Shown here: positions 1 to 64,000 of the stretch, one piece after another
How positions within the stretch are numbered: position 1 is the stretch's first letter
How the letters are laid out: each line of letters begins with the position of its first letter
Virus record (IMG/VR): IMGVR_UViG_3300035698_012504
Location: 122,694 to 186,693 of that record
Source of the DNA: a virus
Length of the DNA stretch: 64,000 nt
Direction: 5' to 3' (one strand)
The notes under the pieces: generated by a model
The model's input: the letters and a program-made list of their open reading frames with translations, nothing else
The model's database searches: none
Told to the model about the DNA's origin: nothing
Translations under genes and position numbers: made by a program

Positions 1-569
1 TTAATTTTGACGATATAATAATAAATGGATGTTCAACGAGACCAACTAAAAAACAAATAATTATTTATGATAGAATATTGTCAGAAAATATGATGTTAAA
101 CCACAATAGATATTCTTTTGAAAAAAGAATAGGTAATGATATCATTAATTATTCAGATGAAATACTTTCAAAAATATTATGTGGAATTATTGACGGAGAT
201 GGTTCTTTTATCCCAGAAAAAAGTAGAACATATATTTCTATGGAATTAACATCTGTTAAATTAATTCAAGAAATTCATCATATTTTAAATAAATTTAATA
301 TTAATCATAATGTAACATTATCTACTGTTAAACCTCTTACTAGACATCAATCATATACTATGAAAATATATCCATCAATAGAAGATAAAGATATATTTAA
401 ATATAGTTATAAAATTGATTTAGAAATACTTCCTAAAAAGAATGAAAGAAAAAAATATGATTCTCTTATTAATTATTATAAAGATGTTTTTTGGGACAAT
501 AATGAATATGTATATGATTTAACAACAGAAACTGGGACACTATCAATTAATGGAATATTTTCACATAAT
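1..569 (+). mobile_element. LAGLIDADG-type intein (C-terminal portion; N-terminal splice junction lies upstream of the window)
   Basis: LAGLIDADG motif ILCGIIDGDGSFI. C-terminal splicing block VYDLTTETGTLSINGIFSHN followed by Thr at the +1 position. Inserted immediately before the TGG(L/V) motif of the RNAP trigger-loop region. Confidence 0.65.
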
Positions 570-1322
570 ACTGGTGGTGTATCTGAGCTGAAACGATATG
601 ATATAATTGAAGCAGTTATGAAAAACGTAGAAGAGGTGTTACGAGATAAAGTAACATCAAGATTAAAGCAAGTTGATAATACACTGATAGCAAAAGACGA
701 ATTTGTTAGACTTAGAATTCCGAGAAAGATATATAGAGATGAATATAGAATAGATATAGATGAGGAATATATTACTTTACCAAATGGATACTTCGATTTA
801 GTTATGGGAGATATTACAACTCCTGTTACAATCGAACAGGAGGTTAAGATATACCTTAAAGAAGGAGAGATGAGTAAGGATGAAGAATACATAGAAATAA
901 TCTTTCCTCCAGACTCCAAGTTAGTTGAAGTAGAACTCCAACAACAAGACCCAACTAAATTGGTTCAGAAAATGGATCAGATGGTTGGAGGAAAATCTCC
1001 ATGGACTACCCCAGTATCTCTCTTCATGAAGTTCTATGACATCTTAGGTCCAACTGGGTCATGGGATTCAGTACACTTAGAAGTAATTATATCTAATATA
1101 TTAAGAGCAAAAAAGGATCCGAAACAACCCGCTAGATTAAAGGTACCATTCGATCCAATTACATTCCCAATCAAAACTTTACCTTATGTAATTTCATGGC
1201 CGTTGGGGTTGGCCTTCGAAAATTTCGGAAAAGGGATCAGATATGGTTTAATATCTGACAGAGCGCCATCATCTAACATTGAAAAAGTATTGTTTGGTGA
1301 ACCATTAGTAGAAGAAAAATAA
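1..1322 (+). CDS. RNA polymerase beta-prime subunit, C-terminal fragment (5'-partial; intein plus trigger-loop/region G-H extein)
   Basis: Frame open from nt 3. After the intein end (..SHN/T at nt 569/570) the extein reads TGGVSELKRYDIIEA, resembling beta-prime DITGGLPRVAELFEAR. Later VHLEVIISNILRAKKD resembles region H RHIEVIVRQMLRK, and ISWPLGLAFENFGKGIRYG resembles SFISAASFQETTRVLTEAA. Stops at 1322. Confidence 0.6.
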   Translation, partial: NFDDIIINGCSTRPTKKQIIIYDRILSENMMLNHNRYSFEKRIGNDIINYSDEILSKILCGIIDGDGSFIPEKSRTYISMELTSVKLIQEIHHILNKFNINHNVTLSTVKPLTRHQSYTMKIYPSIEDKDIFKYSYKIDLEILPKKNERKKYDSLINYYKDVFWDNNEYVYDLTTETGTLSINGIFSHNTGGVSELKRYDIIEAVMKNVEEVLRDKVTSRLKQVDNTLIAKDEFVRLRIPRKIYRDEYRIDIDEEYITLPNGYFDLVMGDITTPVTIEQEVKIYLKEGEMSKDEEYIEIIFPPDSKLVEVELQQQDPTKLVQKMDQMVGGKSPWTTPVSLFMKFYDILGPTGSWDSVHLEVIISNILRAKKDPKQPARLKVPFDPITFPIKTLPYVISWPLGLAFENFGKGIRYGLISDRAPSSNIEKVLFGEPLVEEK

Positions 1323-1333
1323 AGAGAATCATA

Positions 1334-3079
1334 ATGTTTAGATGTGAAATATGTGATAGAGAATTTAAAGGAATAAGATCGTTAGGTGTCCACATTAAAA
1401 GAATACATATGATTGAAACATCTGAATATTATTTAAAATATATTAATTTTAATAATAAATGTAAAATTTGTTCTAAAGAAACCAATTTTATAAATCTATC
1501 TAAAGGATTTAGAAAATATTGTAGTGGGTCTTGTAGAAATAAAGATCCTTATTATCAAAATAAGATTAAAGATACTAATTTAAAAAAATATGGTTCGGTT
1601 TCCCATTTTAATAATAATAAAATTCGTGATAAAATAAAGAAAACAAACTTAAAAAGATATGGGGATGATAACGCATTTAAAAATAAAGAGATTCGTGAAA
1701 GACAGAAAAAAACCCTCATAGAAACCTATGGTGTGGACCATCAATCAAAAATACATTCTGTTAAAAAAATATTAAGTAAAAAATCCAAAGAAAATTATCC
1801 AAATTATATAGATCAGATTAAACAAACAAATTTAGAAAGATATGGAACAGAATATGCGATTGCTTCAGATGAATTAAAAGAAAAGATAAAAAAATCCAAT
1901 CTAAAAAAATATGGGGTAGATAATGTGTTCAAACTCAAATTTTTCCAAGATAAATCAAGAAAAACAATAAAAGAAAAATATGGTGTAGATCATATATCTC
2001 AAAGTGAAATAAGAAAGAAAACAATTTTTACGAATTACTACACCAAACTTTTAACAGCTGAAAAATTTACTTCGAAAATTCTTCCCCTTTTTAATTTAAA
2101 AGATTATGATGGTACTAATAATAAATATTCATGGAAATGTAATAAATGTGATAATGAATTTGAAGATCATTTAAACAATGGACATATACCTAGATGTAAA
2201 AAGTGTTATCCAATTTGGTCAGGATCCTCAAAACTTGAAAAAGAAGTTAGAGAATTTATTGAAACACTTAGCATTAATTTCACCTCTAATACTAGAAAAA
2301 TTATTTTTCCTTTTGAATTAGATGTTTATATTCCAGAAAAAAATATAGCTATAGAATTTAATGGATTATATTGGCATAGTGAATTAAATGGGAAAAATAA
2401 GAATTATCATCTAGATAAAAATTTGAAGTGTAAAGAAAAAGGAATTCAATTAATTCATATATTTGAAGATGAATGGATTAATAAACAAGAAATAGTTAAA
2501 TCTATTATTAAAAATAAATTGGGATTGACTGAGACAAAAATATACGCTAGAAAATGTTTAATAAAAAATATTAATAATAAAGAAGCAACTGATTTTTTGA
2601 ATGATAATCATGTACAGGGAAGAATAAATGGAAAACATGTTGGTCTATATTTTAAAGACGAGTTGGTATCCATTCTTACAATTGGAAAAACTAGATTTAA
2701 TAAAAAATACGAATATGAAATATTAAGATTTTGTAATAAAATTAATACGAATACTATCGGTGGGTTTAGTAAGTTGCTAAAATATGTTATTAAAAATCAT
2801 TCTATATGTTCTTTAATTACATATGCAGATATACGTTATAGTGATGGAAAGTTATATAACTCTTCCGGTTTTAATCAATTAAATAAATCTACACCAAACT
2901 ATTTTTACTTAGATAAAAACTATAATTCTAGATTGAGTAGAATTCAATTTCAAAAACATAAATTAAAAAATTTATTAGAATCATTTGATCCTAAGTTAAC
3001 TGAGTGGCAGAATATGCAACTCAATGGGTATGATCGTATTTGGGACTGTGGGAATTTAGTATATGAATATAACTTTTAA
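1334..3079 (+). CDS. free-standing homing-endonuclease-like protein (N-terminal C2H2-like zinc finger, tandem KYG(V/S)xN repeats, DUF559/Vsr-like PD-(D/E)XK nuclease domain)
   Basis: N-terminal CEICDREFKGIRSLGVHIKRIH. At least six repeats of the form NLK(K/R)YG..N....KI...I.K. Nuclease-like FPFELDVYIPEKNIAIEFNGLYWHSE...KNLKCKEKGIQLIHIFEDEW. Sits in the 12-22 nt gaps between the RNAP beta-prime C fragment and beta genes. Confidence 0.55.
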   Translation: MFRCEICDREFKGIRSLGVHIKRIHMIETSEYYLKYINFNNKCKICSKETNFINLSKGFRKYCSGSCRNKDPYYQNKIKDTNLKKYGSVSHFNNNKIRDKIKKTNLKRYGDDNAFKNKEIRERQKKTLIETYGVDHQSKIHSVKKILSKKSKENYPNYIDQIKQTNLERYGTEYAIASDELKEKIKKSNLKKYGVDNVFKLKFFQDKSRKTIKEKYGVDHISQSEIRKKTIFTNYYTKLLTAEKFTSKILPLFNLKDYDGTNNKYSWKCNKCDNEFEDHLNNGHIPRCKKCYPIWSGSSKLEKEVREFIETLSINFTSNTRKIIFPFELDVYIPEKNIAIEFNGLYWHSELNGKNKNYHLDKNLKCKEKGIQLIHIFEDEWINKQEIVKSIIKNKLGLTETKIYARKCLIKNINNKEATDFLNDNHVQGRINGKHVGLYFKDELVSILTIGKTRFNKKYEYEILRFCNKINTNTIGGFSKLLKYVIKNHSICSLITYADIRYSDGKLYNSSGFNQLNKSTPNYFYLDKNYNSRLSRIQFQKHKLKNLLESFDPKLTEWQNMQLNGYDRIWDCGNLVYEYNF

Positions 3080-3100
3080 CAATAAAAGGAAGGTTAATTA

Positions 3101-6100
3101 ATGCAATATGCCAGTATAAAACCATTCAAACCGGTTACGAGTATTATAATTCCGCCGAAGGGAATTAAAGGAAAAAATGTATGCTTAGCAGTTTTTCCAG
3201 AGAACGATTTGTTCTTTGACTTCTATAGATTAATGGGAATAAAACCTGCGTTTGTTAAGCACGTTCATGTTCCTATAGTTCAGAAGCCGGTTCGAATTAG
3301 GTTGACTCCTACATACAAAAAAATAATCAAGTCTCATAAGTTGTTCCCATCACAAGGGCACTTCGGAGATTATACAAAAGTATCAGACAAAAACTTTTAT
3401 CTTGATATGAGTATGTATATAGCAGCTCTACAAGCGAAGTTTAAAATTACTAGATATAACTCTGGAAGAGCATACGTATCAATTCAAAAATTAATATCTG
3501 CTTTAGATAGTGTACCTGCAGAATCACACGAAAGAGTTATATTATATGCTGTCAATATAGATAAACCAATACCTAAGAAACTTTTAAGCAGAAGGATATA
3601 TCCTGTATGGGCCATGCTGTTTCAATACATTAGTGGCCGAACAGAATCTCTCCCATTCGATAAACTATTACTATTTATATATGGACAAGACGAAAAAAGA
3701 TTTGTATTATTGTATGATAAAGATAAGAAAGTAAATCTAGCTAGAATTAAAAGCTATCTTAAGAAACTTAAATCACTAGATAAAGATGATGAAGAAGCTG
3801 TCGAATCTGAGATCACCTCACAAAAAACTGTAGAAAATCTAAACTCTACCACAACACTTACAAATGTAGAGAAAGACAACGTTCAGAAAACAGTAGATGA
3901 ATACCTAGAAGTTGATCCGTCTGCCAAAGAAGAACCTATTGGGAATATAGTAGCTGCTGCGATTGCATATAAGGTAACAGGTAGTATTGAAAAAGCAAAA
4001 TCTATTTCTAAAAAGGCAACATCAACTGATAAAGAAAAAATAATACAAAACTATGCTAAAGATCTTATACCAAAACAAAAAGCCTATCCACAGATTAGAT
4101 CTGCTATGGTTAAGATGGCAAGTCCAGCAGATATAATAGATAATCAAGTTCCTACTCACCTCCTTGAGAAAAGAAAGAGAGACTTTGCTGAGAATTTAGT
4201 TGAGGATTTAACTGATGCATTCAAGGTCTTAGAAAATAAAGATATGCCTCTGAAGGTTAAAGATATAGAAGTTAAAACTATGAAGTCTCCTCCCAGTGAT
4301 CTAACCCCTACAATCAAGGATAGATATACCGTGACTATGACTGATGATAAAGGAGTAGACCAGACTGTATATATGGATCTCCCTCACCTTACAGAGAACG
4401 GAACGTTTATGATATATGGTCAGGAGAATGTATTAATCAATCAGATTATACCTTATCCTATATTCTTTCTAAAACCATACCTTGGTAGGTTTGAATCATC
4501 TTACTCTACTGTAGCAATATATAGCAAGAGACTTAAAAGAACTTCTTATTTAATGATTCATATAGGTAACTATAAAATTCCATTGACTATGTTCATGGCA
4601 TATAAATATGGATTAAAACAATGTCTAAATCTATTTGGAATGAAATATACTCTTACTGATAAAAAAGATGGAGAGAATTCTCTAAAGTTACATGATGGAA
4701 CATTCATTAATTTTACATTCGAAGATGATATACTTGGACCAGAGGTAATTGAATCATTTAGATTTGCTCTTCCTAGTATTCCAGAAGGAGAAGATATAGA
4801 ATCTTCTGAGACATGGCAACACGGACTGGAATCATATACAGATAATAGAAACTGTGTTGATACTATGGATCAGATATGGGCAAATATTGTGACCCCTATA
4901 GAGATTAAAATTCTTAAATCAAAAGGGGATCCTACTAATATAAGAGACATAATTATATTCATAGCTAAGGAAGTTGTTCGTGGTCGAGTAGATGATAGAA
5001 ATGGTTGTGATAAACTCAGAATAAGATCGTCTGAATTGTTTGTGGCATTAGCACAGAAGCAGGTACTGATGGCATACAATGAGTATATGAGTAAGAGAGC
5101 GGGTGGAGATACAACTGCTACTCTATATATAAATCCTACGTCTGTGTTCACTGATGTTATAACCTCTCAGAACGTTGCTATATTAGAAAATATAAATCCC
5201 GTTGAAGAGTTATCAACAATGACAAGAATATCCCCTGTTGGTATTGGTGGTGTTCCTAAGTCGGAAGCATTTCCAAGACAGGCTATGAACGTCCACCCAA
5301 CATACTTCGGATGTATAGATCCTTTAGATACACCAAACGGGCCAGGGGTTGGATTCCAGCAGCATCTGACAGTCGGTGCGACAATAAGTAATGTCAGAGG
5401 TCAGATGATTGTTAAGGATAGAAAGAATGTTAAAGCCACGGAAATATTAAGTGTCAGTCCAGCGTTAATACCATTTGTAGAATCGAATGAAGGTGCTAGA
5501 GTTACTATGGCTGCCGGTCAGCAGAAACAGGCAGTGCCTATTAAATTCCCAGAGAACCCTGCGGTTCAAACAGGATACGAAGCATGTCTCACCCCACTTC
5601 TATCAGATAGCTTTATTAAGAAGAGCCCAGTGGACGGAGAGATTGTAGATATAAAGGATGGATTTATTTTAGTACTTGATAAAAGTGGAAAGACTCATGT
5701 AGTTGGTACTCGTCCAGCTAACCTTAAGAGTGGTGGCGGTCAGGATGGGCTAAGTGTATTTCATCCAACTGTTAAACTAAAACAGAAGGTTAAAGAAGGA
5801 ACTATCATAGCAGAAGGGGCCAATGTTAAGGACGGATTAATATCTAATGGTGTTAATATGTTGACTGGAATGATGCCATGGAAAGGATATAATTTTGAGG
5901 ATGGTATGGTGATAAGTGAGTCAGCAGCGGCGAAATTCATATCTGTTCACGCAGAACATAACGAAGCACTCGTCACCCCAGAAGAAGATATATCATTCAT
6001 ACAAAGCATCGGAAACACAATTAGAAAAGGAGACATCCTCCTGACATATTCAACAGCAATATATGATGTACAGGCAAACAAACATATACGAGCAGAGAAC

Positions 6101-7144
6101 GGACGTGTAACAGACATAGAAGTATATTCTAATGTACCTGAAGATGCTATACCAGAAAAGCTATTACCAGCATATGAACGATTTAGAGATCAATATAAAA
6201 CATTGCATGGTAAATATCCTATAGGACACTTCAGAGAGAAGGGTGAGAAGTTTGAAGGGATTAAAGTAAAATTTATTATTGCACAAGAGCTTAGTATATT
6301 TAAAGGAGATAAACTTAATAATCGTCACTTCAACAAGGGAGTTGTTGCTATCATTGAGAAGGATGAAAATATGCCTGAGACTCCTTGGGGTGATAAATTG
6401 GAGATGTTATATAATCCATTAAGTATTTTAAATAGAATGATTACTGGTCAGTTATTAGAAATGGCAACTGGATTAGTAGCTAAAAGAATTGCAGATCTAA
6501 TGGAAGAACTACCAAGAAAGAGATTCGAAGTAATATATCATAAGATACTTGTACTAATGGATGGAACTAAAGGAAAGACATATAGTAAACGGGTACATCA
6601 AAAGATGTCAGCATTATCTGATCCAGCATATGAAACAATTAGAAAACAAGTTATAAAGAATGGATTCGTTCCAATTATATGTGCTCCATTTAAGAGTCCA
6701 GATAGAAAAGCAATTGAGGTAGCTCTGAAGTTAGTTGGTAGATCGGCTAGAACTAAATTAAAGATAGCTCATTTAGGTGTGACAACAGAACCAGTAGCAG
6801 TAGGATATGTTTATGTTAACAAGCTTGAGCATATGTCAGAGAAGAAGATCCACTCCAGAGGAACAGGCGGATATAATTCAATAACATTTCAACCAACTGC
6901 AGGTAAAAGGAAAGGTGGTGGTCAGAAGTTAGGTGAGTATGATATGTATTCTTTATTAGGATGGAATTGTCCCACTCTAATTGATGAGTTCTTTGGACCA
7001 CTTAGTGCCGATCATGCTACAAAGAACCAGATGGTATCTGAAATACATCAAACTGGATCTACAGAATTTAAGACTCCTGTTCATAATCCAGTTAAAGATC
7101 TATTCTCTCAGATGATGACAGCCATACACTTGGAGTCTGAATAA
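3101..7144 (+). CDS. multisubunit RNA polymerase beta subunit (full length, set 1)
   Basis: LPHLTENGTFMIYGQENVLINQIIPYPIFF (beta region D: GTFxINGxERV). GQQKQAVPI. FKGDKLNNRHFNKGVVAIIEKDENMP (GDKxxxRHGNKGV). HSRGTGGYNSITFQPTAGKRKGGGQKLGEYDMYSLLGW (GGQRFGEMEVWALEAYG). Confidence 0.9.
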   Translation: MQYASIKPFKPVTSIIIPPKGIKGKNVCLAVFPENDLFFDFYRLMGIKPAFVKHVHVPIVQKPVRIRLTPTYKKIIKSHKLFPSQGHFGDYTKVSDKNFYLDMSMYIAALQAKFKITRYNSGRAYVSIQKLISALDSVPAESHERVILYAVNIDKPIPKKLLSRRIYPVWAMLFQYISGRTESLPFDKLLLFIYGQDEKRFVLLYDKDKKVNLARIKSYLKKLKSLDKDDEEAVESEITSQKTVENLNSTTTLTNVEKDNVQKTVDEYLEVDPSAKEEPIGNIVAAAIAYKVTGSIEKAKSISKKATSTDKEKIIQNYAKDLIPKQKAYPQIRSAMVKMASPADIIDNQVPTHLLEKRKRDFAENLVEDLTDAFKVLENKDMPLKVKDIEVKTMKSPPSDLTPTIKDRYTVTMTDDKGVDQTVYMDLPHLTENGTFMIYGQENVLINQIIPYPIFFLKPYLGRFESSYSTVAIYSKRLKRTSYLMIHIGNYKIPLTMFMAYKYGLKQCLNLFGMKYTLTDKKDGENSLKLHDGTFINFTFEDDILGPEVIESFRFALPSIPEGEDIESSETWQHGLESYTDNRNCVDTMDQIWANIVTPIEIKILKSKGDPTNIRDIIIFIAKEVVRGRVDDRNGCDKLRIRSSELFVALAQKQVLMAYNEYMSKRAGGDTTATLYINPTSVFTDVITSQNVAILENINPVEELSTMTRISPVGIGGVPKSEAFPRQAMNVHPTYFGCIDPLDTPNGPGVGFQQHLTVGATISNVRGQMIVKDRKNVKATEILSVSPALIPFVESNEGARVTMAAGQQKQAVPIKFPENPAVQTGYEACLTPLLSDSFIKKSPVDGEIVDIKDGFILVLDKSGKTHVVGTRPANLKSGGGQDGLSVFHPTVKLKQKVKEGTIIAEGANVKDGLISNGVNMLTGMMPWKGYNFEDGMVISESAAAKFISVHAEHNEALVTPEEDISFIQSIGNTIRKGDILLTYSTAIYDVQANKHIRAENGRVTDIEVYSNVPEDAIPEKLLPAYERFRDQYKTLHGKYPIGHFREKGEKFEGIKVKFIIAQELSIFKGDKLNNRHFNKGVVAIIEKDENMPETPWGDKLEMLYNPLSILNRMITGQLLEMATGLVAKRIADLMEELPRKRFEVIYHKILVLMDGTKGKTYSKRVHQKMSALSDPAYETIRKQVIKNGFVPIICAPFKSPDRKAIEVALKLVGRSARTKLKIAHLGVTTEPVAVGYVYVNKLEHMSEKKIHSRGTGGYNSITFQPTAGKRKGGGQKLGEYDMYSLLGWNCPTLIDEFFGPLSADHATKNQMVSEIHQTGSTEFKTPVHNPVKDLFSQMMTAIHLESE

Positions 7145-8097
7145 TGAATAAACTAGAATTTTTGGAGGAGGCTATGTTCGGAGTTGGTAAGAAGAATGCT
7201 CCTACATTTATATATACTATATTAAATGGTAAACCACCGTACCCTCCTCTTGTAGGACAAACATCAGATCATAGACAAAAAATTTGGAATAGAATCGCAG
7301 TTGATTTTAACATTCCAGATAAGGCTCTTAATAATTTATTAAAAATAAAAGAAATAGAGATGAGAGCATCATGCGAAGGCCACTCAGAAGAGAGACCAAC
7401 ATTTCTTATTATAAGATTAAAGGATCAAAGAGAAGAATATATTAAAACATTTGTAGAAGCGTTAAATAAAGAAAAAGATATCGTAGCAGGATATGGTCTT
7501 GGAAATAAAGGATTCTATAGAGTCGGAATTACTATTGAGATATGGCATGATAAAGATCCTATTAGATTTAAAAAATGGTGGTTAGCATTACCAAAGAAAA
7601 TAAATAATGCATTTAAGTCTTCATATGTATCAGAGAGCTGTTACATTCAAGAAGTATCATCTAATCCTCTACAAGGAGTTGTAGGCCCATTCAGTGTAGG
7701 AACACACCAACTAACCGGTCTTCAGATGTGGACGCTTGGGAGCATGTTTAAGCCCTTCAGAAAGAACGTAGGTGATGCTGCCTGGTTGATCATAGCTAAA
7801 CCAAAAAATATTGAGAAGGTAGGTGGAGAATCTAAAATAAAAGTATTCTTTGGAAAGGTATTATTTGGAGACGCTCATAAAATTTATAGAAATATAAAGG
7901 AGTGGGAGACTGGAACGGCACTATATGGTATATGGGATACTACTAAAACAAAACGCCAAGGTGGGTTTGTTAAGAAGATAGAAGGTATAGATTCTATACA
8001 TACAAAGGCAGAATTTATAATTGAATTTGACTCCGGATTATTAAATAGTCCAGCGATTTCATCCCACATTAGTGGGAAGATAAGGAGAAATAAATAA
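7144..8097 (+). CDS. hypothetical protein (possibly an RNAP-associated subunit by position)
   Basis: 317-aa ORF starting at the stop of the beta gene (ATGA overlap). No recognisable motif. Confidence 0.4.
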   Translation: MNKLEFLEEAMFGVGKKNAPTFIYTILNGKPPYPPLVGQTSDHRQKIWNRIAVDFNIPDKALNNLLKIKEIEMRASCEGHSEERPTFLIIRLKDQREEYIKTFVEALNKEKDIVAGYGLGNKGFYRVGITIEIWHDKDPIRFKKWWLALPKKINNAFKSSYVSESCYIQEVSSNPLQGVVGPFSVGTHQLTGLQMWTLGSMFKPFRKNVGDAAWLIIAKPKNIEKVGGESKIKVFFGKVLFGDAHKIYRNIKEWETGTALYGIWDTTKTKRQGGFVKKIEGIDSIHTKAEFIIEFDSGLLNSPAISSHISGKIRRNK

Positions 8098-8646
8098 ATG
8101 GATTTAACAGATGATAAAACATTGGGAAGACTTTATCTTGATAAGGATGAACCTAGTATAACCCAAGAACAGATAAATGAACGACTGCTATATTTCCATT
8201 CTCAAAATGTGTTATTGGATGCTGCAAAACATCCGATGTCTAAATATGATATAGAATTTAATTATGATATTTTGGAGATAGATGATCAGGAATTTTGGAC
8301 ACATCTAATGGTGGAGTTAGCTAAGATTTATTCTTTGAATAATCTTAAAATGTTTTTGTCTCCATCGTTTACAATTTCAGAAATTCCTAACTCAGAAAAA
8401 CCGGAATCAATTAATTTGCCGGTCAATATTAAGAGGCTTTTTAAATGCCTAAAAGTTGATGTTCCAGACGCTATGAATGAGGGAAAAATTAGCAGCATAA
8501 CTACTCGTCAGGAGCTAGAAGAACTTACTATAAAAGAGGGATATTGCAGGCTGTTTTCATGGTCAATTTATAACTTAGATAAGGAGAATTACGTCAAGTT
8601 TTTACGTGAAATTTTACGTCAAAAAGACCTTGACTTTCCTGACTAA
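8098..8646 (+). CDS. hypothetical protein
   Basis: 182-aa ORF immediately following the previous gene (TAAATG junction). No motif recognised. Confidence 0.4.
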   Translation: MDLTDDKTLGRLYLDKDEPSITQEQINERLLYFHSQNVLLDAAKHPMSKYDIEFNYDILEIDDQEFWTHLMVELAKIYSLNNLKMFLSPSFTISEIPNSEKPESINLPVNIKRLFKCLKVDVPDAMNEGKISSITTRQELEELTIKEGYCRLFSWSIYNLDKENYVKFLREILRQKDLDFPD

Positions 8647-8692
8647 AACGGTTAAAAAACGACCAAAAATAGCCATTTTCTAGGGTTTTACT

Positions 8693-8716
8693 ATATATAT
8701 TAATTAGTGAGAAGGA
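8693..8716 (+). promoter_or_regulatory. copy 1 of conserved promoter-like motif TATATATTAATTAGTGAGAAGG
   Basis: One of four near-identical AT-rich motifs (consensus TATATATTAAATAGTGA) found only in intergenic regions upstream of small GC-rich genes. Contains TATATTA, reminiscent of phiKZ-type early promoters. Confidence 0.45.
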
Positions 8717-8798
8717 CAGGTTCAACCGTGTTTTACCAGTCTTTCTCCTCTCTTACCGGTACGTACTGGTGAGGGAGAAGCTGAGTTGGGTTTCCCGT

Positions 8799-8810
8799 CT
8801 AATAAAGAAT
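8799..8810. repeat. 12-bp direct repeat CTAATAAAGAAT (left copy) flanking the GC-rich cassette
   Basis: An identical 12-mer recurs at 9179-9190. The two copies bracket a roughly 370-bp segment of anomalously high GC. Confidence 0.4.
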
Positions 8811-8856
8811 TTTAATTGGGCGTGTTACCTACACTACACACATGAGGAGCAGGATT

Positions 8857-9081
8857 ATGGATCTCTTTGGAGCAATCGGAACGGCAATGGAAATCGTAGA
8901 AGAAGGTGCGGAGGTCGCTGAAGGACTCTCACCATTGGCCCTCGGTGGAATCGTCGCAGCCAGTGCCGTCGCCGGTGGCATCACCGTGGCAGCGATCACC
9001 CACACCATGGGCAAGGGCGGCACGGAGGGCAAGAAGAAGAAGAGCAAGAAGGAAAAGGCAGCCGCCCCCGCCACCGCCTAG
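8857..9081 (+). CDS. small GC-rich membrane protein (hydrophobic Ala/Gly-rich helix plus Lys-rich tail)
   Basis: SD GAGGAG 8 nt upstream of ATG 8857. MDLFGAIG...LALGGIVAASAVAGGITVAAI...KKKKSKKEKAAAPATA. Codon usage is GC-rich, unlike the rest of the window. Bracketed by the promoter motif and a strong hairpin. Confidence 0.45.
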   Translation: MDLFGAIGTAMEIVEEGAEVAEGLSPLALGGIVAASAVAGGITVAAITHTMGKGGTEGKKKKSKKEKAAAPATA

Positions 9082-9130
9082 TTACAACAGTCTTAACGAC
9101 ACGCGCCGAGCTGGCGGAGTCGCAGAGGTA

Positions 9131-9173
9131 GAGACGCGATCACTGGAGAGAAATCTCCTGGTGGTCGCGTCTC
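9131..9173 (+). terminator. strong 13-bp-stem hairpin (terminator-like, no U tract)
   Basis: GAGACGCGATCAC...GTGGTCGCGTCTC inverted repeat with a 17-nt loop, directly after the small GC-rich gene. Confidence 0.4.
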
Positions 9174-9178
9174 ATACC

Positions 9179-9190
9179 CTAATAAAGAAT
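9179..9190. repeat. 12-bp direct repeat CTAATAAAGAAT (right copy)
   Basis: Identical to 8799-8810. Confidence 0.4.
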
Positions 9191-9231
9191 CAAAATATTT
9201 TTGTTTTAAAATAAAAAGGAGAACGTGTATT

Positions 9232-9567
9232 ATGTTTACAGTTGAACAAAAGTCGTCGAATTTCAGTGTTGGTGGACAACTAATAGGATTTGATGGAGGT
9301 GGAGCAGACAATGAATTAATACTAAAATTTAGAACTAGAGTAGGAGATGTTGAAATAACTATACCAAATGTTTCCCCAATGGTTATTAAACTAATGCAAA
9401 AAGTTGGAGTGAATAATTTAAAGGGTCAGGTGCTTGATCTAGATAGAAATAGATTGAATGCTGAATCTGTACACCAAGAGACAGCAACGGTAGTTGGGTC
9501 AGGTATGCAGAAAAAAGGAGAAGAAGTTACTCCTGCAGTAGTAGTTGGCGCAGGAGTCCAGAAGTAG
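9232..9567 (+). CDS. hypothetical protein
   Basis: 111-aa ORF with SD AAAAGGAGA upstream. Confidence 0.35.
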   Translation: MFTVEQKSSNFSVGGQLIGFDGGGADNELILKFRTRVGDVEITIPNVSPMVIKLMQKVGVNNLKGQVLDLDRNRLNAESVHQETATVVGSGMQKKGEEVTPAVVVGAGVQK

Positions 9568-10240
9568 AACGAAAACAGAAAGGTCTCTAATGAGAATCCA
9601 AAAGCTCTTGGTAGAACGGGGTGTAGTTTACCCCTCTGCTGTAGCGAAAATGCTATTGGCAAAAGAAGTTATCGAACACATTTTATTAAAGTTCAGAGAG
9701 AAGACTAATTTAAGTTGGGAAAATCGTCCTCCTAAGGATGAGAAGTGTAAGAAATCAGTAACATTGGAAGTTGTAACTTCAGTAGATAAATGTTATAAAG
9801 TTGAGAACTGGGTCGACATCGATGGAATCGAAGGTCCGTTCTTAATGAAAAATAATATTGTATTTTATAATAGAACTGAGAAATTACTACTAGTAATAAT
9901 GTGTCCGTCGTTTATGAATATCCCAACAGAGATAACAGATGTCTGGGTTAGAAGAGTAATTCCATTCACATATGGCGTAGAAGATTTTACAGTCCCTGAA
10001 GTTGTAGGTACTGTGAACTTCGAAGAGTTCTTCAATCGGGCAGTGTTCTCTACCATATTTGGAAAAGGTCAGGACGAAGTCATTAAACTTCATAGAGTAT
10101 ATGGTACATTCCAATGGGCGATCTCAACCATTGAAAGCAAATTAAGAAGACCTGAAGTATTATCAGATGATGTAGTTACGGACACCCCACCGAAGGTTGT
10201 TGAACCAGTGGCGGATGAGGTATCTGTAATAGTTACTTAA
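9545..10240 (+). CDS. hypothetical protein
   Basis: 231-aa ORF. No motif recognised. Confidence 0.4.
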   Translation: MAQESRSRTKTERSLMRIQKLLVERGVVYPSAVAKMLLAKEVIEHILLKFREKTNLSWENRPPKDEKCKKSVTLEVVTSVDKCYKVENWVDIDGIEGPFLMKNNIVFYNRTEKLLLVIMCPSFMNIPTEITDVWVRRVIPFTYGVEDFTVPEVVGTVNFEEFFNRAVFSTIFGKGQDEVIKLHRVYGTFQWAISTIESKLRRPEVLSDDVVTDTPPKVVEPVADEVSVIVT

Positions 10241-10255
10241 ATAATAGGAGAAAGA

Positions 10256-11035
10256 ATGAGTTTAGAAAGTATTTTAAATGGTCTAAATTTCGCAGGACCA
10301 GAGTTTCATAAACAAAGAGTAGGAAAATTAACATTAGGGCTTTCAGTACTAAAGCCTGGAGGACGCTGTCAAGTATCAGTAGCTCCAGTACTAGATAAGA
10401 ATGAATCAGGAAGACCCCAGCCAGGTGTAAAGAGATATAATTATGCAAAGAAGTGTGATTTCTCATTAATGCCTTCTGAGTGTAGAGCATTAGTGACAGC
10501 CGCACCTAAAGTAATGGCTGGTACATATGAAAACCCTAATCCAAAAGTAGATGAAAAATATAAATCAGTTTTTCAAGTAGAACATTATCCTAGAGAAGGT
10601 AAAAGTTATTTTAATATGTTTAGACCAGAAAGAGGTGGTACTCCAGTGCCATCTATTGGAATTACAATTAGTACCCCAAAAGATTCTGGATTCGAAAGCA
10701 ATACATTTATAATGTCACAAGAAGAGAAGGATGAGTTCCTAGACTTCGTGACCAACTGTGCTAAAAATCTTCCGTTTTATACTGCACTCTCAAGTGGAAT
10801 ATGTAAAGCAATTAGAAGTACTCTTCCTAGGGGAGAATACAAAGGAGGAGACCCAGCCGGTAGATCTAGAGTTAGTGGAACTCCTGCTGGTAGATCTAGA
10901 GTTACATCTACGATTGAACATCCTGCTGATCGTCATGTTGATACTAAAGCCCCTAATGACTTTCAACCTGAAGATCTAGCATCCGTCAAAGAGGGCGGAG
11001 GATCTGCTGGGGATTATGATTGGGATTTTAGATAG
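10256..11035 (+). CDS. hypothetical protein with tandem PAGRSRV repeat
   Basis: 259 aa. SD AGGAGAAAG upstream. GDPAGRSRVSGTPAGRSRVTS internal duplication. Confidence 0.45.
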   Translation: MSLESILNGLNFAGPEFHKQRVGKLTLGLSVLKPGGRCQVSVAPVLDKNESGRPQPGVKRYNYAKKCDFSLMPSECRALVTAAPKVMAGTYENPNPKVDEKYKSVFQVEHYPREGKSYFNMFRPERGGTPVPSIGITISTPKDSGFESNTFIMSQEEKDEFLDFVTNCAKNLPFYTALSSGICKAIRSTLPRGEYKGGDPAGRSRVSGTPAGRSRVTSTIEHPADRHVDTKAPNDFQPEDLASVKEGGGSAGDYDWDFR

Positions 11036-11052
11036 GAATAATTTGGTTAGTC

Positions 11053-11077
11053 GGGGGCTCCTATTGTAGGGGCCCCC
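11053..11077 (+). terminator. GC-rich hairpin GGGGGCTC-loop-GGGCCCCC (terminator or processing-site candidate)
   Basis: 8-bp G/C stem in AT-rich DNA just after the stop of the 10256-11035 gene. No U tract. Confidence 0.35.
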
Positions 11078-11093
11078 AAACCTAAGGATTAAT

Positions 11094-12878
11094 ATGGATA
11101 AATACGATACATCATCAATAGAATTAGTTGATGCTATTACACACATTCGAAAACACACAAGTCTTTATTTAGGCGATACATCAAATGCTACTCAATTATT
11201 AATTGAAATGCTTGATAACTCATTGGATGAAGTAGCCGCTGGTGGTGCCAAAAGAATAAAAATAGAAATAGGAGATGATTATTTTTCTGTTGAAGATGAT
11301 GGAAGAGGTATACCATTCGATGGGAAACTTCCATTAGATAAAGATCCTCCTATTTTGATAACGCATGAAATAAATACTAGTGGTAAGTTTAGAAAGAATG
11401 AAAACGGATCTTCATATAAAATATCAGTTGGTCTTCACGGAATTGGATTGACTGCTGTATCAGCATTAAGTAATAAAATGTTAATAGATATTTATAGAGA
11501 TAATAAGCATGGATTATATACAATACTCCATGATGGCACGGCAGAGAGAAAGATATCTAGAGGTAATAAGAAACCACCCTACTCTACTAAGATGGTGTGT
11601 TATCCTAATCCAATATACTTCGACGACATTAGTGTAAATATGGATCAGATAATTGGTAGATTATCAATTGCATCTGCTAGATTTCCACGGCTTAAGTTAT
11701 ATATTAATGATGATAAAATTTCATGTACTGAAGAAGATTTATTTAAAACTTATCTTGGGGAAGCTCCTGAGTATTATAATACATATGTAGAGAAAAAACA
11801 TGAGTCTTGCACATTAACATTTGCCTGGGCGGAATGTGACTCTCCTAAACAAACTATATTCACTACAGTAAACTTGGCACCAGTATTATCTGGTCCACAT
11901 ATTACAAAAATAAATAACTTTATTAAAGCAGCATTTGAAAAACTAAAAAAGAAATATAACTATTCATTTGAACCATCTGATTGCTTAAATTGGTCTAGAA
12001 TATATATTAATTTAATGGTGGTGAAGAACCACTTTGATAGTCAAACAAAAGAAAGGCTATCTAAGAAATCAGATCTATCTATAATGGATGGATTGGAAAA
12101 ACAAATAGAAGTTACTATAAAGGCTATGGGTGAAGAAGAGTTAAAGAATTTACTCATACGATTTCAAGACTATAGAAAAGCAATTCAATCTAAAAAATTA
12201 ACTAAGACTCATGGAAAGAAAAGAGGGTCATCTAGGTCTACTAAGTTGCAGGACTGTACTTCTAATAATGGGGAACTAATTATTGGAGAAGGAGCTTCTG
12301 CAATTGGTGGGTTGGCACAAGTTAGAGATGAAGTAAAACATGCTGTGCTAGCTCTAAGAGGAGTCATACCTAATATATTAACTAAAAAGGATGCTCTTGA
12401 TAATCAAGAAGTAAAAGAAATAATAAGAGCGCTAGGTTGTGGGATTGGATCATCATGTGACATTTCCAAACTAAGATACGGTAAAGTTATCATTGCAGCT
12501 GATGCAGATCCAGCAGGGTATTTTATCACAGCTCTACTAATAATTCTATTTGCATCATTAGTCCCTGATTTAATAAAGGAGAATAAACTTTTCATCTGTA
12601 AGACTCCATTGTTTGGAATCAAAAAGAAAGGTAAGTTTGTTCCTCTTTGGACAAATAAAGATCTAGAAAAAGCAAGAAAAAATAAAGAATCGATAATCCG
12701 AATAAAAGGACTAGGTGAATTTGATCCAGATGATCTTAAAGTATTTACTCTTGATGAATCTACTAGGATATTAATCCCTGTAACTTGGTCTAAGAATTAC
12801 AAGGCCATTTTTAAATTGATGAGTGATGCTAAGGAACGTAGGAAACTAGTTCTTAATACGTGGAAAATTGAAGACTAA
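11094..12878 (+). CDS. type II DNA topoisomerase, ATPase plus Toprim subunit (GyrB/ParE-like; T4 gp39-like)
   Basis: GHKL/Bergerat motifs LDNSLDE, GDDYFSVEDDGRGIPFD, GLHGIGLTAVSALS. Toprim motifs IIGEGASAIGG and IIAADADPAGYFI. Confidence 0.85.
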   Translation: MDKYDTSSIELVDAITHIRKHTSLYLGDTSNATQLLIEMLDNSLDEVAAGGAKRIKIEIGDDYFSVEDDGRGIPFDGKLPLDKDPPILITHEINTSGKFRKNENGSSYKISVGLHGIGLTAVSALSNKMLIDIYRDNKHGLYTILHDGTAERKISRGNKKPPYSTKMVCYPNPIYFDDISVNMDQIIGRLSIASARFPRLKLYINDDKISCTEEDLFKTYLGEAPEYYNTYVEKKHESCTLTFAWAECDSPKQTIFTTVNLAPVLSGPHITKINNFIKAAFEKLKKKYNYSFEPSDCLNWSRIYINLMVVKNHFDSQTKERLSKKSDLSIMDGLEKQIEVTIKAMGEEELKNLLIRFQDYRKAIQSKKLTKTHGKKRGSSRSTKLQDCTSNNGELIIGEGASAIGGLAQVRDEVKHAVLALRGVIPNILTKKDALDNQEVKEIIRALGCGIGSSCDISKLRYGKVIIAADADPAGYFITALLIILFASLVPDLIKENKLFICKTPLFGIKKKGKFVPLWTNKDLEKARKNKESIIRIKGLGEFDPDDLKVFTLDESTRILIPVTWSKNYKAIFKLMSDAKERRKLVLNTWKIED

Positions 12879-12933
12879 GTTGAGAAGGGTCAAGTAGTGA
12901 TCTCATTTCTTGACGTTACATAAGGATAAATGA

Positions 12934-14265
12934 ATGGAGAAACTTGTACCCTGGTTGTATAGAGAATATGGTGAGTATGTAAATAAGAAAAAAATGCTAC
13001 CGTTAATGGTAGATGGATTACTACCAGTACAAAGAAGAGTATTATTAAGTCTTCATATGATGGCGAAAACAAGCTATGTAAAAACTGCTGAGGTACTGGG
13101 ACATACAATGGGTCACTTCCATCCTCATGCAGCAGCAGAAGGAACCGCAACATACCTGGTTCAAAACGAATTCTGTTTAGGATCTGGACAATGGGGAACT
13201 ACATTTGGAATAAACAAGATAGACCCAGCAGCTATGAGATACACAAAGATGAAGGCCAGTCCATTCATTGAGGATATGGCATTCAAATTTGTTAATAATA
13301 TCAAATGGGCAGAAGACGAACTGAAACCTGAACCCATTTTTTTACCAACGATGATTCCAATATGTTTGTTTGCTAAAAGTGATTTAGTATCTATAGCATT
13401 TGGATTTAAATGTAGAATCCCTGCATATAATCTCAAAGATCTGATAAGAAGATTACTATACCTAGAAGGTAGAAGAAAAACTAAACCAACAATTTCACCA
13501 ACTATAATGGGATGTGAGATACTATCTACTAAAAAAGAATTGGAAGAGTTGCTAACGACTGGAACAGGATCCATTAGTGTTAGAGGGATATATGAAGTCA
13601 GTAAGAAAAACTATTCTATCATTGTACGCGGATGGGGACCAGGAACTAGGTTCGAAGCGATACTATCTAGAATTGAAAAGTTAATGCTTGCCGCAGGTAT
13701 CTCAAGAGATGATTGGATTCATAGAGACTCATCTAATAAAAACAATGGAACTAAGGTTGTATTCGAAATAGATAAAACTAGAAACCGTGATCCCGCGTTT
13801 AAAGCTTTAGTTAAATCTATGAAGATTGCTCTCGAAGACAGGATTAAATATGATGTGATTGTTGTTAACTTGAAAGGAGAGTTGGCTCGACCATCTATAG
13901 ATGAAATGCTATCTAATACATTTAAGCATTGGAAATTTGCATTCAATAATAATACAGAAGAAAGAATAACTAATACTATAGTATTGATAAATGAAATGAT
14001 GTTAATAAAAAAGATTAGACCTTATATATCAATGGCCTCCAAAGAACCTACTGTCGATGGAATGATAACAAGGCTATCTACAAAATCTGGAGTATCCGAA
14101 GAGGATGTAAAGATAGTTGTAGATAAATATAAAATTAAAAAGATACTTACAGTTGATACAGACACCAAGGAATACAAAGATAAAATTAAGCGTCTAAAAG
14201 CAGTGTTATCTAACATAGATAAGCTTTCACTGGACACGTACGAAGAACTTCTAGCTTCTAAATAG
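12934..14265 (+). CDS. type II DNA topoisomerase DNA-cleavage subunit (GyrA/ParC N-terminal domain-like)
   Basis: LPVQRRVLLSL (GyrA LKPVHRRVL) and the catalytic-tyrosine motif AAMRYTKMK (AAMRYTE). Confidence 0.75.
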   Translation: MEKLVPWLYREYGEYVNKKKMLPLMVDGLLPVQRRVLLSLHMMAKTSYVKTAEVLGHTMGHFHPHAAAEGTATYLVQNEFCLGSGQWGTTFGINKIDPAAMRYTKMKASPFIEDMAFKFVNNIKWAEDELKPEPIFLPTMIPICLFAKSDLVSIAFGFKCRIPAYNLKDLIRRLLYLEGRRKTKPTISPTIMGCEILSTKKELEELLTTGTGSISVRGIYEVSKKNYSIIVRGWGPGTRFEAILSRIEKLMLAAGISRDDWIHRDSSNKNNGTKVVFEIDKTRNRDPAFKALVKSMKIALEDRIKYDVIVVNLKGELARPSIDEMLSNTFKHWKFAFNNNTEERITNTIVLINEMMLIKKIRPYISMASKEPTVDGMITRLSTKSGVSEEDVKIVVDKYKIKKILTVDTDTKEYKDKIKRLKAVLSNIDKLSLDTYEELLASK

Positions 14266-14274
14266 GAGAAGAAA

Positions 14275-14586
14275 ATGAAGATGGTTCGAGAAGAAAAACA
14301 AATCACCCTCGTTGGTGAGGTTTCATTCAGACCTCAAATTACTCCCGGTCTTGGTAGCCTTCAAAAGGATACTGCAATCATAACAACTAAACAGGGATCT
14401 GAATTCAGATTAAAATTCATTAGCGAAGATCCGTATAAACAAGAAATTACTAAAAAATATGAGAAGAAATCAATAGTGTGTACTGGTAGTTTCTTTAGGG
14501 ATATATTCTTTGCCAAGATGTATGAGACTCCCCGGAGAGCCCCGCGAAGACTTAGTGGAAGGTTGACAACAACTAGAAGAGTTTAA
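14275..14586 (+). CDS. hypothetical protein (basic C-terminus)
   Basis: 103-aa ORF with SD GGAGAAGAAA upstream. Confidence 0.3.
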   Translation: MKMVREEKQITLVGEVSFRPQITPGLGSLQKDTAIITTKQGSEFRLKFISEDPYKQEITKKYEKKSIVCTGSFFRDIFFAKMYETPRRAPRRLSGRLTTTRRV

Positions 14587-14601
14587 AAAAGGATTAAAAT
14601 T

Positions 14602-14925
14602 ATGTCAGAAAATAAAAAACCATTTGAAATTGAAACGCCCGGCGAACTTCTACGAGCTATTCTATTTGTTCTTGGCAGTATAGTTTTTAGTGGTGTATTG
14701 GTGTTACTTGCTTGTAAAATAATTATAGATATAGTTATAGCATTATCATATACTTCATTAGTAGGAATAATAATAGGATCATTTATAATTGCAACAGCCT
14801 CAGTAATTGGAAGTCCAATACAAGAAGAGATGATTAAATACTATGAAGAAAAAAATAAGAAATATTTAGAAGAAAAAAAGAAAAAAGAAGATGACAAAGA
14901 TGTTCAAACTAACAGTAAGAGTTAA
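14602..14925 (+). CDS. small membrane protein
   Basis: Two long hydrophobic segments (ILFVLGSIVFSGVLVLLACKII... and LVGIIIGSFIIATASVIG) followed by a Lys/Glu-rich tail. Confidence 0.4.
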   Translation: MSENKKPFEIETPGELLRAILFVLGSIVFSGVLVLLACKIIIDIVIALSYTSLVGIIIGSFIIATASVIGSPIQEEMIKYYEEKNKKYLEEKKKKEDDKDVQTNSKS

Positions 14926-15328
14926 CTTCTCAGCAGCACATAGATTAAAATATAGTAAAAGTGACTGTGCGTTTTTACATGGCCACAATTATAAACTATT
15001 AGTATACTATGAAGGAGATCTATCTCCAACAAGTGGAATGGTAGAAGACTTCAAAGAAATAGAATCAAATATTGCAGGATATGTATTAGAGAAGTTCGAT
15101 CATTCTATAATAATAAGTTCACATGACACTGAAATGTTAGATGTTATTGGCGAGATTTCACCTAAGAAAATAGCACTAGTAGATGGAGAACCTACTGCAG
15201 AAGTAATAGTTAACGACATTGCAAAACATATAAGATTTCTTGCACTAGAGTCAGACTTCTATAAAGGTTACAGCGAATTAGAATTATGGGAAACAGATAA
15301 ATACTGCGTCTCATTAAAATTATATTAG
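14891..15328 (+). CDS. queD: 6-carboxy-5,6,7,8-tetrahydropterin synthase QueD (PTPS family)
   Basis: KLTVRVNFSAAHRL...CAFLHGHNY...GMVEDFKEIE are the PTPS/QueD zinc-site and catalytic motifs. The true start may be ATG 14900. Confidence 0.8.
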   Translation: MTKMFKLTVRVNFSAAHRLKYSKSDCAFLHGHNYKLLVYYEGDLSPTSGMVEDFKEIESNIAGYVLEKFDHSIIISSHDTEMLDVIGEISPKKIALVDGEPTAEVIVNDIAKHIRFLALESDFYKGYSELELWETDKYCVSLKLY

Positions 15329-15336
15329 GAGTACAT

Positions 15337-17832
15337 ATGTTAATACGAAAGTCAGGTATCATCCTTCCGAAAGATGACCCTCAGTTAGAGTTGATAAAAT
15401 CAGACCTCACTAGGAAAGTCTTTCAGTGGGATGGATCATGGAAAACTATGACCTTTTACGAGGACATGTCAGACTACATAGTTATCCCTAGATTCTACCC
15501 TGCTCTTGGAAAAATAAGAGATGATAGAACTGACGGAGATGATATAGAAATAGAATCAAAAATAAAACCTTTGAATTCTAGACAAGAGAAGGTGATGAAC
15601 TTTCTTGAGAAAACAGAGAATTGTATACTTAGACTCGAACCTGGGAGTGGGAAAGCTCAACCAATTTATTCTAAAATATTGACACCTATTGGTTGGAAAA
15701 ACCTTCAAGATATTCAAATCGGGGATAATGTAATTGATCCAGTATCTGGAAGAAATGTAAAGGTATTAGGTGTTTTTCCTCAAGGTAAAAAAGAAGTATA
15801 TAAATTAACTTTTAATGATGGAGCCACAACGTTTTGTTGTAATGATCATTTATGGAAAGTAAAATATAAAAGATCATGTATTGGTGAAAAAGAATATTGG
15901 AAGATTAAACCATTAAATGATTTAAAAAATGATTATTATATAGATAAACAAAAAAGACTTAAATATTTTATCCCAATTACATCTCCTATTGAATTTGAAA
16001 ATCAAGAAATAAAAATAGACCCTTATCTTTTAGGTTGTTTGCTTGGAGATGGAACAATTAGATTTGGTGGTGGAACTATATCGTTATCTTCCAGGGATAA
16101 AGAATTGATAGAAACTTGTTCGGTGTTATTAGATAAATATAATCTTGAGTTCAAAAAAGATAACAAATATGACTACAGAATAAGAATTAAAAATAATAAG
16201 TTTAGAAAAAAATTTAGAAAAAAAGGAAAATATTTAAATCCTTTAAAAATATATTTGGATGAATTGGGTCTTCTGGGTAAAAAATCATATGAAAAATTTA
16301 TACCAAATACATATAAATTTAATTCTATGTATAATCGAATTAGTATTCTACAAGGACTCTTGGATACCGATGGATATGTTTCAGATAAAAAACAAGAAGT
16401 TAGTTTTTCATCTACATCTTATACGTTATGTAAAGATGTTAAATTTATAGTTGATAGTCTTGGTGGAAAATCCAAAATATATCCAAAACAAACATATTAT
16501 ACATATAAAAATATTAAGAAAAAAGGAAGACCTTCCTGGGTAGTAAATATAACTTTAGATAAAAATATAATTCCATTTAGATTATCTCGAAAAGTTAAAA
16601 GATATAATAATATTCATAAATATCCTCCTTCGAGAGCAATAAAAGATATTAAATATATTGGAAAAGAAGAATGTCAATGTATAAAAGTTGATTCAGATGA
16701 TGGATTATACATAACTGATGATTTTATAGTAACACATAATACTGTTACAGCAATAGAAACTATATGTAGATTAAAGAAACGAACTATTATATTTGCTCAT
16801 AAAACAGAACTATTAGATCAATGGAGAGGTGAATTTCTTAAACATACTAATCTAACAGAAGATGATATTCAGAAGGTTAATACAGACGATAAGAAGTTTG
16901 ATGGCTGTCTGAAAAAGAAAATCATTTTATGTACACCCCATACTATATCTGTAGCTATTAGATTAAATAAAAAAGATTTCATACGCGCATTATTAAAAGC
17001 AGGCATAGGTATTTGTTTTATAGACGAATGCCATGTTGGAATAGGTCCAGAGGAATTCTCCAAGAGTTCAATTTATATAAACGCCAAACGAATATATGGA
17101 TTATCTGCTACACCATTTAGACCAGATGGAAATGATGACATAATAAGATATCACCTCGGAGAGGTAAAGTATTTTCCTCCGGAGAAAGATGAACTAATAA
17201 ACCCCAAAGTTCTTATGGTACATATGCCGTTCCATGTATTTGAAACATATAATATGAAACAAAATTTAATGTGGGGAGGACGATTTCAGAATGCTAGATA
17301 CTGGAATCTATTGGCGAAGCAACCTAAGTATATTCATAATGTTGCGTCGATTATAAAGAGAGCATACACAGAGGGAAGAAATATATTAGTACTTGGCAAT
17401 AGAGTTCAGGGTCTAATGAACATGGCCGAGGCATGTAATATTCATAAAAAAGACATCGGTATATTTATGAGCACTGCCACCAGTGAACATAAGAAAAGAG
17501 TTCTAGAACTTTCAGATACTACAGATCTTAAAGAAGCATTCTATAAAAAGCGAGTTGTGTTTTCTACATATGGTATGGCTAGGGATGGAAACAACAGAAA
17601 AGATTTAGACTTTCTTGTATTATGTATACCGACTGGCAACATAGAACAAGCAGTGGGTAGAGTTCAGAGAGAACTCAAGGGGAAACGTAGACCAATAGTA
17701 ATAGATTTAGTAGATACCCAAAGTCCTAAGAATAAATCTGGAAATTATATATTTGAATACCAGGCACAGAGAAGGAAAGAATTCTATGCTAAGATGGGTT
17801 GGAAAGTTGAGACGATATTTTTTAAAGAATAA
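15337..17832 (+). CDS. SF2 (DExH) DNA/RNA helicase interrupted by an intein in the Walker A motif
   Basis: The extein reads ...LEPGSGK|TVTAIE... (Walker A GSGKT once the intein is removed). CFIDECH (motif II), LSATP (motif III), QAVGRVQR (motif VI). Confidence 0.8.
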   Translation: MLIRKSGIILPKDDPQLELIKSDLTRKVFQWDGSWKTMTFYEDMSDYIVIPRFYPALGKIRDDRTDGDDIEIESKIKPLNSRQEKVMNFLEKTENCILRLEPGSGKAQPIYSKILTPIGWKNLQDIQIGDNVIDPVSGRNVKVLGVFPQGKKEVYKLTFNDGATTFCCNDHLWKVKYKRSCIGEKEYWKIKPLNDLKNDYYIDKQKRLKYFIPITSPIEFENQEIKIDPYLLGCLLGDGTIRFGGGTISLSSRDKELIETCSVLLDKYNLEFKKDNKYDYRIRIKNNKFRKKFRKKGKYLNPLKIYLDELGLLGKKSYEKFIPNTYKFNSMYNRISILQGLLDTDGYVSDKKQEVSFSSTSYTLCKDVKFIVDSLGGKSKIYPKQTYYTYKNIKKKGRPSWVVNITLDKNIIPFRLSRKVKRYNNIHKYPPSRAIKDIKYIGKEECQCIKVDSDDGLYITDDFIVTHNTVTAIETICRLKKRTIIFAHKTELLDQWRGEFLKHTNLTEDDIQKVNTDDKKFDGCLKKKIILCTPHTISVAIRLNKKDFIRALLKAGIGICFIDECHVGIGPEEFSKSSIYINAKRIYGLSATPFRPDGNDDIIRYHLGEVKYFPPEKDELINPKVLMVHMPFHVFETYNMKQNLMWGGRFQNARYWNLLAKQPKYIHNVASIIKRAYTEGRNILVLGNRVQGLMNMAEACNIHKKDIGIFMSTATSEHKKRVLELSDTTDLKEAFYKKRVVFSTYGMARDGNNRKDLDFLVLCIPTGNIEQAVGRVQRELKGKRRPIVIDLVDTQSPKNKSGNYIFEYQAQRRKEFYAKMGWKVETIFFKE
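15655..16740 (+). mobile_element. LAGLIDADG intein (362 aa) apparently beginning with Ala rather than Cys/Ser
   Basis: Block A AQPIYSKILTPIGWKNLQDIQIGDNV. Two LAGLIDADG motifs, LLGCLLGDGTIRFGGG and ISILQGLLDTDGYVSD. C-terminal DDFIVTHN followed by +1 Thr (TVTAIE). Removal recreates GSGKT. Confidence 0.7.
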
Positions 17833-17892
17833 AATAAATAATATATTTAAATCATTTGAGATTCCACCTCAAGTTTGTACTGATATATATAT

Positions 17893-18165
17893 GTGCTTAT
17901 TAGTATTATGAGAGAAGCGATTGATGAGATCGCCATACATGGTACTGTAAGATTTGATGCAAAATATGAGATAGATACTATGGGGTATATATCAGATAAA
18001 ACAAGAATATTTCTTAGAACCACCTATGGCACTGGAGTATTAGAAGGACAGGATCGGTTCTTTGAAGATGCTATGTATTTTGCACCGTCTCAAAAAGGTA
18101 GACGATTATTTAAAGCAGATAATACATGTACTCTTAATAAGATTAACAGAGACATAGTAATATGA
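17893..18165 (+). CDS. hypothetical protein
   Basis: 90-aa ORF. Confidence 0.3.
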   Translation: MLISIMREAIDEIAIHGTVRFDAKYEIDTMGYISDKTRIFLRTTYGTGVLEGQDRFFEDAMYFAPSQKGRRLFKADNTCTLNKINRDIVI

Positions 18166-18413
18166 TAAGTGATTATAATATCTCAACAACACCAGGCGAT
18201 ATATATTTAATGATTTACTTTTTTAAAACAAATTCGATGGCGACTCTGGTCCCTGAAAATTTTACACCGACCTTGTTTGGTCTAACTGAACCTGTTATAG
18301 GTGCAAATCGACTTACCAGATGTACAGAATCTGGTACAAACTTGGGATTAGAACTTAGAAATATAACTAAGACTATGTACTTATACACTAACACGAAAGG
18401 AATATTAATTTAA
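18162..18413 (+). CDS. hypothetical protein
   Basis: 83-aa ORF overlapping its neighbours by 4 nt and 1 nt. Confidence 0.3.
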   Translation: MISDYNISTTPGDIYLMIYFFKTNSMATLVPENFTPTLFGLTEPVIGANRLTRCTESGTNLGLELRNITKTMYLYTNTKGILI

Positions 18414-19171
18414 TGAGCGAAGTATCATTACCAAATGATAAATTTTCTATCTTCCTAACCATTGTATCAATGATGCAACAGTCATGTGATAACATGCTTA
18501 TAAAGGGTGGGAAGATATGTCAATCCTCTAGTAGAAAAAGTTCAATCTTTGATATAGATTTAGAACCACTAGTAGGAGACATTGATCTAATCGTTAGTAG
18601 ATTAGAATCAAAAAAGGATCTACTTGAAACGTTTAGAAAACAAGAAGTAGATATGACTTTAGAAATTAATGAGAATAATTATATATTTAGAGATAGATTC
18701 TCTAGGGTAACTTGTCATAACATCAAACCTGAAATTGCATACAAAATGAATGTTCCTGTTTCTGATTTAGATAAGACACTGAAGTTAGATGATGTCGAAA
18801 TAATATTTGAATACACTATGAATAGAATGATGATAGATAGAATATCTTCTTTCAGAAAGGCCTTGAGTGCTAGGCATCTGGTGATCGAAGGAAAGGGAGA
18901 TAAGGTAAACTTAAAAATAAATACATCAGATAAGTCATTGGCTACGTTCGGAACCTTAGCAACTATAGATGATCTCCAACAAGAGTTCTCAGGGATTCTT
19001 CCGTACTATTTAAATGTTGTTATGACTAATGTAGAGAGTATAGTATTCACATTGTATTCACGACCAAAAGAAAAAGACTATCTACTTAAAATGGAATCAT
19101 CAATCGGTACCTCTCCCGAAATACCGATTACCGTTTGGGCACTATCAAATCAAACAGACGGAGAAGACTAA
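18413..19171 (+). CDS. hypothetical protein
   Basis: 252-aa ORF. Confidence 0.4.
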   Translation: MSEVSLPNDKFSIFLTIVSMMQQSCDNMLIKGGKICQSSSRKSSIFDIDLEPLVGDIDLIVSRLESKKDLLETFRKQEVDMTLEINENNYIFRDRFSRVTCHNIKPEIAYKMNVPVSDLDKTLKLDDVEIIFEYTMNRMMIDRISSFRKALSARHLVIEGKGDKVNLKINTSDKSLATFGTLATIDDLQQEFSGILPYYLNVVMTNVESIVFTLYSRPKEKDYLLKMESSIGTSPEIPITVWALSNQTDGED

Positions 19172-19175
19172 TAGG

Positions 19176-19460
19176 ATGTTCACTCAGAAGGAAAGAGATG
19201 TAGTTGTATCTAAATTAGCTCCAATAGTACCACCTACAATAGGACCAAATGGAATTAGTACATTTAATAGTTGTAGAGAATTTATCAATGAACTATTAAC
19301 AAAGGATAAGAATCTTTCCGAAGTCGAACAAGCCCTGCTGAGAAGATACGAACAATCGCTAAAAGAAATAGCATTAATATCAGGACAATTAAACTATGCC
19401 TACTTGGATCAACTTGAAAAACTCCAAAAGAAAGTCAAAGTCAAAAAAATCCGCAGCTGA
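19176..19460 (+). CDS. hypothetical protein
   Basis: 94-aa ORF with SD TAGGATG upstream. Confidence 0.35.
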   Translation: MFTQKERDVVVSKLAPIVPPTIGPNGISTFNSCREFINELLTKDKNLSEVEQALLRRYEQSLKEIALISGQLNYAYLDQLEKLQKKVKVKKIRS

Positions 19461-19620
19461 ACCCCTAGATACTTTAGATCTTAATGATGCATCATCAGAT
19501 GAATTAATTAATGTATTACAGGAGCATGAGGAAGTATTAGAATCTATTGAGAGTAATGAACCTAACGAGGAAGTCAAACTAGAGTTGTTTGACGGTGGAG
19601 AAATCAGAAAGGACGGCTGA
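19396..19620 (+). CDS. hypothetical acidic protein
   Basis: 74-aa ORF in a different frame overlapping the previous ORF by 65 nt. Its end abuts the start of the next gene. Confidence 0.3.
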   Translation: MPTWINLKNSKRKSKSKKSAAEPLDTLDLNDASSDELINVLQEHEEVLESIESNEPNEEVKLELFDGGEIRKDG

Positions 19621-22253
19621 TGTATTTTAACATATGGCCAGAAGAACCAACTGAAAACTTTTCCTGGGCTATTTGTAAGAACCCCGAGTCCATCTTCATG
19701 AGAGAGATGGGTAAGGAAGGAAGACGAATAGCTGGGTGGTTTTCAGTCGATGAAAAGACTGGGCGACAATCATATCATGGGTCTGCAGTAAATGCGCCCC
19801 TATCATTTTTAGCAACTGCAAAGAAACTTAATCTACCAGCATATGTCCACAATCATATGACTTCAGTCTGTCCATATAACCTCAAAGCATTTGATGAAAT
19901 CCTCAGATCAGTAATGCGGGGAAGAAATGCATCTGGTGGACACTTAACTGATGAACAATTCTCAGAGAAAAGAATGTGGGGAGCATACATGGGACCATAT
20001 ACTGTGGACCATGAGTATGCCTCTTCATCATTTTCACAAGTAGGAATATCGTGTGTAGATACAATCGGTCTTCCTGGTGGAACACATATGTACTCACTAA
20101 ACTCAATAGAACCAATGTCCATAACAGAATTTCTCCAGAAGGTATATGTAGTAAGCTTTTATCTTTCATTCAATAGAGATAGCATTTACTCAATGGGTGA
20201 AGAACAAGTTGTTAAGTTTATAAATCTTTGTAAAGAATGGATAATGGATTGCCCAATCAAAAACATGATTGTAAATAAAATATGTAGATATAACAAGAAC
20301 CTTATTAAATTATTTGAAACTGGACTGATAGAAGGTATTGAAGACGAAGATCTTAGAGGTGAAATTGCCAAGAAAATAGATGAGAGATTTACACGGATAG
20401 GCCTTCATCAGAAGCGTCACGATCTTGTACTTGAGCTCATGAAAAATCTCCATGCAGATGGAAAGTTTAATACCTTTGTTGATCTTGGTTTCTCAGAAGG
20501 TAAACTATTGTATGCCCTCAGAGAACAAGAAGAGTTTAATTCAGTACGTGCAGTTGGTATAGAGCTAGAAGAGTATCGTGTTAGAAAAGCTCGAAAGAAA
20601 ATGAGAAATACGAATACCAAGTTGATACAATGTGATGCGATGTTCCCGAATATCACTGAAGTGGATGTTAATCCAGACGTATTAGCTTGTGTTGAATTCA
20701 TAGAACACTTCGACAGTGAAGATAGACGTAACCTCGTATCCATAATCAGGGACGTCTTCCAACCGAAGCATCTAGTACTGACTACACCGAACGTAGCATA
20801 TAATGATATAATAGGATTGGAAGAAGGAATATGGAGACATAGAGATCATAAGATAGAGTTCAACTACGATGAGTTTGTTGCCGAGGTAGTAATTCCTCTT
20901 GCGAAGAAATACACTGTGGAAATGCGCCTCCTTGTCCCAGAAGAAGAAATACAACCATCGTTCTGTTTAGTATGTACCCGAGTTGAAACTCCTATCAAGA
21001 AGAAAAAGAAGAGAGGGAGAGGTAGATCTCCTGTTAACCATCAAACAATATCAATAAGAAAATGGCAGGAGATGTATCAAGGAATTCACTTCAGTCGCGT
21101 AGGGTATACTGTCAGACCCAATGAGATAGCGAATGGATATTCATCTCGCGCATTCAGAATGAATGGAAAAAATATATTCTATCTTGCCCCAACAATAAGC
21201 CCGTGCGATTGGACTGAGGGAGCTCCAGACTTCTTAGAGCACCCTCTTTCTTGCTTTGAGTACTATAGAAACCGTGGAGTTACTAAGCTCATTGGTGAAG
21301 AAAAGTACATGGGTTCAAGAGGATATATACTATGCTTCAAAAATCCAGAGGATGCTAAGGCAGCTGGATACAGATTACCACTAGTTATAAATTCAAGAGG
21401 TGGGTTCCCATTCTTCACCGACGATGCCACACTGATGGCCATATGGGAAGAGCTCGCCCCTGCAATGAAATTTGATTTCATGGTACTAGATGCAGAGATC
21501 ATGCCCTGGAATTTGAAGGCTGGTAAGATGATTGATCGCCAGTTCAGACAGCCAGGTGAATGTGCATTTCTTTCTAGATCATACGCATCCGGAACCTCTC
21601 TGGAGGTTCCAAGCGATTACACCCAAAGTTCTGTAGACTTCCTAGAAACAGTAGACACATATGCTGCAGATTCCAGACTAGAAATAAGACCGTTCCATGT
21701 TCTAGCATATGGATCATGTGATCAGCATCCCAAAGGACTTAGGTTCAGAGATGTTGTGAATGGATTCTTTATGGATCATGGAAAACATCTAGAATTAATT
21801 CAAGATATCTCAAATACAAAAGGCGATGCCAGTTTCATTAAACATTGTGTTGGACATGTTGTATACTTACAAGAGCCGAAGTCAGTAGCAGATTCCATTG
21901 AGAGATGGATGAAGTATTGTGACAATGAAGTAGGCGAAGGATTCGTATACAAACCAATGGACTTCATGAGATATTCAGCGAATGGATATTACATTCAACC
22001 AGCAGTTAAAGTTCGAGGAAAGAGATACCTACAGATAGTATATGGTATCGACTATCTCCAACCTGATTATTTCGAACAATTAAAGAGAAGGGGAACGAAG
22101 AAGAAGAGAGTCCTTGCAGCTCAAGAGTTTGACGTGTCCCTCAATATGTTAACTGCATTCCTTAGAAGAGATCCGGTGATGCTTAAGCGGTACACTGCAG
22201 CGTTTATCGGAATGGAATCAGTAAACATGAGAGGTATTGACGCGACTCTTTAA
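19620..22253 (+). CDS. Hen1-like RNA 3'-terminal 2'-O-methyltransferase fused to an ATP-dependent RNA-ligase-like nucleotidyltransferase
   Basis: Methyltransferase motifs: FVDLGFSEGKLL (SAM motif I), LACVEFIEHF, LVLTTPNVAYN, WRHRDHKIEFNYDEF (Hen1 metal-site signature). Ligase-like motifs: EEKYMGSRGYI (motif I Lys), FMVLDAEIM (III), EGFVYKP (IV), VKVRGKRY (V). Confidence 0.65.
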   Translation: MYFNIWPEEPTENFSWAICKNPESIFMREMGKEGRRIAGWFSVDEKTGRQSYHGSAVNAPLSFLATAKKLNLPAYVHNHMTSVCPYNLKAFDEILRSVMRGRNASGGHLTDEQFSEKRMWGAYMGPYTVDHEYASSSFSQVGISCVDTIGLPGGTHMYSLNSIEPMSITEFLQKVYVVSFYLSFNRDSIYSMGEEQVVKFINLCKEWIMDCPIKNMIVNKICRYNKNLIKLFETGLIEGIEDEDLRGEIAKKIDERFTRIGLHQKRHDLVLELMKNLHADGKFNTFVDLGFSEGKLLYALREQEEFNSVRAVGIELEEYRVRKARKKMRNTNTKLIQCDAMFPNITEVDVNPDVLACVEFIEHFDSEDRRNLVSIIRDVFQPKHLVLTTPNVAYNDIIGLEEGIWRHRDHKIEFNYDEFVAEVVIPLAKKYTVEMRLLVPEEEIQPSFCLVCTRVETPIKKKKKRGRGRSPVNHQTISIRKWQEMYQGIHFSRVGYTVRPNEIANGYSSRAFRMNGKNIFYLAPTISPCDWTEGAPDFLEHPLSCFEYYRNRGVTKLIGEEKYMGSRGYILCFKNPEDAKAAGYRLPLVINSRGGFPFFTDDATLMAIWEELAPAMKFDFMVLDAEIMPWNLKAGKMIDRQFRQPGECAFLSRSYASGTSLEVPSDYTQSSVDFLETVDTYAADSRLEIRPFHVLAYGSCDQHPKGLRFRDVVNGFFMDHGKHLELIQDISNTKGDASFIKHCVGHVVYLQEPKSVADSIERWMKYCDNEVGEGFVYKPMDFMRYSANGYYIQPAVKVRGKRYLQIVYGIDYLQPDYFEQLKRRGTKKKRVLAAQEFDVSLNMLTAFLRRDPVMLKRYTAAFIGMESVNMRGIDATL

Positions 22254-22264
22254 CAATACAATTT

Positions 22265-22292
22265 CCAGGGGGAGGAATGGTTCTCCCCCTGG
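22265..22292 (+). terminator. GC-rich hairpin CCAGGGGGAGG-loop-TCTCCCCCTGG
   Basis: 11-bp stem immediately after the stop of the 19620-22253 gene. No U tract. Confidence 0.35.
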
Positions 22293-22313
22293 CACCCTTA
22301 AAGGAGACATCTA

Positions 22314-22802
22314 ATGGGTAGTATATCAGACGGACGAGACAAACCAATTAATGGATTTTTTAATCAATATGAATTCCTATCTAATTTTCATCCCGCTCCT
22401 GTAGAATTTGAAGGGGTAATCTATCCAACTGTAGAAAATGCGTATCAGGCTGCGAAAAGCAGAGACCCAAAAACAAGAGAGAGATTTGTAAATATTACTC
22501 CTGGCCAAGCAAAGAAACTAGGGCAGGAAATAGAAATAAGAGAGGATTGGGAAGCAGTTAAATTAGGGGTCATGTTCATATTATTATTTGAAAAAATTGA
22601 CGAACATGAAGATCTGCTGGAGAAATTAGTAGAGACTGGAAATGCACATCTAGAAGAGACAAATACATGGGATGATAAATACTGGGGAGTATGTGATGGT
22701 GTAGGTGAAAATCATTTAGGTATTTTATTAATGACAGTACGAGGAGCTATTGCAATTGAGAGAGGTATTATATTACAATGTGGATCATCTGCATCCTCTT
22801 AG
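22314..22802 (+). CDS. NADAR (YbiA/DUF1768) domain protein
   Basis: FFNQYEFLSNFHPAPVEFEGVIYPTVENAYQAAK, the NADAR signature (SNF..P....G..Y.S.E..FQA.K). Confidence 0.8.
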   Translation: MGSISDGRDKPINGFFNQYEFLSNFHPAPVEFEGVIYPTVENAYQAAKSRDPKTRERFVNITPGQAKKLGQEIEIREDWEAVKLGVMFILLFEKIDEHEDLLEKLVETGNAHLEETNTWDDKYWGVCDGVGENHLGILLMTVRGAIAIERGIILQCGSSASS

Positions 22803-23092
22803 GATCATTGCTCCTTCTTAAACTTAATATTAGTTTCTCTAATTGGGACATCACTTTAATAAATACATTAAAGCTTACACCTGTTATCATACTCGCTAAC
22901 TATTTATATTGGGTAGCATTTCAAAGAGGACCAACAATATTTGTGGTTTGGATTATAGCTACGGGATGTATATCAGTTCTTTCATTTCTTTATTCCATTT
23001 ACTTCGACAACCAATTAATTAATTTAAAATTGATAGTAGGATCACTAATGATACTACTTGGAAGTTACATCCTGACGACGACAACTAGCTAA
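22778..23092 (+). CDS. small multi-pass membrane protein
   Basis: 104 aa with three or four hydrophobic helices (IICILLGSLLLL..., VIILANYLYWV..., IFVVWIIATGCISVLSF..., LIVGSLMILLGSYIL). Confidence 0.4.
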   Translation: MWIICILLGSLLLLKLNISFSNWDITLINTLKLTPVIILANYLYWVAFQRGPTIFVVWIIATGCISVLSFLYSIYFDNQLINLKLIVGSLMILLGSYILTTTTS

Positions 23093-23104
23093 GGAGAAAG
23101 AAGA

Positions 23105-24346
23105 ATGGAAAGAGAAAGTTCATTACACCGGGTAACAAAAGGTAAATTCCTTAAGATGTATCTTACCCATTATGGTTATCTTTATAGATTGATGACTGAT
23201 TGCCTGCACTCCCATGAAGGGGAGCCGAACCGATACCATCTAGAGGATAATCTATGGACTCATACCATGTTAGTATTCAATGGACTGAATCTTTTCGATC
23301 CTTCTCTCTGTTACAACGGTATAAATATAAGTGATGTGGGAAATAAAGTAATTTTGACTGCAGCTTTGGTCCATGACTATGGAAAGATTTCACGTAGGCA
23401 ACCCAATAGAAAAGGGGACGGCGTGGCTTTCTATGGACATGGTCAAGCAGGCACACAGTTTGCAGCAGAGGTGTGTCACAAATTGTTTGGGGACGATCCT
23501 GATTTTGGTCTCATTCTACATTGCGTAACATTACTTACAAGTAGACACATTGATGCTTATCAATTGAAAGATAAAGGAAATATTGAAGGATTTTGTAACA
23601 ATTCATGGTTCATTACTGAATGCTTCAATAGATTATTAAGTGCTGATGAATATGGTCAGATCACCGATGATGACAATGATCGGATGAAGAATCCTGACCT
23701 CAGGTCGAACCAATTTACCATAGCGATTCAATCCCTACGGGAATGTGGGGTAGACCCTATATTAGATTTAAATAGAGAAATCTATTTAAATAAAGATGGT
23801 TCCAAATTAAAAGAAGACGATGATATTAATGGATGTATATTTTGTGGAGCTCCGGGCGTAGGGAAAGACTACCTCGCATTAAAATTAGGGTTCAAAATAT
23901 TTAGCTTCGATGATATCAGAGTAGCCGAATATATTAAAGAACATCCTGAGGCAGTTGATTCCTGCGACCCGGACACTTTATATAATGAAGCATACAGATG
24001 GTGCAACTCTAATAAGGTTGACTTAATGGCCTTGCTACGGAATGCGATTGTAGAATTCAGAGCAATCAATGGTACAGATGCGAAAATAGCAATATGTAAT
24101 ACGAGTCTTACGGTTAAATCTCGTAAGCAATTATTCAGTCTCTTGAAGAAAATACTAGGAAAAACATCCAAGATAGGATGTAAGTTTATAATATGTAACA
24201 CAAAAGATTACATTGCAAGAGATGCAGATAGAAAAGAGAAAACTGTAAAAGAACATGTAATAAATTGGATGATTCCTAAAATGAGTATCCCTACTCAGCG
24301 AGAAGGATTTCATAAAGTTGAGGTGATCTGGAACGACACCGAATAG
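23105..24346 (+). CDS. HD-domain phosphohydrolase fused to a T4 Pnk-like P-loop polynucleotide kinase (RNA end-healing candidate)
   Basis: HD motifs HTMLVF...TAALVHDYGKIS. Kinase motifs CGAPGVGKDYLALKLG (Walker A), FDDIR, IAICNTSLTVKSRKQ (T4 Pnk ISDTNLNPERR-like). Confidence 0.65.
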   Translation: MERESSLHRVTKGKFLKMYLTHYGYLYRLMTDCLHSHEGEPNRYHLEDNLWTHTMLVFNGLNLFDPSLCYNGINISDVGNKVILTAALVHDYGKISRRQPNRKGDGVAFYGHGQAGTQFAAEVCHKLFGDDPDFGLILHCVTLLTSRHIDAYQLKDKGNIEGFCNNSWFITECFNRLLSADEYGQITDDDNDRMKNPDLRSNQFTIAIQSLRECGVDPILDLNREIYLNKDGSKLKEDDDINGCIFCGAPGVGKDYLALKLGFKIFSFDDIRVAEYIKEHPEAVDSCDPDTLYNEAYRWCNSNKVDLMALLRNAIVEFRAINGTDAKIAICNTSLTVKSRKQLFSLLKKILGKTSKIGCKFIICNTKDYIARDADRKEKTVKEHVINWMIPKMSIPTQREGFHKVEVIWNDTE

Positions 24347-24358
24347 AAAGGAATATTA

Positions 24359-25093
24359 ATGGGATTAGATGTATCTTTATATAAATTGAATGGTGTTACG
24401 TATGATGAAATTATTGAAATGTCCAATGATTCTGATGAAGATCGCTGGGAAGAAATCGATGCAGCTAAAGAATCAATAGGAATAGATTCTAAATTATATC
24501 CTGATGAGTTATTTAAGATTGGATATTTTAGAAGTAGTTATAATGAAGCAGGAATTAATAGAGTATTGGATCAAAGAATAGGTAAATCATTACCAGATAT
24601 ATTTCCTGGTAAAGTTAAAGATGAATATCATGTTCGAGTTGATTGGGAACAATCATTACGATTAGCCACAGAAGTAAAAGAAGAATTCATAAAATTTGTA
24701 GAGTTATATGGTGACTTTACAATCATGACTGTGAACATGATTAATCCATTCCAACAGGCTCCAAGATCATCAGTATCTGATTCCGATGCCTTAAAAACAT
24801 TTATAGATGTAAAAGAAAAACATAAAGAGCCAAGTCCCTTTGGATCAAATTGGTTTAATAGCAACGAGGGAACATTTTTCTTAGACGATTCTCCCACAAT
24901 ACTTGCTGTCATCCCTGGCCAGAGCGTCATGGGTTCTCAAGTAATTCATCTTATAATCGAGAGTAAACGAGATGAGAATGGTGAACTAGCTTTAGATAGT
25001 TATGTTAGATCATTAGAGATCGTAGAAGAAACTTGCCAGTGGGTATTGACACAAGAAGACCCAACCAAATACATACTAGGTTGGTCAGGATAG
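24359..25093 (+). CDS. hypothetical protein
   Basis: 244-aa ORF. Confidence 0.4.
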   Translation: MGLDVSLYKLNGVTYDEIIEMSNDSDEDRWEEIDAAKESIGIDSKLYPDELFKIGYFRSSYNEAGINRVLDQRIGKSLPDIFPGKVKDEYHVRVDWEQSLRLATEVKEEFIKFVELYGDFTIMTVNMINPFQQAPRSSVSDSDALKTFIDVKEKHKEPSPFGSNWFNSNEGTFFLDDSPTILAVIPGQSVMGSQVIHLIIESKRDENGELALDSYVRSLEIVEETCQWVLTQEDPTKYILGWSG

Positions 25094-25099
25094 GAAACA

Positions 25100-25993
25100 A
25101 TGGGAGCAGTAACAGCTAAACTAAAAGAGAAGGGAGTGATTCAACCTCCCCCATTTTTACTAGATAATATACATTATGAAACCATGATGGGTAGTCATGC
25201 CTATGCAGTAAACAATTCCGATTCTGATGTAGATATATATGGGTTTTGTATACCCCCAAAAGAAATTATATTTCCACATCTAGGTGGAGACATAGTTGGG
25301 TTTGGACTGCAGAAGAAAAGGTTCGAGCAGTTTCAAGCACACGCAGCAGTCGATCCTGACACTGGTGTAGATTATGATATTACCATATATAGTATAGTCA
25401 AATACTTTCATTTATGTATGTTAAATAATCCTAATATGATTGATTCATTATTTACATCTAGACGTTGTGTATTGCATGCAACTAAAGTAGCAAACATTGT
25501 AAAAGAAAACAGAAAGTTGTTTCTTCATAAGGGTAGCTGGCACAGGTTTAAGAACTATGCCTACTCCCAAATAAATCAAATAAGAACTAAGAATCCAAAA
25601 GGAAAAAGAAAACAATTGGTAGAACAATTTGGGTATGATGTTAAGTATGCATACCATCTTGTTAGACTGATGTGTGAGGTTGAACAAATTCTTTTGGAAC
25701 ATGATATAGATCTTGAAAGAAACAGAGAACAACTTAAATCAATAAGAAGAGGAGAATGGACTAAAGAAGATGTATTCGACTGGTTTTCTAAGAAAGAAAA
25801 AATACTGGAAGAAATATATGTCAAGTCTGATCTCCGAGAAGAAGCAGAAGAAGATGCTATCAAGCAACTACTAATGGATTGTTTAGAAGAACACTATGGA
25901 TCATTGGATGGAGTGATCGTTACTCCTAGTAAATCTGGTAAAATTCTAGACGATTTAGAAGGGCTTCTTCACAAACATAGAATGTATGAATGA
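25100..25993 (+). CDS. predicted nucleotidyltransferase (Pol-beta superfamily, PF10127-like)
   Basis: MGSHAYAVNNSDSDVDIYGF matches the GS-x(9-13)-DxD nucleotidyltransferase signature. Confidence 0.6.
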   Translation: MGAVTAKLKEKGVIQPPPFLLDNIHYETMMGSHAYAVNNSDSDVDIYGFCIPPKEIIFPHLGGDIVGFGLQKKRFEQFQAHAAVDPDTGVDYDITIYSIVKYFHLCMLNNPNMIDSLFTSRRCVLHATKVANIVKENRKLFLHKGSWHRFKNYAYSQINQIRTKNPKGKRKQLVEQFGYDVKYAYHLVRLMCEVEQILLEHDIDLERNREQLKSIRRGEWTKEDVFDWFSKKEKILEEIYVKSDLREEAEEDAIKQLLMDCLEEHYGSLDGVIVTPSKSGKILDDLEGLLHKHRMYE

Positions 25994-26008
25994 ATGGAAA
26001 AATAATTT

Positions 26009-26776
26009 ATGTTTAAATATGGAGAAGTAATTTGGATTGTTAAATCCAATAAAGAAAATAATATAATCGAATTACAGGGTCCTCTTGTAGTGGGGAGAAA
26101 GGACTCAGACCACATTTACTTTAATGGTAATAAACGAATATCTACTTTTGATATATCTTCTGGAAAAGTAAAGTGTTATTCTAATCCCGAAGAAGCAATG
26201 ATCTCTTATAAGAAGCTGGCACTTACTGAAGGTCTACTTGACCCAGATGGAGATAAATTTGGATGGGCACGGGTAAGTCCTGAACCAAGAAAAGAAGATG
26301 ATATATCTGCAGATGAATCTCCATCAAGTATTACAGATCTATTAAGAGAAAAAGAAAGAGAAGTAACCACACCCGATAACCATACAATTCCTGTTAGAGA
26401 TGGATATAATTCTTTTCCTACTGGCCCACATTGGGAGCAACTCCAAAGGGGCCTGGCGGAAGGAATTGCAACCGATATAGATAGAAATATTATAGATGAT
26501 ATCGTTAACTTCCATCCTCCTTTTTACATATCTGACTATGGAACGGCTACAGATTCTACTGGCGGTTATAGTAGTACTGGTAGTATTAGGGATTATAATA
26601 GAATAGATCTAAGTAACTATATAACTGGTGGGTATACATCCATTCAATCTTATGTTACTCCTGTTGCTCCTCTTGAGCGCATTAATGTTACATTCACAAT
26701 TGATGGTACCATCGACACAAGTACAGAAGTAGATCTAGGGACAGAAGTAGAGACAGAAGAGGAGGAGATTGATTAG
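26009..26776 (+). CDS. hypothetical protein with acidic C-terminus
   Basis: 255 aa. Ends ...TEVETEEEEID. Confidence 0.4.
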   Translation: MFKYGEVIWIVKSNKENNIIELQGPLVVGRKDSDHIYFNGNKRISTFDISSGKVKCYSNPEEAMISYKKLALTEGLLDPDGDKFGWARVSPEPRKEDDISADESPSSITDLLREKEREVTTPDNHTIPVRDGYNSFPTGPHWEQLQRGLAEGIATDIDRNIIDDIVNFHPPFYISDYGTATDSTGGYSSTGSIRDYNRIDLSNYITGGYTSIQSYVTPVAPLERINVTFTIDGTIDTSTEVDLGTEVETEEEEID

Positions 26777-26778
26777 TT

Positions 26779-27330
26779 ATGTTTGGTAAAAACCAGCCAC
26801 AGTTTTTTGTTACTCGTATACATAACGAATACTTAAAAATTACTGGTCATCATAGTCTCTTCAGCGTCGTAAATGATATTGTTAACCCTAGAATTTTTAA
26901 TTATTTAGACATACAATATAGCTATGCATCTCAAATTAATATCCTCTTAGCTTCTCCTGATATGGTTAAGGGAATCATACGAGACGTACAATACGATGAG
27001 GGTTTACACCGTTCTATATTAGAGTTATCAATAAGTCAGTTAGAATGGTTAGGATATGACCCAAATAGATTATCATTAAAGATAGATCTATTTCAGGGAC
27101 CATTCCCGACTGTAATATCCCCTAGAAACTTTTACACATATGTAGCATTATCTGGGTTTAAATTAAAAGATATCGAGGTTAAATCAGGAATGATGTATAA
27201 AAAATATTATACCAATTGGTTATGTAGATTCTATTGGAACAATAGAAAAGATTATGGTTTGGTTTATAATAACAAACTTTCTATACCAAACTATATTAGT
27301 GAGCTATTTGATGGAGGAATTATAATTTAG
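26779..27330 (+). CDS. hypothetical protein
   Basis: 183-aa ORF. Confidence 0.4.
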   Translation: MFGKNQPQFFVTRIHNEYLKITGHHSLFSVVNDIVNPRIFNYLDIQYSYASQINILLASPDMVKGIIRDVQYDEGLHRSILELSISQLEWLGYDPNRLSLKIDLFQGPFPTVISPRNFYTYVALSGFKLKDIEVKSGMMYKKYYTNWLCRFYWNNRKDYGLVYNNKLSIPNYISELFDGGIII

Positions 27331-27354
27331 ATTCCTTATCACTACTGGAGAATT

Positions 27355-28008
27355 ATGGAAATAAAAACTAAAAAACAAGCTAATGAAATTACAGGTGGAT
27401 TATCATCACCAAGTAAGATGCCCGGTAAGTCATGGGCGATTCCTGCTAGTTCGTGTAAACGTGGATCCAACTTAAGAAATAAAAAGAATTCTATCTGCAG
27501 TAAATGTTATGCATCTAAGAATAGATATACGTTTACAACTGTTATAAAGGCAGGAGAAAGAAGACTCGACACTATATCTGATCCTAACTGGGCCGATGCT
27601 ATGGTCGTTCTAATAAAAGGTGAAAAATATTTTAGATGGTTTGATAGTGGTGATCTACAAAACGTTAAACATCTAAGAAAAATAGTTGAGGTTGCTGAAA
27701 GAACTCCCAATTGCAAACATAGACTTCCAACAAAAGAAGTAGGGACTGTTAAACTATTTCTAAAAGCTGGTGGGGTAATTCCAGATAATTTAAACATAAG
27801 AATCAGCGCAGATTATATTAGTCAATTGCCAGCTGAAGTACCAGATGGATGCAATATATCTACATGTTCTGTAGATGGAAAAATGCTAGGGGTCGGAGCT
27901 TATAATTGCCCTGCTACATTTAGAGAAGGTGTGAAATCTTGTAGTGATGCAAAATGTTATAGATGTTGGAACAAGAGTCAATATCATATAAATTATAAGT
28001 TACATTAA
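27355..28008 (+). CDS. hypothetical Cys-rich protein
   Basis: 217 aa with several Cys clusters (SSCKRG...ICSKCY; CNISTCS; CPATFREGVKSCSDAKCYRCW). Confidence 0.4.
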   Translation: MEIKTKKQANEITGGLSSPSKMPGKSWAIPASSCKRGSNLRNKKNSICSKCYASKNRYTFTTVIKAGERRLDTISDPNWADAMVVLIKGEKYFRWFDSGDLQNVKHLRKIVEVAERTPNCKHRLPTKEVGTVKLFLKAGGVIPDNLNIRISADYISQLPAEVPDGCNISTCSVDGKMLGVGAYNCPATFREGVKSCSDAKCYRCWNKSQYHINYKLH

Positions 28009-28024
28009 ACCATTGGAGAATTAA

Positions 28025-29041
28025 ATGAAGTTTATTTTTACTGCCGACATTCATCTTAAGTGGTGGCAAGATAGGGACCACGATGAGAATGGAGTTCCTA
28101 TGAAATTAGTAGAGACTTTAAATGCATTTGAAGACATGTGTAAGTATGCTGTAGAACATAAGATAGAAAAGATTATAATTGGAGGAGATTTAAATGATAC
28201 AAAATCTACAGTTAATACTAGATCATTTGTATTGTTTAGAAAAATACTTGAGAAATATGAAAAAGAATATACACAACTAACATTTATATTCATCCCAGGC
28301 AATCATGACCTCACAGCAAAATTCACATACAATAATGCTGTAGATCTAATGGTAGGTCCTAGTAATGTATTAGTATACAATGATCCTACTGTGATAGATG
28401 ATATAACTCTTATACCCTGGAACTATAACATAGCAGATGAAATTTATAAAGCAGATAGAAATAGAATTTTAATATCTCACTTCGGTTTATCTGATGCTAA
28501 ACTAAGTTCTGGTATATCTATTCGTGCTAATTTATCGTCCGATGATCTGAAGAAATTTGATCTGGTTCTACTGGGTCATTATCATAAGCCTCAGACAATT
28601 GGACATGTTCACTACGTAGGGTCACCTATCCCATTTAAACGGGATGAAGCAGAAGAAGAAAAGAGATTCCTAGTTGTCGACACCGCTACCTTAGAGGTTG
28701 AGTCTATACCAACCAAAGGGTATAGACAATATAGAATAGTAGAGATCACTGAGGAATCAGATGTTAGAGAATTAAATGAATTAATAAGATCATATAAAGA
28801 AAATGGTGACTTTATAATAGTAAAGAAAAGAGTTAAGACTCTTCCTAAATCATTAGAAGAATTCAAAGACATACAACTTCTAGATTTATATGAGGAAGAT
28901 CATCAGATGAGAGGGATAACTTCCTCTATGAATATAGAAGATCAAATGAAACAATATATGAAGATCAAAGAAGTTCCAGACAATGAAAGAGACAAGCATC
29001 TACGGATCGCAGTGAGGGCCATATCAGATGACAGCGGATAA
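28025..29041 (+). CDS. Mre11/SbcD-like nuclease (calcineurin-like phosphoesterase; T4 gp47 analogue)
   Basis: FTADIHL (motif I), IIGGDLND (II), FIPGNHDL (III), LLGHYHKPQ (IV). Confidence 0.85.
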   Translation: MKFIFTADIHLKWWQDRDHDENGVPMKLVETLNAFEDMCKYAVEHKIEKIIIGGDLNDTKSTVNTRSFVLFRKILEKYEKEYTQLTFIFIPGNHDLTAKFTYNNAVDLMVGPSNVLVYNDPTVIDDITLIPWNYNIADEIYKADRNRILISHFGLSDAKLSSGISIRANLSSDDLKKFDLVLLGHYHKPQTIGHVHYVGSPIPFKRDEAEEEKRFLVVDTATLEVESIPTKGYRQYRIVEITEESDVRELNELIRSYKENGDFIIVKKRVKTLPKSLEEFKDIQLLDLYEEDHQMRGITSSMNIEDQMKQYMKIKEVPDNERDKHLRIAVRAISDDSG

Positions 29042-29453
29042 AAAAGAACCAGCATATCTAGCAATGATAAGAGCAGAAAATAAGTATTATTTATTAGCAA
29101 ATGATTCTGATGGAACTATTGTAGCATTTGATACTTTAGAAACAGCAACCAATTTCTTTGAGAAAGGTTATGAAGAATCACATGCTAGAAGCTATGAAGC
29201 ATCGATGTCAGCATGTATTAATTATATATTCTTTAACCCTAGTATTATTAAGTTGGAAGATAAAGAAGATATAGTAAACACAGTAATCGTATTTCCTATT
29301 AAGATGGTACGTTTAACTCATGTGGCTGGTAATGTAAATGCTCTTCCGTGTGAAGGGCCAGATGCTGAGGCATGGTTTGAAGCTGGTATAAAACCAAGGC
29401 TAATACATAACGGTGAACCAATAGGACAGATGGACCTTCCAGGAATAGAATAA
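29028..29453 (+). CDS. hypothetical protein
   Basis: 141-aa ORF inserted between the Mre11-like and Rad50-like genes. Confidence 0.35.
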   Translation: MTADKKEPAYLAMIRAENKYYLLANDSDGTIVAFDTLETATNFFEKGYEESHARSYEASMSACINYIFFNPSIIKLEDKEDIVNTVIVFPIKMVRLTHVAGNVNALPCEGPDAEAWFEAGIKPRLIHNGEPIGQMDLPGIE

Positions 29454-29468
29454 CATTTAAGGAGTTTA

Positions 29469-30134
29469 ATGCGAGCTAGTATAGGTTATAAGAAAGATTG
29501 GTATTATGGTATAATTAAACAATTATCCCCTAGAATGAAAGAAGCATTGATAAACATATATGGATACTTTTTAGATACTGATAGAAGTTACCCTTGTGGA
29601 TTGTGGTTACACTCAGGATATTATAATTACGATAGGTATTGTACGAAGTATGAAAAAGAGATAGAAGATGATACGATTTTCAGCGGACAATTTCAACCAA
29701 TATCTAGAGTTGGTGAAAAAAGACCCGAAGGGGTTCCTAGTTGGAATTGGCACCACACTGAAGTATATGTATATGAATCTGGAGAGGTTGATCAGAAAGA
29801 CGAAGAGGTCAATCCAGATCCATACTTTAAATCTTATTATAGAGAATATATAAATACATGCCAAGCTTTAAAAAGAAGAGAATTAATTTATAGAGATAAA
29901 GAAACTAAAGCTTTTGTTTATACAGTAAGCCCCCCCAAAGAGGCATTACCAAATACGGTACCGATCCCAACTCCAACTCTTAGAAATTATCCATTTACTC
30001 GTACCATTAGAAAAGATCAACATCGCATTAGATACGACCTCACCGATAGAGGATACGTAGTAGCAAAAATGTTATATAAAATAAGGAATGAAGACATGTC
30101 AAGATTTGTTATGTATAATGGAATAGAGATCTAA
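29469..30134 (+). CDS. hypothetical protein
   Basis: 221-aa ORF. Confidence 0.4.
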   Translation: MRASIGYKKDWYYGIIKQLSPRMKEALINIYGYFLDTDRSYPCGLWLHSGYYNYDRYCTKYEKEIEDDTIFSGQFQPISRVGEKRPEGVPSWNWHHTEVYVYESGEVDQKDEEVNPDPYFKSYYREYINTCQALKRRELIYRDKETKAFVYTVSPPKEALPNTVPIPTPTLRNYPFTRTIRKDQHRIRYDLTDRGYVVAKMLYKIRNEDMSRFVMYNGIEI

Positions 30135-30156
30135 CTTTTGATTCTTAGGAGACATA

Positions 30157-32502
30157 ATGATTAATATCATATTCAAAAAAATTAGAATGAAAAACTTTCT
30201 TTGTCATGAAGATATGGAGTTTGCATTCACCCCGAATAGATTTGTTAGTATAACTGGAAAGAATGGAGTTGGTAAGACAGCTATATTCGATGCTCTTCTT
30301 TGGTGTTTATATGATACCACAACTCGTGGAATCACCGGCGACAAAATAATAAGGAAGAGAGCAAAGAAGAACTGTTATGTTGAATTAGAATTTTCCATAG
30401 GAGAAGACGAATACATTATTAAGTGTTATAGAAAGCATTATAAATTTAGTAATGAGAAAATTCTAATTAAGAATGGTGTAGATATTACAGAGTCTCTCAG
30501 GCGATTAACAAATAAGAAAATAGCTGATATCATAATGGAACCAGAAGTGTTCATGAACAGCTTGTTGTTCTCACAATACATCGGGAGTGACCGTGGATTC
30601 GTAGAGATGAATCATACAAATCAAAAAACTATCTTAGATAAAATGTTATCATTAGATAGATATGATGATTACTATGATAAGATATCAGATAGAATAAAAG
30701 AAATTGATTCTGAAATAGTAAACAAACAACATGATAAAGATAATATAAACGGAATCAAAGATTCAAATCATAATATTTTAATTGATTATGAATTACACTT
30801 ATCAGAGTTAGATGAACATCATGATGATACTAAGAGATTAATATTAGATGAATTAGAAACACATAGGTTGACAATAGAAGAAGGTAGACGGTATATAGAT
30901 ACTCATTTATTATACTATGAAAAGAGATCTGAATTGGGTGAAGCTCTAGTAGTTATAAAGCATGCAGCTGAAAAGATCTCAGAAGAAAAACAAACTAAAA
31001 AGAATGATTTATTAAGAGAGAAAGAATCTAGAATAGATTCCATAAGATCAGAGTTATATAGATCATATATGAATAAGAAAGATTCTCTCACCCAGAAGGT
31101 ACATGAATTAGAGAATCAATTACTAGAACTATACACAATATATGAAGTAGAGAAAAGTAGTATGGATAGTAAGTACTCCAGACAACGCGAATCAATACTT
31201 CAACTAACTACTGAGAAAGTAAATGAATTTAATTCTGTATTAACCAATCAAAGAGAAGTAATATCTAAATGTAATAATAGAATCGAATCTATTGGATTAT
31301 ATTTAAATGATAAAATAGAGAAGCTGTCTCAATATAAAAATTCCAAGTGTCCTGAATGTGGGCAGAGTCTAAAAGATATGGATGATACATCTAGCAGAAT
31401 ATCACAATTAGAAAAAGAAATATCAGAATTGAAAAGAGAGTTGAGTGAAAATGAGGACAACGCTGCCAACGCATCTTCTATTCTTAGAGATTATCAGAAG
31501 GAAAAAAATGATTGGGAAGAAAAGTCTGTAAACAATTTATCATTTTTTAAAACTGAAAGACAAGAAGCAGCAGAATTATTAACCTCAAAGTATAAGGAAG
31601 ATAAAAGAGCGCGGGAGTCTGAGGTCGGGCCATTAAGATTAGAGTTAGTTGATATGGAAAATAAATATAACGAAGATCTAGAATTAGAAATTGAAAAAAT
31701 AAACAGAGAGTTTGAGGTGAAAATATCCGATTCTCTGATTAAATATAATAGAGAATTGAAAGATAAGTTAGAAGAGATCGGAGAGATTGAGTACGATTAC
31801 AATGATATGAAAGAGAAGTGTGAGAAGTTGGATGAAATTAAGATGGACCTCTCTACATCTATTACACAGGTAGAGAACAGAGAAAGAAATCTTGGAGAAT
31901 ATGAATCCCAATACAGGGACAATAAAGAAACATTCAATAGAAATATATCAAAGATAAAGATCTCCCTAGATGAAGGAGATGAGCAGATAGAAGAACTAGA
32001 TAAAAATATATCATCATTAGAAGAAGAAACTAAAATTCTAGAATTTTGGAAGACTGCATTTTCTAATATGGGAATAAAATCTTTACTGTTAGACGAGGCC
32101 ATACCTATCTTAAATAGTAAATCGCTAGAGCTATCCCGTTTAACAGAAAACATCAGGGTATCATTCGACAGTCAGACAACTCTTAAGTCAGGAGAACATA
32201 GAGATAAGTTCTCCATAAATGTAATACATACACAAAACCTATCCGAGCTAGGAGAACTCTCTGCTGGAGAATCAAGACTCACCAGTATAATAGTCCTTCT
32301 GTCTCTTAGACATTTGTTAGAAGTAATGAATGGAACATCTATTAATATCTTATTACTAGATGAAATATTAGACGGTCTAGACATTGATAATGTAACTGTG
32401 GCATTGAATATGTTGAGGAGACTGTCTAAGAAACGGTGCGTAGTCCTAATTTCTCATACACTCAGAGATAATATAGAAGCAGATGATTATCTACCTATGT
32501 AG
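30157..32502 (+). CDS. Rad50/SbcC-like SMC ATPase (T4 gp46 analogue)
   Basis: N-terminal Walker A ITGKNGVGKTAIFDAL. Long coiled coil with a CxxC zinc hook (KCPECGQ). C-terminal signature LSAGESRLTSIIVLLSL and Walker B ILLLDEILDGLD. Confidence 0.85.
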   Translation: MINIIFKKIRMKNFLCHEDMEFAFTPNRFVSITGKNGVGKTAIFDALLWCLYDTTTRGITGDKIIRKRAKKNCYVELEFSIGEDEYIIKCYRKHYKFSNEKILIKNGVDITESLRRLTNKKIADIIMEPEVFMNSLLFSQYIGSDRGFVEMNHTNQKTILDKMLSLDRYDDYYDKISDRIKEIDSEIVNKQHDKDNINGIKDSNHNILIDYELHLSELDEHHDDTKRLILDELETHRLTIEEGRRYIDTHLLYYEKRSELGEALVVIKHAAEKISEEKQTKKNDLLREKESRIDSIRSELYRSYMNKKDSLTQKVHELENQLLELYTIYEVEKSSMDSKYSRQRESILQLTTEKVNEFNSVLTNQREVISKCNNRIESIGLYLNDKIEKLSQYKNSKCPECGQSLKDMDDTSSRISQLEKEISELKRELSENEDNAANASSILRDYQKEKNDWEEKSVNNLSFFKTERQEAAELLTSKYKEDKRARESEVGPLRLELVDMENKYNEDLELEIEKINREFEVKISDSLIKYNRELKDKLEEIGEIEYDYNDMKEKCEKLDEIKMDLSTSITQVENRERNLGEYESQYRDNKETFNRNISKIKISLDEGDEQIEELDKNISSLEEETKILEFWKTAFSNMGIKSLLLDEAIPILNSKSLELSRLTENIRVSFDSQTTLKSGEHRDKFSINVIHTQNLSELGELSAGESRLTSIIVLLSLRHLLEVMNGTSINILLLDEILDGLDIDNVTVALNMLRRLSKKRCVVLISHTLRDNIEADDYLPM

Positions 32503-32506
32503 TACG

Positions 32507-32532
32507 ATTATATATATTAAATAATGAAGTGG
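32507..32532 (+). promoter_or_regulatory. copy 2 of conserved promoter-like motif (ATTATATATATTAAATAATGAAGTGG)
   Basis: Same TATATATTAAATA(G/A)TGA core as 8693, 55121 and 56918. Roughly 100 nt upstream of an SD-led small gene. Confidence 0.45.
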
Positions 32533-32630
32533 TATTTATACCAATGTCTCATACGTATGAGGCATCTTCAGCTGAGGAAAAATTAAGAGCACCAAACTTT
32601 TTTATTTTAATAAAAATAAGGAGAATCAAA

Positions 32631-32906
32631 ATGAGTAATAGATTTTATTCAGGCGGTCCCATAGGTGCAATGAGCGGATCTCGTTGTGACTTTTGTGGAT
32701 ACATACATCCACCGCCAGTAGGAGAAGCATGTCCTAATAAAAAGAAAAACAACTCAACCTGGAGAGAGCGTGGAGATGAAATAGAACAGCTTGTAGAGGA
32801 GGTGTCTAATGCTGTTCTATCGTCAAAGCACTACAAACATCTCATAAAAGAGATAACGGAGGCAATGAAACGAGATGCCGCAAAGAACGGAGTCCCCAGA
32901 AAGTAA
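32631..32906 (+). CDS. small zinc-ribbon protein
   Basis: SD AAGGAG 7 nt upstream of ATG 32631. CDFCGYIHPPPVGEACPNKK. The upstream GTG-started extension in the ORF track is probably leader sequence. Confidence 0.45.
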   Translation: MSNRFYSGGPIGAMSGSRCDFCGYIHPPPVGEACPNKKKNNSTWRERGDEIEQLVEEVSNAVLSSKHYKHLIKEITEAMKRDAAKNGVPRK

Positions 32907-33756
32907 TTGGAGATTTCCCTTAACTGGTAGCCATGAGCTTACAGACTCAGATGGAAGACAAGTATATGTCTATGAAGAAATATTAGATCCAGATACTAAT
33001 CCTAAAAAAGTATTTAATGTATTTTGTCAAACAGATGGTGGGACCTGGGCTGTATCAAAACGAGTCCTGTCTGAAAATTACGTAGTAGTTAAATTAGATA
33101 AAGTTGTTGAACTAATAGAACAAAATGTAGATCTTGTTGGAGACCCAACTATAACTGTATCTCCATTCAAATCTGTGTGGTTCAGAAAAACTAGTCAAGA
33201 AATAAATTTATTCGATGATGCTACTATGAAACTAGTATTTAGTTTAGTAACAGGAATAGAATCTCCCGAGATAACATCCCCAATGGTAGTAGCTGAAGTT
33301 CAGTGTGCCAATTCATACGATGGTAACTCTGCATTAAACTTCAGTTTCTCATTAAATATTACTGCTGGGGTTGGTGAAACATCTGTATCATATAGAGACT
33401 ATCTTTGTTTGGCTCACTTGACAAAAAGGATTAATCATACTGGTACAATCGCCAACATTGAAGACGACATATTTGAATTACAGGGTCGAGTAGATCATGT
33501 AGTAGCGAATTTAAAAAGCATTGGTATTGATAATGAAATTAATGTATACATAGAAATTCTAACAAACCTTTTTACAAGAGATGCGAAGAGACTATTCTCA
33601 TCACTATGTGAGAACTTAGTAGGTGATTTTAGAAACTTATTTGTGGTATTATCAATTGCATCTTATTGTCTACATAAACATTATGATCATACACGGCACT
33701 GGAGATTAAAGTCATACACGTCAGCAATGTACAAGAGTCTATTCACATCCCAATAG
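32875..33756 (+). CDS. hypothetical protein
   Basis: 293-aa ORF. Its start overlaps the previous gene and is uncertain. Confidence 0.4.
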   Translation: MPQRTESPESNWRFPLTGSHELTDSDGRQVYVYEEILDPDTNPKKVFNVFCQTDGGTWAVSKRVLSENYVVVKLDKVVELIEQNVDLVGDPTITVSPFKSVWFRKTSQEINLFDDATMKLVFSLVTGIESPEITSPMVVAEVQCANSYDGNSALNFSFSLNITAGVGETSVSYRDYLCLAHLTKRINHTGTIANIEDDIFELQGRVDHVVANLKSIGIDNEINVYIEILTNLFTRDAKRLFSSLCENLVGDFRNLFVVLSIASYCLHKHYDHTRHWRLKSYTSAMYKSLFTSQ

Positions 33757-33767
33757 GAGAATTCTAA

Positions 33768-34211
33768 ATGGGCCAAGACCAAATTAAAAAACCTTCAGAA
33801 GATAAAGTACAAGGTAAACTATCTGATGGTAAAGGGCTCGACGAGAGCGAAGTACTAGGTAAAGTAGAAAAATTTAAGAAGTCATTAGCAGTAGGTGAAA
33901 AATACGGTTACAAAATTAGAGAAGAAGGTGGAAAGAATGTAGTTACACTTCCTGAAAATAATGAAGAAGTTACACTTGAGAAGGGCGAGAGTGTCCTTGT
34001 AATCAATGGCGACTCTGAATACAGATGGGTTGTGGAAGACCCGGAAGATGTCATCTCTGCTATTAACAAGTTCAAGGATGATAAAGGATTCTCCGTAGTA
34101 CTCATTGAGGACCTGGCAACAGGTAAGACTGTTTCTAAGCCCGGTGAAATTGATACTCAGGCTGCTGTGTTGTTCTTAGACATTAGACGACACAACAAGG
34201 CTGGAAAATAA
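33768..34211 (+). CDS. hypothetical protein (147 aa)
   Basis: SD AGGAGAAT upstream. No recognisable motif. C-terminus ...RRHNKAGK. A GC hairpin follows. Confidence 0.4.
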   Translation: MGQDQIKKPSEDKVQGKLSDGKGLDESEVLGKVEKFKKSLAVGEKYGYKIREEGGKNVVTLPENNEEVTLEKGESVLVINGDSEYRWVVEDPEDVISAINKFKDDKGFSVVLIEDLATGKTVSKPGEIDTQAAVLFLDIRRHNKAGK

Positions 34212-34220
34212 GAATGAATA

Positions 34221-34241
34221 GGGGGTAGCCTAGCTACCCCC
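34221..34241 (+). terminator. GC-rich hairpin GGGGGTAGC-CTA-GCTACCCCC
   Basis: Perfect 9-bp stem with a 3-nt loop between the 33768-34211 gene and the E2-like gene. No U tract. Confidence 0.35.
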
Positions 34242-34246
34242 TAACC

Positions 34247-35485
34247 TTGAAAGGAAAATTTATGCCATCAAGTGGATACAGAGTATCAGTCATGAAATAT
34301 TTCACTGATGCTCAGTGTGAAATTACAGCGTATCTGGATAATTGTAACTTCGAAAAAAAGAAATGGTTAGGTAAATTATTTGAAGGTCTTCCGACAATTA
34401 TATCATTAAGTGGGAAACATATATATTCAGTCAAGACAAATATTAATGTAAATCACGAAACATTTAGAAGATTGATAGAGAACTTCTCAATGAAAAAACT
34501 CAATCAATCATTTCTAGTTAATGACTTTAACAATGCATTTGCGTTATTTTGTTATGGTGCTGATGATATAATCTTTGCTTACATATCTACTAGTGGTAAA
34601 ATATTCTTTATCGATGTGGCATGTCAACACTTTTATGATGTGTTAGGTAAAGATGAATTCGAAACAGTAATAGCAGACATATTTGAATTTAGAGAACAGG
34701 CAGTACTAAGATATGATAAGTCAAAAATAGAAAAAGGGGAAGCAGATGGTACATTAAGATCAGATACTGCAGACTCCATTGCGCACAAGTTAGCAGTATC
34801 ATTACCAACTGATAGAAAAATAACGGAGGAGATGATCACGCGTGTTATCGATGAGTCGGTATCAGCTCTAGTCGATCCCGAAAGCAGTAGCCCAATGTCT
34901 CATAGAATACTACTTGCTAGAAATGAATTCTATCGTTTAGCAATTAAAGATTATCTACTTAGTAATGATAAGTTAAAGTCACAGGCATTTAACGATGGAT
35001 TCAATGTTGGCCTTACTTTTGTAAACGTTTTACGTAAAGTAGGATATGAAGTTGAGGGAGAGTATTTTGTAAAACATCCGAAGTGGGTACCATCTAAGTG
35101 TTGCCACGATGGTACAATATATATTCTTCCAGCGGAACATCCATACACTATAAAGAAATTAATGATACCTGTTAATTGTGTAAAACCTGGTAGACATATT
35201 CAATTCTTGGCAGTTGGTAATCATCCAAATGTCAACGGTGGTAAAACAACGCCCGGCGGAGTATGCCTAGGTAGCTATCATCCAAAAGAACTCACCATTG
35301 GATCAGGTGGGAAATTTAATGAACAACAGTTTATGGATGCATTGATAGGAGCAGAGACTACTATTAAAATGATTAACTTTGATTCTTCATATAAACAATT
35401 GTCGTCATCCCTTAGCTTCAGTGAAATGGATAAAGAATCTCTGAGTTATGACAAGACTAAGAAGAAAAAGATAAGGAAAATATAA
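34247..35485 (+). CDS. E2 (UBC-fold)-like ubiquitin-conjugating-enzyme homolog with an N-terminal domain of unknown function
   Basis: C-terminal GTIYILPAEHPYTIKKLMIPVNCVKPGRHIQFLAVGNHPNVNGGKTTPGGVCLGSY resembles the UBC core (PxxYPfkPPkvxFxTxIyHPNIxxxGxICLDIL). Its stop overlaps the start of the E1-like gene (ATAATG). Confidence 0.55.
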   Translation: MKGKFMPSSGYRVSVMKYFTDAQCEITAYLDNCNFEKKKWLGKLFEGLPTIISLSGKHIYSVKTNINVNHETFRRLIENFSMKKLNQSFLVNDFNNAFALFCYGADDIIFAYISTSGKIFFIDVACQHFYDVLGKDEFETVIADIFEFREQAVLRYDKSKIEKGEADGTLRSDTADSIAHKLAVSLPTDRKITEEMITRVIDESVSALVDPESSSPMSHRILLARNEFYRLAIKDYLLSNDKLKSQAFNDGFNVGLTFVNVLRKVGYEVEGEYFVKHPKWVPSKCCHDGTIYILPAEHPYTIKKLMIPVNCVKPGRHIQFLAVGNHPNVNGGKTTPGGVCLGSYHPKELTIGSGGKFNEQQFMDALIGAETTIKMINFDSSYKQLSSSLSFSEMDKESLSYDKTKKKKIRKI

Positions 35486-36480
35486 TGCCACCATCTGAGA
35501 AAAAGATTCCAGGGAAGCTTTCCAAATATACTGATAAGTTAGTAAGAGATGCGGTTGGAAATCAATACGACAGAGAGACTAGATTAAACATAGGGACTAC
35601 TGACTATAACTTATATAACGCAGCAATAGTAATTGGATGTGGGGGAACAGGTTCTTGGACCAGCTTCTTCCTTGGAAAAATAAGAACAATTCAGCATCTT
35701 TATCTCATTGATCCTGATACAATAGAGACATCCAATTTACAAAGAACTCCTTATCATTATTCTCATATAGGAGAACCAAAAGTATCTGCTCTAGCATCTA
35801 TCATCTCTGGTTCTTCATTAGACACAACAATCTTTCCAATAAATAGATACTTTAATGAAGAGACTGCAAATGATTTAATATCTGAGAAATTACTTCAGGA
35901 CTGTGTAGATAAATCTGTGTTGGTAATAGATTGTAGAGACAATGACTTTCAAGACCATGATCAGATTAAGAGACTCGCGTCCGAGTTTTCATTTAATAAG
36001 TTGGCTATACTAAGATGTGCATATAATGGAATATCTGTAACCCTTGACTTTGATCCAGAGAGTCACCCATCATGGGGAGAAGGCGGATATACAGAGACTC
36101 CATCACATGTGATCCCAGCTTCTATGGCAGCATTCTTAGTAGTGTCAGCAGCGTTTAAATATTATGAATATAAGAACAAGAAGCCTTGGATATTTAATAA
36201 TCCTATGACTTTTAACTCAACCGATTTTCTCGAAATGCTATCTATGGGTCATGCACTAGTGCAACCACCTACATCAGAAAAAGATAGAATAGAATTGTCT
36301 ATAGTTCTTAAAGATATGATCCAACAGAAGGAAGTATCATCTAGTAGAAAAGGCATTGTCAGAGAAATAGTGGCTCGTTATTTACGTGCCCAGTTTGATG
36401 ATATAAAAGAAAAACTTACGCCTGAGATTATTGAGAGGGCAGTAGAAATCGCATTGAAAGAAACGGAGAAAGATTCATAA
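35485..36480 (+). CDS. E1-like (ThiF/MoeB/HesA family) adenylyltransferase
   Basis: AAIVIGCGGTGSWTSFFLGKIRTIQHLYLIDPDTIETSNLQRTPY: Rossmann GxGxxG followed by the DxDxxExSNLNRQ motif. Confidence 0.8.
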   Translation: MPPSEKKIPGKLSKYTDKLVRDAVGNQYDRETRLNIGTTDYNLYNAAIVIGCGGTGSWTSFFLGKIRTIQHLYLIDPDTIETSNLQRTPYHYSHIGEPKVSALASIISGSSLDTTIFPINRYFNEETANDLISEKLLQDCVDKSVLVIDCRDNDFQDHDQIKRLASEFSFNKLAILRCAYNGISVTLDFDPESHPSWGEGGYTETPSHVIPASMAAFLVVSAAFKYYEYKNKKPWIFNNPMTFNSTDFLEMLSMGHALVQPPTSEKDRIELSIVLKDMIQQKEVSSSRKGIVREIVARYLRAQFDDIKEKLTPEIIERAVEIALKETEKDS

Positions 36481-37580
36481 TGCCTATAACAAGACTTAAG
36501 AAAGATAAGAGTGTACCCAAAGATGTGGGTGGATCGGGATTGGTTCCTAAAGCTAGCAAGCTTGCCCCGACTCACGCCTATGGAGCGGGTGTAAAGACTT
36601 CGAACGCGTGGGAATCCAAAGATCCAAAAATAATAGATTTCGTTAGTACTAGTAAAACAGTTCCTTGCGCAATTCCAGAACCAATTTATCAAGTATGTAG
36701 AGGATTAGATGCAGAATATCCCAGTGTAGAGTGGAGCATTCTGGTAAAGGGTAGCTGGGATGTTGAAAGAGATATGTTTGTATTGGAAGACGAATACTTT
36801 CTTCCTCAGCAAGAAGTCTCCGGAGCCCATGTGGATTACGAAGAGGACAATCCAGACTTCAATGGAGTGATACACAAACATCCAGGTGGAGTGACAAGTT
36901 TCTCTGCCACAGATGAATCATATATTAACAGGAATTTTATAATAAGCTTATTGTGGGTTAACCACGATTTTCATTATGGTATTGCTAACACTAGATCCAG
37001 AGATATGGGTGCAACAAGAATAAGACTTAAACTTAAACCAATACCGATGCAGGATCATATAGCAGTCCTTCCGGAAAATCATGCAGAGAAAATAAAAGAA
37101 AGATCATATGCTTATAAAAGATCATATGCTTATAGTGGTAGTCAATTTGGTGGGCTAGGAAACTGGCAAGGCAGAGGCAACCACAACGTTCACTCTAGCC
37201 AAGGCGCAGGTATGAGACACCAGGGTACCCAGAACGGCAAGCCAGGATACTGGCAAGGCGGTGTATTCCACCCTACCGAAGGTCATGGCTCGAACGACTC
37301 GTCTTCGGGGATGACCGGGAATAGAAGCGGTTCTGCGTTCGCCGAAGATGCTGACCTCGATCCCGACGAAGACCGCGCAGGCGGTGGGATAGGTGGTTGG
37401 AACCCATACGAAGATGATGACCTTCAATCATTATCAGGCGTCCCCGATGACGACGACGATGATGACGGAAAACCTCTAGGCGCACAATCGTACAACGATA
37501 TGGACGCCGAAGAATGGGAAGCATATATGGAATCTATTGACCACGAGTACGCAAAAATACCAGCGTGGATGTGGAAGTAA
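36480..37580 (+). CDS. JAB/MPN (JAMM) metalloprotease with a long Gly/Gln/Asp-rich low-complexity C-terminal tail
   Basis: Perfect JAMM motif NGVIHKHPGGVTSFSATDE (HxHx7Sx2D) with upstream acidic residues (DVERDMFVLEDE). The tail at 37050-37560 is GC-rich and disordered-looking. Start overlaps the E1 stop (TAATG). Confidence 0.8.
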   Translation: MPITRLKKDKSVPKDVGGSGLVPKASKLAPTHAYGAGVKTSNAWESKDPKIIDFVSTSKTVPCAIPEPIYQVCRGLDAEYPSVEWSILVKGSWDVERDMFVLEDEYFLPQQEVSGAHVDYEEDNPDFNGVIHKHPGGVTSFSATDESYINRNFIISLLWVNHDFHYGIANTRSRDMGATRIRLKLKPIPMQDHIAVLPENHAEKIKERSYAYKRSYAYSGSQFGGLGNWQGRGNHNVHSSQGAGMRHQGTQNGKPGYWQGGVFHPTEGHGSNDSSSGMTGNRSGSAFAEDADLDPDEDRAGGGIGGWNPYEDDDLQSLSGVPDDDDDDDGKPLGAQSYNDMDAEEWEAYMESIDHEYAKIPAWMWK

Positions 37581-39307
37581 TGTGTTTCATTTCAGCTTAT
37601 TGGGCGATTGAATCCGTACCGACTGAGGAGGTCCTTATGGGCCTTCTCAGTTCGGGTCCCGCCCGAGGTATGGATGGGTTTGGGACATGTATAATTAAGC
37701 CCAATGGAAGAGCAAATTCTCAACATAGACGAACCCATCCTAATGTTGTAGATCCTAACTACGAAGTTAAGATGGGAGACAAAGTACGATTAAATAGAAT
37801 GATAGATGATATCCAGAATGTAGTTAGAATAGATAGTAAGAACATTCAAGTAGGAGATATACATCTATCTAATTTCAGAGCCATCCCAGAAACAGAAGCG
37901 GAGTCAAGTGTATTAGAACTACAGCCTATAATGGAAGAAGGATTTCAGCTTGTTCATAATGGCGGAATATCTAATCATATAGTTGAAGAATTAAGAGAGA
38001 AAGTAGAGAATAAATTTGTATCCATTTCTAGTGGAGCTATAGATAGTGAAGCAATTCTATGGTCCTATTATTTACATAGTGGAGACATTAAAAAAGCTGT
38101 AGAATATTTAGTAGGGGGTCTTGCATTTATTTTAGTTGATCAAAAATATCAACACAAATTGTATGCCGTATGTAATCACAACCCATTGTTCTGTGGATAT
38201 GTAGTCGGGCATGGAATGTTCTTCGCGTCTTCAGAAGATGCAATATGGAGAGTCATAAGTAGACTGAGAGGTAAAGATACAACTAGATGTAATACAAAAG
38301 TATGGGAAGATTATTATTGTCAAGAGATACCAGAGAATACAATAGTATCGATAGATACTCAAACTGGTCAACGAGAAGATATAAAATTTACACCTAGATA
38401 TATTACGAATAATTATGATCCATTAACGAAAAAGAAATCGGGAAAAGAAAAGGTTCTTGTTTCCCTTTCAGGTGGATTGGATAGCTCTGCTACTGCTGTG
38501 CTGCTACATCTAGCTGGGTATGATGTGACTGCTGTACACTTTATGTATGGTCATGTTGGAGAACAATCAGAGTTTCAGGCAGCCCGTAGGGTGTGTGAGA
38601 TGAGCGGAATTGGATTACATAATCTTAAAGTAATGCATATACAAAAACCTATGCAAGAGATGGGATTTGGTATGTTATTAGATAAGAATGTACCTGTCAA
38701 CTCAGGAGATCCAAACTATATAAAAACTACAGTAGCATGGGCTCCGTTTAGAAATGGAATATTTGCTTCTTATTTAGGGGCACTTGCAGAGAGATATATT
38801 ACACAAGAAGATTACGATAAAGTATATATTGCTGGAGGATTTCTAAACCTAAGTGAGTCAGGAGTTTATCCAGATAATACTGAGAGATTTGTTAGAAGGT
38901 TTCAAGAATTTGCTGTGCTATCATCTATTATAGGGACTAAAATAGAACCATTATTTTGTTGTAGCAATCTATTAAAGCGGGAAATATGTACCCTGTTAGA
39001 TGGGTTAGATATATTTGAAATGATTGCTACCAATACTATCAGTTGTGATAGACCTAGGATGCATCTAGAAGGGTGTAGCTATAAAGGTTGGCCAGCATGT
39101 GGGTCAGGAATACTTTCTCATTTAGCATTCCTTCAAGCAGGGTTAGAAGACCCAAGAAAATACTACGAACTTGACGATGATCCTGGAGATCTACTTCACG
39201 GAGAAGCAACTCAAATGTATGTTGCTTATCCAGAAGAATTAATTAATAGACTTAATATAAGTGACGAAGGTAAAGAAAGATTACTGAATCGATTAGTAAA
39301 AAAATAG
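37565..39307 (+). CDS. glutamine amidotransferase (class II, Ntn) fused to a QueC-like PP-loop synthetase (Gat-QueC; 7-deazaguanine modification enzyme)
   Basis: N-terminus MCFISAYW...GPARGMDGFG...LVHNGGISNH (AsnB-type MCGI...RGPD...NGEIYN). PP-loop VLVSLSGGLDSSATAVLL. QueC-like FRNGIFASYLGALAERY...SGVYPDNTERF (QueC VPGRNLLF...SGYPDCRPEF). C-terminal Cys cluster SCDRPRMHLEGCSYKGWPACGSG. Start overlaps the JAB gene. Confidence 0.7.
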   Translation: MDVEVMCFISAYWAIESVPTEEVLMGLLSSGPARGMDGFGTCIIKPNGRANSQHRRTHPNVVDPNYEVKMGDKVRLNRMIDDIQNVVRIDSKNIQVGDIHLSNFRAIPETEAESSVLELQPIMEEGFQLVHNGGISNHIVEELREKVENKFVSISSGAIDSEAILWSYYLHSGDIKKAVEYLVGGLAFILVDQKYQHKLYAVCNHNPLFCGYVVGHGMFFASSEDAIWRVISRLRGKDTTRCNTKVWEDYYCQEIPENTIVSIDTQTGQREDIKFTPRYITNNYDPLTKKKSGKEKVLVSLSGGLDSSATAVLLHLAGYDVTAVHFMYGHVGEQSEFQAARRVCEMSGIGLHNLKVMHIQKPMQEMGFGMLLDKNVPVNSGDPNYIKTTVAWAPFRNGIFASYLGALAERYITQEDYDKVYIAGGFLNLSESGVYPDNTERFVRRFQEFAVLSSIIGTKIEPLFCCSNLLKREICTLLDGLDIFEMIATNTISCDRPRMHLEGCSYKGWPACGSGILSHLAFLQAGLEDPRKYYELDDDPGDLLHGEATQMYVAYPEELINRLNISDEGKERLLNRLVKK

Positions 39308-39317
39308 GAGGATAATT

Positions 39318-49439: not shown

Positions 49440-50162
49440 ATGGTTAATAAAAACTTACCATTAGTTCTATCTGATTTATTTGAATATGATATCTCTTCAT
49501 GTTATTATAGAATACTTAAAAATATTGGTTGGGACTTAAGCGAGGTTGTCGAAGACGATAAGATAACTAGAAATATTCAATTGGGACTGATGCAGCGGGA
49601 TAATGTAAAGTTATCCCGTTTTCTTCAGGACTCAACTAAATCCATAATAGATTTCTACCTAAAGGAAAATAATATATCTCCCAATGAGGTAGCAGTGAGA
49701 CAAAAAGATGGGGTGATTCTAACTAAAAATCTAGAAAGAATTAATCTAACATTACCAATAGATTTCAGAGGAGTTGTATCTAAATTAATAATAAGTAGAA
49801 CATACAATGAATGGCTTATCCTTTACATGGATGGACGAGTAGATGTAAAAGGAGTATCAAATAAGCCAGTAGACATCAGCTTCTATAATCTATTTAGAAA
49901 CTTAGACTTCACTAATAAGAAAAATTTAGTGAAGGGGATAGAAATAATAAGAAGAAAAATACTAAGCAGTGAGAACGTAGAATGGTTTGCATGTAAATCA
50001 GAAGACGAATACTCTATTCCTGTAAAAGGAGAAGGTGAAATAAAACTTAGAAAGTCTAGCCTACATTCAATAGATCAAAACGATATAGATAAAGATTTGT
50101 TATGGGATAAATACGTATGGCCATTTGTCCAGTCTCTAGTTTCTGTGTATATAATAGGATAA
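49440..50162 (+). CDS. hypothetical protein
   Basis: 240-aa ORF. Confidence 0.4.
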   Translation: MVNKNLPLVLSDLFEYDISSCYYRILKNIGWDLSEVVEDDKITRNIQLGLMQRDNVKLSRFLQDSTKSIIDFYLKENNISPNEVAVRQKDGVILTKNLERINLTLPIDFRGVVSKLIISRTYNEWLILYMDGRVDVKGVSNKPVDISFYNLFRNLDFTNKKNLVKGIEIIRRKILSSENVEWFACKSEDEYSIPVKGEGEIKLRKSSLHSIDQNDIDKDLLWDKYVWPFVQSLVSVYIIG

Positions 50163-50165
50163 AAT

Positions 50166-50615
50166 ATGAAACATCTAGAAAAGATCGGTAGATACTTGTG
50201 CGGAGCACAAGAAGAAAGTAAACAGGTAGAAGAATTAAATGACAAAATTGAATCATTGATGAAACTACATGAGGAATTAGCAACTGAATTTGCAATGTAT
50301 AAAATTGAATGTGCTAAAATTAGACTTAGTGGTGCTGAACAACAATTAGGATTAATGGATTTAATAGATGTGCTATTAAAGAAACGTAAAAGAACTATAT
50401 TCGATAATGAATTAGTTGAGGAATTAGATCATGGTCTTATATCCGATGAGGAAATGAGTATTATAGATAGATTAATCGAAGAAGATAATTCTCAAGAAGT
50501 GTATAGCGACCAGGAGTTTGGAGAGGGGCTTCCACCTGATTATGTTGATGACTGGGATGATCCTGAAGTAATTGAGTCGCTACAAAAAGAAGCTGAGGGC
50601 AGAGACGATGAGTAA
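50166..50615 (+). CDS. hypothetical acidic coiled-coil protein
   Basis: 149 aa with a D/E-rich C-terminus. Confidence 0.4.
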   Translation: MKHLEKIGRYLCGAQEESKQVEELNDKIESLMKLHEELATEFAMYKIECAKIRLSGAEQQLGLMDLIDVLLKKRKRTIFDNELVEELDHGLISDEEMSIIDRLIEEDNSQEVYSDQEFGEGLPPDYVDDWDDPEVIESLQKEAEGRDDE

Positions 50616-50865
50616 ACCAAAAGTATATCCAATAACTAATTTAAAAGGCGTAGAAGTAGTAGTTAATAATCATGGTGAAAATTTTGAAAAAGGTTTGAAA
50701 AGATTTAAAAGAATGTGTAACAATGAAGGAGTCTTACAGGACCTGAGAGAAAAAGAAAGCTTTGAGAAACCAAGCGATAAGCGTAGAAGGAGAAGGCGAG
50801 CAGCAATTAAACGCTGTATGGATGCCGAACTCGACGAGTTGGAGAAAATGGATCACCATGGCTAG
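50608..50865 (+). CDS. rpsU: ribosomal protein bS21 homolog (phage-encoded)
   Basis: VVVNNHGENFEKGLKRFKRMCNNEGVLQDLREKESFEKPSDKRRRRRRAAIKRC matches the bS21 consensus (V.V..nE.f.kALRRFKR.cek.GvL.e.rrR.fyEKPs.kRkR...a..kR). Start set at internal ATG 50608 behind GAGGG. The ORF track begins 36 nt upstream. Confidence 0.8.
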   Translation: MSKPKVYPITNLKGVEVVVNNHGENFEKGLKRFKRMCNNEGVLQDLREKESFEKPSDKRRRRRRAAIKRCMDAELDELEKMDHHG

Positions 50866-51451
50866 ATCCCTTATAATAGGACCAGGGAAACGTTGGGTAC
50901 ACTGGTGTAACCACGCATACACTTACAAAGAAAGAGATGGAATTGATATAGTAGATAAAGATTCAATTGATGTAACTAGTAACATAGCATTCTCTGGAGA
51001 TAATAGACCAACTGACATCAGATTGTATGCTGAAAGTATACGAGATTATTCTGAGCGTCCTGTTCCAGAAGGGACATATGATTACATAGTTGCTGAGAGA
51101 GTACTAGAACATTTGGATTATATGGCAGTGATGTATACCCTGTTTGGATTATATGGTATGTCTGCACCAAGAGCAGAGTTAGAAATAGTTGTTCCAGACT
51201 TTGAAAAAGTATTTGATTCCCTTCGCCGGTTGAATCCGTTTGACGATCAAGCGGATAAATTCCAACGAGATTTTGTTAGGGTAGATACAGAAATATTTAA
51301 CGATGAGGAAGATCCTCATCAATCAGCATGGACACCTTTACTTGCTAGATATTATATAGAATGTGAAGGGCTTTGGACAGTTGAAGACATGGAACATATT
51401 ACAATAGAAGGTAGGGATTGGTATTTAAAGATCCTTGCAATAAGGAAATAG
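50858..51451 (+). CDS. hypothetical protein (weak class-I methyltransferase-like DYIVAERVLEHLDY)
   Basis: Start ATG 50858 overlaps the bS21 stop (ATGGCTAG). Only a weak post-motif-II-like segment is visible. Confidence 0.4.
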   Translation: MARSLIIGPGKRWVHWCNHAYTYKERDGIDIVDKDSIDVTSNIAFSGDNRPTDIRLYAESIRDYSERPVPEGTYDYIVAERVLEHLDYMAVMYTLFGLYGMSAPRAELEIVVPDFEKVFDSLRRLNPFDDQADKFQRDFVRVDTEIFNDEEDPHQSAWTPLLARYYIECEGLWTVEDMEHITIEGRDWYLKILAIRK

Positions 51452-51454
51452 ATA

Positions 51455-51769
51455 ATGGCTGATGAAACTAGTTTTGATGATGGTAAATTAAAAGTACTTA
51501 AAGAATTTAGAGTTCCCGATCCGTGGGATGGAGCAGAATCAGGAGCACTGATAAGAGTATATACCTACGACGGAAGTAAACCAAAAGTAAATATACTACG
51601 ATACTATAAAAAATCCAAAGGGTTTGATGAAGGTGATAACACCGAAGTCGTATCGAATAAAGGTAATCTCCCAATGGAGAATGTACAGAAGGTTGGAGAA
51701 CTCCTTGTCAGTATAGGCAAGGAACTAAATAGGGTAGACACCCAAGAGGTACCAAATGGCATCAGGTAG
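51455..51769 (+). CDS. hypothetical protein
   Basis: 104-aa ORF. Confidence 0.35.
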   Translation: MADETSFDDGKLKVLKEFRVPDPWDGAESGALIRVYTYDGSKPKVNILRYYKKSKGFDEGDNTEVVSNKGNLPMENVQKVGELLVSIGKELNRVDTQEVPNGIR

Positions 51770-52997
51770 CAAAATAGACGACGAACTATCAAGAACAAAT
51801 ATGCCCATTCAACGAGCAATTATGTATGCATTGGATAGTGTTGAAATGAGGATGCAGGGAATCGAATGTGCGATTCCGTATCTAGTAGGTACTCCCGGTG
51901 GCGGGAAGACTCAAATGACCAATAAATTTGCTCTTGAACGCGGATACAATTTCATCTCAGCTTCTCCTGCCCTTGAACGAGTAGAGAAGTTCGGTGGAAT
52001 TCCCGATCTAGTTCATATGGAAAATGGAGATCTTCATACCGTATGGTCAGTACCTCAATTGATCTGTGAAATAAGAAAAGTTTCAGAGAATGGAAAGCCC
52101 ACGGTAGTTCTTCTTGATGACTGGCATCTCTGCCCAGAAGAGATTCAGCAAATTGGTTTTGAATTGTTTACATATCATTCACTCAATGGTCATAAGATTC
52201 CTGAAAATGCTCAGTTCATCTTAGCTGGTAATGAAACCAGTGCTGCAGGAGCAAGAGTTCAGCTTTCAGCCATAAGAAATAGATGTGTGAATTACAGAGT
52301 GTTCAGTGATCCAGAATATTGGATTGATAATTATGCAGCACCAAAAGGAATTCATGATATTGGAATAAGCTTCTTCAGTTCAAAGGATCATTTCACATTG
52401 TTCCATGAAGAAGAGGCCACTTCACATCAATTTGGTTCTCCGAGATCTTGGACCCATGCGTTCATTCAGTTAACTTGGGCTGAAAATAATGAGAAGTACC
52501 ACGCAGTAGATCCTAGAACCAAGAAGACTGGGCTTCCAATTGCCGACCTTCAAGCTATCTTAGAGGGATCAGTAAGTAAGAAAGCCGCTGCAAAATTCAT
52601 AGAGTATTACAGAATATACCGAGAAGTAAATGCTACAAAAATATTCGACACTGGTAAATATGTCATTCCAGAAAAGAACATTAATAGATTTGCATTCGCT
52701 TCTGCCATATGTGCTGAGTTCTATCATCGGTTCACTTCTGGTAAAAGAAAGAAAGAAGCTGCTCACCTATTTGTTAGTATTATGAATGACCTTCAGACTC
52801 ACTCAAGAGAGATTGCAGTCAAAACATTAAGAACAATAGCAAAGAAACCAAAAGTTGAAGAGTTCGATAAAATAAAAGGAGCTAAGGCTTACTCTGGTGC
52901 AGAGATCCTTACAGAGATCATCAAAGCAGGCATCCTTGATCTTAAGCTGGTTGATGACTTGAGACAAACAGTAGCTCTATTAAACGCAGATAAATAG
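51756..52997 (+). CDS. MoxR-like AAA+ ATPase
   Basis: Walker A LVGTPGGGKTQMTNKFA. Walker B-like VVLLDDWHLC. Overall single-AAA MoxR/CbbQ-like layout. Confidence 0.75.
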   Translation: MASGSKIDDELSRTNMPIQRAIMYALDSVEMRMQGIECAIPYLVGTPGGGKTQMTNKFALERGYNFISASPALERVEKFGGIPDLVHMENGDLHTVWSVPQLICEIRKVSENGKPTVVLLDDWHLCPEEIQQIGFELFTYHSLNGHKIPENAQFILAGNETSAAGARVQLSAIRNRCVNYRVFSDPEYWIDNYAAPKGIHDIGISFFSSKDHFTLFHEEEATSHQFGSPRSWTHAFIQLTWAENNEKYHAVDPRTKKTGLPIADLQAILEGSVSKKAAAKFIEYYRIYREVNATKIFDTGKYVIPEKNINRFAFASAICAEFYHRFTSGKRKKEAAHLFVSIMNDLQTHSREIAVKTLRTIAKKPKVEEFDKIKGAKAYSGAEILTEIIKAGILDLKLVDDLRQTVALLNADK

Positions 52998-53011
52998 ATG
53001 GGACCAATTCT

Positions 53012-54472
53012 ATGTCAGAAAAAACTCCAGCCCCCGAGGTTCCCAAGGAGGCTACAGAGGAGATACCTCCATCATTATCAAGATTTGGAGAGGAATTAAA
53101 AGACGCTCTTGTCATTCTTCTCAACAAACAAGACACGGAATTCTTTGGCACTCTAGCCTATGGAATTCCGTTTCATGTTTTAGATAAGGAACAATATAAA
53201 TCAAATAGTGGTGGAATACCATCGGCTGGATATACTGATCACGAATGTATAGTATTTCTTGCAGATAATGAAACAACTAAATCAGAAATTATATTCATTA
53301 CTATCCATGAAATAATTCATATCATTTGTTCACATGTTAGGCGGCGTGGAAACAGGCACCCTATGATGTGGAACCTTGCAATCGATCACGTCACGAATAG
53401 ATTTGTAAGGGAGATAGCCAATAGAAAAAATTATATTAAAGAACCCCATGGTGGATGTATATTCTTTGAGGATATCCACAGAGAGTTTCCAGATATAATT
53501 CCTGAAGAACTATATGAAATAATGTGCAAGAAAGCAAGTATGAATTCTAAAGAGGGAGAAGACTCAGATAAAATAACAAATGTTTATGGTACTGGAGATT
53601 GTTCTGATCCGACATATGAAATCACCTGGGAAGACTTAAAAGACAATGAAGGAAATAGTACTGGTAAAATTAAAGTTACTGTCAAAAATATAGAGACTGG
53701 TGACGAACAAACAATGGTATATGATTCCAAAATGGAAGATGAAGAGTATCGGAAAAAGGCAGAAGAAGCCTTTGGAGATATAGCACAAGATGCTCGTACC
53801 CTATGGTACGCTACTCCTACCGAAGCAAGAGGATCTCTTTCTGGATCAATGATAGAATTTCTAGACACTTTATTTAAAGTGGAGATTCCTTGGGACGATG
53901 TACTTGAAGATGCTGTATTGTATAATGTTCAAAACGCCCAGAGCAGATCTTGGGTAGAGAAGAACTTTTACATTCGGCATCCTCGTGTCCCAGGTAAAAG
54001 AAATAAACGAAATCCTTTCTATCTTATAGCAACAGTAGACTGTTCAGGATCTATCAGTAAGAATGATCTGAAGAGATTTGCTGGAGTATTAATAGGAAGT
54101 GCTCAGTATTATAAAGCGATTCATATGATTGTACATGACCACGCAATACAAGATGAGTTAATGATTACTAGTAATCTTACAGAAGCTGGTGTCGCAGAGC
54201 ATGTCAAATCATTCAGAGGTAGAGGTGGCACTAGTCACAGAGAACCATTTGATAGAATTCAAAATATAGTTCAGGAAGAACGGGTAAGTACAATACTATT
54301 TCTGACAGATTATTATTCTGATGTACAACATATACATACAGATTACAGATGGTTCCATGATTACGAAACCATATGGGTTCTAAACAGCAAAGAAGAGGTA
54401 TTCCTAGATGAGTGCAGAACAAAGTCAATCCACCTCGACGCTCACGGTCGAGGCAAAAGACGAGACTTCTAA
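53012..54472 (+). CDS. VWA-domain protein with an N-terminal HExxH metallopeptidase-like motif (MoxR partner)
   Basis: TIHEIIHIICSH (HExxH). C-terminal MIDAS IATVDCSGSISKND (DxSGS). Immediately downstream of the MoxR-like ATPase. Confidence 0.7.
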   Translation: MSEKTPAPEVPKEATEEIPPSLSRFGEELKDALVILLNKQDTEFFGTLAYGIPFHVLDKEQYKSNSGGIPSAGYTDHECIVFLADNETTKSEIIFITIHEIIHIICSHVRRRGNRHPMMWNLAIDHVTNRFVREIANRKNYIKEPHGGCIFFEDIHREFPDIIPEELYEIMCKKASMNSKEGEDSDKITNVYGTGDCSDPTYEITWEDLKDNEGNSTGKIKVTVKNIETGDEQTMVYDSKMEDEEYRKKAEEAFGDIAQDARTLWYATPTEARGSLSGSMIEFLDTLFKVEIPWDDVLEDAVLYNVQNAQSRSWVEKNFYIRHPRVPGKRNKRNPFYLIATVDCSGSISKNDLKRFAGVLIGSAQYYKAIHMIVHDHAIQDELMITSNLTEAGVAEHVKSFRGRGGTSHREPFDRIQNIVQEERVSTILFLTDYYSDVQHIHTDYRWFHDYETIWVLNSKEEVFLDECRTKSIHLDAHGRGKRRDF

Positions 54473-54869
54473 AGAAGATAGTAATGTCAATTGGGTTAAA
54501 CATCAGTATCACTATTTCGTAGGCATTATTAAAGACAAAACCGGTAACAAACTGGACTTCTATTTCAGATTTGAATCAGATGAATTGAGAGCCATGAGCG
54601 CAGAAGCAATGCTTGAAGAGCTTTCTCATAATGATGGAGACATTGACTCCTCATCCAATGAGAAGCTCGGAGAGAGCTTTGAAACAATGTGGCTAGTGAT
54701 GGCATTGAAAACAAGAATAGAAGAGAATCTCGTGGCTTGTCTGTTCCATAGTGACAAGCTAAGAAACCGAGATGAAATGATTAAATTAATAGAAGAAGAA
54801 TTATCAGATGAACAAGTTGAAGCAGCTACAGTAATGAATGGAACAGATAGCGACTTCACAAATTATTAG
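54408..54869 (+). CDS. hypothetical acidic protein
   Basis: 153-aa ORF overlapping the previous gene by 65 nt. Start uncertain. Confidence 0.35.
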   Translation: MSAEQSQSTSTLTVEAKDETSKEDSNVNWVKHQYHYFVGIIKDKTGNKLDFYFRFESDELRAMSAEAMLEELSHNDGDIDSSSNEKLGESFETMWLVMALKTRIEENLVACLFHSDKLRNRDEMIKLIEEELSDEQVEAATVMNGTDSDFTNY

Positions 54870-54888
54870 AATATAAACGAAAGGTCAA

Positions 54889-55116
54889 ATGGGTAAGAAT
54901 AAAAAATCTAAGAATCAAATAGCAAGTTTTTTCTCGGAGTTGTTAAAGACTACAAAAATTAGTTACGAGCTCGATGCAGATAAAAAGCACTCACTGTCCG
55001 TGAACATCGATGACGGATCAGACATGTGTGCAGACGTTGAACTGGAGCAGAGTCTAGAAAAGTCTGGCTCTGCTCCAGTTATTAAAATTAATTTAGGTAA
55101 ACAAGATAATAAATAA
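54889..55116 (+). CDS. hypothetical small protein
   Basis: 75-aa ORF. Confidence 0.3.
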   Translation: MGKNKKSKNQIASFFSELLKTTKISYELDADKKHSLSVNIDDGSDMCADVELEQSLEKSGSAPVIKINLGKQDNK

Positions 55117-55120
55117 TACT

Positions 55121-55145
55121 ATACATATTAAATAGTGAGAACACA
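55121..55145 (+). promoter_or_regulatory. copy 3 of conserved promoter-like motif (ATACATATTAAATAGTGAGAACACA)
   Basis: Same core as 8693, 32507 and 56918. Followed by SD AAAGGAG and a GC-rich small ORF. Confidence 0.45.
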
Positions 55146-55515
55146 TTTTCAGAAAGGAGTATTGTTGCCAACCATCCAGGACGAAAGGATAAACCGTTTA
55201 AGAAATTCCAAAAATACGCAGGTATCTGAGCGTGTTCTCAGAGAAAATGCGGCTTTGCGTAAGCAGGTTGAGGGTCTCCAGCAGGGCTCGACAGTTCCAG
55301 CTCGAAGTGTTTGTGGCGTTTTAGTAAGAAAAGGTGACATCCAAACGGTAGTTGCCAATTCTATGCACGTATTCCTTTCTTCATTGATTGGTAATGAATT
55401 CGGCGGTGTTGGTGAACTAGTCGCTGCCGGTGTCGCGGTGGCAACTGGTACATTGATTGAAGAAATCTTCCCAGAGGTTCAGTCTGAGGAAGACCTTGAT
55501 GCTGATGAGGAATAA
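55135..55515 (+). CDS. small GC-rich protein (start uncertain; possibly TTG 55162 behind AAAGGAG)
   Basis: The ORF track starts at a GTG inside the promoter motif. The coding part is GC-rich relative to the window and ends at a canonical terminator. Confidence 0.4.
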   Translation: MRTHFQKGVLLPTIQDERINRLRNSKNTQVSERVLRENAALRKQVEGLQQGSTVPARSVCGVLVRKGDIQTVVANSMHVFLSSLIGNEFGGVGELVAAGVAVATGTLIEEIFPEVQSEEDLDADEE

Positions 55516-55520
55516 AAAAG

Positions 55521-55552
55521 AGGGGGTGCACTGCAACACCCTTTCTTTTTTT
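55521..55552 (+). terminator. rho-independent terminator
   Basis: AGGGGGTG-CACTGCAA-CACCCTTT stem-loop followed by CTTTCTTTTTTT. Confidence 0.65.
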
Positions 55553-55611
55553 GGTTGTATTTATTCTGAGGACAAATTTTATATAAACCAATTAAACTAT
55601 AGGGGTTAAAT

Positions 55612-56871
55612 ATGTCAATTCCAAGAAACGAGAGACCATTTTATGTTATTAATTTTAATGTAGGCGATATGGACCTATCATTAAATGTAACATCGGTTAA
55701 ATTAGCTAGTTCAATAGCGTCTGTTTATCCTGCTGTAGTTATTGAATTTGAAATAGATGCGGCAGAGATGGTGTTAGAGAAAATATATGGACAAGAATCT
55801 ATTACATTATCAATTAAATTAACTACTGAAGATCAAGATGAGAAAGGTATGTTTGAATTTAATTTAATTAATGTTGATATTAAATCTACAATAGAACCTA
55901 AGGGACAGAACCAAGAATCTGATCATCAAGAATCTAATCATGTTAAGCTGACATGTGTAATAAAAGAAGCATTTAAAGCAATGAATACAACAATAAATAG
56001 ACTTATAGATGAGTCAAAAGAGTTCACTCCCATTGAAGCATTGCAGGATATAATAGATAACTGTACAGATATTTCTCCAAATATAATAGATAAAAATAAA
56101 AATACAGAAAAGATTTATCAAATAATTATACCTCCTATGACACTATCTAAGAGTATAAAATATCTAGATGAATACTTTGGAATATTTAATGGACCAATGA
56201 ATTCATTTTGTACAGTATTAGATGGAGACATAGTATTAACTATTGCTGATCTTAGTCATATGATAAAGGATGAAGAAAAATATAAAATCCATTTGTTAAC
56301 TGAGGGTGGAGATGAATCAAAAATATATGAGGAATCTGATCCTACTAATAATGTTTTTTATGTTTATAATCCAATGGTATCTAAATACGAAGGTAATAAA
56401 CAGGTAATGAAGAACGCATATAAACAAAGATATGTATCTCTACCTATGGATAAATTATTTCATAATATAGATTTTACTGTGGATGATGTGTATAATGACA
56501 ATTCTGTACAGTCCGCGTCCGGTGGAGACTTCTATTATAATGACGATGTAAAAGAAAGATATCAAGTACACACAAATCATACTGGATATGAAACAACTGA
56601 GACATTTGCAAGAGCAGATCTAGCAAGAAGTATATCTAATTTAACATACCTTACATTTGAATTGCATAGAAATATGGATATTAGTGAACTAATTAAGATA
56701 GGGGTTCCTATATTAATAGAACCTCATGTAGCAGAGTACGATGAATATAAAGGAAAATATATAGTTAGCTCCTCATACGCAGTATTCGAACGATCTTCTG
56801 GAACAATGTATGATTGTCATGTGAGGAATAAATGCTTCAGGGGTAATGTTCTAGAGACAGGTGGGGGATAG
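55612..56871 (+). CDS. hypothetical protein (419 aa, possibly structural)
   Basis: Long ORF with no motif recognised. Confidence 0.45.
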   Translation: MSIPRNERPFYVINFNVGDMDLSLNVTSVKLASSIASVYPAVVIEFEIDAAEMVLEKIYGQESITLSIKLTTEDQDEKGMFEFNLINVDIKSTIEPKGQNQESDHQESNHVKLTCVIKEAFKAMNTTINRLIDESKEFTPIEALQDIIDNCTDISPNIIDKNKNTEKIYQIIIPPMTLSKSIKYLDEYFGIFNGPMNSFCTVLDGDIVLTIADLSHMIKDEEKYKIHLLTEGGDESKIYEESDPTNNVFYVYNPMVSKYEGNKQVMKNAYKQRYVSLPMDKLFHNIDFTVDDVYNDNSVQSASGGDFYYNDDVKERYQVHTNHTGYETTETFARADLARSISNLTYLTFELHRNMDISELIKIGVPILIEPHVAEYDEYKGKYIVSSSYAVFERSSGTMYDCHVRNKCFRGNVLETGGG

Positions 56872-56917
56872 AAGAAGATTTTAAGTGGTAAAATAAAGAG
56901 TGGGTAACTTTTGAAAT

Positions 56918-56946
56918 GATTATATATATTAAATAGTGACAGCACA
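56918..56946 (+). promoter_or_regulatory. copy 4 of conserved promoter-like motif (GATTATATATATTAAATAGTGACAGCACA)
   Basis: Same core. The 3' end forms the hairpin AGTGACA-GCACACGT-TGTCACT. Followed by SD GAAAGGAGAG and a GC-rich small gene. Confidence 0.45.
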
Positions 56947-56985
56947 CGTTGTCACTATCATTTCAAGCACCCCGAAAGGAGAGCC

Positions 56986-57219
56986 ATGAGTGGTAGTATT
57001 TGGAATGCAATTCGGGAAGCGGGATTAGATCCTGCAGACGTCGATGACAATCTGCTTGGAGCTTTGAAGGCTCAGAAGAAGATGCGAAAACTTCTTCGAG
57101 GCAAAGCCCTCCAGAAGACATCTGGCCCTAAAGTACCTCTTTCCATAAGAGCTGCTAAGAGTAAGCGGAACAAATCACGACAGAGAAAGGAGAGACGGAA
57201 AAATAGAAGTTCTAAGTAG
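56986..57219 (+). CDS. small basic protein (Arg/Lys-rich C-terminus)
   Basis: 77 aa, ending ...AKSKRNKSRQRKERRKNRSSK. GC content higher than the surrounding sequence. Confidence 0.45.
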   Translation: MSGSIWNAIREAGLDPADVDDNLLGALKAQKKMRKLLRGKALQKTSGPKVPLSIRAAKSKRNKSRQRKERRKNRSSK

Positions 57220-57229
57220 TATCCGATCC

Positions 57230-57650
57230 GGAAACACTTCTATAACTTCAAGTTGCCCTTTAGAAAATGGATCTCCTAAAGGCGAGAGTTCACATGGATG
57301 TGCAACTGAGGGATGTTTAAGAGGCATTCCAGGAAGGGGTTCTGCATGAAAGCAGACAAGTGTTCGGCAAGATTTCGATGTGGTGGTCGTATTGTGGTAC
57401 GAGATGAAGAGTCATCTTCCATGACAGATGGAAAGCTCCCTGCCGAGGGGCTTGCATGGGATGGTATTATATCATTCAAGAAGATGCTACTCGTACTGAA
57501 AGATACTCTTCAAATAGCCCAAAGGGCTTTAATCATATCAATACCCTTATCTGTGTGCTGGCCCGATGAGGGTCAGTACCGTATATTTTTTATTTCTTTT
57601 TTTATTTAATTTGATAATATAAAGAAAAATGAGGACAAACTATAAACGAT
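57230..57650 (+). other. GC-rich, hairpin-dense non-coding island upstream of the terminase gene (candidate structured RNA or packaging site)
   Basis: About 420 nt at roughly 47% GC, against about 33% for the window. No convincing ORF. Multiple short inverted repeats (TCTGC-ATGAAA-GCAGA; GAAGAGTCATCTTC). Confidence 0.3.
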
Positions 57651-57666
57651 TGGAGCAGAGGAGATT

Positions 57667-59415
57667 ATGGCAGTTGTAACAACTAACTCAGTAGAAAAAG
57701 CTAATTTAATAATTAAATATAAAAAGGATCCTATTAAATTTATGGAAGAGTGTATTAAAATACCTGTTCCAGGTGGCTCCCAATTCATTAAATTGTATGA
57801 ACCACAGAAAAGAATTGTAAAGGATTTTTTAATAAATCATGATTTAATCCTATTAAAAAGCAGACAGATTGGTATGAGTACTATCTGTCAAGCTATGATA
57901 GCATATCTAAGTATTTTCTTTGACAACTGTATAATTGGATTAGTATCTAGAGATAATGCTGAGGCGTCTGACTTTTGTAGAAAAGTAAAGGACATGTTAT
58001 TCCATCTTCCTGATTGGATTAAACCAGAATATGCTAATGATCAGATACAATATTTTGTATTAACAAACGGTTCAGCACTATATGCAGCAACTATACCTAC
58101 CACTAACCCAGCTTCTACTCTTCGTGGTAAAGCAATTACTATGTTAGTTGTAGATGAGGCAGCCTTCTTAAGAAACATAGACGATGCATGGACAGCTCTT
58201 TCTCAGTCAGTAAATAGATCGCAGCAGGATGCAAAGGCAGCAGGAATTCCATATGGAAACATAGTTATTTCTACTCCAAATAAAACAGAGGGTATAGGTA
58301 AGTGGTATTTTAATAACTATCAAAAGGCAAAGAGAAAAGAAAATCAATTTATTCCTCATGAGATCCACTGGTCTGAGATTCCACTGTTTAAAAATGATCC
58401 ATTTTGGTATGTTCGACAATGCAATCTATTAAATAATGATCAAAGAAAGATTGCTCAAGAGTTAGAACTCAAATTCATTGGTACAGATAGTACATTGTTT
58501 GATGCAGATACTCAGGAAGCTTTACAGGAAGGAGACAGAACTCCATTAAAAGAAATGAAATTAAAATGGGGTGGAGAACTTTTTATATTTAGTGAAAGAC
58601 AACATGGTAAATTTTATATCATAGGAGTGGACACTGCTTCCTCTGCGGGTGATGACTTCTCTGGTATCCAGGTGATGGACTTTGAAACATGTGAACAGAT
58701 TATGGAGTATAAAGGAAAGCTAGAGCCTAAAATGTTTTCCGAAGTAGTTAAGATGGTAGCCAGAATGGTACCACATAATATAATAGTTGTAGAAAATACA
58801 GGTGGGTTTGGATTAACTGTAATAAATGAATTACAATTCGATACACAAACTAAGTTTAACATCTTCGGTGAGTTTAGAGGTAAGAATAAACCCAATCATA
58901 GTAGCAGTAGAAGTCATAAGAAAGAACAAAATAAACAATTCGTATATGGATTAAGTACTAATGGTAAATCTAGACCATTGATTTTAGATTCTTTATTTGA
59001 TTATGTAACTACAGATACAAATACAATTAAGTCTGAGAGATTAGCCATGGAGTTATTAGGACTCACAAATAAAAATGATAAGATTCAAGCTGACTTAGGA
59101 TTCAATGATGACTTAGCATTATCATGGGGCTTCTGTTGTTACGTAAGAAAATACTGTTCAGTACAATTAGGAAACACATCCACTGTAACCCAGAGCGAAC
59201 TAGAGACTATGCCATTAGAGAATACAATAGACAATATAATAAAAATGAATAATACGAATGGATCATTGTATTTAGATTCATTAGAACAAGAACCTAAACA
59301 ATTTAAAAAGTCATTAGAGAGATACATTAAAGAAAATGTAGGAACCAAACTTACTGGTCATGTAAATGTAATGGACCTTTGGAGACAAGATAATGAGCAA
59401 GCCGGTAAATATTAA
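57667..59415 (+). CDS. terL: terminase large subunit
   Basis: LLKSRQIGMST (degenerate terminase Walker A SRQxGK(S/T)). MLVVDEAAFL (Walker B). Nuclease-domain acidic motifs IIGVDTASSAGDDFSGIQVMD. Confidence 0.7.
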   Translation: MAVVTTNSVEKANLIIKYKKDPIKFMEECIKIPVPGGSQFIKLYEPQKRIVKDFLINHDLILLKSRQIGMSTICQAMIAYLSIFFDNCIIGLVSRDNAEASDFCRKVKDMLFHLPDWIKPEYANDQIQYFVLTNGSALYAATIPTTNPASTLRGKAITMLVVDEAAFLRNIDDAWTALSQSVNRSQQDAKAAGIPYGNIVISTPNKTEGIGKWYFNNYQKAKRKENQFIPHEIHWSEIPLFKNDPFWYVRQCNLLNNDQRKIAQELELKFIGTDSTLFDADTQEALQEGDRTPLKEMKLKWGGELFIFSERQHGKFYIIGVDTASSAGDDFSGIQVMDFETCEQIMEYKGKLEPKMFSEVVKMVARMVPHNIIVVENTGGFGLTVINELQFDTQTKFNIFGEFRGKNKPNHSSSRSHKKEQNKQFVYGLSTNGKSRPLILDSLFDYVTTDTNTIKSERLAMELLGLTNKNDKIQADLGFNDDLALSWGFCCYVRKYCSVQLGNTSTVTQSELETMPLENTIDNIIKMNNTNGSLYLDSLEQEPKQFKKSLERYIKENVGTKLTGHVNVMDLWRQDNEQAGKY

Positions 59416-60274
59416 TGAATTTTTAGAACTCTCTCCTGTTATGTTAAAACCATATGGGATAGTTGGGAGTCAGATGATACACTCCAACGAAAAGATTGGA
59501 GAGAATACTAAAGATTGGTGCAGCAAATCAAAAATCACAAAAGATATAAATGCTAAAATATCAGAGGGAATAGATAAGAAAAGAATCATACCTGGATACT
59601 TAGACTCAAGTACAGTTTCTTTTTTATTTAAAAAACTTCTATATAAAAATAGAGGTACTACTACTCTAGGGTTTTATGCATCCAATACTAAGAACATTGC
59701 ATTAGTATTAGATAAGAATGTTACATTTTTTGGTAAGGCTATGAGAGAACTACCACCAATATTAGTACATGAGCTCGTTCACTTTGTTGCTAACATAGAC
59801 ACCAAATTATTTTTAAAGTATTCATTGGGTCCTTATATTGCACCATTCTATAAAGAATTTTTTAGATCTATGCTGCCCAATGAATATAAAAAAATAGATC
59901 AGAAAAGACTTAGAGAGTTTGCAATAGAATTAACGCTTATATCTGATGGTATGGAAAGTGTATTTAGTTTAAAAAACCACGCAGCTATATTGAATAGTTT
60001 TTTAACTACATTTTTAAGTAAGGATAGAGCGGATGAAGTAACAACAAATATGATAGGATCGTATGCATATTTTGTAATGGGAAAATCTAAGTATCGTATA
60101 TGTGCCAAAAGAACATTGCCTCACTATTTTAAAGCGTATGATTCGCTCGGTGTGGATGGGAGAATAACCACTCCATGTCAAGAAGCTATTTATCCATCAG
60201 AAATAGTAGCAATATGTAATGAATTTAAACCTTCAAGATTTACAATAACTATGATTAATAATCTTAAACTGTAG
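59393..60274 (+). CDS. hypothetical protein
   Basis: 293-aa ORF overlapping the terminase stop. Confidence 0.4.
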   Translation: MSKPVNINEFLELSPVMLKPYGIVGSQMIHSNEKIGENTKDWCSKSKITKDINAKISEGIDKKRIIPGYLDSSTVSFLFKKLLYKNRGTTTLGFYASNTKNIALVLDKNVTFFGKAMRELPPILVHELVHFVANIDTKLFLKYSLGPYIAPFYKEFFRSMLPNEYKKIDQKRLREFAIELTLISDGMESVFSLKNHAAILNSFLTTFLSKDRADEVTTNMIGSYAYFVMGKSKYRICAKRTLPHYFKAYDSLGVDGRITTPCQEAIYPSEIVAICNEFKPSRFTITMINNLKL

Positions 60275-60282
60275 GATAAGAT

Positions 60283-63200
60283 ATGTCAGAAGAAGATTTC
60301 AAAAAAGAAAAACAAGAACTAGCAAAAAGTCTCGGTGGGCTAAGTAAGACCATTACTCAAAGCTCTTCAGAAGTCGAACGTGCATCTAGAAAAGCTGCTA
60401 TAACTATGAATAAAGGAATTATTCAAGGCACCCAGCAGATGGAAGAGATACGTAAGATGGCTAAGGATAGAATTACTAAGTCCATGATTAAATCTATGGA
60501 CACTGAAGTAAGTAAAGTAAAAAATGCAAACAAAGAGGGATTGAAAGTTATCACTGAGGCTACAGATTCTCTCTTCACTTCAGTAGATAGTATGACTACT
60601 AATTTTGAAACAATAAATGATTCATCTGAAAAGATGGCTAAAGCATCTTCAGATATTGGAGACTCTGTTTCTGAATTTGGAGACATGACTGCAGAGCACT
60701 CTGATAGATTAGACTATGTGATGAAAGGATTTGAATCATCTTCCCTGAAGTTGGCGAAGGGTGTCTTTGGTGCTACTAAAGCTATTAGTTTTTTAAGTGT
60801 TAAGTATGGTGCGAAGACAGGTGTGGCTGCTACAAAGAAGGCTGCACGTATAGCCACTGCTCCAATCAGAGCTCCTCTGAGAGTCATGGGTGAAGCTAGA
60901 GATAAGGTGCTTGATCCCGCTAGACAAGAAACAGATAATATAGTAGATAATTTTAAAGGTCTCCTGGGCGCTGGACTGATAGGTGGAAAGGGAGGTCCTG
61001 TAGCTGCGGATGCAAATGCAATGGTAAGAACTGGGTTCAGTTCTATATTTGGAAAGAAAGGAGATGAAGGTGAAGGTGGCTCTGGAACAATATCAAAAAT
61101 ACTCGGGGCATCTAAAGATATTACCTTAGCTGGTTTTGGTGGTCTACAGAATACGATGGGTGAGATGGTTGGGTGGATAAAAAATATACCTGGTGCTAAG
61201 CAAGGAAGAGATGGCAATGAATGGGCCAAAGATTTAAAAAGAGATGCAGCAAAAGGATCATTTAGATTAGCATCTAGTGGGGAAATAGTAGGACCAGAAG
61301 ATGATTATGAAATAAAATCTGATAATAGGGGTGCAAATATAATCCTCTCTACAAAAGAAAAAGATATTGATGGTGGTAGTGAAATGGATGATCCAGTCGT
61401 AAAAAGACTGGAAGATATAAAACAAGTAGCTGTTGCCCACGCCGCGCATGAAGGAGTTCAACTCAGAAGAATGCCTGGAGTTAGACAAGGTAAGAGTAGA
61501 ATACTATGGACTCAGAATGAAAGAGAATCGAAAGATGACAAGGGACCGAAATCCCCAGAGATGCCTGGGTTCCTTGGAGAACAGTTCTCTAATATATTTG
61601 GTATTAAATCTGTTATTGGTTATGCTCTTCCATTCTTTGGTATGGGTTATAGATCTGAATTACCTAACCCCAGATCTATAGGAGTTATTCCAGCAATATA
61701 TAAAGTACTATCTCTTATATATGTGCATGCTAGATTTGCATCAGATGAAATTAATGGTTTAGTATATCAACAGTCTAGATTAATACAAGAAGGATTTGGA
61801 ATAGAAGGTAATCTAAAAAGACCTAAGTCTAGATCTATTGGTCAATGGCTTGGTTCTGCTATTAAAAGTAGAATAGCTCAAGAGTTAATTAAACAAAAAC
61901 AGGATCCAGACTCTCAACTTAATAAAATAATGGGACAATTTATTAAGAGTGAAGAGTATCAAAAGATGGCTGGAGACTTAGTAGATTCATATATTGAACA
62001 TGGACGAGAAGCCGACTTCAAAATTGCTGAAGGGGGTCAAGCAGGTATACTTATAGGCATAAGGGATATACTTCAAAAGCAATTAGAGTTCTTTTTAAAT
62101 ATAAAAAGGTTTGCTGATGGTGGTACTGTTGGCGAACACGGTGGAGAGTTAATCATTGCTGGAGAGAAAGGTAAAGAAAAGATATCATCTGCTCAGGAAA
62201 CTGCACAAGAAGAAAAATCAAATGTTGCACAGGCTAAAGATAAGTCTAAAATAAGAGATGAAGGTCTAGCTAAAAACAAGGAAGGCGAAGAAGGAGGCGG
62301 TGGAGCTAAAGGAATCTTTGGAAAGATAGGAGCATTCTTTGGAGCCTTAGTTAATTTAAAAAGTATTAAGGAATCATTACTAGGTATGTGGGAAAGTATT
62401 AAGAAGATCCCATCTCTCCTATCTAATGCTATATTCGGGAAAATAGATGGAGAAGGAAATACACAAGGCGGAATAATAAGTTTACTTATAGGAATTAAAG
62501 ATGGGATAGTGGCAATGGCTACGGGTTTAAAAGAAGGACTAGGTTCTCTTTGGGATGATACTGAATGGAAAGAAGGTAAGTTCAAAGGGTTCCAAGAGAA
62601 GCAGGGATTTATTGCTAGATTCTTTGACTTTGTTGTAAGCGCCATATCTTCTGGTCATAGTAAATTAATGGAAACAATTAATAAAGAATTGGATCCTGCT
62701 AATAAATCTATAGGTGAGAGACTCATATTTGCTTATCAGAAGTTAGTACCACAAGCAGTAACCTCTGCTCTGTTCGGAGATACAGATGCAGAAGGAAAAC
62801 CCACTGGTATATTTGGAATAATGAAAGGCATATTTGATGCTGGTTTAAAAGCTGCTAAGGTATTTGGTGAAGCAGGTACTACATTTTTTAATGCTGTCAA
62901 AAATTTTGGAGATTCTTTATCTAAGTATAAAGATTCTGTAAAGGAAATATGGAACGATAAAGAAGCCGGAGGTTTTAAGAAACTTATGGCTCCGCTCACA
63001 GAGATACCAGTTCTTTTAAAGGACTTCATAGATGGTACCATTAAAGTTGGATCTGGATTAATGGAAATAATGAATTCCCAGATGGAACTATATTATGTCC
63101 CAGCTAAAATGAAAAGAATAATGAAGGACATGAGAGTTAAGCTAGCCAAAAATATTTTGTCTGATCCATTTCAACATATATATGAAGCAATAGAAGAAAG

Positions 63201-64000
63201 AATGTTTGACTGGGCACTGTCTTCTTTCCACTCACTTGAGGGTGTGATCGGAGCAATGTTTGGATCAAAAGATGGAGCTGCTACTGCTGGTGTAGCGTAT
63301 AGAGAAGCTGTATGGCAGAAGGCTGCTAAGAAAGAGAAGGAAGGAAAAGCTTACATTCAGAGATTCGGCCTTCCAAATCTTAAAGGAATATGGGCAGGAC
63401 TTGGAAACATTGCTTGGGCTGGTGCGAAACCATATTTCGATTTTGTAGCTAGACTAAAAGATAATATTAAAGAGCTGTGGGCTGGTGTAGAATTCTATGC
63501 TAGAGGTAAATCCTCTGGAGGAAATCTAAGCATAGTATCATTTGTTAAAAGTGTAATGGGAGATGTATTAGATACTTGGACTAATATTATAAATGTTTCT
63601 CATGATATTCATGATAGATTTTCAGATGTCTGGGGTGTATCTGTTATGGGTAGAGATGAAGCTACTGTGTCTGCGATGAATCAAAAACCGATTAAGCCCC
63701 AGAAACCAATTGAGTCCCATGCTAAAGGTGGGGTGATAGGAGAAGGTCAACCAGCCGGTGCTCCTGTGGATATGGTTGGACATGCAGGAGAAGGAGTTCT
63801 ATCTTTAGATGGTCAAAACAATAAAGAAATGTTTTCACCTGTTACAACTATATTAGAACATATGCAGGCAGAACTAGAAGTACATACTGGTTTACTTGGA
63901 CGGTTGATTGAAGAAACAACTAATATTTATTCTGGTAAGGGTCGTAAGAGTCATGGAATCATAGGTGCGATAGTAAGTATTCCTCTCAAAGTTACAGCTG
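60283..64000 (+). CDS. very large Gly/Ala/Lys-rich protein, 3'-partial (tape-measure-like or virion-internal protein)
   Basis: ATG 60283 (frame 1) stays open to the window end. I checked codon by codon over 61441-62220 and inferred the rest from the absence of competing + ORFs and the presence of only low-complexity antisense ORFs. Coiled-coil and glycine-rich segments are typical of tape measure proteins. It is missing from the ORF track because it has no stop in the window. Confidence 0.55.
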   Translation, partial: MSEEDFKKEKQELAKSLGGLSKTITQSSSEVERASRKAAITMNKGIIQGTQQMEEIRKMAKDRITKSMIKSMDTEVSKVKNANKEGLKVITEATDSLFTSVDSMTTNFETINDSSEKMAKASSDIGDSVSEFGDMTAEHSDRLDYVMKGFESSSLKLAKGVFGATKAISFLSVKYGAKTGVAATKKAARIATAPIRAPLRVMGEARDKVLDPARQETDNIVDNFKGLLGAGLIGGKGGPVAADANAMVRTGFSSIFGKKGDEGEGGSGTISKILGASKDITLAGFGGLQNTMGEMVGWIKNIPGAKQGRDGNEWAKDLKRDAAKGSFRLASSGEIVGPEDDYEIKSDNRGANIILSTKEKDIDGGSEMDDPVVKRLEDIKQVAVAHAAHEGVQLRRMPGVRQGKSRILWTQNERESKDDKGPKSPEMPGFLGEQFSNIFGIKSVIGYALPFFGMGYRSELPNPRSIGVIPAIYKVLSLIYVHARFASDEINGLVYQQSRLIQEGFGIEGNLKRPKSRSIGQWLGSAIKSRIAQELIKQKQDPDSQLNKIMGQFIKSEEYQKMAGDLVDSYIEHGREADFKIAEGGQAGILIGIRDILQKQLEFFLNIKRFADGGTVGEHGGELIIAGEKGKEKISSAQETAQEEKSNVAQAKDKSKIRDEGLAKNKEGEEGGGGAKGIFGKIGAFFGALVNLKSIKESLLGMWESIKKIPSLLSNAIFGKIDGEGNTQGGIISLLIGIKDGIVAMATGLKEGLGSLWDDTEWKEGKFKGFQEKQGFIARFFDFVVSAISSGHSKLMETINKELDPANKSIGERLIFAYQKLVPQAVTSALFGDTDAEGKPTGIFGIMKGIFDAGLKAAKVFGEAGTTFFNAVKNFGDSLSKYKDSVKEIWNDKEAGGFKKLMAPLTEIPVLLKDFIDGTIKVGSGLMEIMNSQMELYYVPAKMKRIMKDMRVKLAKNILSDPFQHIYEAIEERMFDWALSSFHSLEGVIGAMFGSKDGAATAGVAYREAVWQKAAKKEKEGKAYIQRFGLPNLKGIWAGLGNIAWAGAKPYFDFVARLKDNIKELWAGVEFYARGKSSGGNLSIVSFVKSVMGDVLDTWTNIINVSHDIHDRFSDVWGVSVMGRDEATVSAMNQKPIKPQKPIESHAKGGVIGEGQPAGAPVDMVGHAGEGVLSLDGQNNKEMFSPVTTILEHMQAELEVHTGLLGRLIEETTNIYSGKGRKSHGIIGAIVSIPLKVTA

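Follow-up and report, generated by a model that had tools for sequence, protein, structure and literature searches.

Class 3 inteins were first described in 2010, in helicase-type genes of phages, and they lie mostly in the P-loops of ATPases (PMC2807308). The definition of the class includes a residue 1 that is not a nucleophile (PMC2807308), and the positions that we refer to below (B:10, B:12, F:4, G:5, G:6, G:7, and G:8) are defined in PMC2807308 and PMC5050341. The prototype is the DnaB intein of Mycobacteriophage Bethlehem (MP-Be DnaB; Tori et al. 2010, PMC2807308). Its N-terminal cleavage persists when the +1 residue is mutated to alanine, and mutants of the cysteine at F:4 lose both splicing and N-terminal cleavage. 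Two class 3 mini-inteins have been solved: MsmDnaBi1 from M. smegmatis (6bs8) and MchDnaB1 from M. chimaera (6rix and 6riy). Class 3 inteins in PhoH proteins have also been described (PMC6195587).

In contrast, class 2 inteins such as the one in KlbA from Methanocaldococcus jannaschii lack the WCT triplet (Trp at B:12, Cys at F:4, and Thr at G:5); they have Asp at F:4, Ser at G:6, and Cys at +1, and their host is the archaeal KlbA protein (PMC2807308, PMC4031507). The naturally split intein gp41-1 (6qaz) belongs to class 1. Beyer et al. grafted the WCT triplet and Ala1 onto gp41-1, but class 3 splicing was not obtained by that alone, and the WCT-grafted variant (6riz) does not splice (PMC7664689). 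The triplet is thus necessary but not proven to be sufficient.

Here we describe an intein from a 64,000-nucleotide stretch of DNA (the window), whose source appears to be a large, jumbo-like phage. Judging from its residues and alignments, it very probably belongs to class 3 (WCT type) and carries a LAGLIDADG homing endonuclease, and it sits in the P-loop of an SF2 helicase.

The helicase gene and its insertion site

By its Pfam matches and homologues, the open reading frame at 15337-17832 is an SF2 helicase. AGGAG lies 8 nt 5' of its ATG. The gene is laid out as follows:

15337..17832, + strand: host gene for an 831-aa precursor (intein included) of an SF2 (ResIII/DEAD-type) helicase (ORF list, Pfam, homologues)
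15337..15654, + strand: N-extein, residues 1-106, whose C-terminal end is the Walker A sequence ...LEPGSGK (sequence and inteinless homologues)
15655..16740, + strand: intein, 362 aa, Ala1 to Asn362, protein residues 107-468 (alignments, inteinless homologues)
16741..17832, + strand: C-extein, residues 469-831 and the stop codon, with the remainder of the helicase core (sequence, Pfam, homologues)

The insert reads AQPIYSKILTPIGW...IGDNV...DDFIVTHN and is flanked by ...LEPGSGK and TVTAIE.... Its flanks match the ResIII helicase family (E = 1.4e-12, Pfam search), and the insert itself has homology to inteins of solved structure (gp41-1, E = 4.5e-11, PDB sequence search) and matches database proteins by the hundreds (best E = 9e-83). 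Excising the insert in silico gives EPGSGKTV. This regenerates a Walker A motif (GxGKT) with the helicase core downstream, and it is Thr469, the +1 residue (16741-16743), that completes GSGKT. The spliced product is predicted to have 469 aa; homologues of the helicase, which are up to 56% identical, are 460-490 aa long (420-515 aa for the full-length ones among the 120 listed). Along with the inteinless homologues described below, these matches bear out an earlier sequence-only reading of this DNA, which had placed a helicase P-loop intein at 15655-16740 and had pointed out that removing residues 107-468 restores GSGKT. Its numbering of block A (A1, T10, G13, and G23-D-N-V) and of T469 is also correct.

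The intein splits the Walker A motif after its Lys and before its Thr (GSGK|T), which is a classic P-loop site. More than 110 inteinless homologues have an unbroken ...EPGSGKT..., and among the 120 extein homologues listed (3 of which are fragments that do not cover the site), G-x-G-K-T/S is uninterrupted in every protein that covers the site except for one (P0205). Among about 115 other members of the helicase family, a single one has an intein at this site, as expected of a mobile element. In P0205, the first LAGLIDADG motif of the allelic intein is degenerate.

The sequence-only reading had proposed a search for an inteinless allele in related phages, and there is one: a syntenic 307-kb phage contig encodes an inteinless helicase that has the same GSGK|T junction, and its unoccupied site reads GAACCTGGTAGTGGTAAA|ACCGTC. 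Among the inteinless alleles, the best one shares 56% identity with our helicase. At our locus, the reconstituted intein-free site reads ...CTCGAACCTGGGAGTGGGAAAACTGTTACAGCAATAGAA.... As far as sequence comparison goes, the junction and the restored Walker A motif are fixed by the inteinless homologues and by the syntenic empty site. When IMG/VR was scanned with peptide patterns from the spliced helicase, nothing matched, so there was no close relative (above ~80% identity) in which a recent empty allele could be sought. An exact-sequence query with the 831-aa protein gave no entry in the contig index, and 24 kb of the window had no megablast match among 50,697 phage records, a collection that therefore lacks this phage.

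Splicing residues and class of the intein

The splicing domain is in two lobes:

15655..15990, + strand: N-terminal splicing (HINT) lobe, blocks A and B (alignment to gp41-1, MchDnaB1, and MsmDnaBi1; conservation; AF2 beta-strands)
15838-15840, + strand: Cys62 (B:7), N-terminal splicing lobe
15847-15849, + strand: His65 (B:10), N-terminal splicing lobe
15853-15855, + strand: Trp67 (B:12), N-terminal splicing lobe, in H65-L-W67
16615..16740, + strand: C-terminal splicing lobe, blocks F and G (alignments, conservation)
16678-16680, + strand: Cys342 (F:4, predicted nucleophile), C-terminal splicing lobe, in ECQCIKVD
16708-16710, + strand: Tyr352 (F:15), C-terminal splicing lobe
16732-16734, + strand: Thr360 (G:5), C-terminal splicing lobe
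16735-16737, + strand: His361 (G:6), C-terminal splicing lobe
16738-16740, + strand: Asn362 (G:7), C-terminal splicing lobe

An AF2 model of the intein (pLDDT 91.6, pTM 0.91) resembles endonuclease-bearing inteins, and Foldseek matches it to inteins that include gp41-1, MchDnaB1, and MsmDnaBi1. In the model, the two lobes form a predicted HINT (Hedgehog/intein) fold, and the intein has the C-terminal Asn.

All residues of the class 3 signature are present: Ala1, H65, W67, C342, T360, H361, N362, and Thr+1. Residue 1 (codon GCT, 15655-15657) lacks the nucleophile of Ser, Thr, or Cys. The Trp at B:12 is two residues past the His at B:10 and aligns with the HxW of 6rix, 6bs8, and 6riz, and C342 at F:4 is aligned, in 6rix and 6bs8, to the Cys in vrCVEVD. 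G:5 is Thr, in T360-H361-N362, and Thr469 fits the Ser or Thr (rarely Cys) of class 3 inteins at +1. The Trp, the Cys, the Thr, the two His (in block B and at the C-terminus), and the Asn are invariant across the 120 best homologues, and 118 of these have Thr+1. In the best 148 copies from an exhaustive search, the Trp and the Cys are each found in 147 and the Thr in all 148 (triplet kept in 147/148). Furthermore, a profile of the family matches the proven class 3 inteins over both lobes (6rix, E = 4.7e-13; 6bs8, E = 9.3e-13), with W, C, and THN aligned, and it ranks the WCT-engineered gp41-1 (6riz) higher than the wild type.

Two observations go against the class 3 assignment. B:7 is Cys here, but MP-Be DnaB has Ser and the mycobacterial DnaB inteins have Asp at that position, and the closest solved relative in sequence is not a proven class 3 intein but the class 1 intein gp41-1 (6qaz; family profile E = 4e-18). 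The match to gp41-1 is strong in the N-terminal lobe (VFP.GKK.YKIT..DG....C...HL), and gp41-1 also ends in THN. However, in gp41-1 residue 1 is Cys, B:12 is Phe, and F:4 is Asp, and gp41-1 follows the class 1 route, is split, and has no endonuclease.

With MP-Be DnaB, which we compared by its described residues rather than by direct alignment, the intein shares a non-nucleophilic residue 1, the numbering of His65 and Trp67, Cys at F:4, a Thr-His-Asn C-terminus, Thr+1, a LAGLIDADG endonuclease, and a helicase-type host in a phage; MP-Be DnaB differs in having Pro1, Ser at B:7, and a DnaB-like host (here, Ala1, Cys, and an SF2 helicase). MsmDnaBi1 and MchDnaB1 have Ala1, His65, Trp67, Cys at F:4, and THN in common with our intein, and the N-extein ends in GK in both cases ("SVGK" in the mycobacterial DnaB proteins). 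However, these are bacterial mini-inteins that lack an endonuclease and have Asp at B:7, and they are less similar in sequence than gp41-1 is.

If the intein follows the mechanism of its family, from which we infer these steps, then His65, Trp67, and Thr360 would position Cys342 at block F position 4, and Cys342 would attack the Lys106-Ala107 peptide bond, so that the N-extein would be held as a thioester (the block F branched intermediate). Thr469 would then take over the N-extein on its hydroxyl (giving the block G branched intermediate), and cyclisation of Asn362 would free the intein. Finally, an O-to-N acyl shift would form the Lys106-Thr469 bond, which would restore GSGKT and hence ATP binding by the helicase.

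Other explanations for the insert

The sequence-only reading had explained Ala1 differently, by a class 2 (KlbA-like) mechanism in which Thr469 would attack the Lys106-Ala107 amide directly and would form a block G branched intermediate in one step. It was right that the canonical first step of class 1 is impossible here, because residue 1 is Ala. Ala1 is also common to KlbA inteins (the M. jannaschii intein has it and so lacks a linear (thio)ester first step), the His at B:10 is present, and B:7 is a hydrogen-bonding residue (Cys). In the class 2 KlbA intein, a C+1A mutation does away with all N-terminal cleavage. However, the hydroxyl of Thr is a weaker nucleophile than the thiol of Cys in a direct attack on an amide, which disfavours this route at a Thr+1. 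Moreover, the WCT triplet is complete (W67, C342, T360), F:4 is Cys, G:6 is His, and +1 is Thr, and the intein sits in a phage SF2 helicase instead of an archaeal KlbA. The alignment to inteins of classes 2 and 3 that the reading had itself proposed went against it: class 3 DnaB inteins were matched at about 1e-13, and no KlbA-named entry in PDB was matched at E ≤ 10 by either the intein sequence or the family profile. We rejected class 2 on the four defining features and consider it very improbable.

A class 1 mechanism would be restored if the junction were shifted so that the insert began at Ser104, which lies three residues upstream (in GSGK) and would become a nucleophilic Ser1. The sequence-only reading had named this junction as an alternative to look for. 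In the inteinless alleles, however, the junction is GSGK|T and the mature protein retains the Ser, the Gly, and the Lys. Also, an insert that started at Ser104 would have to end at ...FIV rather than at an Asn followed by a nucleophile (Ser, Thr, or Cys); the alignment to gp41-1 sets Ala1 on Cys1 without an indel; and the -1 residue is Lys in 120/120 intein homologues. The alignment, the Lys at -1, and the inteinless alleles refute the Ser104 junction, to which we give next to no credence, and the Ala start stands. Another explanation is that the intein has decayed and no longer splices, so that the insert is retained and the helicase is inactive or is a mere carrier of the endonuclease. There is a precedent in Arthrobacter, where the class 3-like intein in Arth_1007 is described as a pseudogene (PMC3196547), and the degenerate motif in P0205 implies that decay occurs in this lineage. 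But the 831-aa frame is unbroken through the intein, all of the catalytic splicing residues and three endonuclease residues are retained, and the AF2 model is of high confidence. The interrupted Walker A motif is in a helicase that is conserved, together with its neighbours topoisomerase II and QueD, in related phages, so selection should oppose a loss of function. A dead intein therefore seems unlikely to us, and a class 3 intein that splices is the reading we prefer.

The homing endonuclease and the wider family

Between the lobes of this probable class 3 intein is the endonuclease:

15991..16614, + strand: LAGLIDADG homing-endonuclease domain (Pfam, PI-SceI alignment, conservation, Foldseek)
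16027-16053, + strand: LAGLIDADG motif 1, LLGCLLGDG, intein residues 125-133, with Asp132 (PI-SceI alignment)
16294-16296, + strand: Lys214, in KFIP (PI-SceI alignment, conservation)
16345-16374, + strand: LAGLIDADG motif 2, ILQGLLDTDG, intein residues 231-240, with Asp239 (PI-SceI alignment)

The insert matches LAGLIDADG_3 from Pfam (E = 1e-16) in two stretches, and Foldseek matches for the domain are PI-SceI, TliVMA, and I-DmoI. The catalytic Asp, Asp, and Lys of PI-SceI align with D132, D239, and K214, which are kept in 118-120 of the 120 best homologues. As the sequence-only reading had claimed, both motifs are intact, and the two-motif endonuclease looks intact with its catalytic residues kept, which points to activity. 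PI-SceI and the Tli and Pho VMA inteins match best in structure (Foldseek E = 1e-19 to 1e-15) and share the HINT and LAGLIDADG architecture, but they are class 1 inteins (Cys1) in V-ATPases and are just ~15-18% identical to ours. Homing would involve a cut by the endonuclease in alleles that lack the intein, near GAACCTGG(G/T)AGTGG(G/T)AAA|AC, and repair would copy the element in. The GC content of the intein is low (25%, and 11% for GC3, versus 34-37% for the exteins), which suggests that it was acquired from a more AT-rich source. A scan of the window with the family HMM, in all six frames, found no second copy. At the 5' edge of the window, the scan also picked up another intein, class-1-like, of which it matched the endonuclease part.

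Ala1 had been considered rare, but within this family it is the rule: residue 1 is Ala in 112 of the 120 best homologues and in 125 of the 148 best copies from the exhaustive search. That search found ~5,400 cluster representatives of the family at E ≤ 1e-30, and there are matches in 856 phage records. (P0241 in the representative library is the identical protein from the window's own record and is not independent.) By sequence, then, the intein is nothing out of the ordinary in a family that is known and very large. Jumbo phages in GenBank with the same Ala1 P-loop intein include PhiPA3 (gp233, an SNF2-domain helicase from a Pseudomonas phage) and Escherichia phage ph0011 (a helicase). These inteins and those of PhoH have the same architecture as ours, with K|A...THN|T junctions and the shared motifs AQPL (at the start), HLW, ECQCI, and IVTHN; they are 37-45% identical to it over the full 362 aa, and their host proteins differ. 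With identities of at most 45-52%, our intein represents a distinct lineage without a recent transfer from any sampled copy.

More speculatively, the phage P-loop clade might be the sister group, natural and of class 3, to gp41-1, an ultrafast class 1 intein. We regard this idea as doubtful, though worth stating because the family profile fits gp41-1 better than it fits the proven class 3 inteins. It was already proposed in 2025 that gp41-1 is transitional between classes (PMC12245125). If the idea is true, a switch between classes 1 and 3 took place within one close-knit sequence clade, and comparing its members could identify the compensatory changes that the WCT graft on gp41-1 lacked (PMC7664689). 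A second possibility concerns conserved cysteines near the active site: two in block B (C61 and C62) and one, C340, beside the predicted nucleophile C342. By analogy to what has been reported for DnaBi1 of M. smegmatis, such a cluster could make the maturation of the helicase sensitive to redox conditions.

In practical terms, the right annotation for the gene is a helicase that contains an intein and has a 469-aa product after splicing, and not an 831-aa protein or two fragments. The significance beyond correct annotation is small, as Ala1 is a standard mark of class 3 and does not imply a new splicing chemistry. Intein engineers may find a use for this full-length class 3 intein, which looks intact and is fairly closely related to gp41-1, and the copy also adds one host family, the SF2 helicase of uncultured jumbo-like phages, to this family of mobile elements.

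The intein-bearing helicase and its junctions

The intein interrupts an SF2 helicase gene that reads as a single long frame, with AGGAG 8 nt 5' of its ATG. Its parts are laid out as follows (a slash marks a splice junction here and below).

15337-17832, + strand: helicase ORF with insert, 831 aa
Residues 1-106: N-extein, ending ...CILRLEPGSGK/
15655-16740, + strand: intein, residues 107-468, AQPIYSKILTPIGWKNLQDIQIGDNV ... DDGLYITDDFIVTHN
Residues 469-831: C-extein, starting /TVTAIETICR

The coordinates and residue numbers in the sequence-only reading were all right. According to Pfam, the ResIII/DEAD helicase domains are confined to the insert's flanks, while the insert matches LAGLIDADG_3 in two stretches (E = 1e-16). 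In a sequence search against solved inteins, the N-terminal 70 residues of the insert matched gp41-1 (E = 4.5e-11) and the middle matched PI-SceI (E = 9e-9). In the gp41-1 alignment, Ala1 of the intein lies opposite Cys1 of gp41-1, without an indel.

We modelled the intein plus six extein residues on each side with AlphaFold2, using an alignment of 68 sequences, and obtained a confident prediction (mean pLDDT 91.6, pTM 0.91). The predicted structure has beta-rich N and C lobes flanking an alpha/beta middle domain. When it was compared to the PDB with Foldseek, the top matches were endonuclease-bearing inteins (TliVMA at 1.8e-19, then PI-SceI, PhoVMA and PI-PfuI); I-DmoI-type LAGLIDADG enzymes and the mini-inteins gp41-1, MchDnaB1 and MsmDnaBi1 ranked lower. 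The model and the Foldseek matches confirm the two-domain intein/endonuclease architecture; they do not tell splicing classes apart.

To place the junctions, we searched for homologues of the conceptually spliced helicase (469 aa). Among the best 120 of the 269 homologues returned, nearly all are 460-490 aa long, with at most 56% identity and on contigs of up to 335 kb. Three of these 120 are fragments without the insertion-site stretch; in all but one of the others, the motif L-E-P-G-x-G-K-T/S-V is unbroken. An inteinless homologue (P0122) lies on a 307-kb phage contig that shares the window's gene order: the large and small subunits of topoisomerase II, a small ORF, QueD/PTPS and the helicase. 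Its empty site reads GAACCTGGTAGTGGTAAA/ACCGTCGTAGCAAT, and the window's two flanks, when joined, read GAACCTGGGAGTGGGAAA/ACTGTTACAGCAAT. Because the inteinless homologues and the empty site read straight through, we place the junctions at Lys106/Ala107 and Asn468/Thr469, within the Walker A motif of the P-loop, as the sequence-only reading had proposed. That reading left room for a junction shifted to the upstream Ser. We exclude a start at Ser104: the Ser-Gly-Lys that such an intein would include belongs to the mature helicase in every inteinless allele, the corresponding C-terminal cut would not come after an Asn, and Lys is found at position -1 in 120/120 homologues of the intein.

Splicing class

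An intein belongs to class 3 if its residue 1 is not a nucleophile and co-varies with Trp at B:12, Cys at F:4 and Thr at G:5 (the WCT triplet), and if Ser or Thr follows at +1; the majority of these inteins are in the ATPase P-loops of helicase-type proteins (PMC2807308; PMC5050341). In block G, G:6 is the penultimate His, G:7 is the terminal Asn and G:8 is the +1 residue (PMC2807308; PMC5050341). The key residues of the window's intein are Ala1, His65 (B:10), Trp67 (B:12), Cys342 (F:4), Tyr352 (F:15), Thr360 (G:5), His361, Asn362 and Thr+1. His65 and Trp67 have identical residue numbers in the MP-Be DnaB, MsmDnaBi1 and MchDnaB1 inteins. The best 120 database relatives of the intein all have the W, C, T, H and N (120/120), and nearly all have Ala1 (112/120), Gln2 (113/120) and Thr+1 (118/120). 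When 1.84 billion cluster representatives were searched exhaustively with HMMER, 5,433 matched at E ≤ 1e-30. The top hits include 148 full-length copies; the T is present in every one of them, and the W and the C in 147 each. Of these copies, 125 start with Ala, 13 with Pro and only 3 with a nucleophile.

We also ran a profile of the family's two splicing lobes against all PDB sequences. The first-ranked match was a WCT-engineered gp41-1 (6riz, E = 6e-22), above wild-type gp41-1 (6qaz, E = 4e-18). The class 3 inteins MchDnaB1 (6rix, 6riy) and MsmDnaBi1 (6bs8) followed at E = 5e-13 to 2e-12, with HxW, rCveVD and THN aligned, and all remaining PDB inteins had E ≥ 1e-3. By this profile, the solved sequence closest to the clade is gp41-1, a class 1 split intein, and the proven class 3 DnaB inteins come after it. 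Earlier papers have pointed out that gp41-1 is akin to class 3 (PMC7664689; PMC12245125).

The sequence-only reading proposed non-canonical splicing from Ala1 by direct attack of the +1 residue, as in KlbA-type (class 2) inteins. The splicing does look non-canonical, and Ala1 is indeed a class 2 feature. But class 2 inteins are all in KlbA orthologues and have Asp at F:4, Ser at G:6 and Cys at +1, without the WCT triplet (PMC2807308; PMC4031507). All of these other features fail for the window's intein, which has the complete triplet and Thr+1, and the splicing-lobe profile matched no KlbA-named PDB entry at E ≤ 10. We therefore drop the KlbA-type reading and, judging from these residues, assign the intein to class 3 with high confidence.

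Such an intein is also common, not rare, given the numbers of HMMER matches and of Ala1 copies, and 856 phage records match it at E ≤ 1e-5. The founding members of class 3 are P-loop inteins of phage helicase-type genes (PMC2807308), "classic" Lys/Thr P-loop insertions were described in mycobacteriophage terminases (PMC5050341), and class 3 PhoH inteins were described in mycobacteria (PMC6195587). Equivalent inteins are present in GenBank jumbo phages, in the SNF2-domain helicase gp233 of PhiPA3 (GTGK/AQPLTS...DEHLW...ECQCIQV...FIVTHN/T) and in a helicase of Escherichia phage ph0011 (GAGK/AQPLDE...DEHLW...ECQCIYI...YIVTHN/T). Thus, the chemistry is neither rare nor new, and this is a further case of a known type.

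Cysteines cluster around the predicted nucleophile: Cys61 and Cys62 (15835-15840) and Cys340-Gln341-Cys342 (16672-16680). Among the best 120 relatives, Cys is found at B:6 in 105, at B:7 in 99 and at F:2 in 50. At B:7, where the window's intein has Cys, class 1 inteins have Thr, MP-Be DnaB has Ser and the mycobacterial DnaB inteins have Asp. By analogy to the Cys48-Cys118 pair of MsmDnaBi1, the cluster is a possible redox trap.

Gene content of the window

Every called gene of at least 150 aa near the helicase is on the + strand. Other features of the window are:

3-569, + strand: C-terminal portion of another intein, distinct from that of the helicase; the ORF runs past the window's 5' end
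570-1319, + strand: C-extein of that intein
1334-3079, + strand: free-standing HNH-type homing endonuclease (phrog_3339, E = 1e-145; Pfam DUF7487)
3101-7144, 42271-45069 and 45681-48698, + strand: RNA polymerase genes, two beta-like (Rpb2 domains) and one beta'-like (Rpb1 domains)
14891-15328: QueD/PTPS, directly upstream of the helicase
19620-22253, + strand: methyltransferase and PNKP-type ligase/adenylyltransferase protein, 877 aa (ligase domain, E = 6e-59)
35485-36480: ThiF family, E1-like protein, adjoining the next gene
36480-37580: JAB-like protein (weak Prok-JAB match)
37565-39307: glutamine amidotransferase-QueC fusion
Within the window: topoisomerase II, SbcC and a T4-type large terminase

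Jumbo phages with their own multisubunit RNA polymerases likewise encode beta- and beta'-like genes. The gene content is of a jumbo-type phage, in agreement with the 200-335 kb contigs of the helicase homologues. QueD, whose pairing with the helicase is kept in the 307-kb relative, and the QueC fusion are 7-deazaguanine pathway genes, and they hint at deazaguanine modification of the DNA. The 877-aa protein is similar to RNA-repair systems.

In the intein at the 5' edge, block E is of the LAGLIDADG type (ILCGIIDGDGSF), and blocks F and G are class-1-like (EYVYDLTTETGTLSINGIFSHN/TGGVSELK), with Asp at F:4. The GC content of this intein part is 21.5%, versus 35% in its own extein, which matches phrog_2926 ("virion structural protein"). 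The HNH endonuclease gene, with the host gene of this intein on one side and an RNA polymerase beta-like gene on the other, is the third selfish element in 17 kb.

Mobility and the proposed route

As the sequence-only reading had noticed, both LAGLIDADG motifs of the helicase intein are intact (LLGCLLGDG at intein residues 125-133 and ILQGLLDTDG at 231-240). Asp132, Asp239 and Lys214 (in KFIP) align with the PI-SceI motifs and are retained in 118-120 of 120 relatives. The intein's DNA has 25% GC (11% at third codon positions), versus 37% and 34% in the exteins (37% and 26% at third positions) and 34.6% in the window.

Among the best 120 of 269 helicase homologues, the site is nearly always empty, and the only other carrier is P0205, a 760-aa homologue from outside the window (47% extein identity). 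Its allelic intein, at the same Lys/Thr site, is 33% identical to the window's and starts with Glu1 (EQPIDSDVL...); it retains the W, C, T and Thr+1, but its first LAGLIDADG motif is degenerate or lost (YTLGVLIGGWCL). This suggests either independent invasions of one site or an old divergence with decay of the endonuclease. The window's helicase intein is most closely related (40-52% identity) to inteins of other P-loop proteins, for the most part PhoH, with others in helicases, RecA-like proteins and terminases. Given the low GC content, the nearly always empty site and these relatives, the intein fits a mobile element from a more AT-rich genome, not an old resident.

The class 3 route was established for MP-Be DnaB (PMC2807308) and is reviewed in PMC4031507. 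Because the intein splits Walker A, the helicase precursor would be unable to bind ATP. By analogy, Cys342, with help from His65, Trp67 and Thr360, would attack the Lys106-Ala107 amide to form a thioester-linked block F branched intermediate; transfer of the N-extein to the hydroxyl of Thr469 would give the block G branched intermediate; the 362-aa intein would be released as Asn362 cyclises to a succinimide; and the Lys106-Thr469 bond would result from an O-to-N shift. The free intein is a predicted homing endonuclease that would act on empty alleles during co-infection. At the sequence level, the full set of residues that splicing and homing would need is shown to be present, in an intact frame.

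Follow-up and report, generated by a model that had tools for sequence, protein, structure and literature searches.

A phage NADAR gene located in an RNA-repair cassette is a candidate counter-defence gene against DarT1-type toxins

The window, i.e., the whole stretch of 64,000 nucleotides that was analysed, contains an open reading frame (ORF) for a protein of the NADAR family, which is flanked on both sides by genes with a role in RNA repair. The following features are found at the locus:

19620-22253, plus strand: gene for an 877-aa protein, Hen1 (N-terminal domain and methyltransferase) fused to a Pnkp-type RNA ligase, according to profile matches
22265-22292, plus strand: GC-rich hairpin with a stem of 10-12 bp, between the stop codon of the Hen1-ligase gene and the ribosome-binding site of the NADAR gene
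22302-22306, plus strand: Shine-Dalgarno sequence AGGAG of the NADAR gene, 7 nt 5' of the ATG, read directly from the sequence
22314-22802, plus strand: NADAR-family coding sequence, an ATG-initiated ORF of 162 aa
22778-23092, plus strand: ORF for a predicted multi-pass membrane protein of 104 aa, which overlaps the 3' end of the NADAR gene by 25 nt
23105-24346, plus strand: gene for a 413-aa, HD-Pnk-like HD/P-loop protein, which has the HD domain at the N-terminus and the P-loop (GAPGVGKD) at the C-terminus
25100-25993, plus strand: gene for RlaP, an RNA-ligase-associated Pol-beta nucleotidyltransferase (Pfam RlaP, E=5.6e-14; PHROG 388, E=4.5e-41)
28025-32502, plus strand: SbcD/SbcC homologs, downstream of RlaP

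All large ORFs of the window are located on the plus strand, and its GC content is 34.6%. Pfam searches revealed topoisomerase II subunits, an intein-bearing helicase, the SbcD/SbcC homologs, a large terminase, and a multisubunit RNA polymerase with two beta-like subunits and one beta'-like subunit. Further Pfam matches were QueD, a GATase-QueC fusion, ThiF, JAB proteins, and a DUF2201 protein. A megablast search of INPHARED with positions 19000-27000 did not detect any nucleotide relative, and the source is an uncultivated large phage that has no relative at the nucleotide level among the deposited phages. A contig of 152,492 bases encodes a Hen1-ligase protein identical to that of the window. 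Neither tRNA genes nor Rfam families were found near the NADAR gene.

The original prediction had located the NADAR gene within a repair island, and the neighbouring genes bear this out, with the Hen1-ligase fusion upstream and the HD/P-loop, RlaP, and SbcD/SbcC homologs downstream. The immediate cassette is, however, devoted to RNA repair and not to DNA repair. The fusion protein matches the profiles PNKP_ligase (E=5.8e-59), bacter_Hen1 (E=4.4e-30), and the ligase part of bacter_Pnkp (E=8.6e-55). The HD/P-loop protein has a weak Pfam match to HD (E=0.0054), a match to P-loop NTPases, and a match to PHROG 6931 (E=1.5e-27), while a relative with a solved structure was not found. Its architecture resembles that of the end-healing HD-Pnk proteins (PMC6097658), and it is a putative end-healing enzyme. 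Homologs of it adjoin the fusion gene also on the contigs L075/L076 and L080. An ORF of 244 aa without assigned function lies between the HD/P-loop gene and the RlaP gene.

The hairpin upstream of the NADAR gene has a predicted RNA folding energy of -28.8 kcal/mol over 71 nt (z=-3.2), which was equalled by none of 200 shuffled sequences. It occurs once in the window and is not followed by a U-tract on the plus strand, and thus it is neither a repeated regulatory element nor a canonical terminator. It is possibly a transcript boundary, a stabiliser, or a processing site.

The clear NADAR signature that had been claimed for the ORF at 22314-22802 was verified, and the match is far beyond chance. 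In the search with the Pfam profile PF08719 (DUF1768), which the original prediction had named as a check, the protein reached 80 bits (E=3e-22) with a gathering score of 35.1, and the alignment spans positions 9-162 of the 163 profile positions. The protein also matches PHROG 1017 (E=1.4e-40) and the sequence of the YbiA structure (E=2.8e-18). A large protein database contains 1993 homologs at E<=1e-5, nearly all of which are stand-alone NADAR proteins of about 140-160 aa, and homologs were found in 475 phage records. Identical, intact copies of the gene with the same neighbours are present on independent metagenome contigs (L001/L002). The window gene is thus a genuine and intact phage NADAR gene, and its family membership is backed by the profile match, the fold, and the catalytic residues.

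The AlphaFold2 model of the protein, which was calculated from 36 sequences, has a mean pLDDT of 93.2 and a pTM of 0.87. It has the YbiA-like alpha+beta fold, with a helical core and small beta hairpins at the flanks. Only the first approximately 10 and the last approximately 14 residues are not conserved, and the confidence of the model is low there. A Foldseek search of the PDB with the model revealed two significant matches only, and both are NADAR structures: E. coli YbiA (TM 0.80, rmsd 1.9 A, 37% identity) and the NADAR of Phytophthora bound to ADP-ribose (PnNADAR, TM 0.71). In PnNADAR the ligand is contacted by E43, K50, R79, W89, R93, E125, D130, and W133 (PMC11543638). These residues were mapped onto the window protein with a HMMER alignment and an alignment of 38 sequences, which gave the following assignment of domain, motifs, and residues:

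Residues about 12-148 of 162: NADAR domain, according to Pfam PF08719, the AlphaFold2 model, and Foldseek
22374-22457, plus strand: N-terminal signature block FLSNF...ENAYQAAK, residues 21-48, with the invariant S23/N24 and the catalytic pair E41/K48
22434-22436: E41, equivalent to PnNADAR E43, in 38 of 38 sequences
22455-22457: K48, equivalent to K50, in 38 of 38 sequences
Q71, equivalent to R79, in a variable column (R 25, Q 5, K 5, other 3)
W79, equivalent to W89, in 38 of 38 sequences
K83, equivalent to R93, Lys in 34 of 38 sequences including YbiA and Bas32
22656-22685, plus strand: C-terminal active-site block EETNTWDDKYW, with E115, D121, and W124
22656-22658: E115, equivalent to E125, in 38 of 38 sequences
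22674-22676: D121, equivalent to D130, in 38 of 38 sequences
22683-22685: W124, equivalent to W133, in 37 of 38 sequences

The N-terminal block is the peptide FLSNFHPAPVEFEGVIYPTVENAYQAAK that had been quoted in the original prediction. Seven of the eight contact positions (E41, K48, W79, K83, E115, D121, and W124) are either conserved or substituted in the same way as in YbiA and Bas32, and the eighth is Q71, the equivalent of the phosphate-contacting R79. E41 and K48 are separated by 7 residues, which is also the spacing of E36 and K43 in the NADAR protein AdfN of phage T4 (AdfN-T4), and mutation of the latter two residues impaired AdfN-T4 (PMC11825919). Because of the conserved contact residues and the identical spacing, the active site of the window protein looks intact.

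The literature distinguishes DarT1-linked NADARs (BC4488/DarG1), T4-type phage NADARs, YbiA-type NADARs, and other "NADAR" groups. The position of PnNADAR E125 is diagnostic, as it is Asp in the DarT1-linked proteins, His in the T4 type, and Glu elsewhere (PMC11543638), and the window protein has Glu at this position (E115). The protein is therefore not an antitoxin of the DarG1/BC4488 type, which would have Asp, and a DarT or ART gene is not adjacent. In addition, the basic N-terminal beta1-beta2-alpha1 extension of the DarG1 type is absent, and the core begins after no more than about 11 disordered residues. The DarG1 structure was not recovered by Foldseek with the model at E<=10. DarG1 of G. 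lovleyi and E. coli C7 (Schuller et al. 2023, PMC11543638) and the window protein nevertheless belong to the same superfamily and share the predicted hydrolysis of guanine-N2-linked ADP-ribose.

Membership in the T4 gp30.3 type was also rejected, based on a score of 19.4 bits for PF08010 (Phage_30_3), which has a cut-off of 36. The BLASTP alignment with T4 gp30.3 showed 23% identity over 57 aa only, and tblastn with the window protein did not detect gp30.3. In contrast to E115 of the window protein, gp30.3 has His in the respective column. Common to both are a similar size and the N-terminal motif SNF...E...K. AdfN-T4 has been proven to be a DNA ADP-ribosylglycohydrolase and to counter DarTG1 (PMC11825919), but it requires the T-even context for full activity. 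For the DS32_2 NADAR anti-phage protein (NCBIfam NF053876) the score was 43.1 bits, which is below the cut-off of 240.

For the YbiA equivalog model TIGR02464, which has a cut-off of 73.7 bits, scores of 71.9 for the window protein, 169.5 for YbiA, and 66.3 for the Bas32 NADAR were obtained, and T4 gp30.3 did not score. The window protein missed the cut-off marginally, but it is so far below YbiA that true orthology was rejected. YbiA (PDB 2B3W; an N-glycosidase for riboflavin intermediates) and the window protein agree in their catalytic residues and in the core fold, to which neither of them adds extensions. However, YbiA is basic (pI 9.3) and is encoded on the chromosome, in a LexA-controlled operon together with dinG and rhlE.

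The closest validated relative is bas32_0066 of Escherichia phage IrisVonRoten/Bas32, with 46% identity over 142 aa (E=1e-34). This gene was located through synteny with another T5-like phage. As the NADAR homolog that was found in the Bas32 genome, bas32_0066 is presumably the published AdfN-Bas32. Consistent with this identification, the syntenic region of Bas28, a T5-like phage that is not given as NADAR-bearing in PMC11825919, did not contain a match. AdfN-Bas32 (Bas32/Bas33, T5-like Markadamsvirinae; Johannesman et al. 2025, PMC11825919) and the window protein are both stand-alone minimal domains of about 150 aa. They share the Glu at E115 and the substitution at K83, both are below the threshold of the YbiA equivalog model, and both are encoded by phages amid genes of nucleic-acid metabolism. 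They differ in the genomic slot, which is downstream of RNase H in the T5-like phages and inside the RNA-repair cassette in the window, in the net charge of the domain (0 for Bas32 versus -11), and in the residue at Q71, which is Arg in Bas32. Judged by its sequence, the window gene encodes a minimal single-domain NADAR of a Bas32-like phage clade.

All four NADAR families tested hydrolyse guanine-linked ADP-ribose (PMC11125620, PMC12945103), in agreement with the activity that had been ascribed to NADARs in the original prediction. Every family tested removed the modification from ssDNA (PMC11125620) and likewise from RNA (PMC11833690). Cytosine-linked ADP-ribose is removed by NADAR-type and YbiA-type enzymes as well (PMC12945103), while thymine-linked ADP-ribose was removed by none of the NADARs tested (PMC11125620). 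NADARs are inactive on ADP-ribose that has been attached to phosphate ends by Tpt1/KptA or PARPs (PMC11833690). Phage NADARs, named AdfN, neutralise DarTG1, and AdfN-Bas32, without other phage factors, both neutralised DarT1 in cells and enabled RB69, T5, and Bas25 to form plaques again on DarTG1 hosts (PMC11825919). The NADARs of Bas32 and Bas60 rescued DarT1 toxicity in vivo (PMC11825919), and YbiA or the T4 NADAR expressed alone did not (PMC11125620). Protection in vivo is thus more selective than the activity on guanine-linked ADP-ribose in vitro, and the latter is no guarantee of rescue.

Based on its homology, the window protein probably, though with considerable room for doubt, hydrolyses base-linked ADP-ribose and thereby counters the defence by DarT1-type toxins. 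We infer its catalytic activity, its substrate, and its counter-defence role from the enzymes described above, and anti-DarT1 activity has been shown for the Bas32 NADAR, whereas it is presumed for the window protein. In the proposed mechanism the ADP-ribose moiety would be bound by K48, W79, K83, D121, and W124, and E41 and E115 would serve to break the N-glycosidic bond that links the distal ribose to the exocyclic amine of the nucleobase. The substrate would likely be guanine N2, possibly also cytosine, and the cleavage would give back the unmodified base in the phage nucleic acid. In this role the protein would be an AdfN that counteracts DarT1-type ADP-ribosyltransferase toxins of the host, by which the replication of phage DNA is blocked. 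The view that the gene is a candidate for anti-DarT1 counter-defence therefore gains support from the homology to the Bas32 NADAR and from the published work on AdfN (PMC11825919). Two features of the sequence weigh against it, namely Q71 in place of the phosphate-contacting Arg, although this column varies, and the lack of the basic N-terminal extension, for which ssDNA binding has been proposed in DarT1-linked NADARs.

The location of the gene raises the question whether RNA is the substrate. As a working part of the RNA-repair operon, the NADAR would strip guanine- or cytosine-linked ADP-ribose, which host RNA-targeting ADP-ribosyltransferases had placed there, from tRNA, rRNA, or mRNA. It would act as a "base-healing" enzyme beside end-healing by the HD/P-loop protein, 2'-O-methylation and sealing by the Hen1-ligase fusion, and nucleotide restoration by RlaP. 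In line with this, the gene lies directly between the sealing and the healing genes, on the same strand and with short spacers, and NADARs are the sole hydrolase family found to reverse the ADP-ribosylation of guanosine in RNA (PMC11833690). Cytosine-linked ADP-ribose is also taken off RNA, and EcYbiA seemed to prefer RNA (PMC12945103). Associations of NADARs with RNA-repair regions in phages have already been noted by the Aravind laboratory (PMC9503650).

The conservation of the linkage was analyzed from both sides. On the NADAR side, 63 IMG/VR loci with homologs of 38-56% identity were inspected within 10 kb in both directions. The only cassette gene at these loci was an RlaP-like gene, which was present at four of them, and relatives of the Hen1/Pnkp-ligase fusion or of the HD/P-loop protein were seen at none of the 63. 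A Pfam census of 127 ORFs neighbouring viral NADARs did not reveal a dominant partner. Among the minorities were HAD_SAK_2 (2), AAA_33 (2), HAD_PNKP (1), and a CCA-adding-type protein (PolyA_pol, 1), which would fit RNA repair, as well as Nudix (3), NMNAT-like (2), and SLOG (1) proteins. The gene for the nearest NADAR homolog (about 60% identity) is located among genes for IF3, GrpE, and purine metabolism. On the cassette side, a NADAR gene was found near the Hen1-ligase fusion in none of the six other lineages that were examined. The cassette of L075/L076 is complete without a NADAR gene, having the HD/P-loop homolog, the fusion, and RlaP. The closest cassette relatives, L080/L081 (42% identity), have the order fusion, 74-aa ORF, 105-aa membrane ORF, and HD protein, which mirrors the order fusion, NADAR, 104-aa membrane ORF, and HD/P-loop protein in the window, and the 74-aa protein is unrelated to NADAR. 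Thus, the cassette has a variable slot, and in the window this slot is filled by the NADAR gene.

Synteny therefore fails in both directions, the NADAR is not a conserved member of the RNA-repair cassette, and an obligatory link is not supported by the comparative data. Because the linkage is not conserved, the position within the repair island gives no support for a specific function. The strong hairpin between the ligase gene and the NADAR gene also argues against a common role, and the RNA-directed function is, on balance, unlikely. A special form of it has a still lower probability, namely that the NADAR has been recruited into the operon and de-ADP-ribosylates host or phage RNA. In this case RNA, e.g., tRNA, would be attacked by a defence with an RNA-targeting ADP-ribosyltransferase, and the acidic surface of the NADAR would not bind nucleic acid directly, but would dock onto the repair complex. 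If this were true, RNA repair would include a "base-healing" step of de-ADP-ribosylation.

The acidity itself is unusual. The NADAR domain, with a net charge of -11 and a pI of 4.7, is more negative than any other of the 38 sequences that were compared; the median pI of the homologs is 7.2, and the values are 7.0 for Bas32, 9.3 for YbiA, and 9.0 for T4 gp30.3. In part the acidity is a trend of the proteome, as 42% of the window proteins have a pI below 5.5. Nevertheless, such a strong acidity is unexpected for an enzyme that binds DNA and is hard to reconcile with direct binding of nucleic acid, and it keeps alive readings with a small molecule as substrate or with a partner protein.

In the former, the enzyme would degrade soluble derivatives of NAD+ or ADP-ribose, such as cADPR variants, ADPr-1''P, or Appr>p, which serve as immune signals or are toxic metabolites. 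Comparative genomics and the contextual analysis of phage NADARs have led to this proposal for most of them (PMC9503650, PMC7824862). The Nudix, NMNAT-like, and SLOG neighbours of clade members mentioned above agree with it, and the negative charge together with the lack of a nucleic-acid-binding extension fits such a substrate better than it fits a DNA enzyme. However, a soluble ADP-ribose substrate has been demonstrated for no NADAR in the studies considered here, and all families tested hydrolyse base-linked ADP-ribose (PMC11125620, PMC12945103, PMC11833690). Furthermore, the window does not contain a Tpt1/KptA, macro, ART, Nudix, or NAD-salvage gene. Taking both sides into account, a small-molecule substrate is improbable.

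The cassette would not supply such a substrate either. In the Hen1/Pnkp pathway 3'-OH and 5'-PO4 ends are sealed with ATP to a 2'-O-methylated 3'-5' junction, and neither a 2'-phosphate nor Appr>p is generated and NAD+ is not needed (PMC6097658). Together with the absence of Tpt1, macro, ART, and Nudix genes from the window, this leaves a role of the NADAR in processing an ADP-ribose by-product of the pathway without a basis. The processing of Tpt1/KptA products (Appr>p, 5'-P-ADPr caps) by the NADAR was thus rejected, since Tpt1 is missing in the window and NADARs do not act on phosphate-linked ADP-ribose (PMC11833690).

A YbiA-like metabolic role, i.e., an N-glycosidase that destroys reactive intermediates of the riboflavin pathway or a related GTP-derived ribosylamine, is very unlikely. 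In its favour, YbiA is the best match with a solved structure in sequence and fold, the TIGR02464 score is just below the cut-off, many homologs are labelled "ribA/ribD-fused" or "riboflavin biosynthesis protein" in databases, and the phage has QueD and QueC of the GTP-derived 7-deazaguanine pathway, but YbiA itself scores far higher and the DarT1-neutralising Bas32 NADAR nearly the same as the window protein, riboflavin genes are absent from the window, YbiA itself hydrolyses guanine-linked ADP-ribose (PMC11125620), and the labels result from annotation transfer from fusion proteins and are not evidence.

Counter-defence by phage NADARs has already been published (2024-2025), and the window gene adds a member and not a new system. 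If active, it would be one more divergent example of AdfN/NADAR counter-defence, in this case in a large phage with its own multisubunit RNA polymerase. Its placement in the cassette and its atypical charge make it a reasonable test case for the questions whether some phage NADARs act on RNA and whether they act together with partner proteins.

A separate observation concerns the neighbouring genes. Full-length relatives of the Hen1-ligase fusion are rare, as 8 were found in 5.8e9 proteins, and a pattern scan of IMG/VR for relatives of the fusion found none. The gene callers did not call the 104-aa membrane ORF on the identical contigs L001/L002, and the 105-aa ORF at the same position in L080/L081 has 30% identity to it over 83 aa (E=1e-4). 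Arguably, the region is less unusual for its NADAR gene than for the Hen1-ligase fusion cassette and the conserved small membrane protein encoded in it.

The gene directly upstream of the NADAR gene combines two RNA-repair components in one protein, and three further elements surround the NADAR gene in the cassette:

19620-22253, + strand: fusion of Hen1 and a Pnkp ligase domain, a single protein of 877 aa
22265-22292: GC-rich hairpin, CCAGGGGGAG..CTCCCCCTGG, in the 60-nt spacer upstream of the NADAR gene
22778-23092, + strand: predicted multi-pass membrane ORF of 104 aa, with a 25-nt overlap with the NADAR stop region
23105-24346, + strand: HD/P-loop protein of 413 aa, with an N-terminal HD motif region and the C-terminal P-loop GAPGVGKD

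In bacteria, Hen1 and the Pnkp ligase are two separate proteins. The 877-aa protein comprises the Hen1 N-terminal ligase-activating domain and 2'-O-methyltransferase, joined to the Pnkp ligase domain. Only eight full-length relatives were detected among 5.8e9 proteins, all of them on phage-like metagenome contigs, and no published account of a Hen1-Pnkp ligase fusion was found in the literature searched. A longer relative of 1044 aa is present on a very large phage-like contig of 443 kb (L082, JGI 3300066690, 6001-12461). At this locus a Nudix gene is the second gene downstream of it, and an SmpB homolog is also found nearby.

The hairpin between the fusion gene and the NADAR gene is unique, and its stability is far higher than that of shuffled sequences (z=-3.2). 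A U-tract was absent at the hairpin on the coding strand.

The NADAR domain itself (residues 12-148, window 22347-22757) has a net charge of -11 and a pI of 4.7, and is the most acidic among 38 members of its clade. This acidity is unexplained in an enzyme that is expected to act on nucleic acid. The neighborhoods of two other phage NADAR genes were compared:

L067 (phage T4), 7206-8766 and 14003-14908: neighborhood of the NADAR gene 30.3
L074 (Bas32), 808-2091: neighborhood of the NADAR gene of a T5-like phage

T4 gene 30.3 is located just past gene 30, which encodes DNA ligase, and some 5 kb away from the polynucleotide kinase gene pseT; the NADAR gene of T5-like phages comes after RNase H. 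Phage NADARs thus tend to keep company with genes for nucleic-acid end processing, but no one partner is constant.

The 104-aa membrane ORF was not called by gene callers on identical contigs. In the closest relatives, an ORF of 105 aa with 30% identity to it (E=1e-4) occupies the same position after the Hen1-ligase gene:

L080, 7978-8295: 105-aa counterpart
L081, 4485-4802: 105-aa counterpart

The conservation of a small, predicted membrane protein within an RNA-repair cassette is unexplained. The 413-aa protein belongs to PHROG 6931, which has no assigned function, and a search for a relative with a solved structure found none. Judged by its motifs, its architecture is that of a putative HD-Pnk-like end-healing protein; in L080 a gene of its own, of 243 aa, encodes the HD part.

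Further genes of the window characterize the phage:

78-1322, + strand: 414-aa ORF with a LAGLIDADG domain
3101-7144, 42271-45069 and 45681-48698, + strand: RNA polymerase subunit genes, two beta-like and one beta'-like
14891-15328, + strand: QueD/PTPS homolog
15337-17832, + strand: ResIII-type helicase containing a LAGLIDADG domain
35485-37580 and 39318-39887, + strand: E1-like genes of the ThiF family, along with a JAB-domain gene, adjoining the QueC fusion
37565-39307, + strand: glutamine-amidotransferase-QueC fusion

With two beta-like genes and one beta'-like gene, the phage encodes its own multisubunit RNA polymerase(s). The same is true of phiKZ-like phages, yet the source contig here comprises only about 152 kb. 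The QueD/PTPS homolog and the QueC fusion suggest, from gene content, a 7-deazaguanine modification in the phage DNA. We infer that guanine N2, the target of DarT1, would stay exposed under this modification, and, thus, that it would not replace a NADAR. The ThiF and JAB genes may form a ubiquitin-like or sulfur-transfer module, and the ResIII-type helicase probably bears an intein.

Follow-up and report, generated by a model that had tools for sequence, protein, structure and literature searches.

A divergent bS21 homologue in a variable gene slot of a large uncultured phage lineage with a multisubunit RNA polymerase

A short gene lying in the DNA of an uncultured virus raises two questions: whether it truly encodes ribosomal protein bS21 as a gene of the phage itself and, if so, what its product would do to the ribosomes of the infected cell. 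The gene, here called S21, is found in a stretch of 64,000 nucleotides (positions 122,694 to 186,693 of IMG/VR record IMGVR_UViG_3300035698_012504) that was analysed as a whole and is termed the window; coordinates without a prefix refer to it.

The S21 gene and its product

S21 occupies positions 50608-50865 of the plus strand, exactly where the initial annotation had placed it, and runs as an intact reading frame from an ATG start to a TAG stop. Its product of 85 aa (MSKPKVYPITNLKGVEVVVNNHGENFEKGLKRFKRMCNNEGVLQDLREKESFEKPSDKRRRRRRAAIKRCMDAELDELEKMDHHG) is identical to that given by public gene calls. The longest frame that can be delimited mechanically begins at a TTG at 50572, within the upstream gene, but no other start codon is present ahead of codon 30, so that 50608 is the sensible start.

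The profile search proposed in the initial annotation returned a score of 65 bits (E=4.8e-18) against Pfam PF01165 Ribosomal_S21, for which the curated cut-off is 27 bits, with residues 21-69 aligned to profile positions 5-53 of 55. The NCBIfam equivalog model TIGR00030 S21p was matched with 56.4 bits (curated cut-off 28.95 bits; residues 16-69 on positions 2-54 of 58), as was PHROG 21469 'ribosomal protein S21' (E=9.8e-16). The claim that the sequence matches bS21 along its whole length thus holds with respect to the family model, which is covered almost end to end, whereas residues 1-15 and 72-85 of the frame fall outside. All four core motifs that had been named (RFKR, GVL, EKPS and KRRR) were recovered, in the forms LKRFKR, EGVL, FEKPS and DKRRRRRR. 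When S21 was aligned with 11 homologues, E53, K54, P55 and R61 were invariant and G41 nearly so. Among solved structures in the PDB, 36 distinct bS21 or bS21m chains were matched, the best with E=9e-11; the residue-by-residue alignments to these chains agree with the conserved core positions, and S21 departs from the family at none of them. An AlphaFold2 model computed from the single sequence places helices at residues 26-38, 40-49 and 58-82, as expected, with low confidence (mean pLDDT 53). That S21 is a genuine phage-encoded bS21 homologue is in our view practically certain. The PDB matches of proteobacterial type scored best (~41-45 bits, versus 29 bits and E=7.4e-6 for Flavobacterium johnsoniae 7JIL), a preference that may be read as a weak hint about the host and as a hint only.

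The protein is nevertheless divergent. A word-index search retrieved identical copies only, and among the best 150 matches drawn from 1.84 billion representatives the next-best homologues are ~50% identical over the core. No cellular bS21 more than ~51% identical was found among 15 billion proteins. A tblastn search of a phage collection gave no match at 1e-5; at E<=1 it gave only weak matches to the core, many of them in mislabelled bacterial fragments. Scans of IMG/VR with S21 and with the neighbouring ATPase described below also returned no match. Many of the records in the phage collection that matched our queries for RNA polymerase (RNAP) or S21 consist of fragments lacking annotation or of bacterial contigs with cellular rpoB or rpsU, such as Listeria phage LM 4-x, Staphylococcus phage SA 1298 Kay, Salmonella assemblies and Acinetobacter phage MD-2021a. 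Counts of S21 genes based on this collection would be too high.

Both ends of S21 extend beyond the canonical core (residues 16-71) and lie outside the family profile. Residues 1-15 (MSKPKVYPITNLKGV) form a basic N-terminal extension of 13-15 residues with a net charge of +3, which contains three lysines and one tyrosine (MSKPKVYPITNLKG); extensions of similar length are seen in the alignment in the architecture-matched homologues P0022, P0041 and P0043. At the other end, residues 72-85 (DAELDELEKMDHHG) form an acidic tail following the AAIKRC segment, beyond which most bS21s, unlike S21, carry basic residues. The protein as a whole is basic (pI 9.6), with a net charge of +8 in the core and of -5 in the last 14 residues, which is atypical for bS21. 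Among the best 150 S21 matches from the 1.84 billion representatives, a distal tail of 8 residues or more is present in 86; these tails carry a median net charge of +2.5, only 6 of them reach -2 or below, and that of S21 is the most negative. The counterpart of this tail in E. coli bS21 is a basic helix next to the Shine-Dalgarno (SD)/anti-SD duplex, and the protein terminates there in an RLY motif that contacts the head (PMC7550191). This RLY/KLY motif, which contacts h37/A1167 and is found in gamma- and betaproteobacterial bS21 and in some phage homologues (PMC7550191), is absent from the C-terminus of S21, which reads ...DELEKMDHHG.

The phage genome around S21

The description of S21 as phage-encoded, already made in the initial annotation, is borne out by its surroundings. 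The window (~34% G+C) is 92% coding on the plus strand, and in this one-strand array S21 overlaps both of its neighbours, the stop of the upstream gene by 8 nt (ATGAGTAA) and the start of the downstream gene by another 8 nt (ATGGCTAG). Overlapping starts and stops are frequent across the whole window, and the coupling around S21 is not special. The G+C content of S21 (36.8%), its GC3 (31%) and its CAI-like index are all within the range of the neighbouring genes. The array further includes a T4-type large terminase, TerL (57667-59415, plus strand; Pfam Terminase_6N, 45.9 bits), a multisubunit RNAP with a beta' gene (42271-45069) and two beta-like genes (3101-7144, 1347 aa, and 45681-48698), and genes for topoisomerase II subunits, SbcC, SbcD, a helicase and homing endonucleases. 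Neither tRNAs nor structured RNAs were detected in the window with ARAGORN and Rfam. The nearest cultured matches of the RNAP, in Cobetia phage Carin-5, YerA41 and AR9/PBS1, share 24-33% identity, those of the terminase share less than 30%, and megablast of positions 40000-60000 against the phage collection gave no match at the DNA level; the lineage of the window is uncultured and branches deeply. Four contigs, three of them of 50-200 kb, encode an S21 protein identical to that of the window, and the longest contig on record for it measures 152,492 bp. We conclude that S21 is carried by a large uncultured tailed phage, contamination or chimerism being very unlikely because of the 8-nt overlaps, the phage-like composition and the occurrence on several contigs.

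Between positions 44000 and 58000, sigma-70-like promoter matches are fewer (42) than in shuffled sequences (60.4 +/- 6.6), as would be expected of a phage that uses its own RNAP for transcription. The promoter scan revealed no operon boundary near S21, and the only strong terminator-like hairpins on the plus strand of this region are located at 55514-55551 and 57555-57579.

Immediately upstream of S21 lies a gene for a protein of 149 aa (50166-50615, plus strand), the acidic flanking protein of the initial annotation. It has a pI of 4.3, an N-terminal half that looks helical or coiled-coil and an acidic C-terminal half made up of 38% Asp+Glu, and it had no homologue in Pfam, PHROG, the phage database or the related loci described below. 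The downstream gene (50858-51451, plus strand) encodes a protein of 197 aa that had fairly been described as methyltransferase-like: it gives sub-threshold matches to Methyltransf_23 and Methyltransf_12, and its GxG...VD...RVLEH pattern is conserved in three homologues. Its AlphaFold2 model is of low confidence (pLDDT 63, poor over residues 10-56); nearly all of the 50 PDB matches listed for it by Foldseek are annotated as SAM-dependent methyltransferases (E ~1e-5, TM ~0.4), and the model thus points to a probable class I SAM-methyltransferase fold.

These genes turn out to lie in a slot of variable content. Homologues of the ATPase gene at 51756-52997 (plus strand; phrog_1297, weak AAA matches), which lies two genes downstream, were used to fetch eight metagenomic loci (L002-L009); the ATPases share 36-47% identity with that of the window and are found on contigs of up to 307 kb. 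All eight loci have the order RNAP beta'–beta–240-aa protein–variable slot–ATPase–DUF2201/VWA protein–...–419-aa protein–TerL in common, and the core proteins are 40-56% identical. By synteny with these loci, the slot extends in the window from 50166 to 51769 (plus strand), between the conserved 240-aa protein (49440-50162, plus strand) on its left and the ATPase on its right, and contains the acidic 149-aa protein, S21, the 197-aa methyltransferase-like protein and an ORF of 104 aa. The ATPase and the following DUF2201_N/VWA-like protein (together 51756-54472), a pair present in all eight relatives, resemble a MoxR-VWA pair.

In L002, the slot also contains an S21 gene, which encodes 68 aa (L002:9004-9210) and directly follows the homologue of the 240-aa protein; it is succeeded by a gene for an HHH-domain protein. 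The slots of L003, L004, L008 and L009 are without S21, which a tblastn search of the loci confirmed. A dedicated link of the methyltransferase-like gene to S21 was considered and is unsupported: the slot of L009 contains a homologue of the former in the absence of the latter, so there is no sign of obligate pairing. A common origin of the two S21 genes was likewise considered and found unsupported. The S21 proteins of the window and of L002 are 40% identical and match with 42.8 bits, below every one of the best 150 database representatives, which all score at least 46 bits. Because the two proteins are not each other's nearest relatives, a single ancestral acquisition is unsupported; judged from the sequences, independent capture into a plastic slot appears at least as likely, although the ~55 alignable residues are too few to settle the matter. 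The slot may be a hotspot with repeated capture of S21. The five nearest S21 proteins that could be placed come from four distinct contexts (L011-L015), all of them low-GC (27-31%), phage-like, co-directional arrays unrelated to the window. In three of these contexts, which represent a different phage lineage, an S21 of 79-85 aa with an N-terminal extension is encoded immediately upstream of Cpn10/GroES (L011:2062-2597, L012:2398-2932 and L014:584-1121).

Several other genes of the window and its relatives were recorded in the course of this analysis. In a protein of 877 aa (19620-22253), a Methyltransf_25 domain (residues 287-382) is joined to a PNKP adenylyltransferase/ligase domain (200 bits); the protein resembles a fusion enzyme of the Hen1/Pnkp type for RNA repair and might serve against host nucleases that attack tRNA or rRNA. 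NADAR proteins undo guanine ADP-ribosylation, and the NADAR-domain protein encoded at 22314-22802 (80 bits) may counter DarT-type defence. A QueD-like PTPS (14891-15328) and a glutamine-amidotransferase-QueC fusion (37565-39307) are present in the window, and GTP cyclohydrolase I adjoins RNAP beta in two relatives (L008:7112-7849 and L009:6841-7563); together these genes suggest 7-deazaguanine modification of DNA, or of tRNA, in the lineage. Directly upstream of the beta-like gene at 3101-7144, the part of the window with the lowest G+C (78-3079, 27.7%) carries a LAGLIDADG-like ORF and a 581-aa HNH homing endonuclease (PHROG 3339, E=1e-145). At the opposite end (60300-64000), the orientation changes, with minus-strand ORFs of at least 100 aa at 60714-61229, 62193-62645 and 62736-63041, and the GC skew is the highest in the window (0.26); the ORF at 62193-62645 has no match in Pfam.

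Possible action of S21 on the ribosome

To our knowledge, what bS21 does for a phage has never been demonstrated during infection. The protein is loosely bound to the 30S subunit. It is also late-assembling, exchangeable and required for initiation on natural mRNAs, and a viral bS21 was incorporated into E. coli 70S ribosomes (PMC6375957). Steering of translation initiation toward phage mRNAs, the role put forward in the initial annotation, is the usual hypothesis in the literature, and it is the one that we infer for S21.

The translation signals of the window bear on this question. An SD-like GAGGG (50595-50599, plus strand), located within the final part of the upstream gene, precedes the S21 ATG by 8 nt. 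An SD core, defined as GGAG, GAGG or AGGA located 3-12 nt upstream of the ATG, precedes 42 of the 53 genes of the window that start with ATG (79%), as compared to 9.8% of random positions, and the commonest upstream pentamers are GGAGA and AGGAG. Therefore, the host of this phage reads SD sequences.

We consider it reasonably probable, and no stronger than that, that S21 is incorporated into the 30S subunit and modulates initiation. The protein would be made in the cytoplasm during infection and would bind the 30S platform beside the 3' end of 16S rRNA, as host bS21 does, thereby supplementing or replacing the latter. Such a replacement would keep SD-dependent initiation on phage mRNAs with strong AGGAG-type SDs, or bias initiation toward them. 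The divergent termini would be expected to face the mRNA and the SD duplex, not the binding surface, and to tune initiation for the phage; the basic N-terminal extension and the acidic C-terminal segment would be the likeliest source of any selectivity. The second S21 in the same slot of L002 may point to retention or re-acquisition of such a gene in the lineage.

The same acidic tail could be read in the opposite sense, with S21 taking the bS21 site as a dominant-negative protein whose tail disturbs SD/anti-SD pairing, so that host translation would be depressed generally. The tail is indeed the most extreme among the best 150 matches. Furthermore, in the only functional test found in the literature, ribosomes carrying the bS21 of Pelagibacter phage HTVC008M had ~5% activity in vitro (PMC6375957), a value that fits inhibition as well as specialisation. 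However, this value came from a heterologous pairing, and a phage whose own genes rely on strong SDs would itself suffer if SD-dependent initiation were impaired in general. We therefore regard a general shut-off as unlikely.

A role away from the ribosome, in which S21, as a small basic RNA-binding protein, would have been recruited to RNA of the phage or of the host, or to a different ribonucleoprotein, is rather doubtful. There is a precedent, since a partnership of bS21 with OLE RNA outside the ribosome is reported in the available part of one study (PMC12054373), and the termini of S21 diverge from those of cellular bS21. Against this, the entire ribosome-binding core is conserved at the level of the family equivalog, and Rfam detected no structured RNA in the window.

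More speculative than incorporation with modulated initiation is an elaboration of it, in which the acidic segment, standing in place of the basic helix on the SD side, would make S21 a specificity-switching bS21 for an SD-using host, acting with its translationally coupled acidic coiled-coil and methyltransferase-like neighbours as a small ribosome-remodelling module. We hold this to be a long shot; if it were true, the unrelated S21 genes found in the same slot of two phages would represent repeated selection for it. Finally, the idea that S21 is not a phage gene but host contamination, a chimeric assembly or a recent functionless passenger is highly improbable: although public phage collections do include contaminating bacterial rpsU, and several of the matched 'phage' records are bacterial fragments, S21 overlaps both of its phage neighbours, its base composition is phage-like, the arrangement is repeated on several independent contigs, cellular bS21 is at most ~51% identical among 15 billion proteins and the nearest S21 proteins sit in phage-like, low-GC contexts.

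S21 among known viral bS21 proteins

The initial annotation had called virus-encoded S21 still unusual, which is overstated. No other ribosomal protein is encoded by viruses as often as bS21, which has been recorded in 1,310 viral genomes or contigs (PMC6375957); 900 published phage genomes have been analysed for its context (PMC9723584), and the protein also occurs in jumbo phages (PMC7162821, PMC11242549). S21 is thus a divergent addition to an already well-established group.

With the virus-encoded bS21 proteins exemplified by Pelagibacter phage HTVC008M (Mizuno et al. 2019, PMC6375957), S21 has in common that its carrier is a tailed phage of large size (>130 kb) and apparently lytic, that the core is conserved and that the protein presumably takes turns with host bS21 on the 30S platform. 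It differs in its acidic tail and its neighbourhood, and the two proteins are ~35% identical (tblastn E=0.2). The rpS21 proteins of huge phages likewise come from large phages with an expanded set of genes related to nucleic acids and translation (Al-Shayeb et al. 2020, PMC7162821; Watson et al. 2020, PMC7550191), and a basic/aromatic N-terminal extension like that of S21 has already been described in them (PMC7162821); some phage homologues share with gamma- and betaproteobacterial bS21 the RLY/KLY-like motif that S21 lacks (PMC7550191).

The S21 clades of Bacteroidetes phages, in which the anti-SD is sequestered and the S21 gene belongs to the capsid module (Chen et al. 2022, PMC9723584), resemble the present case in having a C-terminal region unlike that of cellular bS21, and TerL is found in the window ~10 genes, or 6.8 kb, downstream of S21. 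[quoted passage not shown] These phages also lack the use of SDs, in contrast to the 42 of 53 genes with an SD core in the window, and the SD-using phage genes therefore set our case apart from the Bacteroidetes-phage clades.

In the available part of a report on the bS21 paralogues of Francisella (PMC9578407), swapping the bS21 variant alters which mRNAs are translated, and S21 would work likewise; the Francisella paralogues are cellular genes whereas S21 is viral. The phages with a multisubunit RNAP (AR9/PBS1, YerA41, Carin-5 and the phiKZ group) have beta and beta'-like RNAP subunits in common with the window. The RNAP gene region of Carin-5 contains no S21, and tblastn against the phage collection gave no S21 match in any of these phages.

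The boundary that separates viruses from cells becomes less sharp when viruses encode ribosomal proteins, of which bS21 is the most frequent. The current picture of viral bS21 is unchanged by S21, whose distinguishing features are minor: an acidic tail, an SD-using setting and a place in the variable slot of a phage lineage with a multisubunit RNAP. It provides a data point beyond the best-studied cases from Bacteroidetes and SAR11, and since its tail is acidic at the very place that in cellular bS21 is turned to the SD helix, it would be a reasonable choice for studies of selectivity.
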